Below, one piece after another: positions 1 to 64,000 of a stretch of DNA of 64,000 bases (position 1 is the stretch's first letter; the number at the start of each line of letters is the position of its first letter). The notes beneath the pieces are model-generated. The model ran no database searches, was not told where the DNA came from, and saw only the letters and a program-made list of their open reading frames with translations. The DNA comes from an uncultured Actinomycetes bacterium (lineage in GTDB: Bacteria > Actinomycetota > Thermoleophilia > Solirubrobacterales > 70-9). The position numbers and the translations under genes are program-made. Where the stretch lies: the NCBI GenBank assembly GCA_963797665.1, contig CAWCQE010000023.1:219845-283844 (forward strand), in the 5' to 3' direction.

Positions 1-2
1 CG

Positions 3-182
3 CGGCTCGACGGCCTGTTCCGGGGCCGGCTGAGGAAGATCGAAGTCACGAAGACGGGAGACTCGCCGCGGATCGTGAAGGCCAAGGTCGTGGGTTCGCA
101 GGGCAGCTCGCGCGTCTCCGGGGCGACCCTGCAGAGCCGTCTGGACCTGATGAGCACCTGGGCCAGGTTCCGCCGGCGCTAG
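3..182 (+). CDS. C-terminal fragment of a SpoIID/LytB-domain protein (partial, runs off window start)
   Basis: Translation ...RLDGLFRGRLRKIEVTKTGDSPRIVKAKVVGSQGSSRVSGATLQSRLDLMSTWARFRRR* resembles the conserved C-terminus of SpoIID/LytB amidase-enhancer proteins (…LGL.STWF); stop TAG at 180-182. Confidence 0.4.
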   Translation, partial: RLDGLFRGRLRKIEVTKTGDSPRIVKAKVVGSQGSSRVSGATLQSRLDLMSTWARFRRR

Positions 183-276
183 CTCGCCCGGCGGCGAGCG
201 CCGCGGCGTCTGCCGCGATCCGCGACGAGCGTCCCGCCGCGGGGCGCGATGGTTAGCTTGCTGACCCCGGGACGGG

Positions 277-306
277 TTGACTTGCCGGCGCGCCTGCGGT
301 TACGGT
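277..306 (+). promoter_or_regulatory. Putative sigma70-like promoter (TTGACT, 18 bp spacer, TACGGT) upstream of the C1 peptidase gene
   Basis: TTGACT at 277-282 and TACGGT at 301-306 in the intergenic region; GAGGAGG RBS at 331-337 precedes ATG 346. Confidence 0.2.
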
Positions 307-345
307 CGCGCTCGTTCATTTGACCGTCGAGAGGAGGCCGACGCG

Positions 346-1110
346 ATGGCGTACAAGCTTCAGGGATACGGATGGCTCCCCGACCTGCCCGATGGCCGGG
401 ACCTGCTCTACGCGGCACCGCTGACGGCGCTGCCGGAGCTCCCGCCGAAGGTGGACATGCGCGGGGACTGCCCGCCCGTGTACGACCAGGGGCAGCTTGG
501 GAGCTGCACCGCCAATGCGATCGGCGGGGCCCTGCAGTTCGACCAGATGAAGCAGGGCGAGAACGACTTCGTCCCGTCTCGGCTGTTCATCTACTACAAC
601 GAGCGGGTCATCGAGGGCACGGTGCATTCGGACTCCGGCGCGCAGATCCGCGACGGCGTCAAGTCGGTCGCCAAGCAGGGGGCCTGCAAGGAGGATCCGA
701 CGTGGCCCTACCAGATCAACAAGTTCGATGACAAGCCGCCGGAGGAGGCCTACAAGCAGGGCAAGCGCCACCAGGCCATCCGCTACCTGCGCGTCACCCA
801 GGCGCTGAGCCAGCTGAAGGGCTGCCTCGCCGACGGCTATCCGTTCGTCTTCGGGTTCGTGGTCTACGAGAGCTTCGAGAGCCAGGAGGTCGCCGATACC
901 GGCAAGGTGCCGATGCCGAAGGCAAATGAGGCCGTCCTCGGCGGCCATGCCGTTCTCGCGGTCGGCTACGACGAGGGCGAGCAGCGCTTCATCGTCCGCA
1001 ACTCGTGGAGCGACGACTGGGGCATGGACGGCTACTTCACCATGCCATACCCGTACCTGCTCCAGGGAAGCCTCTCGCGCGACTTCTGGACGATTCGGCA
1101 GGTGGAGTAG
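346..1110 (+). CDS. Papain-like cysteine peptidase (peptidase family C1)
   Basis: Catalytic motifs QGQLGSCTANA (Cys), GGHAVLAVGYD (His) and NSWSDDWGMDGYF (Asn-Ser-Trp); strong RBS; start chosen at MAYKLQ (ATG 346) inside ORF 277..1110. Confidence 0.8.
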   Translation: MAYKLQGYGWLPDLPDGRDLLYAAPLTALPELPPKVDMRGDCPPVYDQGQLGSCTANAIGGALQFDQMKQGENDFVPSRLFIYYNERVIEGTVHSDSGAQIRDGVKSVAKQGACKEDPTWPYQINKFDDKPPEEAYKQGKRHQAIRYLRVTQALSQLKGCLADGYPFVFGFVVYESFESQEVADTGKVPMPKANEAVLGGHAVLAVGYDEGEQRFIVRNSWSDDWGMDGYFTMPYPYLLQGSLSRDFWTIRQVE

Positions 1111-1129
1111 GTCCGAAAAACGCGCTGGG

Positions 1130-2120
1130 TCAGCCGTCGGGGTACGGCTGCACCTGGATGCCGTGGTCGGTGTCGCGGGTCCCCAACTCGTAGGCCGCGG
1201 CGCCGATCAGCTCCATGCGCTCGGGCGCACCGCCGTCTCGCTCCACCTCCAGCTCGAGGTCGGCGATCGAGCAATTCAGCGTGTTGTGCTCCGGCCCCCG
1301 CGGGTCCGCGTAGACCCAGGCGACGAAGTTCCGCGCCTCGGAGGCCACGCGACCGCGAACCTTCACGCCCTTGCCGGCGAGCTGGAATGCGCAGCTCGTG
1401 GGGTGCTCGGACACCCTCGTCGACCACATCCGGTCGAAGCCGCCGAGGCGATGCTCGACGACGCCGAGGCGCAGCATCCCATTCGCCACCCAGGGGGTCT
1501 GTAGGGGCCCCAGCTTGATCCGGCCGGCGGCCATGTCGAAGTAGGCGGGCTCGTCGCCGTGGAGGAACGCGCCCTGCACCCAGACCCAGCGCTCCGCGTG
1601 CTCGGCCCCCCAGTTGTGGCCGACCATCCCAGGCCACGAGGCGACCTCGATCTCCTCGCCGCCGACGGTCGAGGCCGCCGTCGAAGCGGGCGCTCGGGTA
1701 CGGCGACAGGAACTTGGTGCGGGGCAGCGCGGCCTCGTACAGGCGGTCGTACGGGAGGTGGTGAAATGCCTCGCCCTCGTCGGCGAACCGCAGGTCCCAG
1801 CTCGCCTCGAGCTCCGGCGTGGTGATCTCGCCGGTGGCGCGGCCCGGCTCAAAGGCGGCGCCGTCGATGCGGATGTAGCCGTCATCGGGGGCGGACAGCT
1901 CCTCGGCGGAGAACGTCGCCTTGGTCGCGCGCGGACCGGAGGCCTCCGCGTCGAAGAGCGTCAGCCACAGCGCGGCGGTGGGCTCGGCCTGCGGCCGCTT
2001 GTGGACCGTGTGGCGAATCCAGACACCCCGTCCGCCGGCCGGGTGGGTCGCCTTCAGGTAGTAGCTCTCGTAATGGCCGGCGTCCCTCCGGACGCGGGGG
2101 AACCGCGGCGGGCTTCGCAC
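1130..2120 (-). CDS. Conserved hypothetical protein, apparent frameshift near 1680
   Basis: Two overlapping minus-strand ORFs (1032..2120 and 1130..1885) each carry a protein-like half (N-part ...HYESYYLKATHPAGGRGVWIRH..., C-part ...GHNWGAEHAERWVWVQGAFLHGDEPAYFDMAAGRIKLGPLQTPW...) that join if one indel is assumed. Confidence 0.4.
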
Positions 2121-2152
2121 GCGGCCAATCTACCCGGCCGGAGTTACAGGCA

Positions 2153-3182
2153 CTAGCTCCAGTGATCCCACTTCTTCAGCTTCTTGGTCACCGTCCGCAT
2201 CGCGTGGCCACCCTCATACCAGCCGGGGCGGGACCACATCTCGAAGTGGAGGTGGCACCCGCTCGCATTGCCGGTCTGGCCGACGCGGCCGATCTTCTCG
2301 CCGGTGCGGACGCGCGATCCCTTCGTGCGGGCCCCGCTTCTTGAGATGCATGTAGACGTAGTCATGACTGTCGGCTCGCCCATCGATCACGACGTAATAA
2401 CCGGCGCCGCTGGCCTGGTAGCCGCTGTACTGCACCCGTCCCCCGCGGGCCGCGACAACGCGCTTGCCGCACTTGGCGAAGAGGTCCTGTCCCTGATGGG
2501 TGTGGCCCGAGCGCGCGGCGCCGAAGCCGTCGCCGTACGTGTGGCGCGCGCGGACGGGAAACTTCGCCGGGTACAGCTTGACCGAGCGATCATCGCCCTT
2601 GGCGCGCGAGCGGTCCACATCGGCACCCCGCATGGTGCGGACCCGGAAGAGGTAGGCGCCCTTGGCGGCCGCCTTGTCGTCCCGCGTGACGCCGTTCCAT
2701 CGCACCTGGTAGGTGCCCGGCTCGAGGTTGTCGCGCCGCCACACCCGCACGACCTTCCAGTCGTCGCGTCGCACCGCCTGGATCTTGAGGTTCTTGGACC
2801 GGTCGCCGTCGATCGTGAACGCGTAGTGAACCCGGTGATCGCCGTAGATGAAGGCCTTGCTGGGGCCGGCGGACTCCGCCATCAGGCGAATCGAGCCGCG
2901 GCCACCTCCACCGCTGCCGCTGCCGCCGGTGCCGCTGGAGGCCTTCGTGGTGCTGCTGCTCGTCCCGGCCGACGTCTCGTCAGCGCCGGTGGTGCTCGCC
3001 CCGGCCGACGTCGTGTCACCGGTGGTAGTCGTACCCGCCTGCGTCGTGCCCTCGTCCGCGGTGGCGTCGGCGGATGTCGTCCCGGAACCGGCGCCGGTCT
3101 GGCCGACGGCGACGCCCGCCGCCCCACACATGGCCGCGGTCGCTGCGGCCGTCGCCACGACACCAGCGCGGGCGAGGCGCAT
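2153..3182 (-). CDS. M23 family metallopeptidase (LytM domain) with Thr/Ser/Gly-rich N-terminal region; apparent frameshift near 2370
   Basis: HTYGDGFGAARSGHTHQGQDLFAKCGKRVVAARGGRVQYSGY (ORF 2214..3203) continues in another frame as KIGRVGQTGNASGCHLHFEMW (ORF 2153..2383); these are the M23 HxxxD and HxH motifs. Predicted signal peptide MRLARAGVVATAAATAAMCGAAG. Confidence 0.7.
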
Positions 3183-3594
3183 CCCATGGATCTTGCGGCT
3201 CAACTCAACAGCCCCCTCTTTCTCGGGCCTACGGGGTTAGCTGTCGGGCTCGCGCTGAAAGAGCTGCGCTACGGCCGGTGTGCCGATTCGCCCCTGGGGC
3301 CTTGGCCCCGTCGGATCCCCCGCTCCCCGGCGCGGCGCACCGGAGATTCGGCATTTCTAAGGCTTGCTAACTGAACGGCGGCAAGAGGCTAACAAATCCG
3401 AAGGCGACGGATGCGTCTCGGACGGAGGGCATCCAGGGAGGCGTGATGGCGAGCCTGGTTCAAGGGGTTGATCCCCGATGAGTGGCGGGTGGACGCTTGC
3501 TTTCGGTATGCGAAAGCGAACGTCCACTGGCGTGCGACTACTTGCCTGCGGCCACCCTCTACTTGCCCTGAACGGCTGGTATGGACCGGCGGCC

Positions 3595-4675
3595 CTAATG
3601 CCTGATCGTGATCACATCGCCGTCCCGCACGACGTAGTCGCGCCCCTCGGTCCGCAAGAGCCCTCGCTCCCGCGCCCGCGCGTAGCCGCCGGCCTCGACG
3701 AGGTCGCGCCAGCCGATCACCTCGGCGCGGACGAACCCCGCCTGGATATCGCCGTGAACGCGGCCCGCCGCGTCCCAGGCGGTGGCGCCGCTCCCGAGCG
3801 CCCGCGCCCGCGCCTCGCTTCCCCGGTGGGCGGTGAAGAACGTGATCAGCCCCAGCAGGTCGTAGGCGGCGCGCACGAGCCGCGCGAGGCCCGGCTCGTC
3901 GATCCCGAGCTCGGTCCGCATCTCGGCGGCCTCGTGGGCGGGCGAGCTCGGCGAGCTCCTCCTCGATACGAGCGCTCACCGCGACGCACGGCGACTCTTC
4001 GGCGTGGGCCATCAGGTCCGCCGGGGGTTTGTCCTCCCCCTCGTCGACGTTTGCGACGTAGAGCATCGGCTTCGAGGTCAGGGCCTGCAGGTTCGCGGCT
4101 GCCCGCGGCGCCAGCGGCCGGCGGTGGAATCCTCGCGCACCGGGTCGCCACGGCCCAGCGCGTCGACCACCCGCTCCAGCCACTCGCGCTCGGCCACGAC
4201 CTCCTTGGCGCCGGAGCCCGCCTGCTTTCGGACTCGCTCCAGCCGGCGCTCCGCCTGCTCCAGGTCCGCCAGGTAGAGCTCCGCCTCGACGATCTCTGCG
4301 TCGGCGACCGGATCGACGCGCGCCGTCCGGGTGCGGAACGAGTCGTCGACGTGCGCGCGCACCACGTGACAGATCGCATCCGTCTCCCGGATCTCGGCCA
4401 GGAAGCGGTTGCCGAACCCCTCGCCGCGCGAGGCCCCGCGGACGAGGCCCGCGATGTCCCGGAACTCGATCGTCTCCGGGACCAGCGGGACTCGCATCGG
4501 CCGCCGCCGCCACCGGCGCGAGACGGTCGTCGGGGACCTCGACGATGGCGACGTTCGGCTCGACGGTCGTGAAGGGATAGGCGGCCGTTTCGCGCCGATG
4601 CCCTCGTGAGCGCGTTGAAGAGGGTGGTCTTGCCGGCATTCGGGAGGCCGACGATCCCGATCCTCACTTCGGGGT
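3595..4675 (-). CDS. ychF: Ribosome-binding ATPase YchF (Obg-like GTPase family) with several apparent frameshifts
   Basis: N-terminal G1 motif VRIGIVGLPNAGKTTLFNALT; middle region ...ETIEFRDIAGLVRGASRGEGFGNRFLAEIRETDAICHVVRAHVD...; C-terminal TGS domain ...LITFFTAHRGSEARA...GFVRAEVIGWRDL...GDVITIRH. The pieces lie in three different frames (ORFs 3846..4988, 4078..5241, 3595..3921). GTG start at 4673-4675. Confidence 0.75.
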
Positions 4676-4689
4676 GAGGTCGCGCGGGT

Positions 4690-5241
4690 CCGCCATCCCG
4701 GCCGCCGTCGAGGTCGGTCGCCCGATTCCCGCTGCCGCCGGCGACGAGTTCGATCAAGCGCTCCTCCATTCCTGGCTCGCCGCAGCCTGGGAAACGCCTG
4801 CCGATCAGGGCTCCGAGGACCACCCCGGCGAGCACGTCGGACGGATAGTGCATGCCGAGATAGGGCCGCGTGAGGCAGATGGCGCCGGCGAGGCGAGAGC
4901 GGCGGCCGGCAGCTCGGGGCGACCCGGCCCAGTGCGGTGGCGGCGGCGACGGACGAGGTCGCGTGGGCCGAGGGAAACGAGAGATCACTCGGCGCGCGCG
5001 TGAGCGGTGGGTGCTCTTCGATGAGCGGTCGATCGCGACCGACAGCGACCTTCACCGCGTAGTTCACGGCGATCGCCACTGGTCCGACAGCGGCTGCTGC
5101 GAGCCACCGGGGACGCCGGCGCGCATCGCGGGCGGTCCCGAACAGGCCGATCGCGGCCCAAACCGCGCCCCATTCGCCGACGATCCCCAGTGCACGCATG
5201 CCGCTTTCGAGCGGCTCGACATGGCCGCGGGTGCGCATCAA
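4690..5241 (-). CDS. PAP2 (type 2 phosphatidic acid phosphatase) family membrane phosphatase; apparent frameshift
   Basis: PAP2 motifs KVAVGRDRP, SFPSAHATSSVAAATAL and (in a second frame) YLGMHYPSDVLAGVVLGALIG; the C-terminal part reads in frame into the ychF N-terminus, indicating a missing stop or indel. Confidence 0.5.
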
Positions 5242-5404
5242 CCACAGGACCGTCTGGTCCAGCCAGCCGAGGAACCCGGCGACGCCGGCGCCTGCGGACC
5301 GGCGGGCCGATCCGCCGCCGGCGCGCGAACGGCATCCGAACCACCGGCGGCGTTCGCAAGCCTCTGGCGCGTGTTCTCAGCACGGGCGGAGAGTATGCCT
5401 GGGC

Positions 5405-6289
5405 TCATCCGACGATCACGTGGAACGCGCGCGGCAAGGCAACGAACGTGGCAGCACCGCTCGTCACGAGCTCGCCGTCGACGTTGAAGGCGGTTCCCTC
5501 CGGCACCTGGAGCTCGACCCGCCGCGCCCGAAACGAGCGGACGCCGCTCTGGGATTCGAGCTCTCCGCGACGCAGGCCATACGCGCGGACGGCGAGCTTG
5601 ACCCGCGCGGTCGAGTCGACGACGACGACGTCCAGGGCGCCATCCTGCGGGTCTGCCTCCACGCGGGAGCCGGCGCCGAACGCGCCGGTGCAGGCGACCG
5701 TGACCTGCCACGCGCGCCCCGAGAAGGCCTCGGCGCCGTCGCAGCGCAGCGCGCCCTCCACGGGCTTCGCGGTCAGCCCGGCGCGGAGCGCGCCCAGGGC
5801 GTACGCGGGCGCGCCGAAGAGACGCCTCAAGCCTCGCGCCTTCCGCGCGGCCGCCGGCGGAAGCCCCACGCTCGCGGCGTTCACGAACGGTCGCTCGCCC
5901 ATCCGGCCGAGGTCGAGCGGCTCGGTCCGGACGCCCTTCACGGCAAGCCGGCAGGCGGCGGTGAGGTCGTCGGGCAGCCCCAAGGCGCGCGCGAAGTCGT
6001 TCGCCGTTCCGGCGGGGACGACGGCGAGGGGGACCCCGGATTCGGCGGCGGTCACTGCCGCAGAGCCAATCGATCCGTCGCCCCCGGCGACCACGATTCG
6101 GTCGGCCGCGGAGCTCGCCGCGCGCTCCCAATCCGAGAGCGGGTAGACGCGGACGTCAGCGCCGAGAGCCGCCAGTTCCAGCCTCGCCCGCTCGGCGTCG
6201 CCCTTGCCGGAATCCGGGTTCACCAGGAGCGCGACCGACCTCGCATGCCGCGGCTCCGGCTCGTGGGCTTGACCCGTTCCTGCTCCCAT
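5405..6289 (-). CDS. Diacylglycerol kinase catalytic domain / YegS-LCB5 family lipid kinase
   Basis: ALLVNPDSGKGDAERARLELAALGADVRVYPL...RIVVAGGDGSIGSAAVTAAESGVPLAVVPAGTANDFARALGL matches the DAGK_cat signature (GGDGT-like, PxGTxNDFAR); start assumed at MGAGTGQ. Confidence 0.65.
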   Translation of the reverse strand: MGAGTGQAHEPEPRHARSVALLVNPDSGKGDAERARLELAALGADVRVYPLSDWERAASSAADRIVVAGGDGSIGSAAVTAAESGVPLAVVPAGTANDFARALGLPDDLTAACRLAVKGVRTEPLDLGRMGERPFVNAASVGLPPAAARKARGLRRLFGAPAYALGALRAGLTAKPVEGALRCDGAEAFSGRAWQVTVACTGAFGAGSRVEADPQDGALDVVVVDSTARVKLAVRAYGLRRGELESQSGVRSFRARRVELQVPEGTAFNVDGELVTSGAATFVALPRAFHVIVG

Positions 6290-6363
6290 GCCTCCCTTGT
6301 CCGTGGGCACGTACCCCAGGGGGCAGGGCGGAAACGAGGTCCGTCCTCGGTCAGAATCCGCCA

Positions 6364-7333
6364 ATGACCCCGACCATGGTCCCCGGCTACCGGCACGTCC
6401 CCGGGAATCACTGCGGCTCGACCGCGCTCCGGAACCTCCTCGCCTTCCACGGGCTGGAGATGTCGGAGGAGATGGCGCTTGGCCTCGGCGCGGGGATCAG
6501 CTTCTACTACGTGGTCCTCGAGGACTCCTCGCCCTCGCGCTTCACCAACGGCCGCACCGGCCGGCTGGAGGAGCAGTTCGTCGACCTGACGGACGCGCCG
6601 CTTCGTCTCGAGACCTTCGACGATCCAGGGGACGGGTGGCGAGCCGCCGCGGCGACGGTCGACTCCGGCCGGCCCGTGATCCTGATCACGGATCTCTACT
6701 ACCTCGATCACTATGGGAAGTCCGCGCACTTCCCGGGCCACGCGGTGGTGCTCGCCGGATATGACTCCGAGCTGGCCTACCTCTCCGACACCGCGTTCGA
6801 GGAGCTTCAGACGACACGCCTCGAGGCATTGGCCCGCGCGCGACACGGTCAGCACCCGATCTTCCCCCTGGACGGGCACATGTTCGCGGTGCCGGAGGGA
6901 GCGGAGATCCGGGACCTCTCCGCCGCCGCACCGGGGGCGATCGCGCGCTGCGCCGCGCGGAATGCTCGAGCCGGAGCTCGGAGCGGTCCAAGGTATGCCT
7001 GCGCTTCGCCGGTTCGCCTCCGAGGTCGGAGCGTGGCCGGAGGAGGCCGAGGACTGGCGGTGGTGCGCTCGCTTCCTCTATCAGGTGATCGAGCGCCGCG
7101 GGACCGGCGGCGGGAATTTCCGGCTCATGTACTCGCGGTTCCTCGAGGAGGCCGGCTACGAGGAGGCGGCGCTGGCGGCCGCGGCGGCCGCGGCCTGGAC
7201 CGCGCTCGCGGCAACGGCCCAGGCCGCCAGCGAGCCCAGCGAGCCGGATCCCGGCGTGTGGTCACGGGTAGCCACCGAGGCAGCCGTCGTGCTCGAGGCC
7301 GAGGAGCGGCTCTGGGATTCGCTCGCTCCCTGA
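6364..7333 (+). CDS. BtrH_N (butirosin BtrH N-terminal, C39-peptidase-like) + DUF4872 domain protein; apparent frameshift near 6950
   Basis: N-terminal GYRHVPGNHCGSTALRNLLAFHG...VILITDLYYLDHYGKSAHFPGHAVVLAGYD (Cys/His pair of the BtrH_N fold); C-terminal part (ORF 6713..7333) ...FASEVGAWPEEAEDWRWCARFLYQVIERRGTGGGNFRLMYSRFLEEAG... in a second frame. Confidence 0.55.
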
Positions 7334-7338
7334 CCAGG

Positions 7339-7943
7339 TCAGGGCTCGAGACGAGCGAAGTAGCCGAGCGGCGGCCCGCTGCGCCGGGTCAGTCGCAGCC
7401 CGGCGCCCTCCGCCCGGCGCTGCAGCGAACGCAGGGTCACCATGTGCGGGTCGCCGAAGAGCTCGCCCACGATCAGCCGGCCGCGGGGCTTCAGCACGCG
7501 TGCGATCTCGCGCAGCGCGGCGTCCTGATCGGGGATCTCGCCCGAGACACGGTGACCAGAATCGCCGCGTCGAAGGAGTCGTCGTCGTATGGAAGCTCCC
7601 GTGCGTCGCCCCGCGTCGGGTTCACGTTCCAGAGTCCGCGCTCGCGGGCCCTGCGGATCGTGTGGTCGAGCATCTCCTGCTGGAGATCGAGGATCTCCAC
7701 CGTCCCATCGTGGCCGACCCACTCCGCGAGGTCGAGGGTGTAGTAGCCGGTTCCGGGGCCGATCTCCAGCACCCGCTCGCCGGCCGTCGGCTCGAGGACC
7801 TGGCGCAGGCGCTCGCGGGTGATCACCGGGTGTGGCGCCGCGACCCAGAAGCGCTGGCTATAGGGGCAGGCCGACGGGTTCTTCCGCCACCACAGGGCCA
7901 CGCCGACCACCCCCAGCAGCCCGAGGGCGACCAGCTTCCTCAC
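7339..7943 (-). CDS. Class I SAM-dependent methyltransferase with N-terminal transmembrane helix; apparent frameshift near 7530
   Basis: VRKLVALGLLGVVGVALWW (TM helix), VLEIGPGTGYYTLDLA (SAM motif I), LREIARVLKPRGRLIVGE (post-I/II motifs) in two frames; GTG start at 7941-7943. Confidence 0.6.
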
Positions 7944-8162
7944 TTGTCGGAGAAGCCGATCGTGTGCGCGGCGGCGGCGGTGCGGACGAAGACCACCTGT
8001 CTCGGTGTCGAGGGTGACCGGGCCGTCCTCCGCGTCGAGGTCGTGCCAGTCGTGGCCACGCTGCACCGCCTCACGCAGCGTCTGCAGAGCGTCCTCGCTC
8101 ACGCGCGCCGACATCACCTGCCCGCCCGCGAAGCCCACCTCGATCCGCTTCATCTCAGCCAT
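7927..8162 (-). CDS. DUF3107-like small protein (apparent single-base frameshift near 7990)
   Basis: MAEMKRIEVGFAGGQVMSARVSEDALQTLREAVQRGHDWHDLDAEDGPVTLDT then, after a +1 shift, RQVVFVRTAAAAHTIGFSDK*; AGGAGG RBS upstream. Resembles the small actinobacterial DUF3107 family. Confidence 0.45.
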
Positions 8163-8170
8163 CTCGCCTC

Positions 8171-8596
8171 CTATTCGTGACCCGTGGCGGGCTCGACCAG
8201 CTCCGTCAGCACGCCGTCCGTGGACTTGGGATGCAGGAACGCGACCCGGCTCTTGCGGATGCCGATCCGCGGCTTGGGATCGATCAGATCGACGCCGGCC
8301 TCTCCGAGCCTCGCGAGCGCCGCATCGATGTCGTCGACGCGGTACGCGACGTGGTGTAGCCCCTCGCCCCGCCGCTCCACGAACTTCGCCGACAACGGTC
8401 TCGGGGCCCAGGGGCGACAGCAGCTCGACGTGCCCATCGCCGACGTCCAGCAGCACCGCTTCGACACCCTGCTCGTCGACGGTCTCGCGGTGGACGAGCG
8501 GCATGCCGAACGTCCCCTCGTAGAGCGCGATCGCGCGGTCGAGATCGGACACCGCGACGCCGACGTGGTCGATCTGCCCGAACACGGGCGTCAGTC
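8171..8596 (-). CDS. mce: Methylmalonyl-CoA epimerase (VOC/glyoxalase family); apparent frameshift near 8400
   Basis: N-part FGQIDHVGVAVSDLDRAIALYEGTFGMPLVHRETVDEQGVEAVLLDVGDGHVELLSPLGPET; C-part (other frame) GEGLHHVAYRVDDIDAALARLGEAGVDLIDPKPRIGIRKSRVAFLHPKSTDGVLTELVE. Confidence 0.6.
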
Positions 8597-8622
8597 TATG
8601 GACCTTCGTGCGGGGCCCAGGC

Positions 8623-10192
<1,570 letters not shown>

Positions 10193-10243
10193 TCATGGGT
10201 ACGTTGGCCGCGGCTGAGCCGGCAGCTAACCGTATCGGCAGCC

Positions 10244-11127
10244 TCAGGCCGCGACTGAACGAGCGTGTCGCCTGCCTCGGCCCTCAGGATCTCGCGCAGG
10301 GCGGCCGAGCCGACCTCCAGCTGCTCCTCGCTGGGCTCGCGCGTGGACGAGGAGCGCGCTGGATCTCGTGGCCGGCGGCGTGGATCCCGCGCCCAGTGGG
10401 GAGTCCGGCGCGCGCTCGCGCGTAGGCGAACAGCTCGACTGCCGCCGGACAGCTGGCCAATCCGGCGACGGCCGCGCGCGGCCGGCCCCGGGTTCCGGAC
10501 GAGCCGCTCCACGACCAGCTGTCCGGCCACCGAGAGGACGAGGAGCGGGAGCGACCAGGTTGGAGCCGCAGCGCTCGTGCTCCTTCGGGAGCGTCGGCCG
10601 GGTCGAAGCTGCCGCGCTCGTACGCGCCGATCGCCTTGTGCTCGACGCCGTGGTAGGCGGCGAGGTCGCGATCGCGAAGCGCGGCGGCAGCCGGGAGCGA
10701 CGCCGAGCGTAGCGATGAGGGCCTCCCGGGCCACGCGTCGTCGGGCCGAGCCGCCGGATCGCACGCTCGAGGCCAGCGCCGTGGCGAGGCCGACCGCGAG
10801 CACGCGCGAGTCCTCGATCGGCAGCCGCGCCGCGGGAGGCTGCGCCGCGCGACGGGCACGACCGCGAACGCCTCGGCGAGGCGCAGCGGGCCGCGCAGCA
10901 GCGGCACCGACCCCAGCGACCCGCGGGCGAAGCGTCGGCTTGGGCCCGGAGGCGACCTCGATCGCGCCGTCGGGGGCGCGGGCGGCCGCCGCCCACGACG
11001 TCGGGCCGTGGATCAGGAGCCCGTTGCGAAGCGCCATCCCGCCGAGGCGCAGCGGGCGCTCGGGCCCAGCGCCGTTGCCGGGAGCGTCGACGACGCGCTC
11101 GGCGGAGGCGCCGTCGTCGATGCTCAC
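10244..11127 (-). CDS. DUF1385 family protein (YqhQ-like); apparent frameshifts
   Basis: GGMALRNGLLIHGPTSWAAAARAPDGAIEV (N-terminus), RIPLLRGPLRLAEAFAVV, YHGVEHKAIGAYE (YHGAEHK motif), C-terminal TTREPSEEQLEVGSAALREIL; GTG start overlaps the M20 stop (GTGA). Confidence 0.55.
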
Positions 11128-12472
11128 TCCAGCACCCGCTGGATCATGTCGCGATAGAAGCGCGCCGCGAACTCGATGTCGGCGACGGCCGCGCGCTCGT
11201 CGGCGCTGTGGACCAGCGGCGCGGCGTCGAGCAGCGACAACTCCCGCTGCGGGCAGAAGCCGTAGACCGTCGCGGCGTCGAAAGCCTTGCGGAACCAGTG
11301 GCTGTCGCTGAAGCCCGCCATGACGATCGGCACCAGCGCCGCGCCGGGGTCGTTCTCGCGCGAGCCACTCCTCGATCAGGTCCCGCAGCGGAGAGCTCGG
11401 ACGGCGAGCGGTTGCCGACGACTTGGTCCACGAATTCCAGCGAGTAACCGTCGGACCCGCCGAGAACTCGCCTCGACCTGGCGCGCGAACCTCGTCCTCC
11501 TCCACGCCGGGCGGCACGCGGCAGTCGACCAGGGTCTCGGCGGTCGAGGGGATCACGTTCGCCTTGTCGGACGCGCTCGCCTGCGTCGGGCACGAGCGTG
11601 ACGCGAAGCATCGGGTCGAGGAGGTAGGCGACCATCTCGGGGCGCGCGGTCCCGGAGCCGCGCAACCGCGCTCGTCGAGGCCGCCTGGGTCGGCGCCGAC
11701 GTCCTCGCCGCACAGCGCCGGAGACGAACTCGGCCGCCTCCGGGGTCGCGGTCGACGGGCGGCTGCGCGCGCAGACGCTCGAGCAGCGGCGCAAGCTTCA
11801 GCAGGGCGTTGTCGCCGAGCGCCGGCATCGATGCGTGGCCGGCGCGGCCATGCGTCCGGAGCAGGAACCGGAACACGCCCTTCTCGCCGACACACAGGGT
11901 GTAGAAGCGGCGCCCGTCGAGCTCGAAGGCCACGCCGCCGCCCTCGTTCAAGACGTAGTCCGCAGCGAACCGCGTCGGGGTGCTCCCGGCAGAGCCACTG
12001 CGCGCCGGCCTCGGCGCCCATCTCCTCGTCGGCGGTGGCGACCACCAGCAGGTCCCCGGAGGTCGGCCGCCAGCCGTCGCGCCCGAGCGCCGCCGCGGCG
12101 GCCACCTCGGCCGCGACCTGGTCCTTCATGTCCTGCGCGCCGCGGCCGCGGATCTCGCCGTCCACGACGTCGCCCGCCCACGGATCGAAGCTCCACTCGG
12201 ACGGGTCGGCCGGGACGGTGTCGACGTGCCCGAGCAGGCACAGCGTCGGCCCGGAGCGCTCGCCACGAAGCCGGGCGACCAGGTTCGGGCGGCCGGGCTC
12301 CGCGCGCCAGGAGCTCGCACTCGAAGCCGGCGTCGGTCAGCGTCTCGGCGAAGAGCTCCTGCGCCGGCTGCTCGTTGCCGGGCGGGTTGACGGTGTTGAT
12401 GCGAAGCAGCCGCTGCAGCAGCTCGACGGCCTCGGAGCCCTCGGCGGTCGCCGCTGCGCCCTCTCCCTCCAC
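11124..12472 (-). CDS. M20 family metallopeptidase (dipeptidase/ArgE-DapE-like); at least three apparent frameshifts
   Basis: AVELLQRLLRINTVNPPGNEQ (N-term), LLGHVDTVPADPSEW, GRGAQDMKDQVAA (M20 GxGxxDxK motif), dimerization domain YTLCVGEKGVFRFLLRTHGRAGHASMP, C-term SDSHWFRKAF...DIEFAARFYRDMIQRVLE*, spread over four frames. Confidence 0.65.
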
Positions 12473-12587
12473 GCGAGGGAGGTTAGTGCTCAGCCGGCAA
12501 CCTCGCCGCTCACGGCTCTGGGGAATTGGGGCGTCATCGCGACCCTGGGTCCCCAAACCTCCCTGAGCTCGGGGTCATACTGGATTC

Positions 12588-13949
12588 ATGGAGCGGCTTT
12601 TCGAAACCGGCGAGGAGCGGCGTCGGCGCACGAGCGTCCCGCCCGCCGAGGCGCCGCTTGCCCGTGCGGGCGCGGCCGCGGACGCTGGACGAGCTGGTCG
12701 GTCAGGAGCACCTGCTCGCCGAGGGGTCGCCGCTGCGCATCGCGGTCGAGACCGGGGAGCCCCACTCGGCGATCTTCTACGGCCCCCCCGGCTCCGGCAA
12801 GACCACCCTCGCCCGCATCATCGCCGAGGCCGCACGGGGCGCCTTCGAGGAGGAGTCCGCCGTGAACGCCGGGCGTGCGGAGGTGCGGGCGGTGATCGAG
12901 CGCGCCGAGGAACGACGCCGCGCCTCGGGGCAGCCGACGATCTTCTTCCTCGACGAGATCCACCGCTTCAACAAGGCTCAGCAGGACGCCCTCCTGCCGG
13001 CGGTCGAGGAGGGGCTCCTGACCCTGATCGGCGCGACCACCGAGAACCCATACTTCGAGGTGAACTCGGCGCTGCTCTCCCGAGCGCAGATCTACGAGCT
13101 TCATCCGCTCGCGCCGGGTGACCTCCGGCGGCTGCTCGATCGGGCGCTGGCCGACTCCGAGCGCGGCGTCGAGGACCCGCCCGAGGTCTCCGAGGAGGCG
13201 CTGGAGCTCCTGGCCGGACGATCGGACGGCGACGCGCGCGTCGGGCTGTCGGCGCTCGAGCGTGCGGTCGAGGCCGCTCGCGCCGCGGGCCATGCGGTCG
13301 ACCTGGACACCGCCGAGGATGCGCTCCAGCGAAAGGCGCTGACGTACGACCGCGAAGGCGATCGCCACTACGACTACATCTCGGCGTGGATCAAGGCCAC
13401 CCGCGCCTCCGATCCCGACGCCTCCCTGTACTACCTGGCCGTCATGCTGGAGGGCGGCGAGGACCCCCGCTTCATCGCCCGGCGGATGGTGATCCTCGCC
13501 TCTGAGGACATCGGCAACGCTGACCCGCAGGCGCTCGTCGTCGCAAGCGCCGCGGCCGACGCCGTCGATCGCGTCGGGCTTCCCGAGTGCCGGCTGAACC
13601 TCGCGCAGGCGGCGACTTACCTGGCGCTCGCGCCGAAGTCGAACGCCTCGTACCTGGGGCTGAAGCGGGCCCTCGCCCACGTCCGCGAGCATGGCGCGCA
13701 GCCGCCCCCACCGTACCTGCGCGACGCGCATTACCACGGCGCGCGCAAGCTCGGGCGCGGTGTCGGCTACGTCTATCCGCATGACGAGCCGGGAGGCGTG
13801 GCCGATCAGCAGGTGATCCCGGAGGGCATGGAACGCGAGCGCTTCTACGAGCCGACCGACCGTGGCTTCGAGGCGGAGTCTCGAGGCGCCTGGAGGAGCT
13901 GCGCCGCCGCCTGCGCCCTTCCCAGGGCGCGAGGTCCCGCACGAAGTAG
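12588..13949 (+). CDS. rarA: Replication-associated recombination protein A (AAA ATPase RarA/MgsA); apparent frameshifts near 12660 and 13875
   Basis: [20 protein letters not shown] (frame a) then [22 protein letters not shown]...[18 protein letters not shown] (Walker A)...[25 protein letters not shown] (Walker B/sensor)...C-terminal MgsA domain; natural end ...[21 protein letters not shown] at 13949 in a third frame. Confidence 0.75.
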
Positions 13950-14023
13950 CCCCCAGGTCGAGAGGTGCAGTTCCCGCGCATAGCGCGGATAACGCACCGC
14001 TCGGCGCAATATCATCGCCGTCG

Positions 14024-15595
14024 ATGGGGAAGCTCGAGTCGTTCAACCCGGCGACCGGCGAGCTCGTCGGGAGCGTCGAGACCATCAAGCCCGACGAGGT
14101 CCAGGGAGTCGTCGACGACGTCGCGCGAGGTCCAGCCGTTCTGGGCGCAGCTGACGCTCGCGGACCGGGCGCGGTACCTGCGCAAGGCCGCCGACGTGCT
14201 GGTCGAGGAGGTCGACGAGGTCGCCGAGCTCCTCACCCGCGAGCAGGGCAAGCCGATCACCGAGAGCTACACGATGGAGGTCGTCCCCACCATCGACGTG
14301 CTGCGCTGGTGCGCCAGCGCGGGCCAGAAGATCCTCGCGGACGAGCAGGTGCGGATGGGCCAGGCGCTCTTCCTCACCAAGCAGGCGAAGTTCAGCGTAC
14401 CAGCCGATGGGCGTCGTCGGCGTGATCGCGCCGTGGAACTACCCGTGGTCGATCCCGTTCGACGAGGTCGCGATGGCGCTGATGGCGGGAAACGGCGTCG
14501 TGCTGAAGCCGGCCAGCCTGACCCCGCTGCTCGGGGAGCGGATCCGCGAGACGTTCGAGAAGGCCGGGCTCCCCGAGGGCCTCGTCCGCGTCGTCCACGG
14601 CGGCGGGGCGATCGGCGCGGCCCTGTGCGAGTCGACGGCGCGGAAGATCTTCTTCACCGGCTCGGTCGAGGTCGGCCGCAAGGTCGGCGAGCTCTGCGCC
14701 CAGCGGCTCAAGGGCTCGGTGCTCGAGCTCGGCGGCAAGGACCCGCAGATCGTCTGCGCGGACGCCGACCTTCCCGAACGCGATCTCCGGTTGCGTGTGG
14801 GGCGGCTTCGCGAACGCCGGCCAGACGTGCTCGGGCATCGAGCGCACCTACGTCGTCAAGGAGGTCGCCGACAGGTTCATCGACGGCGTCGTGCGCCGCG
14901 CGAGCGAGCTGACGGTGGGCGACCCATGGAGTGGGAGACCGAGATCGGACCCGATGGTCTCCGAGGATCAGTTCGGCGTCGTGCAGCGAGCTCGTCGACG
15001 ACGCGCTGACGAACGGCGCGGAGCGCGTCGCCGGCGGGCCCCGCGAGGTCCCCGGCTTCACGGGCAAGTTCATCGCCCCGACCGTGCTCGCCGGCGTCGA
15101 GGACGAGATGCGGATCATGAAGGAGGAGATCTTCGGCCCGGTGCGTGCCGATCATCGTCGTCGACTCCGAGGAGGAGGCGATGGCCCGGGCCAACGACTC
15201 CAACTTCGGCCTCGGCGCGTCGGTCTGGACCAAGGACCGCGCAAAGGGCGAGCGGATGGCGAAGCGCGATCGAGTCCGGCATGGTGTGGATCAACGACCA
15301 CTCCTACACGCACGCCGCCTGCCAGTGCTCCTGGGGCGGCGTCAAGGACTCGGGCGTCGGCCGCTCGCACTCGAAGTTCGGCTTCTACGAGTGCGTCGAC
15401 GTCAAGCTCGTCGCCTGGGAGCCGGGCCGTACCCGCGACTTCTGGTGGCAGCCGTACGACCGGACCCTCGGCGAGGCCGTCCGCGCCACCGCCAGGCTGC
15501 TCTACGGCCGCAACGGCCAGCGCGTGCGGGCGCTGCGCGAGGGTGGGATCCCGCTTCTGCGGGTGACCGCCCGCACCCTGCGCAAGGACGCCTAG
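14024..15595 (+). CDS. NAD(P)-dependent aldehyde dehydrogenase family protein; about 5 apparent frameshifts
   Basis: Consecutive segments in alternating frames: MGKLESFNPATGELVG...; ...FWAQLTLADRARYLRKAADVLVEEVDEVAELLTREQGKPITES...; MGVVGVIAPWNYPWSIPF...VVLKPASLTPL...; GGFANAGQTCSGIERTYV (catalytic Cys); EEIFGPV...; ...IESGMVWINDHSY...GGVKDSGVGR (ALDH C-terminal motif). Confidence 0.7.
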
Positions 15596-15672
15596 CGCGG
15601 GCCGCGCAGCTTGCGTCCAGGCACGCATAGCGACCCTGGATTGCCAACGCTGAGAACGCGGGCGGGCCGCCC

Positions 15673-16329
15673 TACTGCTGTGGCCGCCTGACCGGTGAGT
15701 CGTCACGGCTACGCGGGCGGCGGGCGACCAGCCGCTCGCCTGGCTCGTGTTGCTCGCCTTCTCCGAGCGCGCCGCGACGTCGTAGGTGTGCCCTGCCCGA
15801 ACGCGGCACGGGCTTTCCAACGGCGCCGAAGGTCGCCTGCGCGGCCGTCACGTCGTTCTTCCAGACCTTCCACGCCCCGCCGTCGACCCGGTAGCGCACG
15901 TCGAACTTGCCGCCCGTGTCGTTGGACCCCGTCGACCACCTGACGCCGAACGAGCTGGCGGTCTTGTTGAAGATCTGAGGCCGGATCTTGATCGTGCCCT
16001 GCCATCCCGGAGCTGCGATGGAGCTCGCAGTAGTAGTGGAAGGATCCCGCCGACGGGATGACGGTGAACCCGCTTGGCTGTGGCTGCGTGAGGTCGCCCG
16101 GAGTAGAAGAGCTTGACGTCCTGGCGGACGTTGTGGCTGGAGGAGGTCGTCCCGTTGGTGCCCCACTGCCAGTGGATGCCGCCCGCGCCCACGTTCTTGG
16201 TCACGGTCTTCGGTCCGAAGGTGAGCGAGTTGTTGGGCCGACCGTGACCGTCGTGGTGGCCCGCCCGAACGCCAGCGCCGGAATGGCAAGCAGCACGAGC
16301 GTCGCGCCGATCAGGAAATAGCGCCTCAT
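15673..16329 (-). CDS. Secreted cupredoxin (plastocyanin/amicyanin-like blue copper) domain protein with C-terminal beta-sandwich (FN3-like) domain; apparent frameshifts
   Basis: Signal peptide MRRYFLIGATLVLLAIPALAFG; copper-ligand pattern H..(HNV)...FHYYCELHRSSGMAG (C-x2-H-x4-M); C-terminal FGVRWSTGSNDTGGKFDVRYRVDGGAWKVWKNDVT...GHTYDVAARSEKASNTS. Confidence 0.55.
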
Positions 16330-16466
16330 CTCAACCTCCCTGTGAATCCCTCGTCTCCCCTGCCTCCTGCGGCGGCACGGTCCGCTGGGCTCAGCTTAAT
16401 GAACACGGGCAGGAACCCCAAGCTCCCCTGCATGCCGCCCATGCCCGGCTGGGACAATCGCACCGA

Positions 16467-17223
16467 ATGACGGAGGCGACCTCGCTCCAACAACCCGTTG
16501 CGCGCGAGCGCTCGCGACAAGCGGGCGGTGCGGTCGAGCTCCGCGGTCTGTGGCGGGCGTTCGGCGACCGGGCGGTTTTGCGCGATGCCTCGATCGCGGC
16601 CCCGGTTGGCAGCACGCTGGCCGTGCTCGGGCCGAACGGTGCGGGCAAGACCACTCTCCTCCGGATTCTCGCCACGCTGCTGCGCCCGACGAGCGGCGAG
16701 GTCAGCGTTCTCGGCTGTGCGCTCCCGCGTGAGGCCTGGCGGGCCCGGGGCCGAATCGGGCTCCTCGGCCACGAGCCGCTCCTCTATCGCGACCTGACCG
16801 CCACGGAGAACCTCCGTTTCCATGGCCGCCTTCACGGCCTCGCGGATGAAGCGGCCCGGCGGGTCGACGAGCTGCTCGCGGCAGGTCCGCATGTCCCGGC
16901 GTGCCGACGAGCTGGTGCGAAACCTCTCGGCCGGCATGGTCCAGCGCTTGGCCGTGTGCCGGGTGCTTCTGCACGAGCCGGAGCTCCTGCTTCTGGACGA
17001 GCCGCGCTCCCATCTCGATCCGGAGGCCGGGGCGCTCGTCGAGCCGCTGCTGGGCCCCGCGCCGGGGCGGACCCGCGTTCTGGTCACGCACGAGGTCGAT
17101 GCCGCTCTGGCCGAGGCCGATCTCGTCCTGGCGCTCAAGGCGGGCGGCTCGGTCGCCTACGCCGGCCCCGCCAGCGGCCTGTCGGCGGGGGACGCGAGGG
17201 CCATCTACGGGGGCGCGCCGTGA
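16467..17223 (+). CDS. ccmA: Heme-exporter ABC transporter ATP-binding protein CcmA-like; apparent frameshift near 16880
   Basis: LAVLGPNGAGKTTLLRILATL (Walker A), LSAGMVQRLAVCRVLL (ABC signature), LLLLDEPRSHLD (Walker B), H-loop VTHE; short (about 250 aa) single-domain ATPase directly upstream of ccmB/ccmC. Confidence 0.7.
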
Positions 17224-17268
17224 CCGCGCACTGCTCAGGCGCGCGCGCAGCGCCGCGCGAGCTCGCTC

Positions 17269-17934
17269 GTGGCGCTGCGGGCGATCCTCATGAAGGACCT
17301 GCGGGTCGAGCTGCGGACGCTCCAGTCGGTGCCTGCCATGGCGCTGTTCGCCGTGACCACGTTCGTGATCTTCCGCTATGGGCTGGACAGGCAGTCGCTC
17401 AGCGGCGGCCTCGCAGCCGGGGTCCTCCTCGCCACGGTGCTGTTCGCGGCGATCATCGCGGTGAACAGACTGTTCGTCGCCGAGCGCGAGGAGGGGGGCT
17501 TCGACTCGATTCGCCTGGCCCCGGTCGACGGAACCGCGCTGCTCGGCGCGAAGGCCGCAGCGCTCGTGATCTACCTCGTCGTGCTGGAGACGATCGCCGT
17601 TCCCGTCTTCGCGCTCTTCTTTCTGCACTCGTGGAGCGGCATACCCCCGCTGGCGGGAGTCCTCCTGCTCGCCGACCTCGGCCTCGCCGCGACCGGCGTG
17701 CTCGTCTCCTCAATCGCGGCCAACTCCCGGGCGCGCGACCTCCTCGTGCCGCTCGTCCTGCTGCCGCTCCTGGTGCCGGTGATGATCGCGGCTGCCGGCG
17801 CGTCGCAGGAGCTGCTCGCCGCAGGCGGGCCGTCGTACGACGGAGTGGCGAAATGGCTGGCCGTGCTGGCCTTCTACGATATGACGTTCGCGGCGGTGGG
17901 CTTCGCCGTCTACGACTATCTCCTCGAGGACTGA
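17269..17934 (+). CDS. ccmB: Heme exporter protein CcmB (6-TM ABC permease)
   Basis: Polytopic membrane protein of the expected size between ccmA and ccmC; GTG start 3 codons... 45 bp after ccmA stop TGA 17221-17223. Confidence 0.7.
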   Translation: MALRAILMKDLRVELRTLQSVPAMALFAVTTFVIFRYGLDRQSLSGGLAAGVLLATVLFAAIIAVNRLFVAEREEGGFDSIRLAPVDGTALLGAKAAALVIYLVVLETIAVPVFALFFLHSWSGIPPLAGVLLLADLGLAATGVLVSSIAANSRARDLLVPLVLLPLLVPVMIAAAGASQELLAAGGPSYDGVAKWLAVLAFYDMTFAAVGFAVYDYLLED

Positions 17935-17956
17935 AGCACTCGCCGACGAGCCTCGC

Positions 17957-18706
17957 ATGAAGGTCCCAAGCCTCCGAACCAACGCCATCGCAGCCACGCT
18001 CGTCCTGTCCGCGGGCTTCGCGCTGGTCTTCTTCTACGCGCCTCTCGACGCCGACCAGGGATTCATCCAGAAGATCTTCTACCTGCATGTCCCGCTCGCG
18101 ATGTGCTCGCTGGCCGGGTTCGTCGTCGGCGGGATCCTTGCGATCGCTCATCTCCGGACCGGCGATCCGCGGTGGGACGCCCGCTCCTACGTCGCCATCC
18201 ACCTCTCGATCATCTTCGGCGTCGGCGTGCTGATCACGGGATCGATCTGGGCCCACGCCTCGTGGGGCAAGTGGTGGGTCTGGGATGAGCCGACGCTGGT
18301 GAGCTTTCTGATCGTGTTCCTGCTCTATGCGACGTACTACCCCTTGCGCTACGCGATCGAGGATCGCGACCGCCAGGCCCGCTACGCCTCGGTGTTCGCC
18401 ATCACGGCGGGCGCCTTCGTCCCGCTCAACTTCGTGGCGGTGCGGATGGCCCAGTCCCTCGTCCACCCGCGGGTCTTCGCCACCGCAAACGGCGGCCTGC
18501 CCGGCTCGATGCTCCTGACCTTCCTGGTGTGCCTGGCGGGGATGGCGCTCCTGTGGCTGGCGCTCGTGCGATTCGAGCTGGCCGCGAAGTCCGCGTCGGC
18601 GAGCCTGTCGCGGCTGCGGCGAGCGCTCGAGGGTGAGCCGGAGGTGCCCGCACCGGGATCGCGCGTCGCCCCCGGCGTTCCGTCCAGCGCGACGTCGGTG
18701 ACCTGA
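17957..18706 (+). CDS. ccmC: Heme exporter protein CcmC (heme-handling protein family)
   Basis: Trp-rich WWD motif WGKWWVWDEPTLVS and flanking conserved His residues; 6 predicted TM helices. Confidence 0.8.
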   Translation: MKVPSLRTNAIAATLVLSAGFALVFFYAPLDADQGFIQKIFYLHVPLAMCSLAGFVVGGILAIAHLRTGDPRWDARSYVAIHLSIIFGVGVLITGSIWAHASWGKWWVWDEPTLVSFLIVFLLYATYYPLRYAIEDRDRQARYASVFAITAGAFVPLNFVAVRMAQSLVHPRVFATANGGLPGSMLLTFLVCLAGMALLWLALVRFELAAKSASASLSRLRRALEGEPEVPAPGSRVAPGVPSSATSVT

Positions 18707-18978
18707 TGCCCGCGCTCCCACTGGATGAGGCCGGCAAGTACGTCGCGGCCGCATACCTCGTCTTTCTCGCCCTGATCCTGATCTACGTCGCACTCATGGC
18801 GGCGAAGCTCGCGAGGATCGACCGCGAGCTGTCCGAGCTGGCCGAGCTCGCCGAAGGAAACCGCCGTCCTGCAACCGATCCTCCCGGCGCGGACGCGGGA
18901 GCAGACCAAGATGCCCGAGGCGGAGCCGAGGGCAACATGTTCGAGCGAGAGCGGAGCAGCCGGGAGGAATTGGTGTGA
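18706..18978 (+). CDS. ccmD: Small single-TM protein, CcmD-like
   Basis: Start ATG overlaps ccmC stop (TGATG); single hydrophobic helix AAAYLVFLALILIYVALMAA followed by charged tail; position after ccmC. Confidence 0.45.
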   Translation: MPALPLDEAGKYVAAAYLVFLALILIYVALMAAKLARIDRELSELAELAEGNRRPATDPPGADAGADQDARGGAEGNMFERERSSREELV

Positions 18979-20318
18979 CCGCACTGCTCGCCTTGGGCAT
19001 CTCGCACAAGACCGCTCCGCTCGAGCTGCGCGAGCGCGTCGCGCTGACCGAGGGGCGGGCTGCAGGCGTCCTGCGCGAGCTCGTCGAGGCCCGCGAGGTC
19101 CAGGAGGTCGCTGCGATCTCGACCTGCAACCGGACCGAGCTCTATCTCGCGGCTCCGGATCCGGTGGGCGCCGAGGCGCTGGCCCTCGGCGTGCTGGCGC
19201 GAGAGGCGGGGACGCCGCCGACCGAGCTCGTCGGCCACCTGTACTCCCTGCGCGGGGCCGATGCCGCGCTTCACCTGTTTCGGGTCGCCGCGGGTCTCGA
19301 TTCGATGATCGTCGGCGAGGCCGAGGTGCAGGGTCAGGTCAAGCGTGCCTACGAGCTGGCGCTGGTGGAAGGGGCGACGGGACCGATCCTGAACCGCCTC
19401 TTCCGCGGCGCGCTCGCCGCCGGCAAGCGCGCGCGCTCCCAGACGGGCATCAGCGAGCGCGGCGTTTCGGTTCCGTCGGTCGCCGTCGAGCTCGCGCGGC
19501 GGACGCTCGGGGACCTGTCGAGCCGCCTCGTGCTGGTCGTCGGCGCCGGTGAGACCGCCGAGCTCACGGCCCGAGCGCTCGTGTCGCGAGGTGTCGAGCC
19601 CGCCTTCATCGCCAACCGCCGCTACGACCGGGCGATCGGACTCGCGCAGCGCTTCGGTGGGCGCGCGATCCGGTTCGAGGAGCTTCCGGAGCAGATGGCG
19701 GACGCGGACATCGTCGTCGCTTCCACCAGCTCGCCGCATCACGTGATCGAGCGCACCGAGCTCGCCCAGGTGATGGCGGCGCGCGCCGGGCGCCAGCTGC
19801 TGTTGATCGACCTCGCCGTCCCTCGTGATGTCCATCCAGACTGCCGTGACCTCGAGGGTGTGGGTCTCTTCGACATGGATGACCTCCAGAGGCTGGTCGA
19901 GCGAAACGCGTCCGGGCGCGAGGCCGAGGGCCGGCGCGCGGAGAGCATCCTGCGGACGGAGCTCGGGAGCTTCGAGCGCTGGATGGCATCGCAGAACGTC
20001 GTGCCGACGATCGCGGCCCTGCGCGCTCGGGCGGATGAGATCACGGCGCGCGTTCTCGCGGAGAACGAGCAGCGGTGGGAGTCGCTCAGCGATGGCGACC
20101 GCGAGCGCGTTCGGGCCATGGCCAGGGCGATCGCGAGCCGTCTGCTGCACGAGCCGACCCTGCGGCTCAAGCGCTCCTCCGGCGAGGAGGACGCGTACAT
20201 CTATGTGAACGCGCTCCGCGAGCTGTTCGGTCTCGACGCCGAGAGCGCGCCCGCGCGGAACGCGGACGCCGAGGTGCGGGCGCTTCGCGGCGCCCGGCGC
20301 GGTCGCTCAGCGACTTGA
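18975..20318 (+). CDS. hemA: Glutamyl-tRNA reductase
   Basis: LALGISHKTAPLELRE, catalytic STCNRTELY motif, NAD-binding LVVGAGETAELTARAL; GTG start overlapping ccmD stop. Confidence 0.9.
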   Translation: MTALLALGISHKTAPLELRERVALTEGRAAGVLRELVEAREVQEVAAISTCNRTELYLAAPDPVGAEALALGVLAREAGTPPTELVGHLYSLRGADAALHLFRVAAGLDSMIVGEAEVQGQVKRAYELALVEGATGPILNRLFRGALAAGKRARSQTGISERGVSVPSVAVELARRTLGDLSSRLVLVVGAGETAELTARALVSRGVEPAFIANRRYDRAIGLAQRFGGRAIRFEELPEQMADADIVVASTSSPHHVIERTELAQVMAARAGRQLLLIDLAVPRDVHPDCRDLEGVGLFDMDDLQRLVERNASGREAEGRRAESILRTELGSFERWMASQNVVPTIAALRARADEITARVLAENEQRWESLSDGDRERVRAMARAIASRLLHEPTLRLKRSSGEEDAYIYVNALRELFGLDAESAPARNADAEVRALRGARRGRSAT

Positions 20319-21205
20319 ATCAGGCCCAGGTCCTCAGGCTCGGCACGCGCGGGAGCCGCCTCGCCCTCGCGCAGGCGCAGGCGGTGGCGGACGCCATCGG
20401 GGACGCCGAGGTGATTCCCGTGCGGTCCACGGACTCCGAGCCCGGCGACAAGGAACGGTTCGTCCGCGGCGTGGAGCGGGCGCTCCTCGCGGGGGAGGTG
20501 GACCTGGGCGTTCACTCGGCCAAGGACCTGCCCGGCGACCGGCCGGACGAGCTCCGGCTCGCCGGCGTCAGCCGACGCGAGGATCCGCTGGACGCGTACG
20601 TCGGGGCGGCGTCCTCGCTGGGCGATCTGGAGGCCGGGTCGCGGATCGGGACCTCGAGCCTGCGGAGGCGTTCGCAGCTCCTGGCGTCGCGGGACGACCT
20701 GGAGGTGGTCGAGCTTCGCGGGAACGTCGACACCAGGCTTCGCAAGCTGGCCGAGGGCGACTACGACGGCATCGTGATCGCCGCCGCCGGGCTGCGCCGG
20801 CTCGGCCGGGAGTCGGAGATCTCCTTCACGTTCGCCATCTCCGAGCTCACCCCGGCGCCGGGGCAGGGCTCGCTCGCGATCGAGGCGCGACGGGACGACG
20901 CCTCGGCGGCGGTGGAGGCGGCACGGATCTCCGATCATGACGCGCTGGTGGAGCTGACGGCCGAGCGAGCGGCGGTCGTTGCGTTGAACGCGAGCTGTCA
21001 GACGCCCATCGGCGTCTGCGCGCGCATCGGCGACGACGAGCTCGTCCTGCACGGCTACGCCGGCCTACCCGACGGATCCGAGTGGGTTCGCGACCGGGTG
21101 GCGGGCGACCGCGAGCAGCCGGTGGCGTTGGGCGAGGCGCTCGCGGAGCGGATGCTGGTCGCAGGTGCCGGGGACATCCTCGAGCGCGCCGGGGCGGCGC
21201 TCTGA
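20315..21205 (+). CDS. hemC: Hydroxymethylbilane synthase (porphobilinogen deaminase)
   Basis: LRLGTRGSRLALAQA, ...RGNVDTRLRKL..., cofactor Cys region ALNASCQTPIGVCA; TTG start overlapping hemA stop. Confidence 0.85.
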   Translation: MNQAQVLRLGTRGSRLALAQAQAVADAIGDAEVIPVRSTDSEPGDKERFVRGVERALLAGEVDLGVHSAKDLPGDRPDELRLAGVSRREDPLDAYVGAASSLGDLEAGSRIGTSSLRRRSQLLASRDDLEVVELRGNVDTRLRKLAEGDYDGIVIAAAGLRRLGRESEISFTFAISELTPAPGQGSLAIEARRDDASAAVEAARISDHDALVELTAERAAVVALNASCQTPIGVCARIGDDELVLHGYAGLPDGSEWVRDRVAGDREQPVALGEALAERMLVAGAGDILERAGAAL

Positions 21206-22728
21206 TGGCGGCGGCGCGGCCCGGCGTCGTGTATCTGGTCGGGGCGGGACCCGGCGACCCCGGGCTGATGACGGTGCGCGGCGCGGCGCTCCTCGCGAGC
21301 GCCGACGTGATCCTCCACGACCGCCTGATCCCCGCCGGGGCGCTGCGGGGCGCACGGGAGGATGCCGAGGTCGCGTACGTCGGCAAGCGGCCGGGTGAGG
21401 CCGAGCTGCCGCAGACGGAGATCGAGCGCCGGATGATCGACCAGGCGCGCGCCGGCAGGAGCGTCGTCCGACTGAAGGGGGGCGACCCATTCGTGTTCGG
21501 GCGCGGCGGCGAGGAGGCCGAGGCGCTCGCCGAGGCCGGGATCCCGTTCGAGGTCGTCCCGGGCGTCACTGCGGGGGTTGCTGCCCCGGCCTATGCCGGG
21601 ATCCCGCTCACCCATCGCGACGATGCCTCCGCCGTCGCCTTCGTCGCGGGTCACGAGGACCCATCCAAGGATGGATCCGGGATCGACTGGGACTCGCTCG
21701 CGAGCTTTCCGGGCACGCTCGTCCTCTACATGGGCGTAAAGCGCGTCGGCGAGATCGTCGCTCGCCTGACGGGGGCGGGCAGGCGGGCGGACGAGCCCGC
21801 CGCCGCCATCGAGCGAGGCACGACGCCGGCGCAGCGCACGGTCGAGGCACCGCTGGCGGAGCTGCCGGACGCCGTGGCACGGGCGCGGATCAGCCCGCCG
21901 GCGATCGTCCTCACGGGCGCCGTCGCCGCGCGCCGCGAGACGATCGCCTGGCTCGAACGGCGACCGCTCTTCGGTCGGCGGGTGGTCGTGACCCGGGCAC
22001 GGGCGCAGGCCAGCGGGCTCGCGGCCACGCTCGCGGCGCTGGGAGCGGACGTCGTGGAGCTGCCGGCGATCCGGATCGAGCCACGGCTCGACTCGCCCGC
22101 GGTACGTGACGCCATCGGTTCGATCCACTCCTACGCCCTGATCTGCCTGACCAGCCCCAACGGAGCTCGGCTTCTGTTCCAGGCCCTGGACGAAGGCGGG
22201 CACGACTCGCGGGCCCTCGCGAACGCGACCGTCGCGGCGATCGGACCGGGGACGGCCGCCGCGCTCGCGGAGCGGGGCATTCGGGCCGACGTCGTTCCGG
22301 AGCGGTCGGTCGCCGAGGCGCTGGTCGAATCGCTCCTGGACGTCAACGTGGTGGGCCGCCCAGTACTCGTCGCCCGCGCGGCCGAGGCCAGGGACGTGCT
22401 GCCCGAGGCGCTTCGCGAGCGGGGCGCGAAGGTGGACGTCATCGGGCTTTACGAGACGGTGGCCGAGGAGCCCGACCTCGCGGCGCTGGAGGCCGCGGAG
22501 TCCGCCGACTACGTGACCTTTACGTCGTCGTCGACGGTGCGCAACTTCGTCGCGGTGGCCGGGAATCGGCTGCCGGGCGATGCGAGGATCGTCTCGATCG
22601 GACCGGTGACGAGCGACGAGGCGCGCGCCGCTGGCCTCGGGGTCGACGTGGAGGCCATTCGGCACGATCCAGACGGCCTCGTGGAGGCGCTGCTACTCGA
22701 CGCCGCCCAGCGAGCGGTTGTCGGTTGA
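21205..22728 (+). CDS. cobA-hemD: Bifunctional uroporphyrinogen-III C-methyltransferase / uroporphyrinogen-III synthase
   Basis: N-terminal SUMT domain VYLVGAGPGDPGLMTVRGAALL...VRLKGGDPFVFGRGGEE; C-terminal HemD domain RRVVVTRARAQASGLAATLAALGADVVELP...; ATG overlaps hemC stop (TGATG). Confidence 0.85.
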   Translation: MAAARPGVVYLVGAGPGDPGLMTVRGAALLASADVILHDRLIPAGALRGAREDAEVAYVGKRPGEAELPQTEIERRMIDQARAGRSVVRLKGGDPFVFGRGGEEAEALAEAGIPFEVVPGVTAGVAAPAYAGIPLTHRDDASAVAFVAGHEDPSKDGSGIDWDSLASFPGTLVLYMGVKRVGEIVARLTGAGRRADEPAAAIERGTTPAQRTVEAPLAELPDAVARARISPPAIVLTGAVAARRETIAWLERRPLFGRRVVVTRARAQASGLAATLAALGADVVELPAIRIEPRLDSPAVRDAIGSIHSYALICLTSPNGARLLFQALDEGGHDSRALANATVAAIGPGTAAALAERGIRADVVPERSVAEALVESLLDVNVVGRPVLVARAAEARDVLPEALRERGAKVDVIGLYETVAEEPDLAALEAAESADYVTFTSSSTVRNFVAVAGNRLPGDARIVSIGPVTSDEARAAGLGVDVEAIRHDPDGLVEALLLDAAQRAVVG

Positions 22729-22805
22729 CAGCGGCTCGGCGGCGTCCTTAGCCTTCCGGAAGGCCGTGGAGCCCAACCCAGGGCTCGGAGCCGCGTAGGG
22801 AGCAA

Positions 22806-23879
22806 TTGACGAATACCGGAGAGGGTGCTCGGGCCGACGGTGCCGGGTTCCATATCGAGCGTGACCTCCTCTGCACGGTCAACTCGGACGGCTACTTCAC
22901 GTCGCTGAACAGCGGCTGGGAGCGGGTTCTGGGCTGGACGCGCGAGGAGCTGATGTCCCGCCCGATCGTCGACTTCATTCATCCCGCCGATCGCACGCGG
23001 GCGGTCGCCGAGCTGGCCAAGGTCACCAGTGCGGACTACGAGGTCGTGAACTTCGAGAGTCGCTACCGCTCCCGTGGCGGCGGCTGGCGCTGGCTGCGGT
23101 GGAGCGCGCGCACGGACGGTGAGAGCTGGTTCGCCGTCGCCTTCGACGTCACCCGCGAGAAGGAGGTCGAGGCGCGGTTGCGCGGTGTCCTCACCGACGA
23201 GTACCTGGTCGCATACAGCCAGCCGATCCTCGACCATCGACGCGGCAAGATCGTGCAGGAGGAGCTCCTCGTGCGGATGCGCGAGGACCACGGGTCAGCG
23301 GCGATCCTGATGCCCTCCGAGTTCCTTCCGGATGCCGAGCGCTGCGGGCTCATCGGGCTGGTGGACCGGTGGATGGCGGCCCACGCGGTGGCGCTCTCGC
23401 GGCGGGGCCGACGGGCGGAGGTGAACCTCTCCGCGGTTTCGATCGCGGACGAGGAATTTATCGCCAGGCTCGAGCAATGGATCGAGCGCGCCGGCGTCAG
23501 CCCGTCCAATTTGGTGTTCGAGATCACCGAGACCGCCGCCCTCGAACAGCTGGATCTCGCGGTCGACTTCGCTGAGCGGCTCACCCGCCTCGGGTGCCAG
23601 TTCGCCCTCGATGACTTCGGAACCGGCTTCGGGTCGCTGACGCATCTGCGGGTGCTGCCGGTCAGGTACCTCAAGATCGACACGAGCTTCGTCCGCGAGG
23701 CCGCTTCGAGTCGCGAGGATCAGGCGATGGTTCGCGGGATCGTCGCGATCGCCCGCGAGCTCCGAATGCTGACGGTGGCGGAGGGAATCGAGGACGCGCG
23801 GACGCTGGAGCTCGTCACCGATCTCGGCGTGGACTACGCGCAGGGCTTTCACATCGGCCGCCCCGCACCGGTGGGCTGA
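22806..23879 (+). CDS. PAS domain + EAL domain protein (putative c-di-GMP phosphodiesterase; no GGDEF domain)
   Basis: PAS-like N-terminus (...FIHPADRTRAVAEL...WRWLRWSARTD...), EAL domain motifs EITETAAL, LDDFGTGFGSLTHL, KIDTSFVR, EGIED. Confidence 0.75.
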   Translation: MTNTGEGARADGAGFHIERDLLCTVNSDGYFTSLNSGWERVLGWTREELMSRPIVDFIHPADRTRAVAELAKVTSADYEVVNFESRYRSRGGGWRWLRWSARTDGESWFAVAFDVTREKEVEARLRGVLTDEYLVAYSQPILDHRRGKIVQEELLVRMREDHGSAAILMPSEFLPDAERCGLIGLVDRWMAAHAVALSRRGRRAEVNLSAVSIADEEFIARLEQWIERAGVSPSNLVFEITETAALEQLDLAVDFAERLTRLGCQFALDDFGTGFGSLTHLRVLPVRYLKIDTSFVREAASSREDQAMVRGIVAIARELRMLTVAEGIEDARTLELVTDLGVDYAQGFHIGRPAPVG

Positions 23880-23908
23880 GGCCAAGCGTCTGAACTACCT
23901 TTCGTGCC

Positions 23909-24724
23909 GTGGCGACGCGGCCGATCACGTTTCTCTCGGACTACGGCTACGACGACGAGTTCGCCGGCGTGTGCAGGGCGGTGATCGCTCGGATCGCGCC
24001 CGACGCGACGGTGATCGACCTGACCCATGGGATCCCGCGCCACGGGGTCGAGCGGGGAGCCGCGGTGCTGGCGAACGCCCTTCCATACACGCCCGCGGGC
24101 ATCCACGTGGCCGTGGTGGATCCCGGAGTCGGCTCCCCCCGGCGCGCCGTGGCGGTGCGCGCGGCAACCGAGGATCGGATCCTGGTCGGCCCCGACAACG
24201 GGCTGCTCTGGCCCGCGATCGAGCGCCTCGGTGGCCCCGTGCAGGCCGCCGACATCTCCCTGTCCGACCTGCGGCTGGAGCCGATCTCGGCGACGTTCCA
24301 CGGCCGCGACGTGTTCGCCCCGGTCGCCGCGCACCTCGCCCGTGGCTCTTCGCTGCCGAAGGCGGGCGAGAGGATCGAGACCGAGTCGCTGATCCGGATC
24401 GAGGCGCCCGAGCCGGCGATCGAGGCCGGGCGCGTCAGGGCGCACGTGGTCTCCGTCGACCGGTTCGGCAACTCGGCGCTCGACCTCGCCGACCGGCATC
24501 TGCCGAGGAGCGGGCTGCGGATGGGCCGCCCGGTCACGGTCGACGTGGCCGGGTCGACGCGCGACGCGGTGTTCGCGCTCACGTTTGCCGACGTCCCCGA
24601 CGGTGGGCTGCTTCTTTACGAGGACTCGACCGGGAGCCTCGCGCTCGCCGTCAACCGCGGCGACGCCGCCGCCGAGCTAGGCCTCGAGCCCGGTGCCGAG
24701 GTCACCGTTCGGCCCGCGGACTGA
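23909..24724 (+). CDS. SAM hydroxide adenosyltransferase family protein (DUF62; fluorinase/chlorinase-like fold)
   Basis: ITFLSDYGYDDEFAGVCRAVI, VVDPGVGSPRRAVAV, LVGPDNGLL, HGRDVFAPVAAHLARG are the family's conserved blocks; GTG start. Confidence 0.7.
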   Translation: MATRPITFLSDYGYDDEFAGVCRAVIARIAPDATVIDLTHGIPRHGVERGAAVLANALPYTPAGIHVAVVDPGVGSPRRAVAVRAATEDRILVGPDNGLLWPAIERLGGPVQAADISLSDLRLEPISATFHGRDVFAPVAAHLARGSSLPKAGERIETESLIRIEAPEPAIEAGRVRAHVVSVDRFGNSALDLADRHLPRSGLRMGRPVTVDVAGSTRDAVFALTFADVPDGGLLLYEDSTGSLALAVNRGDAAAELGLEPGAEVTVRPAD

Positions 24725-24729
24725 CGGCG

Positions 24730-25473
24730 GTGGAAGCCCGATCGCCCTTCGGGGCGCCGCGCAGGCACTACCGGCTCGTCGATTCGACGAACGAGCGAGC
24801 ACGGGAGCTCGCCGCCGCGGGAGCGCCTGGGAGGACGATCGTCACGGCGGACCAACAGACCTCCGGCCGTGGCCGCCGGGGCCGACGCTGGTCGGCGCCG
24901 GCCGGAAAGGCGCTCCTCGTCTCGGCGATTCTCAGCCCGCTGAGCGCCGAGCACGCGCTCCTGCCGCTTGCCGTCCCGCTCGCGATCTGCGAGGCGGTGG
25001 AGTCACTCGCGCCGCTTCGGTGCCGGGTCAAGTGGCCGAACGACGTCTGGAGCGACGAGCGCAAGGTGGCGGGCGTCCTGATCGAGGCCCAGCCCCCTGA
25101 TTGGGCGGTGATCGGGATCGGCGTCAACGTTTCGATCGAGCCGGACGAGTTTCCCGACGACCTTCGCCACCCCGCGACCTCGGTGGCGCATGGAGTGGAC
25201 ACCGAGGAGGTGCTCGACGCGGTCTGTGCGCGGCTCGGCGAGTGGGTGAGCACGCCGCTCGATGTTGTCGTGGCCGAGTTCGAGGTGCGCGATGCGCTCC
25301 GGGGCCGGCAGGTGGGCTGGACGGGCGCGGGCGGCGAGGAGGGCCAGGGCTCGGGCGTCGCCGACGGGATCGACGAGCGGGGGAACCTCGTCGTGGTCAC
25401 GGCCGATGGGGAACGCCTGAGCCTCGGGTCCGGCGAGGTGACGCTGACCGTGGATCGGGCGACGAGAGAGTGA
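24730..25473 (+). CDS. birA: Biotin--[acetyl-CoA-carboxylase] ligase (no N-terminal HTH domain)
   Basis: YRLVDSTNERARELAAAG, TADQQTSGRGRRGRRWSAPAGKALLVS (GRGRxGR biotin-binding motif), KWPNDVW, GIGVNV. Confidence 0.8.
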   Translation: MEARSPFGAPRRHYRLVDSTNERARELAAAGAPGRTIVTADQQTSGRGRRGRRWSAPAGKALLVSAILSPLSAEHALLPLAVPLAICEAVESLAPLRCRVKWPNDVWSDERKVAGVLIEAQPPDWAVIGIGVNVSIEPDEFPDDLRHPATSVAHGVDTEEVLDAVCARLGEWVSTPLDVVVAEFEVRDALRGRQVGWTGAGGEEGQGSGVADGIDERGNLVVVTADGERLSLGSGEVTLTVDRATRE

Positions 25474-25489
25474 CTGGGAGATTCGCGCC

Positions 25490-25536
25490 GAGTGAAAGAT
25501 TGGGGCCCTTATAGGTACCCCCAATCGTTCACTCGA
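25490..25536. terminator. Bidirectional stem-loop between convergent birA and helicase genes
   Basis: Inverted repeat CGAGTGAAAGATTGGGG / CCCCAATCGTTCACTCG (17 bp arms, 1 mismatch) with 13-nt loop; a second hairpin GAGCCGC-ATACA-GCGGCTC at 25566-25584. Confidence 0.4.
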
Positions 25537-25581
25537 TCGGGTCAACAGCGCCGAGTGTGGATTTGAGCCGCATACAGCGGC

Positions 25582-28137
25582 TCAATCACTCACTCGATTC
25601 GGACTTCGGGTTGGAGGCCGCCTTGGGCTCGTCTCCGTCGCCCGAAGCCTCGACGGAGTCTTCTCGTCGCCGGCCTCGGTGTCGTTCTCCCCGTCGGCGC
25701 CGTTTTGTGCCGCCCGCGCCCCGTTCTCGTCGGCGGCGGACCGGCGGCCCCGCCGTCGCCTGCGCTTGCCGGCCGAGCGGGGGAAGTTGCGCAGGAGCTC
25801 CCGGGCGACGGCGGAGGGCTTGCGGGCCATGCGCATGCGGGCGCCGCGCAGCACCTCCTCGGCCTCCGGCGTGTGGGCCACCGCCGCCGCCAGCAGCGAG
25901 ATCGCCAACCGTCGGTCCTGCTGCCGGGCGGCGTGCACGATGCGCCGGGCGTTGCGGCCGTGGGCCCGTCCCGATGAATTGACGAACAGGCCGAGCAGCC
26001 GCTTCGTCTCCGGCCAGCGCTGCACGGCGTACTCCTCGTGGAGCTCGCGCGTGATCGACGCCAGGCGCCACACCCACGCCTGCGCCTGGTCACGACGGCC
26101 GATCCGGCGCTCCGCGAGCGCCTGCAGAAGGACCCTCGCCCCCGCCCGCCGCTCGTCGCGCGGCCACGTCGCCACGACCTCGAGCGAGTCGTCGAAGGCG
26201 TCGGGGTCCCGGAGCGCCGCGATCTCCGAAAGGGCCTTCAGCCGGAGCTGATGGTTGCGGTTGCGCTGCACGCACGTCAGCAGGAAGCGCCGCCGAAGCT
26301 CCCTGCCCTGGTCATGCTGGAGCATCGCCTTGGCGCGGCGCCAGTTGTTCGTCGTGACGCGGGCCCCGGCCAGCGCCGCCCAGGCGTGCTGCTCGGAGTA
26401 GTTGAGGTTCTCGACCGCGATCCGCCACAGCTCGCGCTCCAGGACGGCGAGGCGCCGCTCGGGATCGGCCGAGACCGGGACGACCCGCCGCTCGACCCGC
26501 ACGCGGCGGCCCCGGCCGCGGCGCACCGGCCCGACGACAATCGCGCCGCCTCGGTACACGTCGCGGTCCAGCAGGCTGTGCAACGTGACGATGGTCTCGT
26601 CGCTCGTCGTCGCCGGATGCACGAAGTCGATGACGATGCCGGCCTCCTTGTCCGGAGCGCGGCGCGTGACGCGGCCGACGCGCTGCTGGTACACGCGCCG
26701 TGACGCGGTCGGAGCGAGATGCATGCAGATCGTCGCCCGCCGCGAGTTCCACCCCTCCGCGAGCAGCATCGCGTTGCAAAGCACGTCCACCTCGCCGCGC
26801 TCGAATGCGGCGAGGATTTCAGCCAGCTCGCGCTTAGGCGTCTCGCCGAGACGGCACGGGCATTCATGCCCGCGGCGCGGAACGAGGCGGCGACGTTGTT
26901 CGCGTGGCGAACGCCCGCCGTGTAGACGACTCCCTGGATCTTCCGGAAGCGCGACCGGTACAGGTCGGCGACGGCGACGTTGAACGGCTCCTGGTCCAGC
27001 AGGGCGGCCAGCTCTTCCTGGTCGAAGTCCTGGTCGACCTCGCCGCGGCGCAGCGGCACCTTGGCGATCGTCCTCACCCCCGGGCCGGGCGGGATCCGGA
27101 TGCACCGAAGCGGTGCGATGACGCCGCGCCGCGCCGCCTGCACGAGGTCGAAGCGCGAGGTCTGGGTGGGGAACAGGTCAGCGACGTGGCGGGCGATCAG
27201 GGCGCCCGTGGCCGTCATCCCTATGAAGACGGGCCCCGGCCACGCGCGAATGCAGGCGCTGGTCTTCTCCCCGAGCGCGGTATGCGCCTCGTCGCAGATC
27301 ACGATCGCGTAGGCGTCGGAGATGCGGTTCGCGTTCCGCACGAACCACTGGTACGTCTCGACCGTGACCGGGCCATAGGGATGGTCCGACGTGCCGAGCA
27401 GCGGCGGCGAGAGCCGATCCTTGTACCCGCGGTCCGAGATCTCGCCGATGAACTGGTCGACCAGATTGCGGCGGTGGGTCAGGATGAGGACGCCGCCCGT
27501 CCGTGAGCCCTCGATGAACCCGAGCGCAGCGACCGTCTTGCCGGAGCCGGTCGCGTGCTCGAACCAGAAGCGCCGGCTGGCGCCGGGATCCTCGGGCGCC
27601 TCATCGAGGACCTCGTCGCTCGGCTCGCTCCTCCCAGTCGACGGGCTCCTCCTCGTCCGGGACGATCTCGTCCTCGGCGACGGCATCCGGAACTCCGTTG
27701 CCGCTGCCTTCGCCGTTGGCGCCGTCCTCGCCATTTGCCGCGCGCCGCGCCGCACGGGCGCCGTTGGCCTGCGCCGCGCGATCGGACTCCTCCACCTCGG
27801 CGGTCAGCGCGGCCAGCGTGCCCGAGAGGACGTCGACCTGGTGCTCCGTGAGCTCGGCCCCGTCCGCGAGCAGGACGGGCTCGTCGGACAGGAGCCGCTC
27901 GAGGCCCAGGAGCAGGGAATACTGGCGGCGCCACTCCGGTGACGGCGTGCTCCTGCCCTCGTCGAGCTCGGCCAGCGCCGCGTCGACCGCGTGCCGGCGT
28001 GCCGTGCCCGGCGCGAGATCCTCAATCGTCTCGCCGTCGAGCAGGATCGGCTCGCGCGTGAACTCGCGCACGCGCTCTAGCTGATCCCCTTGGATCGTCC
28101 CGGCCGCGCTGGCGGCGACTTCGACTGACTTGGCCAT
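25582..28137 (-). CDS. Superfamily 2 DEAD/DEAH-box-type helicase (about 850 aa) with acidic N-terminal region and Arg-rich C-terminal extension; at least two apparent frameshifts
   Basis: Motif I FWFEHATGSGKTVAAL, motif II VICDEAHTA (DEAH), motif III GMTATG, helicase-C domain ...FERGEVDVLCNAMLLAEGWNS...RRVYQQRVGRVTRR (motif VI), long alpha-helical C-terminal part; segments in ORFs 27601..28389, 26277..27755 and 25582..27105. Confidence 0.7.
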
Positions 28138-28328
28138 GAAGGTTCTTGAGACGCCCGATCCCACAGGTCGTGGGGAGGGCGCGCTGTAGGCTCGGTGGAG
28201 GCGCGCCGGCTCTCGTGGCTTACCCCTCTCGACGAGTCGGCGGTTCCCCCGGGGTCCAGGTTCAAGCGTGGACCTACCCTTATTAAACCATCCTGGGCGC
28301 CGGTTTACGGGAACAACCCTCCAACCCG

Positions 28329-28905
28329 ATGTTCCGCAAGCTCGCAAATCTCGCCGCCGCAGCCATGGCCGCTGTGGCGCTCGTGGCAATGTCCGGGTGC
28401 GGCTCCGGCGACGACACCGGCCCGGTAAGCCGCCGGACTACCAGCTCGGCGCTGGCCGGCGCCCCGCAGCCTCTCGCGCGGCTCTACGCGAAGGGCGACC
28501 AGCTGCTGCGCGGCGGGCACGGGTGCCTTCGGGGCCGAGCTCGACGCCCTCCGCGGCCACTCGGTGGTGGTGAACAAGTGGGCGTCCTGGTGCGAGCCGT
28601 GCCGCAGGGAATTCCCGTTACTGCAGCGCGCCTCGGCCCGCTTCGGCGACCGCGTCGCGTTCGTGGGCGTGGACGCGAACGACTCGAGCGCCGCGGCGCG
28701 CACCTTCCTCGAGGAGTTCCCGCTGCCGTATCCGAGCTACAGCGATCCCAACCAGGACATCTCGCGAATCGCTCGGTGCCACAGCGGGCTTCCCCGCGAC
28801 GGCCTTCTACGACTCGAGCGGCAACTGGTGTTCGTCAAGCAGGGCCAGTACGCGAGCGAGGCCGATCTCGTCGCCGACATCAGGCGCCACGCGATGGGCG
28901 GCTAG
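28329..28905 (+). CDS. TlpA/ResA/CcmG-like thiol-disulfide oxidoreductase lipoprotein (thioredoxin fold); two apparent frameshifts
   Basis: Lipoprotein signal MFRKLANLAAAAMAAVALVAMSGC; thioredoxin active site WASWCEPCRREFP (ORF 28564..28905); ...FPATAFYDSSGNW block in a third frame. Confidence 0.6.
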
Positions 28906-28918
28906 CTTCGTTGTCATC

Positions 28919-29877
28919 GTGAGCGCGCGGGCGTGGGCGATATTCGGCGGCGTCTCGGTCCTCTGGGGGATCCCGTATCTGTTCATCAAGATCGCCGTCG
29001 ACGACGGCGTGCCGCCTGCCTTCCTGGCGTGGGTCAGGGTGGTCCTCGCCGCCGCGCTTCTCCTGGCAATCTCCTGGCGGGCCGGGACGCTCCAGACCGT
29101 ACGCGGTCACTGGCGCTGGCTCGCGGTCTTCGCCGTGGCCGAGATCACCATTCCCTTCCCGCTGATCGCAGCCGGCGAGCAGCACGTCGCCTCGTCGCTG
29201 GCGGCGATCATCATCGCCACCGCCCCGCTGTTCGTGGCCCTGCTCGCGATTCGCTTCGACGCGAGCGAACGGGTGAAGGGACGCCGGCTCGCCGGCTTGT
29301 CGTCGGGCTCTCCGGGGTCGTCGCGCTCGTGGGCATCGATGTGGCGGGCCGCGGTGACGAGCTCCTCGGCGCGCTGGCGATTCTCGTCGCCGCGTTCTGT
29401 TACGCGATCGGGCCGATGGTCCTGAAGCGTCACCTCGCGAAGCTCGACCAGGTCGCGTCGATGGGCTCGGCGCTGGCGATCGCTGCGGTCCTTTTGATCC
29501 CGGCGGTCGCGCTTGACCCGCCGAGCGCACCCCTGTCGGGCGAGGCGATCGCCGCGCTGGTCGTTCTCGGCCTGCTGTGCACGGCGGCGGCGTTCGTCCT
29601 GTACGGCATGCTGATCGCGGAGGTCGGCGCCGGCCGGGCGCTGGTCATCACGTACATCAATCCGGTCGTCGCCGTCGCCCTTGGCGTCGCGATCCTCGGG
29701 GAGCGTCCGGGCGCGGGAGCGATCGCCGGGCTCCTGCTCATCCTGGCGGGCTCCTGGCTCTCCACCGACGGCCGCCTTCCACCCGGACTCAACGCGCTGT
29801 TCGCGCGGCGGGGACGCCGCGCGGCAGGCGTCCCAGCGCAGCATGGCGCGCGGTCGGCGCCAGATGAGGTCGCGTAG
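28919..29877 (+). CDS. EamA/DMT-family transporter (10 TM); apparent frameshift near 29290
   Basis: Two EamA-like halves: [18 protein letters not shown]... and ...[18 protein letters not shown]...[22 protein letters not shown] (ORFs 28919..29425, 28933..29877). Confidence 0.65.
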
Positions 29878-29930
29878 GCGGTCACCGCTTCGAGTCTTAC
29901 GCGGGTCGCGGTAGGGCGCATAATGAGGCC

Positions 29931-31301
29931 ATGAGCCGCCTGCGGACCTGGATCTGGTGCGCCGTCGCCGTGGTCGGGCGCCGCGCTCGCCGCCACGCCC
30001 GCGCTCGGCCAGTTGTCAGGCCCCGGCTCGACCGGCGTCGCGTACTCGATCCAGCTTCAGGCGCCGATCGACCCGGCGACCCAGAAGTGGGTGAGCAGCG
30101 CGCTGGACGACGCGGCGAGCCAGGGGGCCCAGCTCGTGATCATCCGGCTCGACACTCCGGGCGGCCTGAGCGGACTCGATGCGGGCGATCATCCAGGACA
30201 TGGCGGCCGCCCCGATGCCGGTGGTCGTCTACGTTCGCCGAACGGGGCCCGGGCCGGGTCCGCGGGCGCCTACATCACCGAGGCGGCCGACGTCGCCGCG
30301 ATGGCGCCGGTCGACGAACATCGGCTCGGCGACGCCGATCGCGATCGGCCGCCGGCGGCGAGAGCCAGGACCTCTCGCGCAAGATCAAGAACGACGCGGC
30401 GGCCTGGGATGCGCGCCCTGGCCTCGGCGCACGGGCGCAACGCCGACCTCGCCTAGCTCCTGGTCACGCAGGCGAAGAACCTCACGGCGAAGGAGGCGCT
30501 CAAGGACAACCTGATCGACGTGATCGCGCCGAGCCAGGAGGCGCTGCTCCAAAAGCTCGACGGGTTCCAGGTCCAGGGCCCAAAGAAGCAGGTCTCACAC
30601 CTCCGGCCTCCAGATCCAGAACCACGACATGCCGTTCCAGTACCAGGTGCTCGAGATCTTGGTCGAACCCGAACGTCGCCTACCTCCTGATCCTCGTCGG
30701 CATCCTCGGCCTGATCGTCGAGGCATTCAGCCCGGGCCTCATCGCGCCCGGCACGATCGGGGTGATCTCGCTGCTCCTCGGCCTCTACGGCTCCGTTCCA
30801 GCTTCCGGTGAGCCTCGCGGGGGTGCTCCTGCTCGTCGCCGGCATCCTGATGATCATCGGCGAGGCCCACCTACCAACCCACGGGATCCTCGGCGCCTCG
30901 GGGATCGCGGCGATCATCGCCGCTGGGTTCCTTCTCTACCCCACCAACACCAGCGCCGTCGAGATCTCGCCGTGGTGGTCGTGATCGTCGGCCTGATTCT
31001 CGGCGGCGGCCTGGCGCTGGTCGTCCGGAAGGCGGTGCAGGCGCGGCGCGAGCCCGAAGCGCACCGGGTGGGAGGAGATGGTCGGGCTCGGTCGGCGAGG
31101 TGCGGGAGCGCGCTGGACCCCGTGGGCCAGATCTTCGTTCAGGGCGCCCTGTGGCGCGCCGAGCTCGGCGGACGCGGACGGCGAAGGGCGGGCGCTCGAG
31201 CGCGGCGTTAGAGTGCGCGTCGAGTCAGTGGAGGGGCTGACGCTCCACGTCTCACCGGTCGGCGCCACGAAGTCGCCGAGCCGAGCCGGGCGGGTCCATA
31301 G
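29931..31301 (+). CDS. NfeD-like membrane-bound ClpP-class serine protease (stomatin operon partner protein); multiple apparent frameshifts
   Basis: Signal/TM N-terminus; ClpP-like block [20 protein letters not shown]...[18 protein letters not shown]; central TM region [39 protein letters not shown]; C-terminal OB-fold ...GALWRAEL...[17 protein letters not shown]; pieces in at least 4 frames. Confidence 0.6.
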
Positions 31302-31315
31302 GAAAGGAGCGCCGC

Positions 31316-32100
31316 GTGGCCGTCGTCATCGCGATAGTCGTCCTGCTCGTCATCTTCGTGGCGATCGCTGCTCGCCTCCGGAGTCCGGATCCTCCGCGAG
31401 TACGAGCGCGGCGTCATCTTCCGCCTCGGCCGCCTGATCGCCCAGAAGGGCCCCGGCCTGATCTTCCTGATCCCGATCGTCGACCGGATGGTCCGGATCG
31501 ACCTGCGCACGGTGACCCTGACAGTTCCGCCGCAGGAGGTCATCACCAAGGACAACGTCACGGTCAGGGTCAACGCGGTCGCCTACTTCCGGGTGATCGA
31601 CCCGAACAAGGCCGTCACCGAGGTCGAGAACTTCCTCCTCGCGACTTCGCAGATCGCGCAGACGACCCTGCGCTCGGTGCTCGGCAAGGCCGAGCTCGAT
31701 TCGCTGCTGTCGGAGCGCGAGCGGCTGAACATCGAGCTCCAGCAGATCATCGACGAGCAGACCGAGCCGTGGGGAGTGAAGGTCACGACGGTCGAGGTCA
31801 AGGACGTCGAGCTGCCGGCGGACATGCAGCGGGCGATCGCGCGCCAGGCGGAGGCCGAGCGCGAGCGGCGCGCCAAGATCATCGCCGCCGACGGCGAGTT
31901 CCAAGCGGCCGAGAAGCTCTCGCAGGCGGCCGAACATCATCAGCCAGAACCCCGCCACCCTCCAGCTCCGCTACCTGCAGACCCTGCTGGACATCGGGGT
32001 GAACCAGAACTCGACGATCATCTTCCCGCTGCCGCTCGACATGGTGAAGCCGTTCCTGGAGCCCGGAGCGGCAGCCAAGCGTTCCGCCGCCTCCCGCGAG
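31316..32100 (+). CDS. SPFH/band-7 (stomatin-like) protein; apparent frameshifts near 31380 and 31930; 3' end uncertain
   Basis: [18 protein letters not shown] (TM) ...[12 protein letters not shown] (frame shift)...[49 protein letters not shown]...[29 protein letters not shown]...[11 protein letters not shown]; AAGGAG RBS; immediately downstream of nfeD (canonical nfeD-stomatin pair). Confidence 0.7.
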
Positions 32101-32109
32101 CACGCCGGG

Positions 32110-33190
32110 CAGCTGACCGGACCCGAGGTCCGCATAGACCAGCTCACCGGGCTGCGGGTCATCCTCGCGCCCGGCCGGGCCGAGCGCCCGGACGCGTTCG
32201 CGCCCGCGCGGCCCCGGAGCCGGGAGGAGCCGCCGAGTCCTGCCCGTTCTGCGAGGGCCGCGAGGACCGCACGCCGCCCGAGGTGTGGGCGACCCGCCCG
32301 GACGGCGGCGCCGCCGGATTCGCCCGGCTGGACGGCCCGGGCGGTCCCGAACCTCTACCCGGTGCTCGGCGCGAGGCGGCCGCGGCCGGCGAGACGCCGG
32401 CGCCGCCGAGACGCGGGTTGTCGAGCTCGGTCGATCCGCTTGCGGGCGTCGTCGCGCGGCGCGCGAGCCGGACCTGTTCGCCTCGCAGCCGGCCGACGGC
32501 GCGCACGAGGTGATCGTCCACGCACCCGAGCACGTGACGTCACTCGCGGAGCTGAGCGACGAGCGGTTCGCCGGGCGCGGTCGGCGGCCTGGCGCGAGCG
32601 GATGCGCGCCCACGCCGACGGCGTCCGCCTTCGTCCACCTGATCGTCAACGAGGGGCCGCGACGCGGGCGCCTCGCTGCCGCACTCGCACGCCCAGCTCT
32701 ACGCGCTCGCATTCGTTCCGGCCGAGGTCGCGCGCGAGCGCGAGCGGGCCGGCGCGTACCACGAGCGGACGATGGGGGGCACCTGCTCTCGGACGTCGCG
32801 ACCGAGGAGGTGCGCCGCACGCGAGCGGCTCGTCGCGATCGACGACGAGGCGCTCCTGGTCTGCCCGTGGGCATCGCGCTCGCCCGTTCGAGCTGCGCGT
32901 CATTCCGCGACGCCCGGCGACCGCTCGTTCGAGGCGGACGGCGAAGTCGGCACGGCGATGATCCGGCGCGGCGATCGCGCGCGCTGGCGCGCGCGGTCTT
33001 CGGCGCCGCGCCGCAGCTCAATCTCTGGGTTCGTACGGCGCCGCGCGGGGCCGAGGAGTTCTGCTGGCACGTCGACATCGTCCCCCGGCTCACGATCCGC
33101 GCCGGCTTCGAGCTCGGCACGGGCGTCGACGTCAACACCTACCCGCCGGAGCGCGCGGCGGCGGACCTGCGCGAGGCGCTCGCCTCGTAG
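32110..33190 (+). CDS. Galactose-1-phosphate uridylyltransferase family (GalT-like HIT-superfamily nucleotidyltransferase); many apparent frameshifts; start uncertain
   Basis: [20 protein letters not shown], zinc motif [45 protein letters not shown], HxHxQ active site HSHAQLY, C-terminal ...[43 protein letters not shown]... Confidence 0.55.
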
Positions 33191-33288
33191 CCCTCGGCGC
33201 GGATGGCGAGGCCGGCGTGTCGATTTCCGCGTCGCTCGCTCGACGCATGTGGTAGAAGCACAGTCACAACCGCAAGGAGGAACGCGAA

Positions 33289-33716
33289 ATGCGAGTCATG
33301 GTGCTGATCAAGGCGACGGAGGAGAGCGAGGCCGGCGAGATGCCGAGCGAGGAGCTGCTCAGCGCAGATGAGCGACTTCAACGAGGAGCTGGTGAAGGCC
33401 GGCGTGATGCTGGCGGGCGAGGGCCTGCACCCGAGCTCCAAGGGCGTGCGGGTGGCGTTCTCGGGCGGCGAGCGCAAGGTGATCGACGGCCCGTTCGCCG
33501 AGACCAAGGAGCTGCTGGCCGGCTACTGGGTGTGGCAGGTGAAGTCGCTCGACGAGGCGATCGAGTGGGTCAAGCGCATCCCGAACCCGGACGGCGACGG
33601 ACGGCGTGGTCGAGATCCGCCCGGTCTTCGAGGCCGACGACTTCGGCGACGAGCTCACCCCCGAGCTGCGCGAGCAGGAGGCGCGCCTGCGCGCGCAGGC
33701 CGAGGCGAACCGGTAG
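33289..33716 (+). CDS. YciI-related / DGPF-domain protein (PF04946-like); apparent frameshifts
   Basis: MRVMVLIKATEESEAGEMPSEELL...ELVKAGVMLAGEGLHPSSKGVRVAFSGGERKVIDGPFAETKELLAGYWVWQVKSLDEAIEWVKR (DGPF motif); stop TAG 33714-33716. Confidence 0.55.
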
Positions 33717-33741
33717 GCGGCCGGGCGCGCCGACGATCAGC

Positions 33742-35010
33742 GTGCCGGCGAGCGACGTCAACCGCACGATCGACGCCGTCTGGCGGATCGAGTCGGCGCG
33801 GCTGATCGCCGGCCTCGCCCGGATCGTGCGCGACGTCGGCGTCGCCGAGGACCTCGCGCAGGAGGCGCTCGTCGCGGCGCTCGAGCAGTGGCCCGAGTCG
33901 GCGTCCCGGACAACCCGGGCGCCTGGCTCATGGCCACGGCCAAGCACCGCGCGATCGACCGCCTGCGCCGCGCCGAGGTGCACGAGCGCAAGACGAGGAG
34001 CTGGGCGCGAGATCGAGCTCCGCGGCCAGAGCGAGAGCCCGCGACCTCGCGGCCGAGATCGACGATCCGTTCGACGACGACCTCCTGCGGCTGATCTTCA
34101 CCGCCTGCCATCCGGTGCTCTCGACCGAGGCGCGCGTCGCGCTCACCCTGCGCCTGCTCGGCGGCCTGACCACGCAGGAGATCGCCCGCGCGTTCCTGGT
34201 CTCCGGAGGCGACCGTGGCGCAGCGGATCGTGCGCGCCAAGCGCACGCTCTCGGCGGCGCGCGTGCCGTTCGAGGTGCCCGAGCGCGGCGAGCTCGCCGA
34301 GCGGCTCGCCTCGGTGCTCGAGGTGATCTACCTCATCTTCAACGAGGGCTACGCGGCGACCGCCGGCGACGACTGGATGCGGCCCGAGCTGATCGAGGAG
34401 GCGCTGCGGCTCGGGCGCATCCTCGCCGAGCTGCTCCCGGCGGAGCCGGAGGTGCACGGCCTCGTCGCGCTGATGGAGCTGCAGGCGTCGCGCTCGCGCG
34501 CGCGGATCGGGCCCGCCGGGGAGCCGGTCCTGCTGCTCGACCAGGACCGCGTCGCGCTGGGACTGGCTGCTCGTCGGCCGCGGGCTCGCCGCGCTCGAGC
34601 GCGCGCAGAGCGACCGGCGGCGCCCTCGGCCCGTACACGCTGCAGGCCGCGATCGCCGCCTGCCACGCGCGCGCCCGGATCGCCGAGGACACCGACTGGG
34701 AGCGCATCGTCGCCCTCTACGACGGACTCGCCCAGCTCGCGCCGTCGCCGGTGGTGGAGCTCAACCGCGCGGTCGCGGTCGGGATGGCGTTCGGCCCGGA
34801 GCCGGCGCTCGAGCTGGTCGACGCGCTCGCTCGCGAGCCGGCGCTGCGCGGCTACCACCTGCTGCCGACCGTGCGCGGCGACCTGCTCGCGAAGCTCGGC
34901 CGCGACGACGAGGCGCGCGCGGAGTTCGAGCGCGCCGCCGCGCTCACCGCAGAACGCCCGCGAGCGGGCGGTGCTGCTCGAGCGAGTGGCCGACCTGCTC
35001 CTCCCGGAAC
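33742..35010 (+). CDS. Sigma-70-family (ECF-like) RNA polymerase sigma factor with C-terminal TPR-like extension (COG4941-type, classic partner of DGPF proteins); many apparent frameshifts
   Basis: Region 2: DVGVAEDLAQEALVAALEQWPESGVPDNPGAWLMATAKHRAIDRLRR; region 4: ALTLRLLGGLTTQEIARAFLVSEATVAQRIVRAKRTL; C-terminal extension ...GPYTLQAAIAACHARA...YHLLPTVRGDLLAKLGRDDEARAEFERAAAL; 3' end depends on an indel near 35000. Confidence 0.6.
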
Positions 35011-35036
35011 GGCGGCTGAACAGAAGGAGGGACTCG

Positions 35037-35250
35037 ATGTTGCTCGAGAACAAGAGAACTGTCATCTACGGAGGCGCCGGCTGGATCGACGGGGCAGTGG
35101 CCGTTGCCTTCGCCCGCGAGAGGGCGAAGGTCTTCCTCGCCGGCCGCACGCGGGCCAGGCTCGAGGGCCAGCCTGGTCCGACGATGTCCGGCCAACTGCT
35201 CGAGCAACGGCCCATGCTCAGCGAATTCGGCAATTGCGGGTTAGGCTCCC
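35037..35250 (+). pseudogene. N-terminal remnant of an SDR-family (Rossmann fold) oxidoreductase
   Basis: Perfect RBS AAGGAGG 7 nt upstream of ATG; MLLENKRTVIYGGAGWIDGAVAVAFARERAKVFLAGRTRARLEG resembles SDR N-terminus (TGxxxGxG, ...AKVxLxGR) but similarity ends after about 45 codons. Confidence 0.25.
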
Positions 35251-35256
35251 CGCTTC

Positions 35257-35913
35257 ATGCCGCCGCTGCCGCGCCCATACCCCCGCTTCATCGCCGACTC
35301 GCCGCAGGAGGGCAAGCCGTACGGGCGCTGGGAGGAACGGCTGCGGAACGAGTTCGCCGAGGCGTGCTCGGAGCACGCGGGCGAGGCGGGCGGGCCGTTG
35401 GACCCCGGGACGATCAAGTGGTTTCCGGAGCGGGGCTGGGGCGGACGCGTCTACGTCCCGGCGACCGGCGGGGCAGCGGAGGGCGAGGCCGCTACGGACG
35501 ATGAGCCAGCCGAAGGCCCGGTCGAATACTTCGGCTGGGTCTCGTTCGAGCGCCCGGAGGACGGGGAGCCGAGCGATCTGGCCGCCCGGGCTGACTTCAC
35601 CGACGTCACCGCCGAGGACAACCCCGACTGGAAGATCGACCTCTCCGACGATGTCATCGGTCCGTGGCGCGCGGAGGGTGATCGGGGCGGCGACATCACG
35701 CTCGTTTGGGGCTTGCCGCTGGTGCGGGGAGCGGTCGCCGCGACCGCCGAGCTCGACGGAGAGGTCCTCGATCAGGCCGCGGTCACCGACGGCCGCTTCA
35801 CGCTCGTTGCCATCGACGCGGTGCGGGGGTTCGGCGACGACATTTATCTCGAGGTGAAGCTCTGGGACCGCCGACTGCGGGAGATCGCGTCCGAGAGCCT
35901 CTACGCGGAGTGA
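35257..35913 (+). CDS. Hypothetical acidic protein (no recognisable domain)
   Basis: 218-aa ORF with Asp/Glu-rich, non-repetitive composition (…YFGWVSFERPEDGEPSDLAARADFTDVTAEDNPDWKIDLSDDVIGPW…), codon usage consistent with neighbours. Confidence 0.45.
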   Translation: MPPLPRPYPRFIADSPQEGKPYGRWEERLRNEFAEACSEHAGEAGGPLDPGTIKWFPERGWGGRVYVPATGGAAEGEAATDDEPAEGPVEYFGWVSFERPEDGEPSDLAARADFTDVTAEDNPDWKIDLSDDVIGPWRAEGDRGGDITLVWGLPLVRGAVAATAELDGEVLDQAAVTDGRFTLVAIDAVRGFGDDIYLEVKLWDRRLREIASESLYAE

Positions 35914-36027
35914 TCGCGCGACAGCCGCCCGCCTGGCGGGAGCGTGGAGGGTCAAACCGAGGCCGGCGGTGAGGTTCGCGGTGCCCGCGTAACCGAACCG
36001 TTACATGGGTATATGTATCATCGAACA

Positions 36028-36978
36028 ATGACACGACTGGCTGAGGGGACAACCGAATTCGAGACCGTGCACCACGTCGAGCTGCACGGGCACCACGTGA
36101 GCTACCGGACGGCGGGCTCGGGCCCGGTGATTCTGCTCGTACACGGCGTCGCGGGCACCTCGGAGCAGTGGGCGGATGTCGCACCCGTGCTGGCCGAGGA
36201 GTTCACGGTCCTGGCGCCCGACCTGCTCGGGCACGGCCAGTCGGCAAAGCCGCAGGGCGACTATTCGCTCGGCGCCTACGCGGTGAGCCTGCGCGACCTC
36301 CTCGTCGTGCTGGGGCACCGCCGCGCCACGATCGTCGGCCACTCCCTCGGGGGCGGCGTCGCGATGCAGTTCGCCTACGAGTACCCGGTGTTCGCCGAGC
36401 GCATGGTGGTCGTGTCGAGTGGCGGGCTGGGCCGCGAGGTTCATCCTCTGCTGCGGGCGGCAACGCTGCCGGGCGCGGAGCTCATGCTCCCGCTGCTCGC
36501 GCACCAGCGGGTGCTGGGCGCCGGCGGCGCGGTCGGCCAGATCCTCGCGCGGCTCGGCCTGCGCGCCGGCCCGGACATCGCCGAGATGGCCCGCGGCTAC
36601 GCCTCGCTCAGCGACGCCGAGGCCAGGGCCGCCTTCCTCCACACGGTCCGCGCGGTCATCGACTACACCGGCCAGCGGGTGAGCGCCGCCGACCGTCTGT
36701 ACCTCGCGAGCCTGCTCCCGACGCTGATCGTCTGGGGTCGGCGGGACCCGCTCATCCCCGCCGCCCACGGCGAGTTCGCCCACGGCCAGATGCCCGGGAG
36801 CCGCCTCGAGATCTTCGAGGAGGCGGGCCACTTCCCACACCTCGACGACCCGATCCGCTTCGCGGCCCTGCTCCGCGACTTCCTCGAGGAGACCGAGCCG
36901 GCCGAATTCGAGTTCAGCGACGAGGATCTCGACGAGCTGCGCCAGCGGATCCTGGACCACTCGCGCCGCTCGACGTAG
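36028..36978 (+). CDS. Alpha/beta-fold hydrolase
   Basis: VILLVHGVAGTSEQW (HG oxyanion), nucleophile elbow GHSLGGGVAM, C-terminal GHFPHLDDP (catalytic His); AT-rich promoter-like tract TTACATGGGTATATGTATCATCGAACA upstream. Confidence 0.75.
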   Translation: MTRLAEGTTEFETVHHVELHGHHVSYRTAGSGPVILLVHGVAGTSEQWADVAPVLAEEFTVLAPDLLGHGQSAKPQGDYSLGAYAVSLRDLLVVLGHRRATIVGHSLGGGVAMQFAYEYPVFAERMVVVSSGGLGREVHPLLRAATLPGAELMLPLLAHQRVLGAGGAVGQILARLGLRAGPDIAEMARGYASLSDAEARAAFLHTVRAVIDYTGQRVSAADRLYLASLLPTLIVWGRRDPLIPAAHGEFAHGQMPGSRLEIFEEAGHFPHLDDPIRFAALLRDFLEETEPAEFEFSDEDLDELRQRILDHSRRST

Positions 36979-37008
36979 GCCGGCGAGGTCCTCGCCGGCC
37001 GGGCGGGA

Positions 37009-37419
37009 CTACCGCGGGCCGACCGTCACCGCCGTCGCATCGGCCTCCTCGATCGGCACGATCTCACGGCCGAACGGCCACAGCGAGATCGGGATCAGCT
37101 TGAAGTTGCCGAGCCCGAGCGGGATCCCGATGATCGTGATGCAGAGGAGGATGCCGGTGACCAGGTGGCCGATGGCGAGCCACCAGCCGGCCAGGATCAG
37201 CCAGAGGATGTTTCCAATCAGCGACGGTGCTCCCGCGTCCGGCCGCTTGAGGACGGTGCGGCCGAACGGCCACAGCGCGAAGACACCGAGCTTCACCGCC
37301 TGCAGCGCGAACGGGATGGTGATGATGAGAATGAACATCACGAGCGCCGCGAACAGGTAGCCGATCGCAAGCCACAGCCCGGCCAGCACGAACCACAGGA
37401 CGTTTCCGATCAGCCTCAT
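37009..37419 (-). CDS. yccF: YccF-family inner membrane protein (DUF307, duplicated domain)
   Basis: Internal duplication IGNVLWFVLAGLWLAIGYL... / IGNILWLILAGWWLAIGHL... typical of YccF. Confidence 0.75.
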   Translation of the reverse strand: MRLIGNVLWFVLAGLWLAIGYLFAALVMFILIITIPFALQAVKLGVFALWPFGRTVLKRPDAGAPSLIGNILWLILAGWWLAIGHLVTGILLCITIIGIPLGLGNFKLIPISLWPFGREIVPIEEADATAVTVGPR

Positions 37420-37842
37420 GCGAGCCCAGTATCTCCGAAACTGGGCCGCGAGTTCCGCCTCCGGTCACCTCATTCGGGGATGAGCCAGGGAAGCCGGCTG
37501 CTTCGCTCGAGGGGCTGACGGCCGAGGGGCACTCCTCGCCGCTCCCCGGACGTAGCAGGCGAACCGGGCCACGAGCGTACGCCGCGGGCCAAGGTCCCGG
37601 CGACGAACGAGCTCCGCCTGCTTCCGACGCGATCGAATCGCGTCCTCATCCGGCCGGACGCTCTCCGGAAAGCGGACCTGACGCGCGACGAACTGGGCGA
37701 GTGGAATCACGGTGTTTCCTCCTTCCTCGGGAGGCGGCAAGCGACGCAGGCGCCGACCGCGCATGACCGGTAAACAATCTACACCGGTCAGCATGACCTG
37801 TCAAGCGGTTTAGGTGGTCATCGTGGCTGTACAATTTCAGGC

Positions 37843-38439
37843 GTGGACGTCGCGGAGCTCGCTCGACAGATCGAGTACAAGGTCGCGCCCGTGCCGCTGA
37901 TCGCGGTCCAGGGCCTGGCCAACACCTTCGCGTTCGATCCGACGGAGGAGCGGCTCGCCGATGCGCGTGCCGCCCGCGAATGGCTGCTGCTATCCGATCT
38001 GGCGACGCCCGACGTTCAGGTCGGCAGGCGAGAGCTTGACCACCTGCTGGAGTGCCGCGCCGCGATCCGCGATCTGCTCGATTCCAATCTCACCGGCAAC
38101 GCCGACCCGTCGGCGAGCGTTCGACTCGCCCGCCTCGCGGCCGATCATCCGGTGACCCTGACGAAGGGCAGCGGCGAAGCGCTTTCACTCGACCTCAGCC
38201 CGGCCACGTCGGTGGACGGCCTGATCGCGCAGATGATCGGGATCGTCTTCCAGGCGCAGCTCGAAGGGCGATGGTCGCGGCTGAAGATCTGCGCCAACGA
38301 CGAGTGCCGGTGGGCGTTCTTCGACAGCTCCCGAAACCAGGGCGGCACCTGGTGTCAGATGGAGATCTGCGGGAATCGGGTGAAGAACCGCACGTATCGG
38401 CGCCGAGTGTCCGCTCGGCGTCGCGTTCCGGCGCCCTAG
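37843..38439 (+). CDS. ABATE-domain + CGNR zinc-finger protein (putative stress-responsive regulator)
   Basis: C-terminal CANDECRWAFFDSSRNQGGTWCQMEICGNRVKNRTYRRR (CGNR zinc finger); GTG start. Confidence 0.75.
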   Translation: MDVAELARQIEYKVAPVPLIAVQGLANTFAFDPTEERLADARAAREWLLLSDLATPDVQVGRRELDHLLECRAAIRDLLDSNLTGNADPSASVRLARLAADHPVTLTKGSGEALSLDLSPATSVDGLIAQMIGIVFQAQLEGRWSRLKICANDECRWAFFDSSRNQGGTWCQMEICGNRVKNRTYRRRVSARRRVPAP

Positions 38440-39176
38440 GAGCCGGCGCTCTGGTACTCGTCGTGTCGACGTATCCAGATGGGCCGATCGTCGTCCTCGT
38501 TGCGCCCCTTCGGCGTTCGGTCGAGCATGCCGTAGTAGGCCATCGTCGGCTCTAGTCCGCGCGCGGTGGTGACGTAGGTCCGGTACACCGTCCCGCCCTC
38601 GAGCGCGTACGCGCTCAGCCCCGGGCTCTCGGCGATGTAGCCGGCGGCGTCGGTTCCACACCCCTCCGCGTTCTGCTTCACGGTCGGGTGAATGTCGCCC
38701 TCGAGGAAGGGACGCAGCTCCTCCTCGGTGTGGGTGAATCCGAGGTCACGGTTGAAGTCGCTGCCGCCGGCGGAGACCCAGTCCAGGCTCCAGCCCATCC
38801 GCTCCTTGAAGGCCTGGAGCCTCTCGACCGGGGCGCGCGAGACGAGCAGCATGGTCACGTCTCGTGCCGCCAGATGGACCGCGTTCGGATCGATGGTGTC
38901 GGTGATCGAGGAGCAGACGGGGCAGCCCACCTCGTATGGCGGGCCGAACATGAAGTGGTAGATGAGCAGCTGCGAGCGACCGTCGAAGAGCTCGGCGAGT
39001 GACTTCGTCCCCGCGTCCGTCTCGAAGCGGTAGTCCTTCTCGACCGCCACCCAGGGAAGCTCCCGCCGCCTCCGCGTGAGCTCGTCGCTGCGGCGCGTGA
39101 GCTCCTTCTCCTCCGCGAGCAGCTCCTCGCGGGCCGCATCGAACTCCTCCTGTGAGCCGATCCTGTGATCCGCCAT
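38436..39176 (-). CDS. DUF899 thioredoxin-like family protein
   Basis: ...WVAVEKDYRFETDAGTKSLAELFDGRSQLLIYHFMFGPPYEVGCPVCSSITD... matches the DUF899 family conserved core (CPxC-like). Confidence 0.7.
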   Translation of the reverse strand: MADHRIGSQEEFDAAREELLAEEKELTRRSDELTRRRRELPWVAVEKDYRFETDAGTKSLAELFDGRSQLLIYHFMFGPPYEVGCPVCSSITDTIDPNAVHLAARDVTMLLVSRAPVERLQAFKERMGWSLDWVSAGGSDFNRDLGFTHTEEELRPFLEGDIHPTVKQNAEGCGTDAAGYIAESPGLSAYALEGGTVYRTYVTTARGLEPTMAYYGMLDRTPKGRNEDDDRPIWIRRHDEYQSAGS

Positions 39177-39343
39177 CGGTTCCTCCTATCAGTCGCACCT
39201 GCCGCCGAAACCGCGGCGGAGGCCGAAACTACTCCGTTTCGTGGTTTGGTAATTGCTAGTTCAGACACCGCAGTCGCCGCAACCGGAACGGACGATTCCT
39301 TTCGGGCGCCGACGGGGTCGTTACCTATGACGAGCGTGAATCA

Positions 39344-40369
39344 ATGTGGCCGTGCGAGGATCCCGTGGTGACAGACCGGACGCTCACTCGCGCCCGCGCG
39401 GGAGACGAGGAAGCGTTTCGCGAGCTCACCGACCCCTACCGGAGCGAGTTGCAGTTGCACTGCTACCGGATCCTGGGCTCCGTACAGGACGCGGAGGACC
39501 TGCTCCAGGAGACGCTCTTGGCGGCCTGGCGCGGGCTTGAGCGCTTCGAGGGCCGAGGGTCACTGCGCGCCTGGCTCTATCGAATCGCGACCAACCGCTG
39601 CCTGAACGTGTTGCGCGACAGCGCGCGCCGCCCGCGGGAGCTGGAGCCCATGGTCGACCCGCCCGCCCCCACCCGCCGAATCGAGCCGGTCTGGCTGGAG
39701 CCCTACCCCGACGTCCTCCTAGACGCTCTTCCGGACAGCTCAGTGGGCCCGGAGGGGCGGTACGAGACGAGGGAGGCCGTCGCGCTGGCGTTCGTCACCG
39801 CTCTCCAGCATCTCCCACCGCGCCAGCGCGCCGTGCTCGTGCTTCGCGACGTGCTCGCCTTTCGGACGGCCGAGGTGGCGGCGATGCTCGAGACCAGCGA
39901 GGGCGCGGTGAAGGGGGCCCTGCAGCGCGCCCGGGAAACCCTCGAGACGCTCCCGGCCGGTCAGCCCGACCGCAGCCCATTGCCGCACTCGCAGCGGGAG
40001 CGCGAGCTGGTTGGGCAATTCGCCGACGCCGTCGAGAGCGGCGACATGGACAGCGTTGTCTCCCTCTTGACCCACGACGCCCGGATCACGATGCCACCGC
40101 AGCCGCTCGAGTATCAGGGTCACGCGGCGATCGCCGGCTTTCTCGACGAGCGCGCCAGGCTGCGCGGTCGACCCCTCCGGCTGGTGCCCACGCGGGCGAA
40201 CGGCCAGCCGGCGTTCGGCTGCTACCTGCCATCCGAACAGGCAGCCATCGCGCGCCCATACGGCCTGATGGTCCTTACCCTCGAGGACGACTGGGTCTCC
40301 GCCATCACCTGGTTCGCCGATACCGGCGTCCTACCGCACTTCGGCCTACCCCGCGCGGTGCCCGGTTAG
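39344..40369 (+). CDS. ECF sigma factor with C-terminal SnoaL-like extension (ECF41/SigJ-type)
   Basis: Region 2 FRELTDPYRSELQLHCYRILGSVQDAEDLLQETLLAAWRGLERF...WLYRIATNRCLN; region 4 ...LPPRQRAVLVLRDVLAFRTAEVAAMLETSEGAVKGALQRAR; C-terminal about 130-aa NTF2/SnoaL-like domain with DGD-like motif (VESGDMD). Confidence 0.75.
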   Translation: MWPCEDPVVTDRTLTRARAGDEEAFRELTDPYRSELQLHCYRILGSVQDAEDLLQETLLAAWRGLERFEGRGSLRAWLYRIATNRCLNVLRDSARRPRELEPMVDPPAPTRRIEPVWLEPYPDVLLDALPDSSVGPEGRYETREAVALAFVTALQHLPPRQRAVLVLRDVLAFRTAEVAAMLETSEGAVKGALQRARETLETLPAGQPDRSPLPHSQRERELVGQFADAVESGDMDSVVSLLTHDARITMPPQPLEYQGHAAIAGFLDERARLRGRPLRLVPTRANGQPAFGCYLPSEQAAIARPYGLMVLTLEDDWVSAITWFADTGVLPHFGLPRAVPG

Positions 40370-40439
40370 ACAGTGCAGAGCCTCCAAGTCCATGGGCGCT
40401 CTCTCCTGGGAGGTTTCTTCGCCGGCCCGGCGCCGGTTT

Positions 40440-41075
40440 TCAGAGCACTCGCGGCAGCTTTGCGGTCCCCGGCGCCCGCAGGCCGTCGAGGATGATCTCG
40501 ACGAGGCGCGGCCAGCGACCGGTCGCAGGCCCAACGTTCGCCTGCGTGATCCGGCCAAGCCCGCACGCGATCATCGGGATGTCCTCCCAGACCAGGTCGC
40601 GGCGAAGCTCGCCCGACCGCTGAGCCCGCTTGACGAGCTCCGCGCAGAGCTCCGACAGGCCCGCCGCGCGGGCCGCGGCATCCATGACCTCCGGGCGCGA
40701 TCCCATCACCTCGCAGAGCCCGCGGTCATCGGCCTGAATTTGGGCGGAGTAGCGGATGAAGTCGGAGATCCCCTCCCACGGGTCCTCCGCCTCGAGGCCC
40801 TCGCGAGCCTTCTGGGCGAGGCGCTCGAAGCGCTCGCCGACCAGGGCGGCGATCAGGTCGTCCTTGGTCGGGAAATGCCGGTAGACGGTCCCCACGCCGA
40901 CCTTCGCTGCCTTCGCCACATCGGGCATCTGGGCGTCCAGGCCCTGGTCGGCGAACAGCTGCTTCGCGGCCGCGATCACGGCCTCCCGGTTGCGGCGGGC
41001 GTCGGCCCGCAGGGTCCTCTCGACGCTGTCGAGCTTCCCGTCCGAGGCGGGCTTCTTCTGAGTGACGGTCGTCAA
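40440..41075 (-). CDS. TetR-family transcriptional regulator
   Basis: HTH ...RNREAVIAAAKQLFADQGLDAQMPDVAKAAKVGVGTVYRHFPTKDDLIAAL; TTG start at 41073-41075 preferred over ATG 41108 because it leaves the operator palindromes intergenic. Confidence 0.75.
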   Translation of the reverse strand: MTTVTQKKPASDGKLDSVERTLRADARRNREAVIAAAKQLFADQGLDAQMPDVAKAAKVGVGTVYRHFPTKDDLIAALVGERFERLAQKAREGLEAEDPWEGISDFIRYSAQIQADDRGLCEVMGSRPEVMDAAARAAGLSELCAELVKRAQRSGELRRDLVWEDIPMIACGLGRITQANVGPATGRWPRLVEIILDGLRAPGTAKLPRVL

Positions 41076-41081
41076 TGTAAG

Positions 41082-41126
41082 CGGAATCGAAATTCCGGTA
41101 TGCTCCACCGAAATCGGAATTCCGAT
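41082..41126. promoter_or_regulatory. Two palindromic operator-like sites in the tetR-MFS divergent intergenic region
   Basis: CGGAATCGAAATTCCG (41082-41097) and perfect 14-bp palindrome ATCGGAATTCCGAT (41113-41126), sharing the CGGAAT/ATTCCG half-site. Confidence 0.4.
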
Positions 41127-41221
41127 TCCGAATAAGCCTACCGCACCTGTCTATTTGCGCCTCGCCCGTTCGTCGTAAGGGTGAAGACGAAAAAGCGGCC
41201 GAATGGAAAGGAGCCGGAGAC

Positions 41222-42682
41222 GTGACAACCGCACAGCAATATCTCGAACGCCGGTGGACCGCCCTGATCCTGCTCTGCGTGGCGCAGTTCGTCGTCGTCC
41301 TCGACGCGTCCATCGTCAACGTCGCCCTGCCCAGCATCGGCAAGGGCCTCGACTTCTCCGAGCAGAACCTCCCATGGGTCGTAAACGCCTACGTGATCGC
41401 GTTCGGCGGCTTCCTGCTCCTGGGCGGTCGCGCGGCGGACCTGCTGGGCCGCCGGCGCGTCTTCATCGCCGGGCTTTTGGTCGTGGCCGTCGCATCGCTG
41501 GCCGCGGGATTCGCCGCCAACCAGGGTCAGCTGATAGCTGCGCGCGCAGCGCAGGGCCTGGGCGCGGCGATCATCTCGCCGTCCGCGCTCTCGATCGTCA
41601 CCTCGCTGTTCAAGGACGGGGCCGAGCGCAACAAGGCCCTGGGCGCCTGGGGCGCGGTCGCGGGCTCCGCGGGCGCTGCGGGAGTGCTCCTCGGAGGCAT
41701 CCTCACCGACGGCCTCGGATGGGAATGGGTCCTCTGGGTCAACGTCCCGGTGGCGCTCATCGCGCTTGCGTTCACGCCCGGGCTGATTCCGGAGAGCCGC
41801 TCCGAGTCGGCGACGCGCCACTTCGACGCCGCCGGGGCCGTCAGCGTCACCGCCGGCCTCTCGGTCCTCGCCTACGCCTTGCTCGACGCGAGCTCCGCCG
41901 GCTGGGGCTCGACCAAGATCGTCAGCCTGCTGGCGCTCTCGGTGGCGCTGATCGGAGCGTTCGTCGCGATCGAGCTGCGCTCGAAGGCGCCGCTCGTTCC
42001 CTTCCGGATCTTCCGCCTCAGGACCCTGACCGGCGCCAACGTCGTCGGACTGCTGCTCGGCGCGTCGCTGTTCTCGATGTTCTTCTTCATCTCGCTCTAC
42101 ATGCAGCAGGTGCTCGGCTACAGCCCGATTCACGCCGGGCTGTCGTACCTGCCGTTGGCGGTGACGATCATCGTTGCCGCGGGCCTGGGGGGTCAGCTCG
42201 TCACTCGGTTCGGCTTCAAGCCGATCCTGGCGGCGGGGATGCTGTTCGTCGCGCTCGGCCTCGCGTGGTTCAGCCAGGTATCCGTCGGCGGCGGCTTCAC
42301 CACCGACATCCTCGGGCCCTCGCTGCTCGCGGCGATCGGCCTCGGGTTCGGCTTCGTCACCTCGACGATCGCGGCCGTCTCGGGGGTCAAGCAGCGAGAG
42401 CAGGGCCTGGCGAGTGGGCTCATCAACACCTCGCAGCAGATCGGCGGTGCCCTCGGCCTCGCGGTGCTGTCGACCATCGCGACCTCGCGAACCGACCACC
42501 TCATGGCGAGTGGGACCTCGTCCCTGCCGAACGCTCTCACGGAGGGATTCCAGAGCGCGTTCCTGGGCGGCGCGGCGATCGCGGCGCTGGGCTTCGTGGC
42601 GACCCTGATACTGATTCGCACCCGAGACAGCCGGGCGCATGTCGAGATGGCGAACGCGGAGGCGACCCCCGCCGGAGCCTAG
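41222..42682 (+). CDS. MFS transporter, DHA2 (EmrB/QacA, 14-TMS) drug:H+ antiporter family
   Basis: VVLDASIVNVALPSIGKGL, WVVNAYVIAFGGFLLLGGRAADLLGRRRVF (motif A), 14 predicted TM helices; divergent from tetR. Confidence 0.85.
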   Translation: MTTAQQYLERRWTALILLCVAQFVVVLDASIVNVALPSIGKGLDFSEQNLPWVVNAYVIAFGGFLLLGGRAADLLGRRRVFIAGLLVVAVASLAAGFAANQGQLIAARAAQGLGAAIISPSALSIVTSLFKDGAERNKALGAWGAVAGSAGAAGVLLGGILTDGLGWEWVLWVNVPVALIALAFTPGLIPESRSESATRHFDAAGAVSVTAGLSVLAYALLDASSAGWGSTKIVSLLALSVALIGAFVAIELRSKAPLVPFRIFRLRTLTGANVVGLLLGASLFSMFFFISLYMQQVLGYSPIHAGLSYLPLAVTIIVAAGLGGQLVTRFGFKPILAAGMLFVALGLAWFSQVSVGGGFTTDILGPSLLAAIGLGFGFVTSTIAAVSGVKQREQGLASGLINTSQQIGGALGLAVLSTIATSRTDHLMASGTSSLPNALTEGFQSAFLGGAAIAALGFVATLILIRTRDSRAHVEMANAEATPAGA

Positions 42683-42780
42683 TCCGCCTCGCGTATCCGG
42701 GTCTCCGAGGGTGTTACCCGCGTCAAGGACCTGCGCCGATCCGCCCGGCGGTGCGCGCTCGCCGGTGGCCGCTCGTGGGC

Positions 42781-43620
42781 ATGGGTTCTTGCGAATATGC
42801 CGACGTGGCACGGCTCAGCGCGAAAGAGCGCGCGCAGCTCCCTGACAGCGCCTTTGCGTACATCGATTCGCGCGGCCGACGCCGTCTGCCGATCCACGAC
42901 GCGGTGCACGTCCGGAACGCCCTGGCGCGATTCAGCCAGTGCGCTTTCGAGGACGAAGCGGCGCGCGACCGGGCGCGCAACAGGCTGCTGAGGGCGGCGA
43001 AGAAACACAGGATCATGCCGATCGGCTTCATGAGCGCACAGCTGCGACCGCAGCTGAAGCTGCCGAAAGGCCACGTCACATTCCTGCTGACCGACATGGA
43101 GGGATCGACCGAGCTGGTTGGGCGCCTCGACGATCAATACGTCCCCCTTCTGGCCAACGTCCGCCGACTGGTTCGTGCGGCGGTCCGATCTGCCGGCGGT
43201 CGCGAGGTGTCCGTCACCGGCGATGATCTGTTGGCCGTGTTCGAGCTCGCGCCCTCGGCGCTGGACGCCGCGCTGGCGATCCAGCGGACGATGCATGCGG
43301 GCGCCTGGCCCGGAGGGACCGACGTGCGGCTGCGCATCGGCCTCCACCGCGGGCGCCCGGCGCTCACCGAAACCGGCTATGTCGGGATCTCGGTGCACGC
43401 CGCCGCGCGCATCTGCTTCGCGGCGCACGGCGGGCAGATCGTCATGTCCTCCGCCGTTCGCTCCGCGATCCCCGAGCCGCCGGCGGACGGTGTCAGCCTG
43501 AAGAGCCTGGGAGCCTGGCGATTCCGCGGCCTCCCGGAGCCGGTGGAGCTGTTCCAGGTCCACGCCGTCGACCTGCTCGCCGACTTCCCGCCTCTTCGCT
43601 CCGCCATCCCCGTTGACTAG
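42781..43620 (+). CDS. Class III adenylate/guanylate cyclase (CHD domain) with unusual about 90-aa N-terminal domain
   Basis: VTFLLTDMEGSTELVGRL..., ...VTGDDLLAVFELAPSALDAALAIQRTM..., RIGLHRGRPALTETGYVGISVHAAARI (cyclase homology domain metal/transition-state residues); N-terminus MGSCEYADVARLSAKERAQLPDSAFAYIDSRGRRRLPIHDAVHVRNALARFSQ... of unknown function. Confidence 0.75.
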   Translation: MGSCEYADVARLSAKERAQLPDSAFAYIDSRGRRRLPIHDAVHVRNALARFSQCAFEDEAARDRARNRLLRAAKKHRIMPIGFMSAQLRPQLKLPKGHVTFLLTDMEGSTELVGRLDDQYVPLLANVRRLVRAAVRSAGGREVSVTGDDLLAVFELAPSALDAALAIQRTMHAGAWPGGTDVRLRIGLHRGRPALTETGYVGISVHAAARICFAAHGGQIVMSSAVRSAIPEPPADGVSLKSLGAWRFRGLPEPVELFQVHAVDLLADFPPLRSAIPVD

Positions 43621-43698
43621 CGGGCTCGATCGCCGCGATACGGCTGTCGCGGGCGCCCTCTGCACCGTGGCGGCCGCGACGCCCGGAGCGCTGGCCGA

Positions 43699-44271
43699 GT
43701 GAGCGGCATGGCCACAAGTAACGTTGAGCGGGTGTCCGAGGTCCCCACGAGCCCGCTTCCGCCGGTCGGAGACCGCGACCACGTCACGGGCTCCGACTCC
43801 ACCGCGGTGACGCTGGTCGAATACGGAGACTTCGGGTGTCCGTACTGCTTCGCGGCCGGCGTGCCGGTCAAGTCGCTCTTGGATCGCTTCGAGACCCTTC
43901 GCCTCGTGTGGCGACACTTCCCCGACGCCGAACTGCATCCCGGAGCGGACCTCGCCGCGGAGCTCTCCGAGCTCGCCGCGGTCCACGGCAGGTTCTGGCA
44001 GGCGAATTCACTGTTGCTCGCCGGGCGCGAGAGGTTCACGCACGAGGATCTGCTCTCGGTGGCGCGGCGGCTCGAGCTGGACGAGGATGAGGCGGAGACG
44101 GCACTCGGCCGGCGGACGTTCCGTGAGCGCGTCCTCGAAGACGTCGCGGGGGGTGGAGAAGCGGGAGTCCACGGCACCCCGACCTTCTTCGTGAACGGAG
44201 AGCGGCTCGAAGGCCATTGGCGCCAGCTCGCGCAGATCATTCCGGCGAAGATCGCGGAGTCGGGCCGGTGA
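43699..44271 (+). CDS. DsbA-family thiol:disulfide oxidoreductase (thioredoxin fold)
   Basis: Active site VEYGDFGCPYCFAAG (CPYC), C-terminal GVHGTPTFFVNGERLEG. Confidence 0.7.
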   Translation: MSGMATSNVERVSEVPTSPLPPVGDRDHVTGSDSTAVTLVEYGDFGCPYCFAAGVPVKSLLDRFETLRLVWRHFPDAELHPGADLAAELSELAAVHGRFWQANSLLLAGRERFTHEDLLSVARRLELDEDEAETALGRRTFRERVLEDVAGGGEAGVHGTPTFFVNGERLEGHWRQLAQIIPAKIAESGR

Positions 44272-45959
44272 GCGAAACCGGCCAGTCGATTGGCGCGGGA
44301 TCTCGCGAGACACCTGAGCGCGATGGGGCATTTCCACGCCTCGATGACAACCAGCGCACTCGGCTGCGGGGGCTCGGCCGCGTCCGTAAGGTCGAGCCGG
44401 GGGAGGTTCTCTTCGCCGCCGGCGACGAGAGCAGCGATTTCTTCATCATCGAATCGGGTGCGGTGGCGATCGTCCAGGGCCTCGGCAGGGAGAACCGCCT
44501 CATCGCCATCCACGGTGCCCACCGCTTCCTCGGCGAGCTGAATCTCCTGACCGGCCAACGGCTCTACCTCTCCGGGGTCGTCAGAGATGCGGGGGAGGTG
44601 ATCCAGGTTCCACTGGACAGGCTGCGGCGGATCGTTACCGAGGACAAGGCATTGAGCGACGTCATCCTCGGGGCATTCATGGCCCGGCGCGCGATTCTGA
44701 TCGGAATGGGCACGGGGATCAAGCTGATCGGCTCGCGGTTTTCCCCGGACGCCCGCCAGCTGCGCGAGTTCCTGGCCCGGAACCGGATGCCCTACCAGTG
44801 GATCGACCTCGAACGAGATGAGGACGCTGACGCCCTGCTCGATGGCCTCGGCATCAAGCCGGAGGAGACGCCGGTGGCGGTGGCCGGCGGCGGGGAGATC
44901 CTTCGGAATCCGAGCAGCGCTGAGCTCGGGAGGGCGATCGGTCTCGGCTCGCCCGGGCCATCGCCGCCCCTGTGTGACGTGGTCGTGGTGGGGGCCGGCC
45001 CCGCCGGCATCGCCGCTTCCCTCTATGCCGCGTCGGAGGGCCTGGACATCCAGTGCGTCGAGGCGGTCGCCCCCGGAGGCCAAGCCGCCACCTCAGCCCG
45101 GATCGAGAACTATCTCGGCTTCCCGGCCGGGATCTCCGGCAGCGAGTTGGTCCAGAGGGCGGGCGTCCAAGCGCTCAAGTTCGGCTCCCGGCTGGCCGTG
45201 CCGGCGGCCGCCGTTGCGCTGTCGAGCACCCCGGGGAGACACGAGATCGAGCTGTCGAACGGCGACGTCGCCACCGGCCGGACGGTTGTGATCGCCACCG
45301 GCGCGCGGTACCGGCGGCTCGACTTGCGGCGACTGGATGAATTCGAGGGCGGCGGCGTCTACTACGCCGCGACCCAGGCGGAGGCGCAAATGTGCGGCGG
45401 TGACCCGGTGGTGATCGTCGGCGGAGGGAACTCGGCCGGTCAGGCGGCGATGTTCATGTCCAAGGGCGCCGCTCGCTGCCGGCTCGTGATTCGCGGGGCT
45501 GACCTCGGCAAGTCGATGTCCCGCTACCTCGTCGCTCAGATCGAGAGCAACCCCTTGATCGAGGTCATGAGGCATTCACAGGTGATCGAGCTCCACGGCG
45601 AGGGAGAGTTGGAGGCAGTGTCGATCGCCGACACGCGTTCGGGCGAGCGCGCGCGGTTCGCAGCCCTCGCGCTGTTCGTCTTCATCGGCGCCTTGCCGCA
45701 CACCGACTGGCTGCAGGGTCAGCTCGCCACGGACCGCGCCGGGTTCCTGATGACCGGCAGGGATGTCCAGGGCGACGACCTCGCGGAGTACGACGGCGAG
45801 CGACCACTGTTCCTGGAGACGAGTCGACCGGGGATCTTCGCGGTGGGCGACGTCCATTCCGGCTCCATCAAGCGGGTCGCGTCCGCCGTTGGAGAAGGCT
45901 CAATGGCAGTTCGACTGATACACCAACGACTGGCCGCACCCGTAGGAGTGGCCGCCTGA
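44268..45959 (+). CDS. Cyclic-nucleotide-binding domain fused to thioredoxin-reductase-like FAD/NAD(P)-dependent disulfide oxidoreductase
   Basis: cNMP domain ...FAAGDESSDFFIIESGAVAIVQGLGRENRLIAIHGAHRFLGELNLLTGQR...; TrxR-like CDVVVVGAGPAGIAASLYAASEG (FAD), ...VVIVGGGNSAGQAAMFMSKGA (NAD), ...IFAVGDVHSGS; GTG start overlaps dsbA stop (GTGA). Confidence 0.8.
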   Translation: MSETGQSIGAGSRETPERDGAFPRLDDNQRTRLRGLGRVRKVEPGEVLFAAGDESSDFFIIESGAVAIVQGLGRENRLIAIHGAHRFLGELNLLTGQRLYLSGVVRDAGEVIQVPLDRLRRIVTEDKALSDVILGAFMARRAILIGMGTGIKLIGSRFSPDARQLREFLARNRMPYQWIDLERDEDADALLDGLGIKPEETPVAVAGGGEILRNPSSAELGRAIGLGSPGPSPPLCDVVVVGAGPAGIAASLYAASEGLDIQCVEAVAPGGQAATSARIENYLGFPAGISGSELVQRAGVQALKFGSRLAVPAAAVALSSTPGRHEIELSNGDVATGRTVVIATGARYRRLDLRRLDEFEGGGVYYAATQAEAQMCGGDPVVIVGGGNSAGQAAMFMSKGAARCRLVIRGADLGKSMSRYLVAQIESNPLIEVMRHSQVIELHGEGELEAVSIADTRSGERARFAALALFVFIGALPHTDWLQGQLATDRAGFLMTGRDVQGDDLAEYDGERPLFLETSRPGIFAVGDVHSGSIKRVASAVGEGSMAVRLIHQRLAAPVGVAA

Positions 45960-45971
45960 GGAGGCAATCCG

Positions 45972-46286
45972 ATGCCGTCTTGCACCCATCTCGATCACGT
46001 CCAGATCGCCCAACTCCCCGAGGCCGTCGACGGCTGCGAGGAGTGCCTGGCAGCGGGCGACCCTTGGCTCCACCTGCGGATCTGCCTCGAGTGCGGGCAC
46101 GTGGGCTGCTGCGACGACTCACCCAACCGTCACGCCACCGCTCACGCGAGGACCACCGGCCACCCGATCATCCGCTCGCTCCAGCCCGGAGAGGACTGGT
46201 CCTGGTGCTTCGTCGACGACATTCCACTCCTGATCGAGGGAATCGAGGGCGAGACCCGCATCCCGCCGTCACCGCTGGGCGGGTGA
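45972..46286 (+). CDS. zf-UBP (ubiquitin-hydrolase-type zinc finger) domain protein
   Basis: CTHLDHV...CEECLAAGDPWLHLRICLECGHVGCCDDSPNRHATAHARTTGHPII...EDWSWCFVDD matches the zf-UBP Cys/His pattern. Confidence 0.65.
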   Translation: MPSCTHLDHVQIAQLPEAVDGCEECLAAGDPWLHLRICLECGHVGCCDDSPNRHATAHARTTGHPIIRSLQPGEDWSWCFVDDIPLLIEGIEGETRIPPSPLGG

Positions 46287-46366
46287 GAATCTGGCTCGAC
46301 GCCCGACCGGCGGCGGATACCCTTGGGCCGTGGATCCGCAGGCGGGAGCGGTATCTACCACCACCA

Positions 46367-46440
<74 letters not shown>

Positions 46441-46493
46441 TCCGGCCCCTCGCAGCCTCGAACCTGCGGCACCGCTCGCCGTCCGGGCTCGCT

Positions 46494-46522
46494 GAGGCTC
46501 GAATCCTGCTCGGGGCGTCCGG
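46494..46522 (+). repeat. Direct repeat of the tRNA-Arg 3' end (att-like scar)
   Basis: AGGCTCGAATCCTGCTCGGGGCGTCCGGC repeats tRNA positions 46420-46448 (AGGTTCGAATCCTGCTCGGGGCGTCCGGC) with 1 mismatch, 55 bp downstream of the tRNA; marks start of lower-GC accessory region. Confidence 0.6.
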
Positions 46523-46678
46523 CGTTCTCCCTGCAAGTAGGCGCTTTCCGGCTGCGTTCACGGGCTGCGCCAGCCTTCATCGCTCGCCACTTCATCGCCA
46601 CTACGATCCTCGAACGCGGCCAGGCGGCGAGCAATATCGGCCCCGGCACCCTCGATAAGCGTCGCTCCGACATTTTCA

Positions 46679-47137
46679 TTAGTCGGTGGCGTGGGTTACG
46701 GGCTCGCCTTTGAAGGCTTCATCGACAAGCTTGTCAGCGTCTCCGTTCATCTCGCGGGGAACCCAGGACAGTCGCCATGACTTGAAGGGCTTGAGGGCTT
46801 CCCCGACTTCTTCGTAGAGCTCGGTAGCTCGCTCATTCTTGTTCCATCCACCCGTTATCTGGTTCACGACGTTCGCGGAGTCGCTGAACGCGGCGACATA
46901 GAGGAGTCGTTTCCCGGCGGCGAGCTTGAGACCGCGAATCAGAGCGAGGTACTCGGCCTCGTGTGGACTGCCGACGGGCCCCACTTTCTCGGCCACCCTG
47001 GCCAACACCGCGCCACAGCCGGGTTCCCGGAGAATGACCCCGATGGCGCCCTCCGCCTGGCCTTGCTCGTTGGCTCTCTTTCCTCCGTCGATGAACAGCA
47101 GGTAGTAGCCCTTCTTGAGGTCATCAACCATGAGCAA
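46679..47137 (-). CDS. RNase H (type 1, RVT_3/RNase-HI-like) family protein
   Basis: DGGKRANEQGQAEGAIGVIL (first Asp), EAEYLALIRGLKLAAG (Glu), YVAAFSDSANVVNQITGGW (Asp), REMNGDADKLVDEAF (Asn/Asp) match the RNase H catalytic DEDD arrangement. Confidence 0.7.
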   Translation of the reverse strand: MLMVDDLKKGYYLLFIDGGKRANEQGQAEGAIGVILREPGCGAVLARVAEKVGPVGSPHEAEYLALIRGLKLAAGKRLLYVAAFSDSANVVNQITGGWNKNERATELYEEVGEALKPFKSWRLSWVPREMNGDADKLVDEAFKGEPVTHATD

Positions 47138-47553
47138 CTCCTAACGTGGGCATCACTAGCCCTCCTTTTCTCGCCACTTCTCTTTCAGTCCTTCCCGCTG
47201 GTCCCGAGAGTGTCGCTCCCGCGTGAAAGGAGCAGTGCGAAGGCTCGCGCGTGCGAGCTACCGCCGTCTCTCCTAGCCAATGGGGATCGGGCCGAACAAA
47301 TAACACGAGGGCGAGAGCCTGCTCCTCGACGCTGCGATGAGTTGGCAATCCGCCTATCTGCCGAGACTAAGGACCTGCGCCGGCCCGCGGTGCCGAAGAC
47401 AGGAGGTGCGCAGGCGGAAACGATCCTCGAACCACTCGCCGCCGTTGAGGACGTGGCGTAGGCTCACGTACACCCTGTAGCACGCCGCGGCCCGCTGAGG
47501 CACCAGGCGAGGCAAGGCGTGTTAAAGCCGATGCCTCGCCCCATGACGCCTCT

Positions 47554-47736
47554 TTACATTCCGTCGGCTAGCTGGGCTACACGCTGGAGCGTCTCGCTCT
47601 CGTTGCCATCCCGGGGGACAGTGACCGTGATCTCGTCGTTGAAGATCTCAATCATGGTCGACCCGGCGCCATCCTGATCGTCCATCTCCTCCTGCTCGTC
47701 GTGCTCTTGCTCCTGCTGCTTCTTCTGTTGGGCCAT
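47554..47736 (-). CDS. Small highly acidic protein (60 aa), unknown function
   Basis: MAQQKKQQEQEHDEQEEMDDQDGAGSTMIEIFNDEITVTVPRDGNESETLQRVAQLADGM; upstream of RNase H on same strand; followed by 9-bp-stem hairpin GGCGAGGCA...TGCCTCGCC (47520-47554). Confidence 0.35.
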   Translation of the reverse strand: MAQQKKQQEQEHDEQEEMDDQDGAGSTMIEIFNDEITVTVPRDGNESETLQRVAQLADGM

Positions 47737-47862
47737 ACGAAACCTCCCGCCGGTTGAGGGTTAGCTCATTGCACAGCTACTAGTGCCCGCGCTCGGCCAT
47801 CACTAACGACTGCTACTGGCCGGAAACCTGACAACGCGACCGTCAACACGGGGCTGTTCGGG

Positions 47863-48156
47863 ATGAAGCAGAGCTTCGTCCCGCTGGCCGAGGCCGAGCC
47901 CGCGCGGGGCAAGGTCGTCGTCCCCTACAGCAACGACCAAGTCAAGGACGCGCCCTCGATCGATCCCGACGGTGAGCTCAACGCCGAGGAGGAGGAGACG
48001 CTTTACTCGCACTACGGCATCGCCTATTCGGGCTCGCAGCCGGACGACACCGCGGGCCCTCGTCCCGTCCGGCGGCGTTTACTTCCCGCCAGCTTGGGAA
48101 AGCTCCTCTTGGGCTCGGCCGGCATCGGAGTTCCATCTCCCGTCCCTCCTGGATGA
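47863..48156 (+). CDS. Hypothetical small protein
   Basis: ORF MKQSFVPLAEAEPARGKVVVPYSNDQVKDAPSIDPDGELNAEEEETLYSHYGIAY... in lower-GC island; no confident family assignment; start could be upstream non-ATG. Confidence 0.3.
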   Translation: MKQSFVPLAEAEPARGKVVVPYSNDQVKDAPSIDPDGELNAEEEETLYSHYGIAYSGSQPDDTAGPRPVRRRLLPASLGKLLLGSAGIGVPSPVPPG

Positions 48157-48322
48157 CCGTCGGTCGGGCCCTTTCCAATCCTCCGCCCTGGCCCCAGACT
48201 GTTCGGCGTAGACTGGGCCCCGGCCCCGGATCGGACTCTGCTCGGGGTTCCCTGGCTACCGCCTCTGGGTTTACCGGCCCGGGCCATTTCTTGCCCTCTC
48301 GGCGCGAGATACTGCGTAGGCG

Positions 48323-48721
48323 ATGTCGCGGGAGAACGTGGAGATCGTGCTCCGGTCGCTTGAAGCGCAGAATCGGCGAGACCGGATGGCGCTGTCTGCC
48401 CTCGTTGAGCTCGTGTTCACCGCAATAGATACCCCTCAGCGGCCCTCGCGCTCGCGACCAGTCGCATACCCCATCGGAGTGCCACGCCTTGTACGACGAG
48501 TGGTGGTCGATGTTTGAGTACGTCCGATTCGAGACGTACGACGTCGCGGAGGCGGGCTCCGAAGTCGTAGTCCCGAACACCGCCTACATGCGGGGGCGCG
48601 GCGGGATCGAGGTGAGCGCGAGGAGCACGTTCGTGTACACGGTCGAGAACGGACAGATCACTCGCCTTCGGATGTCCAAGAGCGAGCCGAGGCACTCGAA
48701 GCCGTCGGGCTGCGGGAGTAG
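48323..48721 (+). CDS. NTF2/SnoaL-like small protein, paralog 1 (two apparent frameshifts)
   Basis: MSRENVEIVLRSLEAQNRRDRMALSALVELVFTAIDTPQ...EWWSMFEYVRFETYDVAEAGSEVVVPNTAYMRGRGGIEVSARSTFVYTVENGQITRLRM...(shift)...EALEAVGLRE*; paralog of the intact gene 61581..61979. Confidence 0.5.
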
Positions 48722-48728
48722 GCGCCGA

Positions 48729-48780
48729 CTTCTGCTTTGCGCGAGAGCAGCAGCCTTCCGCCTTCACGCGAAAGCGGAAG
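48729..48780. repeat. Tandem palindromic hairpin repeats (degenerate copy of 26-bp family + related CTTCCGC...GCGGAAG hairpin)
   Basis: CTTCTGCTTTGCGCGAGAGCAGCAG (48729-48753) and CTTCCGCCTTCACGCGAAAGCGGAAG (48755-48780) directly after the NTF2-paralog stop codon. Confidence 0.6.
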
Positions 48781-48974
48781 TCCCCGCTGCGGCTTGTGGC
48801 TCTGCGGATGAGGTCGCCTCGAATGCAAAACGCCCGGGAGCAAACGGGGCGAAAAGCTGCTTATTGAACACGAGGCTCGGTCAGGGGGTCCCGGACCCTG
48901 CACGCAAATGGAAGCGCCCGATCTCTCGACCGGCGCGCTGCGCTATCACGGATGCGGTTTTGCTCGGCCGTGCG

Positions 48975-49742
48975 TCAGTGCGTGTACTTCACCAACTGCT
49001 CCATGTCTGACCCGCCGGAGACGTCGACCGCAAGAACCGCCTGGCCGCTGCCCTTGGCATAGAACTTGATCTCAGAGGCGTTTGGCTCGATCGGGGAGAA
49101 GTCCTCGGTCATGAGGGCCGGCTTGAAATGGCCAGCGGGAACCCGGGCCTGCCCGTCGAGAGCGAGAACTCGCGACTGGTCCTCGGCCACGCCCTTCGAG
49201 TACTCCTCGCGGTAGGACAAGCCGACCGTGGGCTTTGCCGGCAGCGCGACCCCGGGCATGTTGCCGTCGACACCCGCCTCCCACGAGCCGTTGTCACGCG
49301 GATGGCCGTGGACGTATTCCACCGTGTGCTCGCCGAAATACCAGACGTTCCCGCACTTGTCCTGGGCGTACCAATCCCTGGTCTTCTCGACCGGCTTGCC
49401 CTGATGCCTGACGACGTCCCTGATAACGCGGGCCTTGATCCCGTCGGCGATCATCTTCGTCCGTCTGGTCGCCTTGATCACGTCCCGGTTCACCGACCCG
49501 TCGGAGTAGTCAAGGACGCGATAGACCCAACGGCTGCCGACGGTCATCGGCCATTGGCGGTTGTTGATGTTCGCGCTGAAGTCAGCCGGGTGGAGATGGA
49601 CGGGGTCAGCCCCCTGCGGCAACGCCGGGCACTGCTGCGAGGTTCCGCCACTTGCCGCCCCACCGAGCGGCAACACCAACGCCGCGGCCAGAACGCCGAC
49701 CGTGGCGGCGCCCACCTTGATCTGGACTGATCTGTTGGCCAT
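48975..49742 (-). CDS. Secreted hypothetical protein (signal peptide, no recognised domain)
   Basis: N-terminal MANRSVQIKVGAATVGVLAAALVLPLGGAASG signal; 255 aa with typical globular composition; lower GC than core. Confidence 0.55.
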   Translation of the reverse strand: MANRSVQIKVGAATVGVLAAALVLPLGGAASGGTSQQCPALPQGADPVHLHPADFSANINNRQWPMTVGSRWVYRVLDYSDGSVNRDVIKATRRTKMIADGIKARVIRDVVRHQGKPVEKTRDWYAQDKCGNVWYFGEHTVEYVHGHPRDNGSWEAGVDGNMPGVALPAKPTVGLSYREEYSKGVAEDQSRVLALDGQARVPAGHFKPALMTEDFSPIEPNASEIKFYAKGSGQAVLAVDVSGGSDMEQLVKYTH

Positions 49743-49851
49743 GCTTGCGCTCCTTTTCGCGTCGGCTCCTTTGGTCGCAGAGTTGTGGCGGAGCGAGATG
49801 AAATGCCCGTGAAAAGACGTCTATCGGGGGCACGGCGAGATCCGGGCGTTC

Positions 49852-50058
49852 ATGGACGAGTTCTTCGCGAGTTGGGACGAAGTTCGTATAGAGATCGCTT
49901 ACGGCCCGGTAGAGGTCGAGGACGGCCTCTTGATCGCCGGGAACGTCACCTCACGTGAGGGCATCGAAGTTCAGGCTCGAAGCGCATGGCTGATCACGCT
50001 TCGGGACGCCAGCAGACCTCGCTCACGCTCTTCCAGACCAAGCAGGAAGCCCTCGAAG
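49852..50058 (+). CDS. NTF2/SnoaL-like small protein, paralog 2 (truncated/frameshifted)
   Basis: ...IEIAYGPVEVEDGLLIAGNVTSREGIEVQARSAWLITLRD...(shift)...LFQTKQEALEAAGLRE*; same C-terminal peptide and same downstream hairpin as paralogs 1 and 4. Confidence 0.4.
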
Positions 50059-50069
50059 CCGCCGGGCTG

Positions 50070-50095
50070 CGGGAGTAACGCTTTATCGACTTTTG
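50070..50095. repeat. 26-bp palindromic hairpin repeat copy
   Basis: CTTTTGCTTTGCGCGAAAAGCAGAAG (10-bp arms, GCGCGA loop). Confidence 0.6.
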
Positions 50096-50347
50096 CTTTG
50101 CGCGAAAAGCAGAAGACTTGACGGATGCCGATCACCTGTCATCGCTGCGGCCGCCCGCCCGATCCCGAGCGCGCGGACCTCGACGGCTAGCTGATCCTCG
50201 ACGCGGGAGGACGGCTGGACGCTCGTCGTCTGTCCGGACCGCCAGACGGACGCCGAGCGCCAAGGCGTCCGGTTGCTGCCCGGGAAGCGCGGCTAAGGCT
50301 GACCCTCTGCCCGCCTCGACGTCAAGCGGGCCCGAAGCCGATTCGCG

Positions 50348-51022
50348 TCAGCTGAGGCTGAACGGCGGATACCGGTCGGTGATCAGCAGGAACGCGTACG
50401 CCGTAACCCGGTTTCCCCATCGCAAGACGCCCTCGACGAAGTGGAACAGGCCCTCCGGGTAGCGGCCGGTGAAGAGGATCGCGAACCAGGCGATCACGAC
50501 ACAGACGAAGGCCGCGATCCAGAGGAAGAAGAGGACGATGTAGTGGGGGATCGCCAGAAACCACTTGACCAGCGGCAGCCACCGGTTCAGATCCCGCTCC
50601 ACGTCCGGGTAGGGAAAATCGAGATGCACCGACTGCTGCTCGTCGGTGGACGGATAGCGATCGTCCATCAACGCCAGATAGACAGCGACTCGGTTGCTGA
50701 ACCGCAGGAACTGGAGGTTCCAGTCGTACCACCAGCGGGGGTACTTGAGGCGGAAGACGATCATCAGCAGGGTGGCAAGGAAAAGGATCCCGGCGACGGC
50801 GACGGCGCCGCCGCCCCACCCGTTGCCGCCGCCGCCGAGCGCCGCGAGCACGATCAGGATCGGGATCACGGTGAAGATCCGAAGCCCCGTCGTGAGGCGG
50901 TTGAGCGGCCGATCGGGGTAGTCGACCGAGAACGTCAGCGGATAGGCGCCATCGGATGGCGCGGTAGGGGGCTCGGGCTGGGTTGGCTGGGTCGGACCCT
51001 CAGGTGCGCCGGGCTGTTCCAC
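50348..51022 (-). CDS. DUF4389 domain membrane protein
   Basis: ...YPLTFSVDYPDRPLNRLTTGLRIFTVIPILIVLAALGG...RYPRWWYDWNLQFLRFSNRVAVYLALMDDRYP...ITDRYPPFSL matches DUF4389 conserved blocks; GAGGAGG RBS + GTG start at 51020-51022. Confidence 0.65.
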   Translation of the reverse strand: MEQPGAPEGPTQPTQPEPPTAPSDGAYPLTFSVDYPDRPLNRLTTGLRIFTVIPILIVLAALGGGGNGWGGGAVAVAGILFLATLLMIVFRLKYPRWWYDWNLQFLRFSNRVAVYLALMDDRYPSTDEQQSVHLDFPYPDVERDLNRWLPLVKWFLAIPHYIVLFFLWIAAFVCVVIAWFAILFTGRYPEGLFHFVEGVLRWGNRVTAYAFLLITDRYPPFSLS

Positions 51023-51250
51023 TTGCGCCCTCCTCTCGCCTCTCGGCCGGACCCTATAGCGCTCGCGCGGACGGTGCAAGCGCGAAGAGCTACTACACGG
51101 ACAGGGCGAGGTGAAAGCCTCCTGCCGCGTTTGCGAAGCACCCAGGTGTTGGGGAGCGCGGGGCCGCCCCAAGCCCATCCCTAGCGCTGTGCTTGACGAC
51201 CCGTGGTCCGCGGCTGCCGCCGCTGGAGGTATGAATCCAGATGTGACCGG

Positions 51251-51468
51251 GCGCTTCTGCTTACACGCGAGGGTGTCGCACAAACGGTCTCCGCGACATG
51301 CACCCTACGGATGCTCAGATAGGGCCTAGAGCGGCTGGGGAGGCGACTTGCAGGACGAGCGCGAGCCGGACGAGGCCGAGGTCGCCCGGATTGTTAACGC
51401 ATGCGGAGAAGCGCTTCTAACGGCTCGGTTGGGGTTTGTGCGACAGCCTCACGCGAAAGCAGAAGCGC
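51251..51468. repeat. MITE-like element: about 35-bp inverted repeats (containing half-sites of the 26-bp hairpin family) flanking about 150 bp
   Basis: Left GCGCTTCTGCTTACACGCGAGGGTGTCGCACAAAC (51251-51285) versus right GTTTGTGCGACAGCCTCACGCGAAAGCAGAAGCGC (51434-51468): reverse complements with few mismatches; no ORF inside. Confidence 0.45.
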
Positions 51469-51642
51469 GTGCGCGGCACTTGCTGCGTTGGTGAGCATTC
51501 GCTTCCAGGCTGGACCAGCCGCATGCCCGTCCCGCGGACGCTGCCCGACAGCTAGGTGCCGAGGTTCCGAAAGTGGGCCAAGCAGTGGCACATTCGATTC
51601 TGGGAACAGCGCGACAGTCAGGCCCACTCGCTAGACGACTGA

Positions 51643-52050
51643 TCAGCTACAGGGAAGCTCGGCGCCGCTGGACTCCACCGCCCGCCGAACCGCGTTGCCA
51701 CACTTGACGCGAATGTGAAGCCCGTACCTCCGCGCCAGTCTGGTGGCCGTGACCAAGGCGCGAAGGCCGCGCGGATCGACGAAGCTGACCCGCCTCAGGT
51801 CGAGGGTGATCGACGCGGTCTGGGGCCTCTCGATGATCCGTCGCAGGGAGTCGCCGAGCGTCCACGCGCTGCTGACGTCGATCTTGCCGACCGGCCGGAT
51901 GGTCGTCGAGTTGCCGATCTGCTCGGTCAATACCGAGAGCCGCTTCGAAGCCGTCGCTGATTCCTCCTCAAGGTCGGGTCGAGGACCCGCTTTGCGTCCT
52001 GCTCGGTGATTGCGACTCGTTCTTCGTGCTACCGCTACCCGGGTCGCCAC
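51643..52050 (-). CDS. STAS-domain protein (anti-sigma-factor antagonist, SpoIIAA/RsbV-like); N-terminal extent uncertain
   Basis: ...LSVLTEQIGNSTTIRPVGKIDVSSAWTLGDSLRRIIERPQTASITLDLRRVSFVDPRGLRALVTATRLARRYGLHIRVKCGNAVRRAVESSG matches STAS fold including the conserved phospho-acceptor region (D.S.V.F.DS-like). Confidence 0.6.
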   Translation of the reverse strand: MATRVAVARRTSRNHRAGRKAGPRPDLEEESATASKRLSVLTEQIGNSTTIRPVGKIDVSSAWTLGDSLRRIIERPQTASITLDLRRVSFVDPRGLRALVTATRLARRYGLHIRVKCGNAVRRAVESSGAELPCS

Positions 52051-52376
52051 GCATCAAGCAGTGAGATTCCTGACTGACCGCAAGCGCCGCGCTCATTCCC
52101 CCGAAAACAGGACGGGGCCGCCGGAAATCGACGGCCCACGCCTCTGCCCACCTGCGTCCTCAGGGGGACGGACCAAGCTATACCCGTAAGTTCCGAAGCG
52201 ATTCGCACGAAGGCGGTCACATTCCCGACGGCGGCGGGACGCACGAGGATGATCCGTGCGTCGTAGCGGGAACGAATCGGGCCACCTCCGCGATTACGGT
52301 CGTTCCTCTTGGGCTCGGCCGGCGTCGGGGACTGATCGAGTGACCGCTGGTCGGGCCCGGTCTTGCCCTGCAGCTG

Positions 52377-52768
52377 TTACGAAGCGGTCCCCGCGAGCGG
52401 CATCTCGATCCAGACGGAGCCGTGGGAATCCCCATGAAGCGATCCCCAGTGCTGGGCGAGGGTTCGAGTCAATAGACGCCCCAACTCCGCTCCCCGAGCT
52501 CTGGACGCCGCGGTCGAAGCTCGTAGGCTGCCGCGCCGTCCCTCACCTCCACGCGCAGGTGGCGATCGCCCAACTCGATGCGCAGGGTGATCGGGCGGCT
52601 GTCCGTCTCCTCGCTTCGCACCGCGCCGGCGACGAGCTCGCTGACTATCAGGTGCAGGTCGATGAAGGCGTCGCTCTCGAGCCGGTCGCGAAACTCTTTC
52701 AGGGCCTCCCGCGACCACCCGGCGCTCTCGGGCTTCGCGGGCAGTTCGACTGTCAAATACTCCTGCAT
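52377..52768 (-). CDS. RsbW/SpoIIAB-like anti-sigma factor (HATPase_c Ser kinase), apparent frameshift
   Basis: MQEYLTVELPAKPESAGWSREALKEFRDRLESDAFIDLHLIVSELVAGAVRSEETDSRPITLRIELGDRHLRVEVRDGAA (N-box/helix), C-terminal ...GSVWIEMPL in second frame; paralog of 60776..61135. Confidence 0.5.
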
Positions 52769-52932
52769 CCGCCTCTGATCCTGATCTACCCCTTGCGGAT
52801 CTAGGCATGCTCCGATTTTGCGATCGATTGTTGGCTTCCGGTTAAGCCCAGACGGTGGGCGAGCCAGATAACCTGGCCCGGTTGCCTCGACGCACCCAGT
52901 TGGAAACCTGATAGACCCGGATGGCCTGAAAC

Positions 52933-53292
52933 GTGGAGCTCGGTGTTGAAGCGACCCCGATCGGCGATGGTCACGCGCTGCTCATCGCCGTTAGCGGCGA
53001 GCTTGACCTTTCGACCTGTGATCAGCTGAAGCCGGCCGCCGACGAGGCGGTCTTTGGACACCGGCCGCTGATCCTCGACCTCTCTGGCTGCACGTTCATC
53101 GACTCGAGCGGGCTGCGTCTCGTCCTGCAGGTTGCCAACGGCCTCGCCGGGGACGAGGTGCCGATGGCGGTCATTGCCGAGTCCAACGTCCGCAAGATGT
53201 TCTCGCTTACGGCGATCGACCAGACGATCCCGCTGTTCGACACCCGCCAGGAAGCCCTCGTGTGGCTCGAGGGGAAGCCGGCGGCGAGCTGA
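52933..53292 (+). CDS. STAS-domain anti-sigma-factor antagonist
   Basis: LLIAVSGELDLSTCDQLKPAADEAV..RPLILDLSGCTFIDSSGLRLVLQVANGL; divergent from the RsbW-like gene. Confidence 0.7.
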   Translation: MELGVEATPIGDGHALLIAVSGELDLSTCDQLKPAADEAVFGHRPLILDLSGCTFIDSSGLRLVLQVANGLAGDEVPMAVIAESNVRKMFSLTAIDQTIPLFDTRQEALVWLEGKPAAS

Positions 53293-53539
53293 AACGTCTC
53301 GCACTGGTCGATCAGGTCCGACCATTCCGCAACCACCTCGGGACGCAATTGCTCGGGAGCCGCTCGGCGAGCGCGTGGACTCGCCGCCCCGCGTTTAGGT
53401 ATCGAGAGTTTCGGAAGCTCCTCCTTGGCTTGGCCGGTCGGAGAACCCACTCTCCGTCGCGGGACGACCGACAGCCAAGCTGCACTGGAGCCCTGGGCCC
53501 CCGGGGCTCCAGCTACGTCTGCGCGATGCCGCCCTCACC

Positions 53540-53592
53540 AACGCCGGGCTGCGGAAGTACGCAGCGCTTCTGCTTTGCGCGAAAAGCAGAAG
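53540..53592. repeat. Ghost 3' end of an NTF2-paralog gene (…NAGLRKY) plus perfect 26-bp hairpin repeat
   Basis: GCCGGGCTGCGGAAGTAC matches the GCCGGGCTGCGGGAGTA(A/G) gene ends at 48705/50047/61590, followed by CTTCTGCTTTGCGCGAAAAGCAGAAG (53567-53592). Confidence 0.55.
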
Positions 53593-53899
53593 TCACGCCT
53601 GCAGCCGCACCGCTCAACAATCCGTGCGTGTAGCGAGAAACGAATCGGCCTCCCGATCTGCACTCACGACCGGTACCGCTTTTGGGACCGACTGCCGTGT
53701 CCGATGCGTCCAGATCGTCCACGCTCGGGGACGATGGGGACGCGAGGGACGCCCACGGACGCATCTACACCGATTGCCGCCCGGCTGGGGGCCGAAAGGT
53801 CGCCGGTTCAGATCCGGCCGCCCCGACTATGCGAAAGCCCGCTTCCGAAGCGGGCTGTCGGCATGTCGGCCGGTCCTGTGATCCGCCGGCGAAGGGCTC

Positions 53900-54266
53900 G
53901 TGGTACCAGCCGTGGTACCGGGCGGGGAGGCCGGCGACCCTCGGCGCGCGATAGTTACGCTCTGCTCGTGGAGCGGAGGGAGATCCTTCAGGCCGCCCCG
54001 TTCGGGGAGCGCATTCGCGGAGCAGGAGCTGGACGAGCTCGCCGAGTACTTCGTGGAGACGGATAAGTGGCGCCGGTTGTACGCGGGCGACGTGGACATT
54101 GTCTACGGGCCAAAGGGCTCCGGGAAAAGCGCCCTCTACTCGCTGCTGGTCATCAAGCAGCAGGGAGTTATTCGATCGCGGCATCCTGATCGTCCCGGCG
54201 GAGCCTGCGACGGTGACCAGCCCGGCACACGCGTCCACCTCTTCGCGCCGCGACCGCCTGGCGTGA
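53900..54266 (+). pseudogene. Truncated P-loop NTPase (N-terminal Walker A fragment only)
   Basis: ...AFAEQELDELAEYFVETDKWRRLYAGDVDIVYGPKGSGKSALYSLLVIKQQG...(shift) ELFDRGILIVPAEPATV... then stop; only about 100 codons of an ATPase, no downstream continuation. Confidence 0.3.
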
Positions 54267-54298
54267 TCTCCGCCCCAGGCGGGTAGCGGAGCCTCCGA

Positions 54299-55288
54299 AT
54301 GACCGGGTTCCTGCTCGCGGCGGCATTCGCGCTGATTGTCGGCGGCGCGATCCTGTTCACGAACGCGATCGAGTGGGCGGGCAAGCGTCTCGACCTCGGT
54401 GAGGGAGCCGTGGGGAGCCTGCTGGCCGCAGTCGGTACGGCCCTGCCGGAGTCGGTGATTCCCGTTGTCGCGGTGCTCGCGGGCGGCGAGTCCGAGGAGG
54501 TCGCGATCGGCGCCATCGTCGGCGCCCCGTTCATGCTGGGCACGGTCGCCATGCTGCTGGTCGGCGCCAGTGCGCTGGCGTTCCGCCGATCGCGAAGCAG
54601 CGGCTCGGAAGTGACCCCCGACGAGCGCTCTCTGCGTCGCGACCTCCACCTCTTTCTACCCTGCTTCGCCATCGGCCTCGCCCTCGGGCTGATCGACTCG
54701 ATGCCCGTTCACATCGCCGGGGCGGTCGGGTTGCTGATCGCCTACGCAGCCTACGTCCGGCGGACGGTCCGACACAGCGGCGAGAGCGAGGACGCGGACG
54801 AGCTCAGGCCGCTCACGTTCGACCCCACCAAGGAAGACCCGCCTCGCAACGTCGCGATCGTCGCCCAGGTCGTTTTCGGGCTGTTGATGATTGTCGGCGG
54901 CGCCGAGCTCTTCGTCGAGGAGGTCGTGACAGTCGCCGAGGCGCTCGGCATCTCCGCCCTGGTGCTTTCCCTCGTGCTCGCGCCGCTCGCGACCGAACTC
55001 CCGGAGAAGCTCAACAGCGTGATCTGGATGCGCCGCGACAAGGACACCTTGGCGGTCGGCAACATCACCGGGGCGATGGCGTTTCAGTCCACCGTGCCGG
55101 TCGCCCTCGGTCTCGTGGCGACCGACTGGGACCTCGACCGGTTCGCGCTCGCCGCCGGAGTCGCTGGCCTCGTCGGCGGCGCGCTGGCCCTGTGGCGGCT
55201 CCCGAAGGACAGGCTGGGAGCACCGGTGGTAGTCGCCTGGAGCGCCCTGTTCGTCGGCTTCGTCGCCTTCGCCGCGCTGAGCCCCTAA
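54299..55288 (+). CDS. Ca2+:cation antiporter (CaCA) family sodium/calcium exchanger (YrbG-like)
   Basis: Two alpha-repeat regions GSLLAAVGTALPES... and ...SLVLAPLATELPEKLNSVIW (conserved GTxLPE motifs), 10 TM helices. Confidence 0.8.
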   Translation: MTGFLLAAAFALIVGGAILFTNAIEWAGKRLDLGEGAVGSLLAAVGTALPESVIPVVAVLAGGESEEVAIGAIVGAPFMLGTVAMLLVGASALAFRRSRSSGSEVTPDERSLRRDLHLFLPCFAIGLALGLIDSMPVHIAGAVGLLIAYAAYVRRTVRHSGESEDADELRPLTFDPTKEDPPRNVAIVAQVVFGLLMIVGGAELFVEEVVTVAEALGISALVLSLVLAPLATELPEKLNSVIWMRRDKDTLAVGNITGAMAFQSTVPVALGLVATDWDLDRFALAAGVAGLVGGALALWRLPKDRLGAPVVVAWSALFVGFVAFAALSP

Positions 55289-55367
55289 CTGCGCTTGAGC
55301 TGAATCGAGATTGAAATGGCGCGAAGAAAGGAGCGCAGCCCTGGAATGCGTGCGGGGCCGGAGACGC

Positions 55368-57013
55368 TCAGGCGATCCGGTGGTCGAACACCGTCTCCAG
55401 CCGCGCCCCCTCGGCCTGGGGGTCGTGCACAGTCTTCGAGATAGTGAGACTCGCCTCACGCCCCTCGAGGCTCAGGGTCGCGATCTGGTTGTCGAAATAG
55501 GGGCCGCCGGCGAAGCGCCAGCGGATGCCCGCATCCTCGACCCCCGCCGCACCGGCGAGCATGCGGAGGAGCAACTCCGCGGGCCGCGTCGTCGCGGCCC
55601 TCACTGCGCGGCGCTCGTGCGCGTCCAGGGCCTTGCGAAACGGCGAGCACACCGCCTGATAGACGGCGCTGCTCACGTTCGCATCGCGCCGAAACGCCAC
55701 CTCCGCGAGGAACGCGTGGTGGACATCGCCGGAGAGAAGGCAGATTGAGGCCGGAGGGCGGCCACGCGCGCCGGAGCCCACCTCCTCGAGCAGACGGGCG
55801 AGTCGCGTGAACGAGCGCTGAAAGGCGCCCCAGTGGTCGCAGTCGACCGCGCGCCTCATCCGCTCGCCTACCGCCGCCACCGCATTCCCCCAGGCCCCGC
55901 CGCAGATCGCCTCGTTCCAGGCCTCCAGGTAATGGAGGCCGGGCGCGAGCAGGAAGGGATCTGAGGTCCCGATCAGCAGGTGGTCGAAGTCGCCGCGCAC
56001 CTTTTCCTGGACCCAGTCCCACTCCTCCTCATCGAAGATCGAGCGGCGGCCTTCCTCCAGGACGCGGCCCGTACGCACGTCCATCACGATGAGCCGCGTC
56101 GAGCCCAGATCGCGGTAGTAGCTCCACCGCTTCCCCTCTCGCTCACGATCCTCCTTGGCGGCGTACTCCCGCAAAATGGGCCCGGCGTCGTCGAGTTCGC
56201 GAACCTTCCGGTATAGGTGGTTTTGCTCTAGCTCGCGTGGCGAGAGGTTGCCAATGAATTGGTAGATCCAGTACGACACGAGTCCGGCGACCACGCGCTC
56301 GGGCCACCACGCCAGATCGCGCATGTCCTCGAGCCAGGAGCGGGAGATGTTCCAATCGTCGTGCATGTCGTGATCGTCGATCACCATCGCGATCGAGGTC
56401 GTCGAGAAGAGCCACCGAATCACTGGATCGCCCCACGACTCCAGGTAAAGACGGGTGTACTCCTCGAAGTCGGCGACCTCCTCCCCGGGGGGCGGGTCGT
56501 GTCCCTTCTTAAGCGGATGAAGTCGAGCGCCTGCGGCGAGACCTCGTCCGCGTACACCTGGTCGCCGAGCAGGAGCACGAGCTCCGGCCAGCGATCTGGC
56601 TGCGACTCGATCATCGACAGCGCGAGGGTGTGGAGGGCGTCCAGGCCGCGGCCGCGTTCGTCCTCGTCCTTCGGAAGGGTGTACGGGGGGTGATGGGGGA
56701 GCGCCGCCCGGCAGGAGCCAAAGATGATGTCGGTTCGCGCGTTCGGGTCGACGGTGCGGATGATGCTGCGCGGAAGCTCAGAGCCGGGATCGGGCCAGCG
56801 CGGCTCGCCGTCTAGAGAGACGCCGTACTCGTAGGCGGTCCCCGGCTCGAGACCGTCGATGCAGACGAGCGCGTAATGATGCCCTTCGACCCCGAACGTG
56901 GGGGTGCGGTGGCCGAGCGCCTCGACCTCGCACGGCCCGTCCGTCTCCACCCACAGGACGGCCTCCGTGTCCGAGACGTATCGCAAGACGGGGCCGAGGA
57001 GAAGCTCGGGCAT
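55368..57013 (-). CDS. PhoD-like alkaline phosphatase / metallophosphatase; one apparent frameshift near 56470
   Basis: N-terminal beta-sandwich (…VLWVETDGPCEVEALGH…), LLLGDQVYADE, MVIDDHDMHDDWN, ...GDVHHAFLAEV... PhoD metallophosphatase motifs across ORFs 56420..57316 and 55368..56423. Confidence 0.7.
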
Positions 57014-57126
57014 GCTCTGGTTGATACCCGGATCCGTCCGAGTCACCCGCCGGCCCGACAACATCCCCGAAACCCGCCCACCGGCCGAACGTGGCTGCCG
57101 TCCGACCTCTCCGCTGAGCGAACCCG

Positions 57127-57486
57127 GTGAGGGCGAGGCGACCGGCGAGGAGTCGAACACCTGCCCTCCTGTCGCGGTACACCCCCATCGAGCTCTTCTA
57201 CCGCAACCAGGGCGAGGAGAACTCGGGCTACCTGACCAACTCGTTCCTGACCTCGATCGCCGAGGCGGCGGGGGTAAAGGACATCGACAAGTGGAACAGC
57301 GATCGGCAGGACTCAAGGTGGGATGCGGTTCTGTCGAAGAACAGTACCGAGGCTCAGAATCTTGGCTTCACCGGCACCCCGTCGATCCTCGTCCAGGGAC
57401 CGGGCGGGCGTAAGCCCTTCGCGGCGATCCCGACGTTCTCGCAGATCCAGACCGCGGTCAAGGCTGTCCGGCAACGACCCGATTGA
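57127..57486 (+). pseudogene. C-terminal fragment of a DsbA-like thioredoxin-fold protein (CxxC-containing N-terminus missing)
   Basis: ...YTPIELFYRNQGEENSGYLTNSFLTSIAEAAGVKDIDKWNSDRQDSRWDAVLSKNSTEAQNLGFTGTPSILVQG... corresponds to the helical insert and C-terminal beta-strand region of DsbA-like proteins; no upstream thioredoxin motif. Confidence 0.4.
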
Positions 57487-57506
57487 GGGAGTCGGCAGCC
57501 GCAGGG

Positions 57507-57531
57507 CTGTCGCTTTGCGCGAAAGCAGAAG
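57507..57531. repeat. 26-bp palindromic hairpin repeat copy (degenerate left arm)
   Basis: CTGTCGCTTTGCGCGAAAGCAGAAG immediately after the DsbA-fragment stop. Confidence 0.5.
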
Positions 57532-57836
57532 TTTCCACTCACTCTATTGTCCGACCGCTTCGCAGCTCCGGAGTGAGCGGTCTGAACCTTGGGTTGTTGT
57601 CGCCGAGACCAGCCGCGTATGGCCCCGACCCGCCACAGAGAGAGCGCGCCAGCCACCATCAGCAACAGCCGACGGCCCGAGCAAGCCACGCATTCGCCAC
57701 GGCGCGCTGGCTCACCTCGTTGATCTCGCCGACCGCTAGCTCGAGCAGCGTCTCGTCATGCAAGAGGGGCAGCTTGACGGTTGCGTTAGGACGGCAGGTA
57801 TACGTAGGCGGCCCGAGGTCGGGTAGACAGTAACCC

Positions 57837-59425
57837 ATCCGACCGCTTCGCCTCTACCTGACCCTCTCCGGGGGAGCATCGCTGGGCGCCTACGAGGCTG
57901 GGGCCGCGGCCGGCCTCGCCCTGGCAACGCGCTATCTCGACGCCGAGGAGGGCCAGGAGGTCACCGTCGATGCGATCGGCGGTGCGTCCGCGGGTGCGCT
58001 GGTGAGCTTCTTCACCGCCCACGCCCTACTCGAGGGTCTCGATCCCGAGGCGCTCCTGCACGAGACGTGGGTCGAGCGCGTCACGCTGCCGTTGCTCCGC
58101 GCCAAAGACTCCAACGCGCTGCTCTCCTTCGACGAGCTCCGCGAGCGCGTGCCGGAGGTGCTCGCCTCCGACGGGCCGGCGGCCGCCGATCGCGACGGCA
58201 TCGACTACCGCCAGCGGCGCCCGCTCGCCCTGCACGTGCAGGTCACCGGCCTGCGCGGCCTCACCTATTCGATCCAGGGCCTGCGCCAAGACGCGCCGGT
58301 GACGGGCGCGACCTACGCCGACTGGGGTCGGTTCGAGCTTCGCCCGGGCGGCGGATCGCAGCAGATGCTCGAGCCGGAGGGTCGCTCGCCCTGGACTTCG
58401 TCCTCGCGTCCGCCGCGAGCCCTGGGGGCTTCGCGCCGGAGCTACTCGACCGCCGCCCGGACGTTCCAACCTACGAGCAGCATGGGATCGAGGACTTTCC
58501 CGACTCCGGGCACCTGTGGTACACGGACGGTGGGCTGCTTGGCACGCGGCCGCTCGGTCGCGTGATCGCCGCCGGTCAGGAGCTCCACGGCGTCGATGAG
58601 CGCGCCCACCGTCTCCACCTGCTGATCGACCCGCGCTCCGAGAACGCCGCGCTCGACACGTGGAGCGACCCGGACGCCGACCCCAGCTGGCAGACCGGCG
58701 CCTCGCGCGCCCTCGCCATCCTGTCCGAGCAGAGCCTCTTCGACGACATGCGCCGGATCGCGGAGGAGAACGCGAGGATCGAGTGGGTCGAGCGGCTCGC
58801 GGAGAGGCTGGCCCCCAGGCTCGATGACGACGCCGCCTCCGCCCTGCGAGAGTTCATCGCCGAGGTCGAGTCCGACAGCCCGGAAGGGCACGGCGGAGAT
58901 GGGGAGACCCGGGACGGCGACCTCACCACGCTCCTGGGCCGTGCGCTACGAGAGATCGGCGGCCTCGTCGGTAAGGAGCGAGTCTCGATCGATGTGATCT
59001 CGCCCTTGGTTCTGGCCGGCAGCGGAGACGAGGAGGTCGGCGCCCTTTTGGCCGGAGAGTTCATGGGAGATTTCGGCGGCTTCCTCAGCCGCAACCTGCG
59101 CGCGAGCGACTTCGCGCTCGGCTACCAGAGCACGATCGCATGGCTGGACCGGGGGTTGCCCGCCTGCGGGGTGGACGAGGAGACCGTGCGCCGGACGGTG
59201 GAGTTCGTCGAGTCAAAGCGCCGCTACGACCCCGACGAGATCCGAAGCGGAGAAGCCGAACTCTCCGACCTCTCACTCACCGACCGGTTCGAGCTCGTGC
59301 GCCTTGGCACCCACGCCGCCAGGGTGCTCGGCGCCGGGATCTTCGACGTGCGCTCGCGCATCCCCGACTCCCTCGGCCGCGCGATCGAGCGGACGCGGGA
59401 GCGACTGTCGGGGGGCGGAAGCTAG
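57837..59425 (+). CDS. Patatin-like phospholipase family protein (about 530 aa); no canonical start codon in frame, one apparent frameshift near 58390
   Basis: LYLTLSGGASLGAYEAG (oxyanion GG/SGG block), GxSxG nucleophile IGGASAGAL, DGG catalytic-Asp motif LWYTDGGLLGTRPLGRVI; long C-terminal helical extension. Confidence 0.6.
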
Positions 59426-59484
59426 ACGGCTCGGCGCTGCCATTCCGCGCACGTCATTGCCACCATCGCTAGGCGATCGGCCGG

Positions 59485-59829
59485 CTAGGACTCGGTTTCG
59501 CCCCTGCTGGTGAGCGGCTGCGCCGCCCAGAACCAGCTAAAGAGGATCACGGCACCGACCATCGCCGCCGCCAGAAACGCAAGCCCCGCGATCGAGAGCG
59601 AATTGGAGACGAGGAGGACATGCTCCTTGTCCTTTTGGCGGAAGTGGAGGCGATGCCATGCAGACGGGGCGATCAGGAGCACTGACGCCACCGCCGTGGC
59701 GCACAGGGTGCCGAAGAACGGTGCCCGCTGGAAGGAGGTGGTGGAGGTGAATCCCTGGGCCAAGCGGGCGTAAAGCGGGTCTCCCAGCGCCGCGTCGCTG
59801 CTCTCAGAACCCGCATCAGCTTCAACCAT
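59485..59829 (-). CDS. Small membrane protein (2-3 TM), unknown function
   Basis: Hydrophobic segments FFGTLCATAVASVLLIAPSAW and LSIAGLAFLAAAMVGAVILFSWFWA; 114 aa. Confidence 0.4.
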   Translation of the reverse strand: MVEADAGSESSDAALGDPLYARLAQGFTSTTSFQRAPFFGTLCATAVASVLLIAPSAWHRLHFRQKDKEHVLLVSNSLSIAGLAFLAAAMVGAVILFSWFWAAQPLTSRGETES

Positions 59830-59848
59830 TCCGCTTTAACCTCCGCCG

Positions 59849-60181
59849 ATGGACTGGGCACAGCTGCCCTTCGGCACGCGGGAACACCGCGTCGCGTTCA
59901 ACGAGGCGGCATGCCGGCATCTCAACGAGCGCAAGGCGCAATGGATCGACCACGGACTACCGACCGCCGGCTTCCGATGTGAGTGCGGAACCATGCACTG
60001 CGGTTCTCGGTTTCGCCTCTCTCAAGAGCATTGGGATGAGGCGCGGGCGCGAGCTGACCGCTTCATGGTCGCGCCCGAGCATGTCGCACCGGATGTAGAG
60101 GTGGTGGTCAAGGAGTACCCCGAGTTCTGGCTCGTCGAGAAGCGGGGCGAGGCCGAGGAGATCGTCGAGGATCTGGAGTAA
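59849..60181 (+). CDS. Zinc-ribbon-like small protein, paralog A (CEC-x4-C family, unknown function)
   Basis: ...AFNEAACRHLNERKAQW...FRCECGTMHCGSRFRLSQEHWDEARARADRFMVAPEHVAPDVEVVVKEYPEFWLVEKRGEAEEI aligns along full length with 61186..61521. Confidence 0.5.
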   Translation: MDWAQLPFGTREHRVAFNEAACRHLNERKAQWIDHGLPTAGFRCECGTMHCGSRFRLSQEHWDEARARADRFMVAPEHVAPDVEVVVKEYPEFWLVEKRGEAEEIVEDLE

Positions 60182-60662
60182 CGCCCTCGTCGTTCGCCTT
60201 GGCGCGGAAGATCCGGTTAACCCACTAAGCCCATTGCGGCGATGTGAAGCGCACCCTCGTTGGGTTGCGGGCTACTACACAGGTGCCAACTCCACGGGCG
60301 TTCACAGGCCACCGCGTACGAAACTGCCGTAGCGGGCGGATTCCGGCCAGTGGCGCGGGTAGCCTCCGGGCACGGGGTACGGAGGATGAGCGTTCATAGC
60401 TACCGCCTCACCTGTCGAGGCGTATTGTCGCCGTACGTGATTCTCGAGTTGTTTCGGCGCGGCGTCTACCGCGCTTGGGGCGGTCCCGAGCGTCCGGCGT
60501 GGTAGCCAGGAATGGTTGCCGGCGAGCGCTGACGGCCTCTGGCATCCAACGCGAGCGATGCAGACATCCGGTCCTTCTTGAACGTGGCTTGTTCCGCTCG
60601 GACCAGCCTCGCTCACGCCCGTCAATTTCGCGGGATAGAGTGGGCTCACGTGTTCCTGAGCG

Positions 60663-60688
60663 CTTCTGCTTTTCGCGCAAAGCAGGAG
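60663..60688. repeat. 26-bp palindromic hairpin repeat copy (inverted orientation, loop TCGCGC)
   Basis: CTTCTGCTTTTCGCGCAAAGCAGGAG = reverse complement of the consensus with 1 mismatch. Confidence 0.55.
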
Positions 60689-60775
60689 CGCGACTCTAGG
60701 CGAGGGCTCAGCCGCTCCCTCTTCCCCTTAACGCAGGCGTTCGAAGGACGGCCGCCGCGGGTACCGGAGCCAGTG

Positions 60776-61135
60776 ATGGCCATCAGGCTGGAACTGGAGC
60801 CGGGGCCGGAGGCCGGGCACCAAGCGCGCGACGAGGTTCGCTATCTCCTCCGCGACCGGGTAGACGACGGCTTGCTAACCGACTTGCAGCTGATCGTCAG
60901 CGAGCTCGTGACGAACTCGGTGCGGTACGGACCGGGCGAGACAATCGAGGTTGGGATCGCGGTTGCTGAGGGTGGTTCGATCACGGGCGAGGTCGAGGAC
61001 CACGGCAGGGGTGAAGTCGCGATGCGTGAGATCACTGACGAGGGCGGTGGCTTTGGCTTGCGGATCGTCGACGCCCTGGCGAGCCGCTGGGGCGTCCATG
61101 AAGGCAGCACCCAGGTGTGGTTCGAGCTCAGCTGA
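60776..61135 (+). CDS. RsbW/SpoIIAB-like anti-sigma factor (HATPase_c Ser/Thr kinase)
   Basis: MAIRLELEPGPEAGHQARDEVRYLLRD...LTDLQLIVSELVTNSVRYGPGETIEVGIAVAEGGSITGEVEDHGRGEV...GGGFGLRIVDALASRWGV (N, G1, G2 boxes of GHKL kinases). Confidence 0.65.
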   Translation: MAIRLELEPGPEAGHQARDEVRYLLRDRVDDGLLTDLQLIVSELVTNSVRYGPGETIEVGIAVAEGGSITGEVEDHGRGEVAMREITDEGGGFGLRIVDALASRWGVHEGSTQVWFELS

Positions 61136-61185
61136 GCCCCCTAGCCCGACCCGCGCTTAGAACCGGACGGGGGTAGCCTCTGTGC

Positions 61186-61521
61186 ATGGCCGGAGAGCGC
61201 GAGCGGCGGCTGGGGGAGAACGAGACCATCTTCCGGGCTGCCAACGAGCGCATGGCAAGCTGGGAGGAACGAGACCGCCTCGAAGCGGTCGAGCTCTACT
61301 TCTGTGAGTGCGCCGACCCGACCTGCACGCAGAAGGTCAGGCTACGCGGCTCCGACTACGAGCGGGTGCGCGGTGATCCGACCCACTTCTTCGTCGTGCC
61401 CGGGCACGAGGTCGCGGATGTGGAAGCGGTGCTCGAGTCGCACTCGGATTGGGTCCTTGTCGAGAAGGATGAGGCCGAGGCCCGCGACGTAGCCGAGGAA
61501 ACGGACCCCCGGCAGGACTAG
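61186..61521 (+). CDS. Zinc-ribbon-like small protein, paralog B (CEC-x4-C family, unknown function)
   Basis: ...ETIFRAANERMASWEERDRLEAVELYFCECADPTCTQKVRLRGSDYERVRGDPTHFFVVPGHEVADVEAVLESHSDWVLVEKDEAEARD; shares CEC...C, F.V.P.H..DVE.V and W.LVEK blocks with paralog A. Confidence 0.5.
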   Translation: MAGERERRLGENETIFRAANERMASWEERDRLEAVELYFCECADPTCTQKVRLRGSDYERVRGDPTHFFVVPGHEVADVEAVLESHSDWVLVEKDEAEARDVAEETDPRQD

Positions 61522-61550
61522 GCCACACCCCTCAGCGGGGTGGCGCGCAG

Positions 61551-61575
61551 CTTCCGCGTCTCGCGCAAAGCAGAG
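61551..61575. repeat. 26-bp hairpin repeat copy (inverted orientation, degenerate) serving as 3' element of the minus-strand NTF2 gene
   Basis: CTTCCGCGTCTCGCGCAAAGCAGAG; on the minus strand follows ...CTGCGGGAGTAG (…GLRE*). Confidence 0.5.
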
Positions 61576-61580
61576 TGGCG

Positions 61581-61979
61581 CTACTCCCGCAGCCCGGCGG
61601 CTTCGAGGGCCTCGTCCCGGCTCGGATATTCCGTGATCTTCAGGATCTTGCCGTCCTCGACGCTGAACACTCGAAACAGGTCCGTGTGAATCCAGGTCTG
61701 CGCGTCGCTGCCCTTCAGGCCGCGTCCCGCTACCCGCTCTACGGTGACGACACAATCTCCGGCTTCGATCATCTCGTCGGCTTCGACCCGGTACTCGTCG
61801 TACGAGTCGGACAACGAATCGAGGAATCGCGTGATCTCGTCGATTCCCTGGAAGGTCCCCGAGCCGCCAACGAGCACCAGCTGTATTTCTGGGTGCCAGA
61901 TTTCGTGGAGAGTGGACCAGTCTCTCGCGCCCCGCGCGGCGACATCTCGCCGCACGACCTCCACGTTCCCCTGCGACAT
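61581..61979 (-). CDS. NTF2/SnoaL-like (ketosteroid-isomerase-fold) small protein, intact paralog
   Basis: MSQGNVEVVRRDVAARGARDWSTLHEIWHPEIQLVLVGGSGTFQGIDEITRFLDSLSDSYDEYRVEADEMIEAGDCVVTVERVAGRGLKGSDAQTWIHTDLFRVFSVEDGKILKITEYPSRDEALEAAGLRE*. Confidence 0.65.
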   Translation of the reverse strand: MSQGNVEVVRRDVAARGARDWSTLHEIWHPEIQLVLVGGSGTFQGIDEITRFLDSLSDSYDEYRVEADEMIEAGDCVVTVERVAGRGLKGSDAQTWIHTDLFRVFSVEDGKILKITEYPSRDEALEAAGLRE

Positions 61980-62184
61980 CGCCTACGCAGTATCTCGCTC
62001 TTGCGAATCGGTCGCGGCGTTTTTGCGCGGCGCAGGCGCAGAGTGAGCCGGGCGCCAGTCCAAGAAATAAGCGGACCCTTACCAAGAGCCGCAGCCACCG
62101 AGCGGGCGAGTTCCTGGACAGTCGGGACCGCGATGCGGAACGACGTGGCCGGCCGCGAGATGCTTAGCATGGCCGTACCTCGAC

Positions 62185-63096
62185 ATGGGCGATGATGCGG
62201 AGAGAAACGAACGCGAGCTTCGGGGGCTGCGCCTCGAGGTCGACGAGCAACGGCGCGATATTCGCAAGGCCGACGATCGAGAGCGCCGTCAGGACACGCT
62301 ATTAGCCCGCCTTCGCGACGAGGCGGCGGTGCGTGATGACGAGGCGGCCGCGCTGCAGGATCGTCTCGAGGCCGCCGAGCATGAGCTCGGGGACCTGCGC
62401 GCGATTCGGGATGCGCTTACCCCGCCCGAGTTGCCGCAGCGGCCCGGCTTGGATCTCGCCGCGGCCTTCTTGCCCGCCATCGCCGAACAGGTAAGCGGCG
62501 ACTTCTACGTGGTGGCTGAGGGGCCCCAGGATTCCACCGTTCTCGTAGTCGGCGATGTAGTCGGCCACGGTTTGAACGCGGCACGCCGTTCAGCGTTCGT
62601 TCGGACAGCGTTTGCCGCGACAGCCCCCTTCTCCGACGATCCGTGCCGGCTGCTGAGTTGGGCGAACACCGCCCTGGTCGAGCGGGCCGGCATCACCAGC
62701 GAGTTCGTCACCGCCGGCTGCGTTACGTATCTGCCGGACGAGCAGCTCCTGCGCTGGGCCTACGCCGGCCATCCCCGGGCGCTGTGGCTGGACAGCGGCC
62801 AGGAACTCGTGGCGCCCACGCAGGGAACCCCGCTCGGGATTCGGCCGGACCTGGGACTCACCGAAGGTTCGCAGCGGTCGGTGGCCGCCGCGGGAGTGCT
62901 GCTCTACACCGACGGCCTAACCGAAGCACGGGGCGCCGACAGGCGGTTCGGGATCGGCGGCGTCCGGGCCGCCCTGGGCGGCCTTAGCCGGCCCTCACCG
63001 GCCGAGGCGGTCGCCATCCTGCGCGCGCGCGTTGCCGACTTCGGGTACGGCGCCCTGACTGACGATCTCTGCCTACTGGCCGTCCGCGTCCGCTAG
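62185..63096 (+). CDS. PP2C-family Ser/Thr phosphatase (SpoIIE/RsbU-like) with N-terminal coiled-coil
   Basis: SGDFYVVAEGPQDSTVLVVGDVVGHGLNAARRSAFVRTAF (metal-binding D..GDV.GHG), ...LLYTDGLTEARG (second Asp block); N-terminal 100 aa Glu/Arg-rich coiled coil. Confidence 0.75.
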   Translation: MGDDAERNERELRGLRLEVDEQRRDIRKADDRERRQDTLLARLRDEAAVRDDEAAALQDRLEAAEHELGDLRAIRDALTPPELPQRPGLDLAAAFLPAIAEQVSGDFYVVAEGPQDSTVLVVGDVVGHGLNAARRSAFVRTAFAATAPFSDDPCRLLSWANTALVERAGITSEFVTAGCVTYLPDEQLLRWAYAGHPRALWLDSGQELVAPTQGTPLGIRPDLGLTEGSQRSVAAAGVLLYTDGLTEARGADRRFGIGGVRAALGGLSRPSPAEAVAILRARVADFGYGALTDDLCLLAVRVR

Positions 63097-63293
63097 CGAT
63101 TGAGCCGGTCAGTCGGACCCTGCTGCGCCAAGGGATCGGGCTGCACGCGGGCGAGGACGCGGCTGCCGTCTGCTTTGAGCACGATGCAGCCGACGTGGCC
63201 GGCGATCAGCGGCTCCAGTTCGCCTTTCAGGAGGTACCGCGAGGCCCTCGCCGTCGTTTTTCCGCACCCCTCAGCACCTATCTTCCTCGCTAG

Positions 63294-63441
63294 TGAGCGA
63301 GATATGGCGATGGTCAACAACACCCGAGAACAACGGGAGAACAACGGACCGAAGCCCCGAAGCTCTACACCGAGCTTGGTCCCGCCGAGGCTGCCCGGCG
63401 GACCGGGATTAAACGGGCGACGATCTCGAAGTAGGCTAGTC
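63294..63441 (+). pseudogene. Remnant of a transposase N-terminal helix-turn-helix (IS630/other HTH-first family?)
   Basis: MAMVNNTREQRENN... then, in +2 frame, ...EAPKLYTELGPAEAARRTGIKRATISK*; HTH-like (ELGPAEAARRTGIKRATISK) peptide with no downstream catalytic domain. Confidence 0.3.
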
Positions 63442-63750
63442 GCGAGGGCGTGACCTCCGACCGCGCGGAGCGCACTCGCAAGGCGACCGAGTTTCCTCGT
63501 TTGGCGGTTCCCGCCCTCGAAGCCGCCGGCCTCTCGCAGTAGGCGATATCGCAGGAGGACGCCGAGCGCATCCGTCGCGCCCTATGTCTGCAAACGAGAC
63601 GGTCCGACGACGGCGACGGAGCAGTTGTGGGCTGAGGACGCCCCTTATCGAGAGCGATCAACGCGGCACCGTCGGAACCTTGATCGCCGCGGGACGTGCG
63701 ATTTGGTTTCATTGCAAACGGGCAATCTCGCGAGTCTTGGGAGGTCGGTA

Positions 63751-64000
63751 ATGGCTGGTATTGAGGCCCTGGATTTCGATTCACCCGACGAGACGCGGAC
63801 ACCCGACAAGACCCGCGTCGACGTAATCCGGGTCGGGGGCACAACCGCCGCCCGGATGAGATTCGAACCGGGTTGGAGGTGGTCGGAGTGCGTGAAGCCG
63901 GTCGTTGGCACGGACAGCTGCCAGGTCCGACACGTGGGCGTGGTTCAATCCGGCAGGCTCCACGTCGTGCACGAGGACGGGACCGAGGTCGAGGTCGGGC
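63751..64000 (+). CDS. Cupin-domain protein (partial, runs off window end)
   Basis: GGAGGT RBS; MAGIEALDFDSPDETRTPDKTRVDVIRVGGTTAARMRFEPGWRWSECVKPVVGTDSCQVRHVGVVQSGRLHVVHEDGTEVEV has cupin beta-barrel pattern (…GW.W…H.G.V.SG.L.V…DG). Confidence 0.45.
   Translation, partial: MAGIEALDFDSPDETRTPDKTRVDVIRVGGTTAARMRFEPGWRWSECVKPVVGTDSCQVRHVGVVQSGRLHVVHEDGTEVEVG

Follow-up and report, generated by a model that had tools for sequence, protein, structure and literature searches.

Two small paralogous proteins of 110 and 111 aa, given here the working names ZR-A and ZR-B, are encoded close to an RsbW-like kinase and a PP2C phosphatase in the window (the whole 64-kb stretch of DNA that was analysed), which raises the question of what these proteins are and whether they take part in a partner-switching network. 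Partner-switching cascades are the main general-stress-response route in Gram-positive bacteria; modules of this type include RsbV-RsbW-sigmaB, SpoIIAA-SpoIIAB-sigmaF, and M. tuberculosis UsfX, whose antagonist RsfA is redox-regulated. As far as is known, the antagonist in these cascades is in every case a STAS protein under phosphorylation control. Open reading frames and Pfam matches bear out all the genes that the sequence-only reading of this locus had listed, and the region is organised as follows:

59849-60181, forward strand: ZR-A, an open reading frame of 110 aa, A-type member of the Cys3-His (C-x-C-x4-C...H) family
60182-60659, no strand assigned: spacer between ZR-A and the repeat, apparently non-coding and not conserved in relatives
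60660-60691, forward strand: intact copy of a palindromic repeat with a 13-bp stem, a 6-nt loop, and the core CTGCTTT-N6-AAAGCAG
60776-61135, forward strand: RsbW-like HATPase_c_2 protein of 119 aa, by Pfam an anti-sigma-type Ser kinase/ATPase
61186-61521, forward strand: ZR-B, an open reading frame of 111 aa, B-type member of the family
about 61550-61580, forward strand: degenerate copy of the repeat in the space where ZR-B and the SnoaL gene converge, belonging to the 3' flank of the SnoaL paralog cassette
61581-61979, reverse strand: SnoaL_2 (NTF2-like) protein of 132 aa (PF12680, E 1.9e-13), convergent with ZR-B
62185-63096, forward strand: PP2C (SpoIIE-family) phosphatase of 303 aa (PF07228, E 2.4e-33, residues 115-303)

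ZR-A and ZR-B are diverged true paralogs that, as had been proposed, align over their full length (about 105 residues with 33% identity, E 2e-15, by BLASTP). ZR-A is acidic (pI 5.2) and misses the C-terminal DPR motif that is present in the very acidic ZR-B (pI 4.6). The claim that they match no known family holds as well: neither protein has a match in Pfam (to E = 1), in NCBIfam, among the PADLOC and PHROG models, or in a sequence search of the PDB, and the 201 homologs retrieved for ZR-A are all unannotated (170 were retrieved for ZR-B). A profile search gathers 6,433 clusters (50% identity) at E <= 1e-3 and still 3,530 when the cut-off is tightened to E <= 1e-10, and most of them come from soil metagenomes and from Thermoleophilia, a dominant and almost uncultured group of soil Actinomycetota. 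ZR is a previously undescribed, large, and unannotated domain family of about 105 aa, found alone, in tandem gene pairs of two distinct types, in ZR-ZR fusions, and in fusions with an ANTAR domain; A-type and B-type members also occur together in two other loci (L008 and L054). The C-x-C-x4-C motif is present in ZR-A, ZR-B, and 240 of the 240 homologs retrieved, and the full motif with the downstream His is invariant, defining a Cys3-His site; in ZR-B the invariant residues are R17, N20, C40, E41, C42, C47, F68, H74, E80, and K94. No Ser or Thr is conserved in any ZR subgroup and the median pI across ZR proteins is 4.9, features from which ZR is predicted to be neither a phospho-substrate nor a nucleic-acid binder.

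The AF2 model of ZR-B (pLDDT 92) predicts a long N-terminal helix that leads into a beta core of five strands and, at the C-terminus, a short helix, and a fold search of the PDB with this model returned no match. Known families with comparable features were considered in turn. The proteins had been described as zinc-ribbon-like, a label that is not sustained: zinc ribbons usually carry two CxxC...CxxC zinc knuckles on two beta-hairpins, whereas the double knuckle is missing here and the fold matches no known ribbon. ZR shares with the ZAS anti-sigma factors (RsrA family, H-x3-C-x2-C) and with zinc-ribbon proteins the small size, the actinobacterial origin, the Cys/His content, and a link to sigma-factor control, and these families show that sigma regulation can work through thiol or zinc switches; however, the H-x3-C-x2-C motif is missing in both ZR-A and ZR-B, with no Pfam match. 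An assignment to the STAS anti-sigma factor antagonists fails in the same way, with no match to PF01740 or PF13466, an hhalign probability of 2%, an order of secondary-structure elements (long helix followed by five strands) unlike that of STAS, and no STAS structure returned by the fold search.

The Cys3-His site most likely binds a metal ion, but the site may be purely structural. It resembles the C-terminal site of CopY-type regulators, whose CXCX4CXC motif is a Cu(I) or Zn(II) site that switches the activity of the regulator (PMC11672702), the spacing of the C-x-C-x4-C thiolate ligands being common to both. In contrast to CopY, the fourth Cys is missing from ZR and its place is taken by an invariant His farther along, the ZR motif lies in a beta-hairpin loop within a folded domain rather than in a disordered tail, and there is neither sequence homology nor a DNA-binding domain. 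From the tandem gene pairs, the ANTAR-ZR fusions, and the ZR-ZR fusion proteins (model pLDDT 87), ZR appears to be a homo- or heterodimerising signalling (input) module.

The RsbW-like protein matches PF13581 (HATPase_c_2, E 5.7e-10) and PF02518 (HATPase_c, E 3.7e-10), while its NCBIfam match to RsbA_anti_sig (E 2.8e-7) falls below the cut-off. A set of 20 ZR-adjacent RsbW-like homologs shares the residues of the N-box, G1, and G2 motifs (E43, N47, D75xGxG79, and G92xG94-L95), and the protein has the sequence hallmarks of a HATPase_c_2 anti-sigma kinase, so that it is a predicted kinase. It had been paired with ZR-A, from which it is separated by a 594-nt gap that is not conserved; synteny instead assigns it to ZR-B, which lies 50 nt downstream on the same strand. 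Specifically, the order RsbW-like gene then ZR, with a gap of 51-54 nt, is kept in five close relatives (L004, L006, L007, L058, and L059), where the RsbW-like gene has 88-90% nucleotide identity with that of the window. Homology to these relatives in blastn begins at 60652-60700, and the conserved syntenic block covers only positions 60652-61619, that is, the palindrome, the RsbW-like gene, ZR-B, and the 3' end of the SnoaL gene, leaving ZR-A, the 480-nt gap, and the PP2C gene outside. The functional unit at this locus is thus read as a putative two-gene cassette of the RsbW-like gene (60776-61135) and ZR-B (61186-61521), which are probably co-transcribed.

Across genomes, the association of ZR with partner-switching components, anticipated by the sequence-only reading, is strong and non-random: 17 of 52 species-level loci carry a small RsbW-like gene no more than 250 bp from ZR, in same-strand upstream, convergent, or divergent arrangement, and the RsbW-like HMM gives 18 matches in this near zone, where the rate in the flanks predicts 1.7 (Poisson p 5e-13). 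Among 109 immediate neighbours of ZR, Pfam identifies HATPase_c_2 19 times, sigma-70 and SnoaL_2 four times each, and every other family three times or fewer. A group-3 (sigma-B-type) sigma gene directly adjoins the RsbW-like/ZR pair in three loci (L022, L023, and L028) and, by the group-3 sigma HMM, occurs within 6 kb in eight; the same model finds none in the 64-kb window. The distances of ZR and of the adjacent RsbW-like proteins co-vary (Mantel r 0.82, p 2e-4), a correlation confounded by shared phylogeny. Part of the adjacency signal is inheritance by descent, and the 17 adjacencies reduce to about five independent classes of arrangement and subtype. About half of the adjacencies are convergent and therefore not co-transcribed. 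Two thirds of the ZR loci have no adjacent RsbW-like gene; conversely, ZR is found in only 4 of 80 RsbW-like homolog loci, and no adjacent kinase gene was seen beside the A-type relatives of ZR-A. The link holds for a subset of RsbW-like genes only. In two loci (L032 and L033), ZR has an AhpC/TSA gene as a neighbour.

A different association is provided by ANTAR-ZR fusions, which form at least 54 clusters, every one with the ZR motif. The known ANTAR proteins join a sensor or receiver domain to ANTAR and the fusions likewise join ZR to ANTAR, so that ZR is paired with an output domain in the manner of sensor and receiver domains; however, the fusions begin with ANTAR and end with ZR, opposite to the usual domain order in AmiR, NasR, EutV, and PdtaR. 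In three loci (L138-L140), a stand-alone ZR gene starts 8 nt after the ANTAR-ZR gene. The window itself contains no ANTAR domain.

Since ZR recurs beside RsbW-type anti-sigma kinases or fused to ANTAR, an RNA-binding antiterminator domain, stress-response switches probably have in it a new signalling component. The ZR cassette resembles the RsbV-RsbW-sigmaB-type modules in that a small HATPase_c_2 anti-sigma-type kinase whose N, G1, and G2 boxes are intact lies beside a small acidic partner, some ZR genomes have a group-3 sigma gene next to the pair, and STAS (51.6-53.3 kb) and PP2C (62185-63096) genes are present in the window. It differs in that the partner is not a STAS protein, has no conserved Ser/Thr, and carries the invariant Cys3-His site. 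Further differences are a kinase of unusually small length (119 aa) and the lack of PP2C as a conserved neighbour. Within 59849-63096 there is no STAS gene and hence no STAS antagonist with a phosphorylatable Ser beside the kinase; the window has its canonical STAS genes at 51646-52050 and 52933-53289. The reading preferred here, held tentatively and at slightly less than even chances, is that ZR is a signalling domain that dimerises, depends on metal or redox state, and partners a subset of RsbW-like anti-sigma kinases without being phosphorylated itself, where we infer the metal binding, the dimerisation, the direction of regulation, and the physical contact between ZR and the RsbW-like protein. 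ZR-B would bind the short RsbW-like anti-sigma-type kinase in a manner dependent on the metal or thiol state and modulate the hold of the kinase on a sigma-B-type sigma factor, being a non-STAS protein in the role of the partner-switch antagonist, while ZR-A may heterodimerise with ZR-B. If ZR is such a partner, it would bring a new kind of input to partner switches, probably a metal or thiol switch, and would offer an initial way into the function of a domain that abounds in Thermoleophilia; at minimum, ZR is a new domain family that merits a database entry. A more far-reaching and rather unlikely proposal is that ZR, as a new and widespread metal- or redox-sensing input domain, replaces the STAS antagonist in a phosphorylation-independent switch, with holo or reduced ZR (as homodimer or A/B heterodimer) binding the short RsbW-like anti-sigma factor and freeing the sigma-B-type factor, and that it also gates ANTAR antiterminators by the exchange of ZR:ZR dimers, in which case a single sensor fold would serve two different outputs of transcription control.

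Two other accounts are each improbable but deserve weighing against the preferred signalling role. ZR could be the regulated output, a small transcription factor that binds RNA polymerase or sigma in the manner of RbpA, WhiB, or DksA and is sequestered by the RsbW-like protein in some genomes. ZR-B does occupy, downstream of rsbW, the place of sigB in canonical rsbV-rsbW-sigB operons, a sigma gene adjoins in some loci, the N-terminal helix has a conserved Arg/Asn/Glu face (R5, R8, N12, E13, R17, N20, and R22), and the many ZR genes with no adjacent kinase fit an autonomous function; yet ZR proteins are strongly acidic, have no Pfam or fold similarity to RbpA, WhiB, or DksA, and sit in the ANTAR-ZR fusions at the place expected of a regulatory domain rather than of an output. 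Such kinase-free loci, two thirds of the total, also suit an autonomous metal-handling or redox stress protein (such as a small Zn/Cu buffer, a chaperone, or a thiol switch) that shares only location or regulation with the general-stress genes (RsbW, STAS, SnoaL, peroxiredoxin) and has no physical link to the kinase, an explanation of low probability that is consistent with the invariant Cys3-His site and its resemblance to the Cu(I)/Zn(II) site of CopY, the AhpC/TSA neighbours in L032 and L033, and the separate transcription implied by the convergent half of the kinase adjacencies. It accounts poorly for an adjacency that persists across at least three gene arrangements and several subtype combinations, and for recurrent neighbour families that are all regulatory; moreover, the ANTAR fusions and the ZR-ZR pairing favour signalling over metal buffering.

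The remaining account is the original proposal of two equivalent tandem modules (ZR, hairpin, and RsbW-like kinase; ZR, hairpin, and NTF2-like protein) acting as inputs to the PP2C, which is largely refuted by synteny and now very improbable. Every gene does occur in the proposed order within 3.2 kb, PP2C and RsbW-like proteins are classic partner-switch components, and the PP2C HMM did detect PP2C genes beside other RsbW-like genes; the same model, however, finds none near ZR in 52 genome loci (L006-L057) or in the five close relatives, so the feeding of a phosphatase is not conserved, and ZR offers no conserved phospho-acceptor for one to act on. The adjacency of this PP2C, whose N-terminal residues (about 100) are charged and helical, is specific to this window, and ZR-A, the spacer, and PP2C are all missing from the syntenic block of close relatives. 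Nor do the two units have a common layout: some 480 nt separate ZR-A from the first repeat, which precedes the RsbW-like start by 85 nt, while the second repeat lies 29 nt after ZR-B and is degenerate (88% identity to the intact copy over 24 nt), and the NTF2 gene, correctly recognised as a SnoaL_2 protein, is on the opposite strand rather than co-directional with ZR-B. What stands of the sequence-only reading is the pair of unannotated paralogs and the tie to partner switching, the two points on which it had staked itself, and what falls is the layout, the phosphatase feed, and the hairpin; the unit is best regarded as having PP2C, the SnoaL gene, and the repeat for neighbours and not for conserved parts.

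Lastly, the spacer at 60182-60659 contains no ORF with coding-like GC3 and no Rfam match, and blastx against all locus ORFs gives no match before position 60662. The intact repeat forms the left edge of the conserved cassette, with the same palindrome at the equivalent place upstream of the RsbW-like gene in two relatives (L006 and L059); it folds at -23.5 kcal/mol with a z of only -1.2 and is not followed by a T-run, hence it is not a canonical terminator. The left arm of the degenerate copy is mutated and its folding is no better than that of shuffled sequences (z -0.2). The repeat core is dispersed, with five copies in the window against 0.12 expected, and four of the five abut the 3' ends of SnoaL-like paralogs that end in ...EALEAAGLRE*, repeat and SnoaL 3' end aligning together, which assigns it to a SnoaL paralog cassette or to a dispersed repeat instead of a ZR module. 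The SnoaL gene of the window belongs to a multi-copy array of paralogs that surrounds ZR-B in relatives (L004, L008, L054, and L058), and the conserved 5' and 3' ends of the SnoaL genes recur in these array loci.

The genes that the sequence-only reading had listed between 59849 and 63096 are all present as ORFs, and three of them carry known Pfam domains. They comprise two small Cys3-His (C-x-C-x4-C...H) proteins, here ZR-A and ZR-B, together with a small anti-sigma-type kinase (RsbW-like), a SnoaL_2/NTF2-like protein and a SpoIIE-type phosphatase (PP2C):

59849-60181, plus strand: ZR-A, ORF of 110 aa, no Pfam or NCBIfam family
60776-61135, plus strand: RsbW-like, 119 aa, Pfam HATPase_c_2/HATPase_c
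61186-61521, plus strand: ZR-B, ORF of 111 aa, no Pfam or NCBIfam family
61581-61979, minus strand: SnoaL_2 protein, Pfam SnoaL_2
62185-63096, plus strand: PP2C, Pfam SpoIIE

ZR-A and ZR-B align with 33% identity across ~105 residues (E 2e-15) and, judged from this alignment, are the genuine paralogs they had been taken for. The proposal that they belong to no recognised family also held, as neither has a Pfam match up to E = 1 or any match in NCBIfam, PADLOC, PHROGs or the PDB, the latter searched by sequence and also with a profile. The SnoaL_2 gene, supposed to be co-directional with ZR-B, lies instead on the minus strand. Upstream, a DUF6328 gene (59485-59829, minus strand) diverges from ZR-A (start 59849, plus strand) with start codons 19 bp apart, so that either the transcripts lack leaders or the promoters overlap the adjoining coding sequences. 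The RsbW-like protein (60776-61132) matched phrog_12354 (“transcriptional regulator”, E 6e-22), indicating that small HATPase_c_2 proteins of this kind are present in phage genomes too.

Soil metagenomes gave ~170-200 homologs per paralog, unannotated and 100-116 aa long, and the C-x-C-x4-C motif is present in 240 of 240 homologs. Specifically, R17, N20, C40, E41, C42, C47, F68, H74, E80, and K94 (ZR-B numbering) are invariant in a 53-sequence alignment that holds no conserved Ser/Thr, and the proteins are acidic (pI 5.2 for ZR-A, 4.6 for ZR-B, family median 4.9). Searched with a profile, 1.84 billion representatives yielded 6,433 clusters (E <= 1e-3), of which 3,530 remain at E <= 1e-10; many are proteins of ~225 aa in which the domain occurs twice. 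Nearly every genome match is a Thermoleophilia MAG (Solirubrobacterales, Gaiellaceae, Thermoleophilaceae); the others are one Limnocylindrales and one Saccharimonadia bin. The AlphaFold2 model built with the alignment (pLDDT 92.1) consists of a helix (4-33), two strands (35-39, 50-54), a helix (55-62), three strands (67-70, 80-85, 90-94) and a C-terminal helix (97-105), and its best Foldseek match among PDB folds has an E of 1.1. The zinc-ribbon nature ascribed to the two proteins was set aside, as was a ZAS identity, because both a Pfam match and a fold match are absent; a STAS identity was rejected at an hhalign probability of 2%. Literature searches on the motif and on zinc/redox antagonists of partner switches (RsbV/RsbW/sigma-B-type circuits) turned up no account of the family and offered a motif analogy only, the nearest known motif to the ZR Cys site being the Zn(II)- or Cu(I)-binding CXCX4CXC site of CopY (PMC11672702).

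The suggested link of this new family to partner switching is borne out by its genomic neighbours. When all ORFs of 52 species-representative loci (L006-L057) were searched with purpose-built HMMs, a small RsbW-like gene was found <=250 bp from ZR in 17 loci, in three arrangements (upstream on the same strand, downstream convergent, or upstream divergent), and HATPase matches in the near zones numbered 18, whereas the outer flanks of these loci predict 1.7 (Poisson p 5e-13). An independent Pfam scan of the 109 immediate ZR neighbours returned HATPase_c_2 19 times, sigma-70 regions and SnoaL_2 four times each, and every other family at most three times. The kinase link concerns no more than roughly a third of the ZR loci, and its adjacencies collapse to roughly five independent arrangement classes. 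The ZR-adjacent kinases form two subtypes that track the ZR subtype and the gene arrangement, and pairwise distances among the ZR proteins correlate with those among their adjacent kinases (Mantel r 0.82, p 2e-4), which shows long co-inheritance but is confounded by phylogeny. In three loci (L022, L023, L028) the order is RsbW-like gene, ZR and a convergent group-3 sigma factor (regions 2, 3, and 4); eight loci have a related sigma gene within 6 kb, and none is found within the 64-kb window. Relatives of ZR-A (A-type) have no adjacent kinase, and STAS genes occur within 0.3-1.6 kb in the set L142-L144 and also in L145. The reverse association does not hold: of the 80 metagenomic loci that contain an RsbW-like homolog, only 4 have ZR, about 19 have STAS and about 14 have PP2C.

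The closest relatives delimit which part of the region is conserved. In a blastn of window 57-64 kb against all fetched loci, L004, L006, L007, L058, and L059 (88-90% nucleotide identity) share a single block, from 60652/60700 to 61571/61619, that contains a palindrome, the RsbW-like gene, ZR-B and the 3' end of the SnoaL gene. Since this sole syntenic block holds both genes, the conserved unit is the RsbW-like gene followed by ZR-B on the same strand with a gap of 50-54 nt. The block excludes ZR-A, PP2C and the spacer at 60182-60659, in which neither a coding signal nor a blastx or Rfam match was found. A gene remnant in the 594-nt gap between ZR-A and the RsbW-like gene was considered and rejected, as blastx against all locus ORFs matched only the last ~115 nt, which are the conserved RsbW-like leader. 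Compared with the 52 loci and the close relatives, PP2C adjoins ZR in this window only, and the notion of modules feeding the phosphatase is accordingly not sustained. In L004, L008, L054, and L058, ZR-B is flanked by tandem arrays of as many as seven SnoaL_2 paralogs (e.g., L008 2072-5871), and the nearly identical 5' and 3' gene ends of the array copies suggest recent duplication or gene conversion.

The palindrome, previously read as a hairpin component of two adjacent units with the same layout, is a dispersed element. Its core, TCGCGCAAAGCAG, occurs in five copies in the window versus 0.12 expected, and the alignment of the copies shows that four of the five are continued by the reverse-complemented 3' end of SnoaL-like paralogs, which encodes ...EALEAAGLRE*. 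A clean stem is found in three copies only (60660-60691, 53570, 50093), while those at about 61550-61580, 3' of ZR-B, and at 48732 have a mutated arm. No copy folds significantly better than shuffles, bar a marginal case on one strand, and no T-run lies 3' of the repeat. Rfam at E <= 1 over window 59000-64000 returned no match, a sigma-70 promoter scan found none, and terminator-like predictions, the repeat not among them, were unconvincing. An intact copy precedes the RsbW-like start codon by 85 nt, and the palindrome CTGCTTT-N6-AAAGCAG is at the equivalent position in L006 and L059, whereas the second copy is part of the SnoaL gene flank. The two supposed units are not equivalent.

ZR recurs in pairs and fusions. 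ZR genes of two distinct types are paired in tandem in about 17 loci, mainly Gaiellaceae, and about 18 loci have a solitary ZR. Moreover, the cluster representative P0325 has an N-terminal ANTAR domain ahead of ZR, and a search with it found at least 54 clusters of ANTAR with a C-terminal ZR (178-225 aa), all with the Cys motif and with identities down to 33%. In L138 (4001-4962), L139 (588-1522), and L140 (24-958), a stand-alone ZR gene lies 8 nt downstream of an ANTAR-ZR gene, and the two may form a two-component pair that works through ZR:ZR heterodimerisation. Models of ZR-ZR fusion proteins (pLDDT 87, pTM 0.56) have no PDB match; the 397-aa P0265, with “two stretches”, was discarded as a fusion, being a frameshift or low-complexity artefact. 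This repeated pairing, in tandem genes, fused duplicates and ANTAR-ZR followed by ZR, points to a predicted dimerising module. ANTAR is an RNA-binding output domain. ZR is joined to it by fusion and to an anti-sigma-type kinase by conserved adjacency, as would suit an input or regulatory domain that acts in two kinds of transcription control.

As to how ZR would act, a STAS-like phospho-substrate was rejected because no Ser/Thr is conserved, kinase-adjacent subgroups included, while direct nucleic acid binding is unlikely at the acidic median pI of the family. The invariant Cys3-His set, the lack of conserved Ser/Thr and the acidity favour a putative protein-binding, metal- or thiol-dependent partner. 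The RsbW-like/ZR-B cassette would then be a partner-switch-like pair with ZR-B as a novel non-STAS partner, and ZR-A a second paralog, possibly heterodimerising; we infer contact of ZR with the RsbW-like protein, metal binding and the direction of control.

Around the cassette, SnoaL paralogs and further partner-switch genes are numerous, among them a second partner-switching cluster (51646-53289):

51646-52050, minus strand: STAS
52469-52768, minus strand: truncated RsbW-like ORF, 99 aa (in-house HMM E 5e-21)
52933-53289, plus strand: STAS
53570-53589: palindromic repeat copy, after the cluster

The window has a G+C of about 65-74%, which falls from about 0.70-0.74 to about 0.64-0.69 across its last 20 kb (44000-64000), a stretch that contains SnoaL remnants, repeats, an RNase H/RVT_3-like gene (46682-47137) and both partner-switch clusters, and that may be a variable or island-like region. 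Two SnoaL-like remnants, one split across two frames (48323-48692) and one truncated (49813-50052), each with a repeat copy after it (48732 and 50093, respectively), resemble SnoaL-cassette paralogs in decay. Many free-standing SnoaL_2 genes share the window with a gene (39344-40366, plus strand) for an ECF-type sigma factor (Sigma70_r2, r4_2) with a C-terminal SnoaL_2, a SigJ/ECF41-like architecture. Lastly, window 44217-46283 (plus strand) holds a 580-aa fusion of a cNMP-binding domain to a pyridine-nucleotide-disulphide oxidoreductase with, immediately 3', a 104-aa zf-UBP zinc-finger protein, an unusual pairing in a bacterium.
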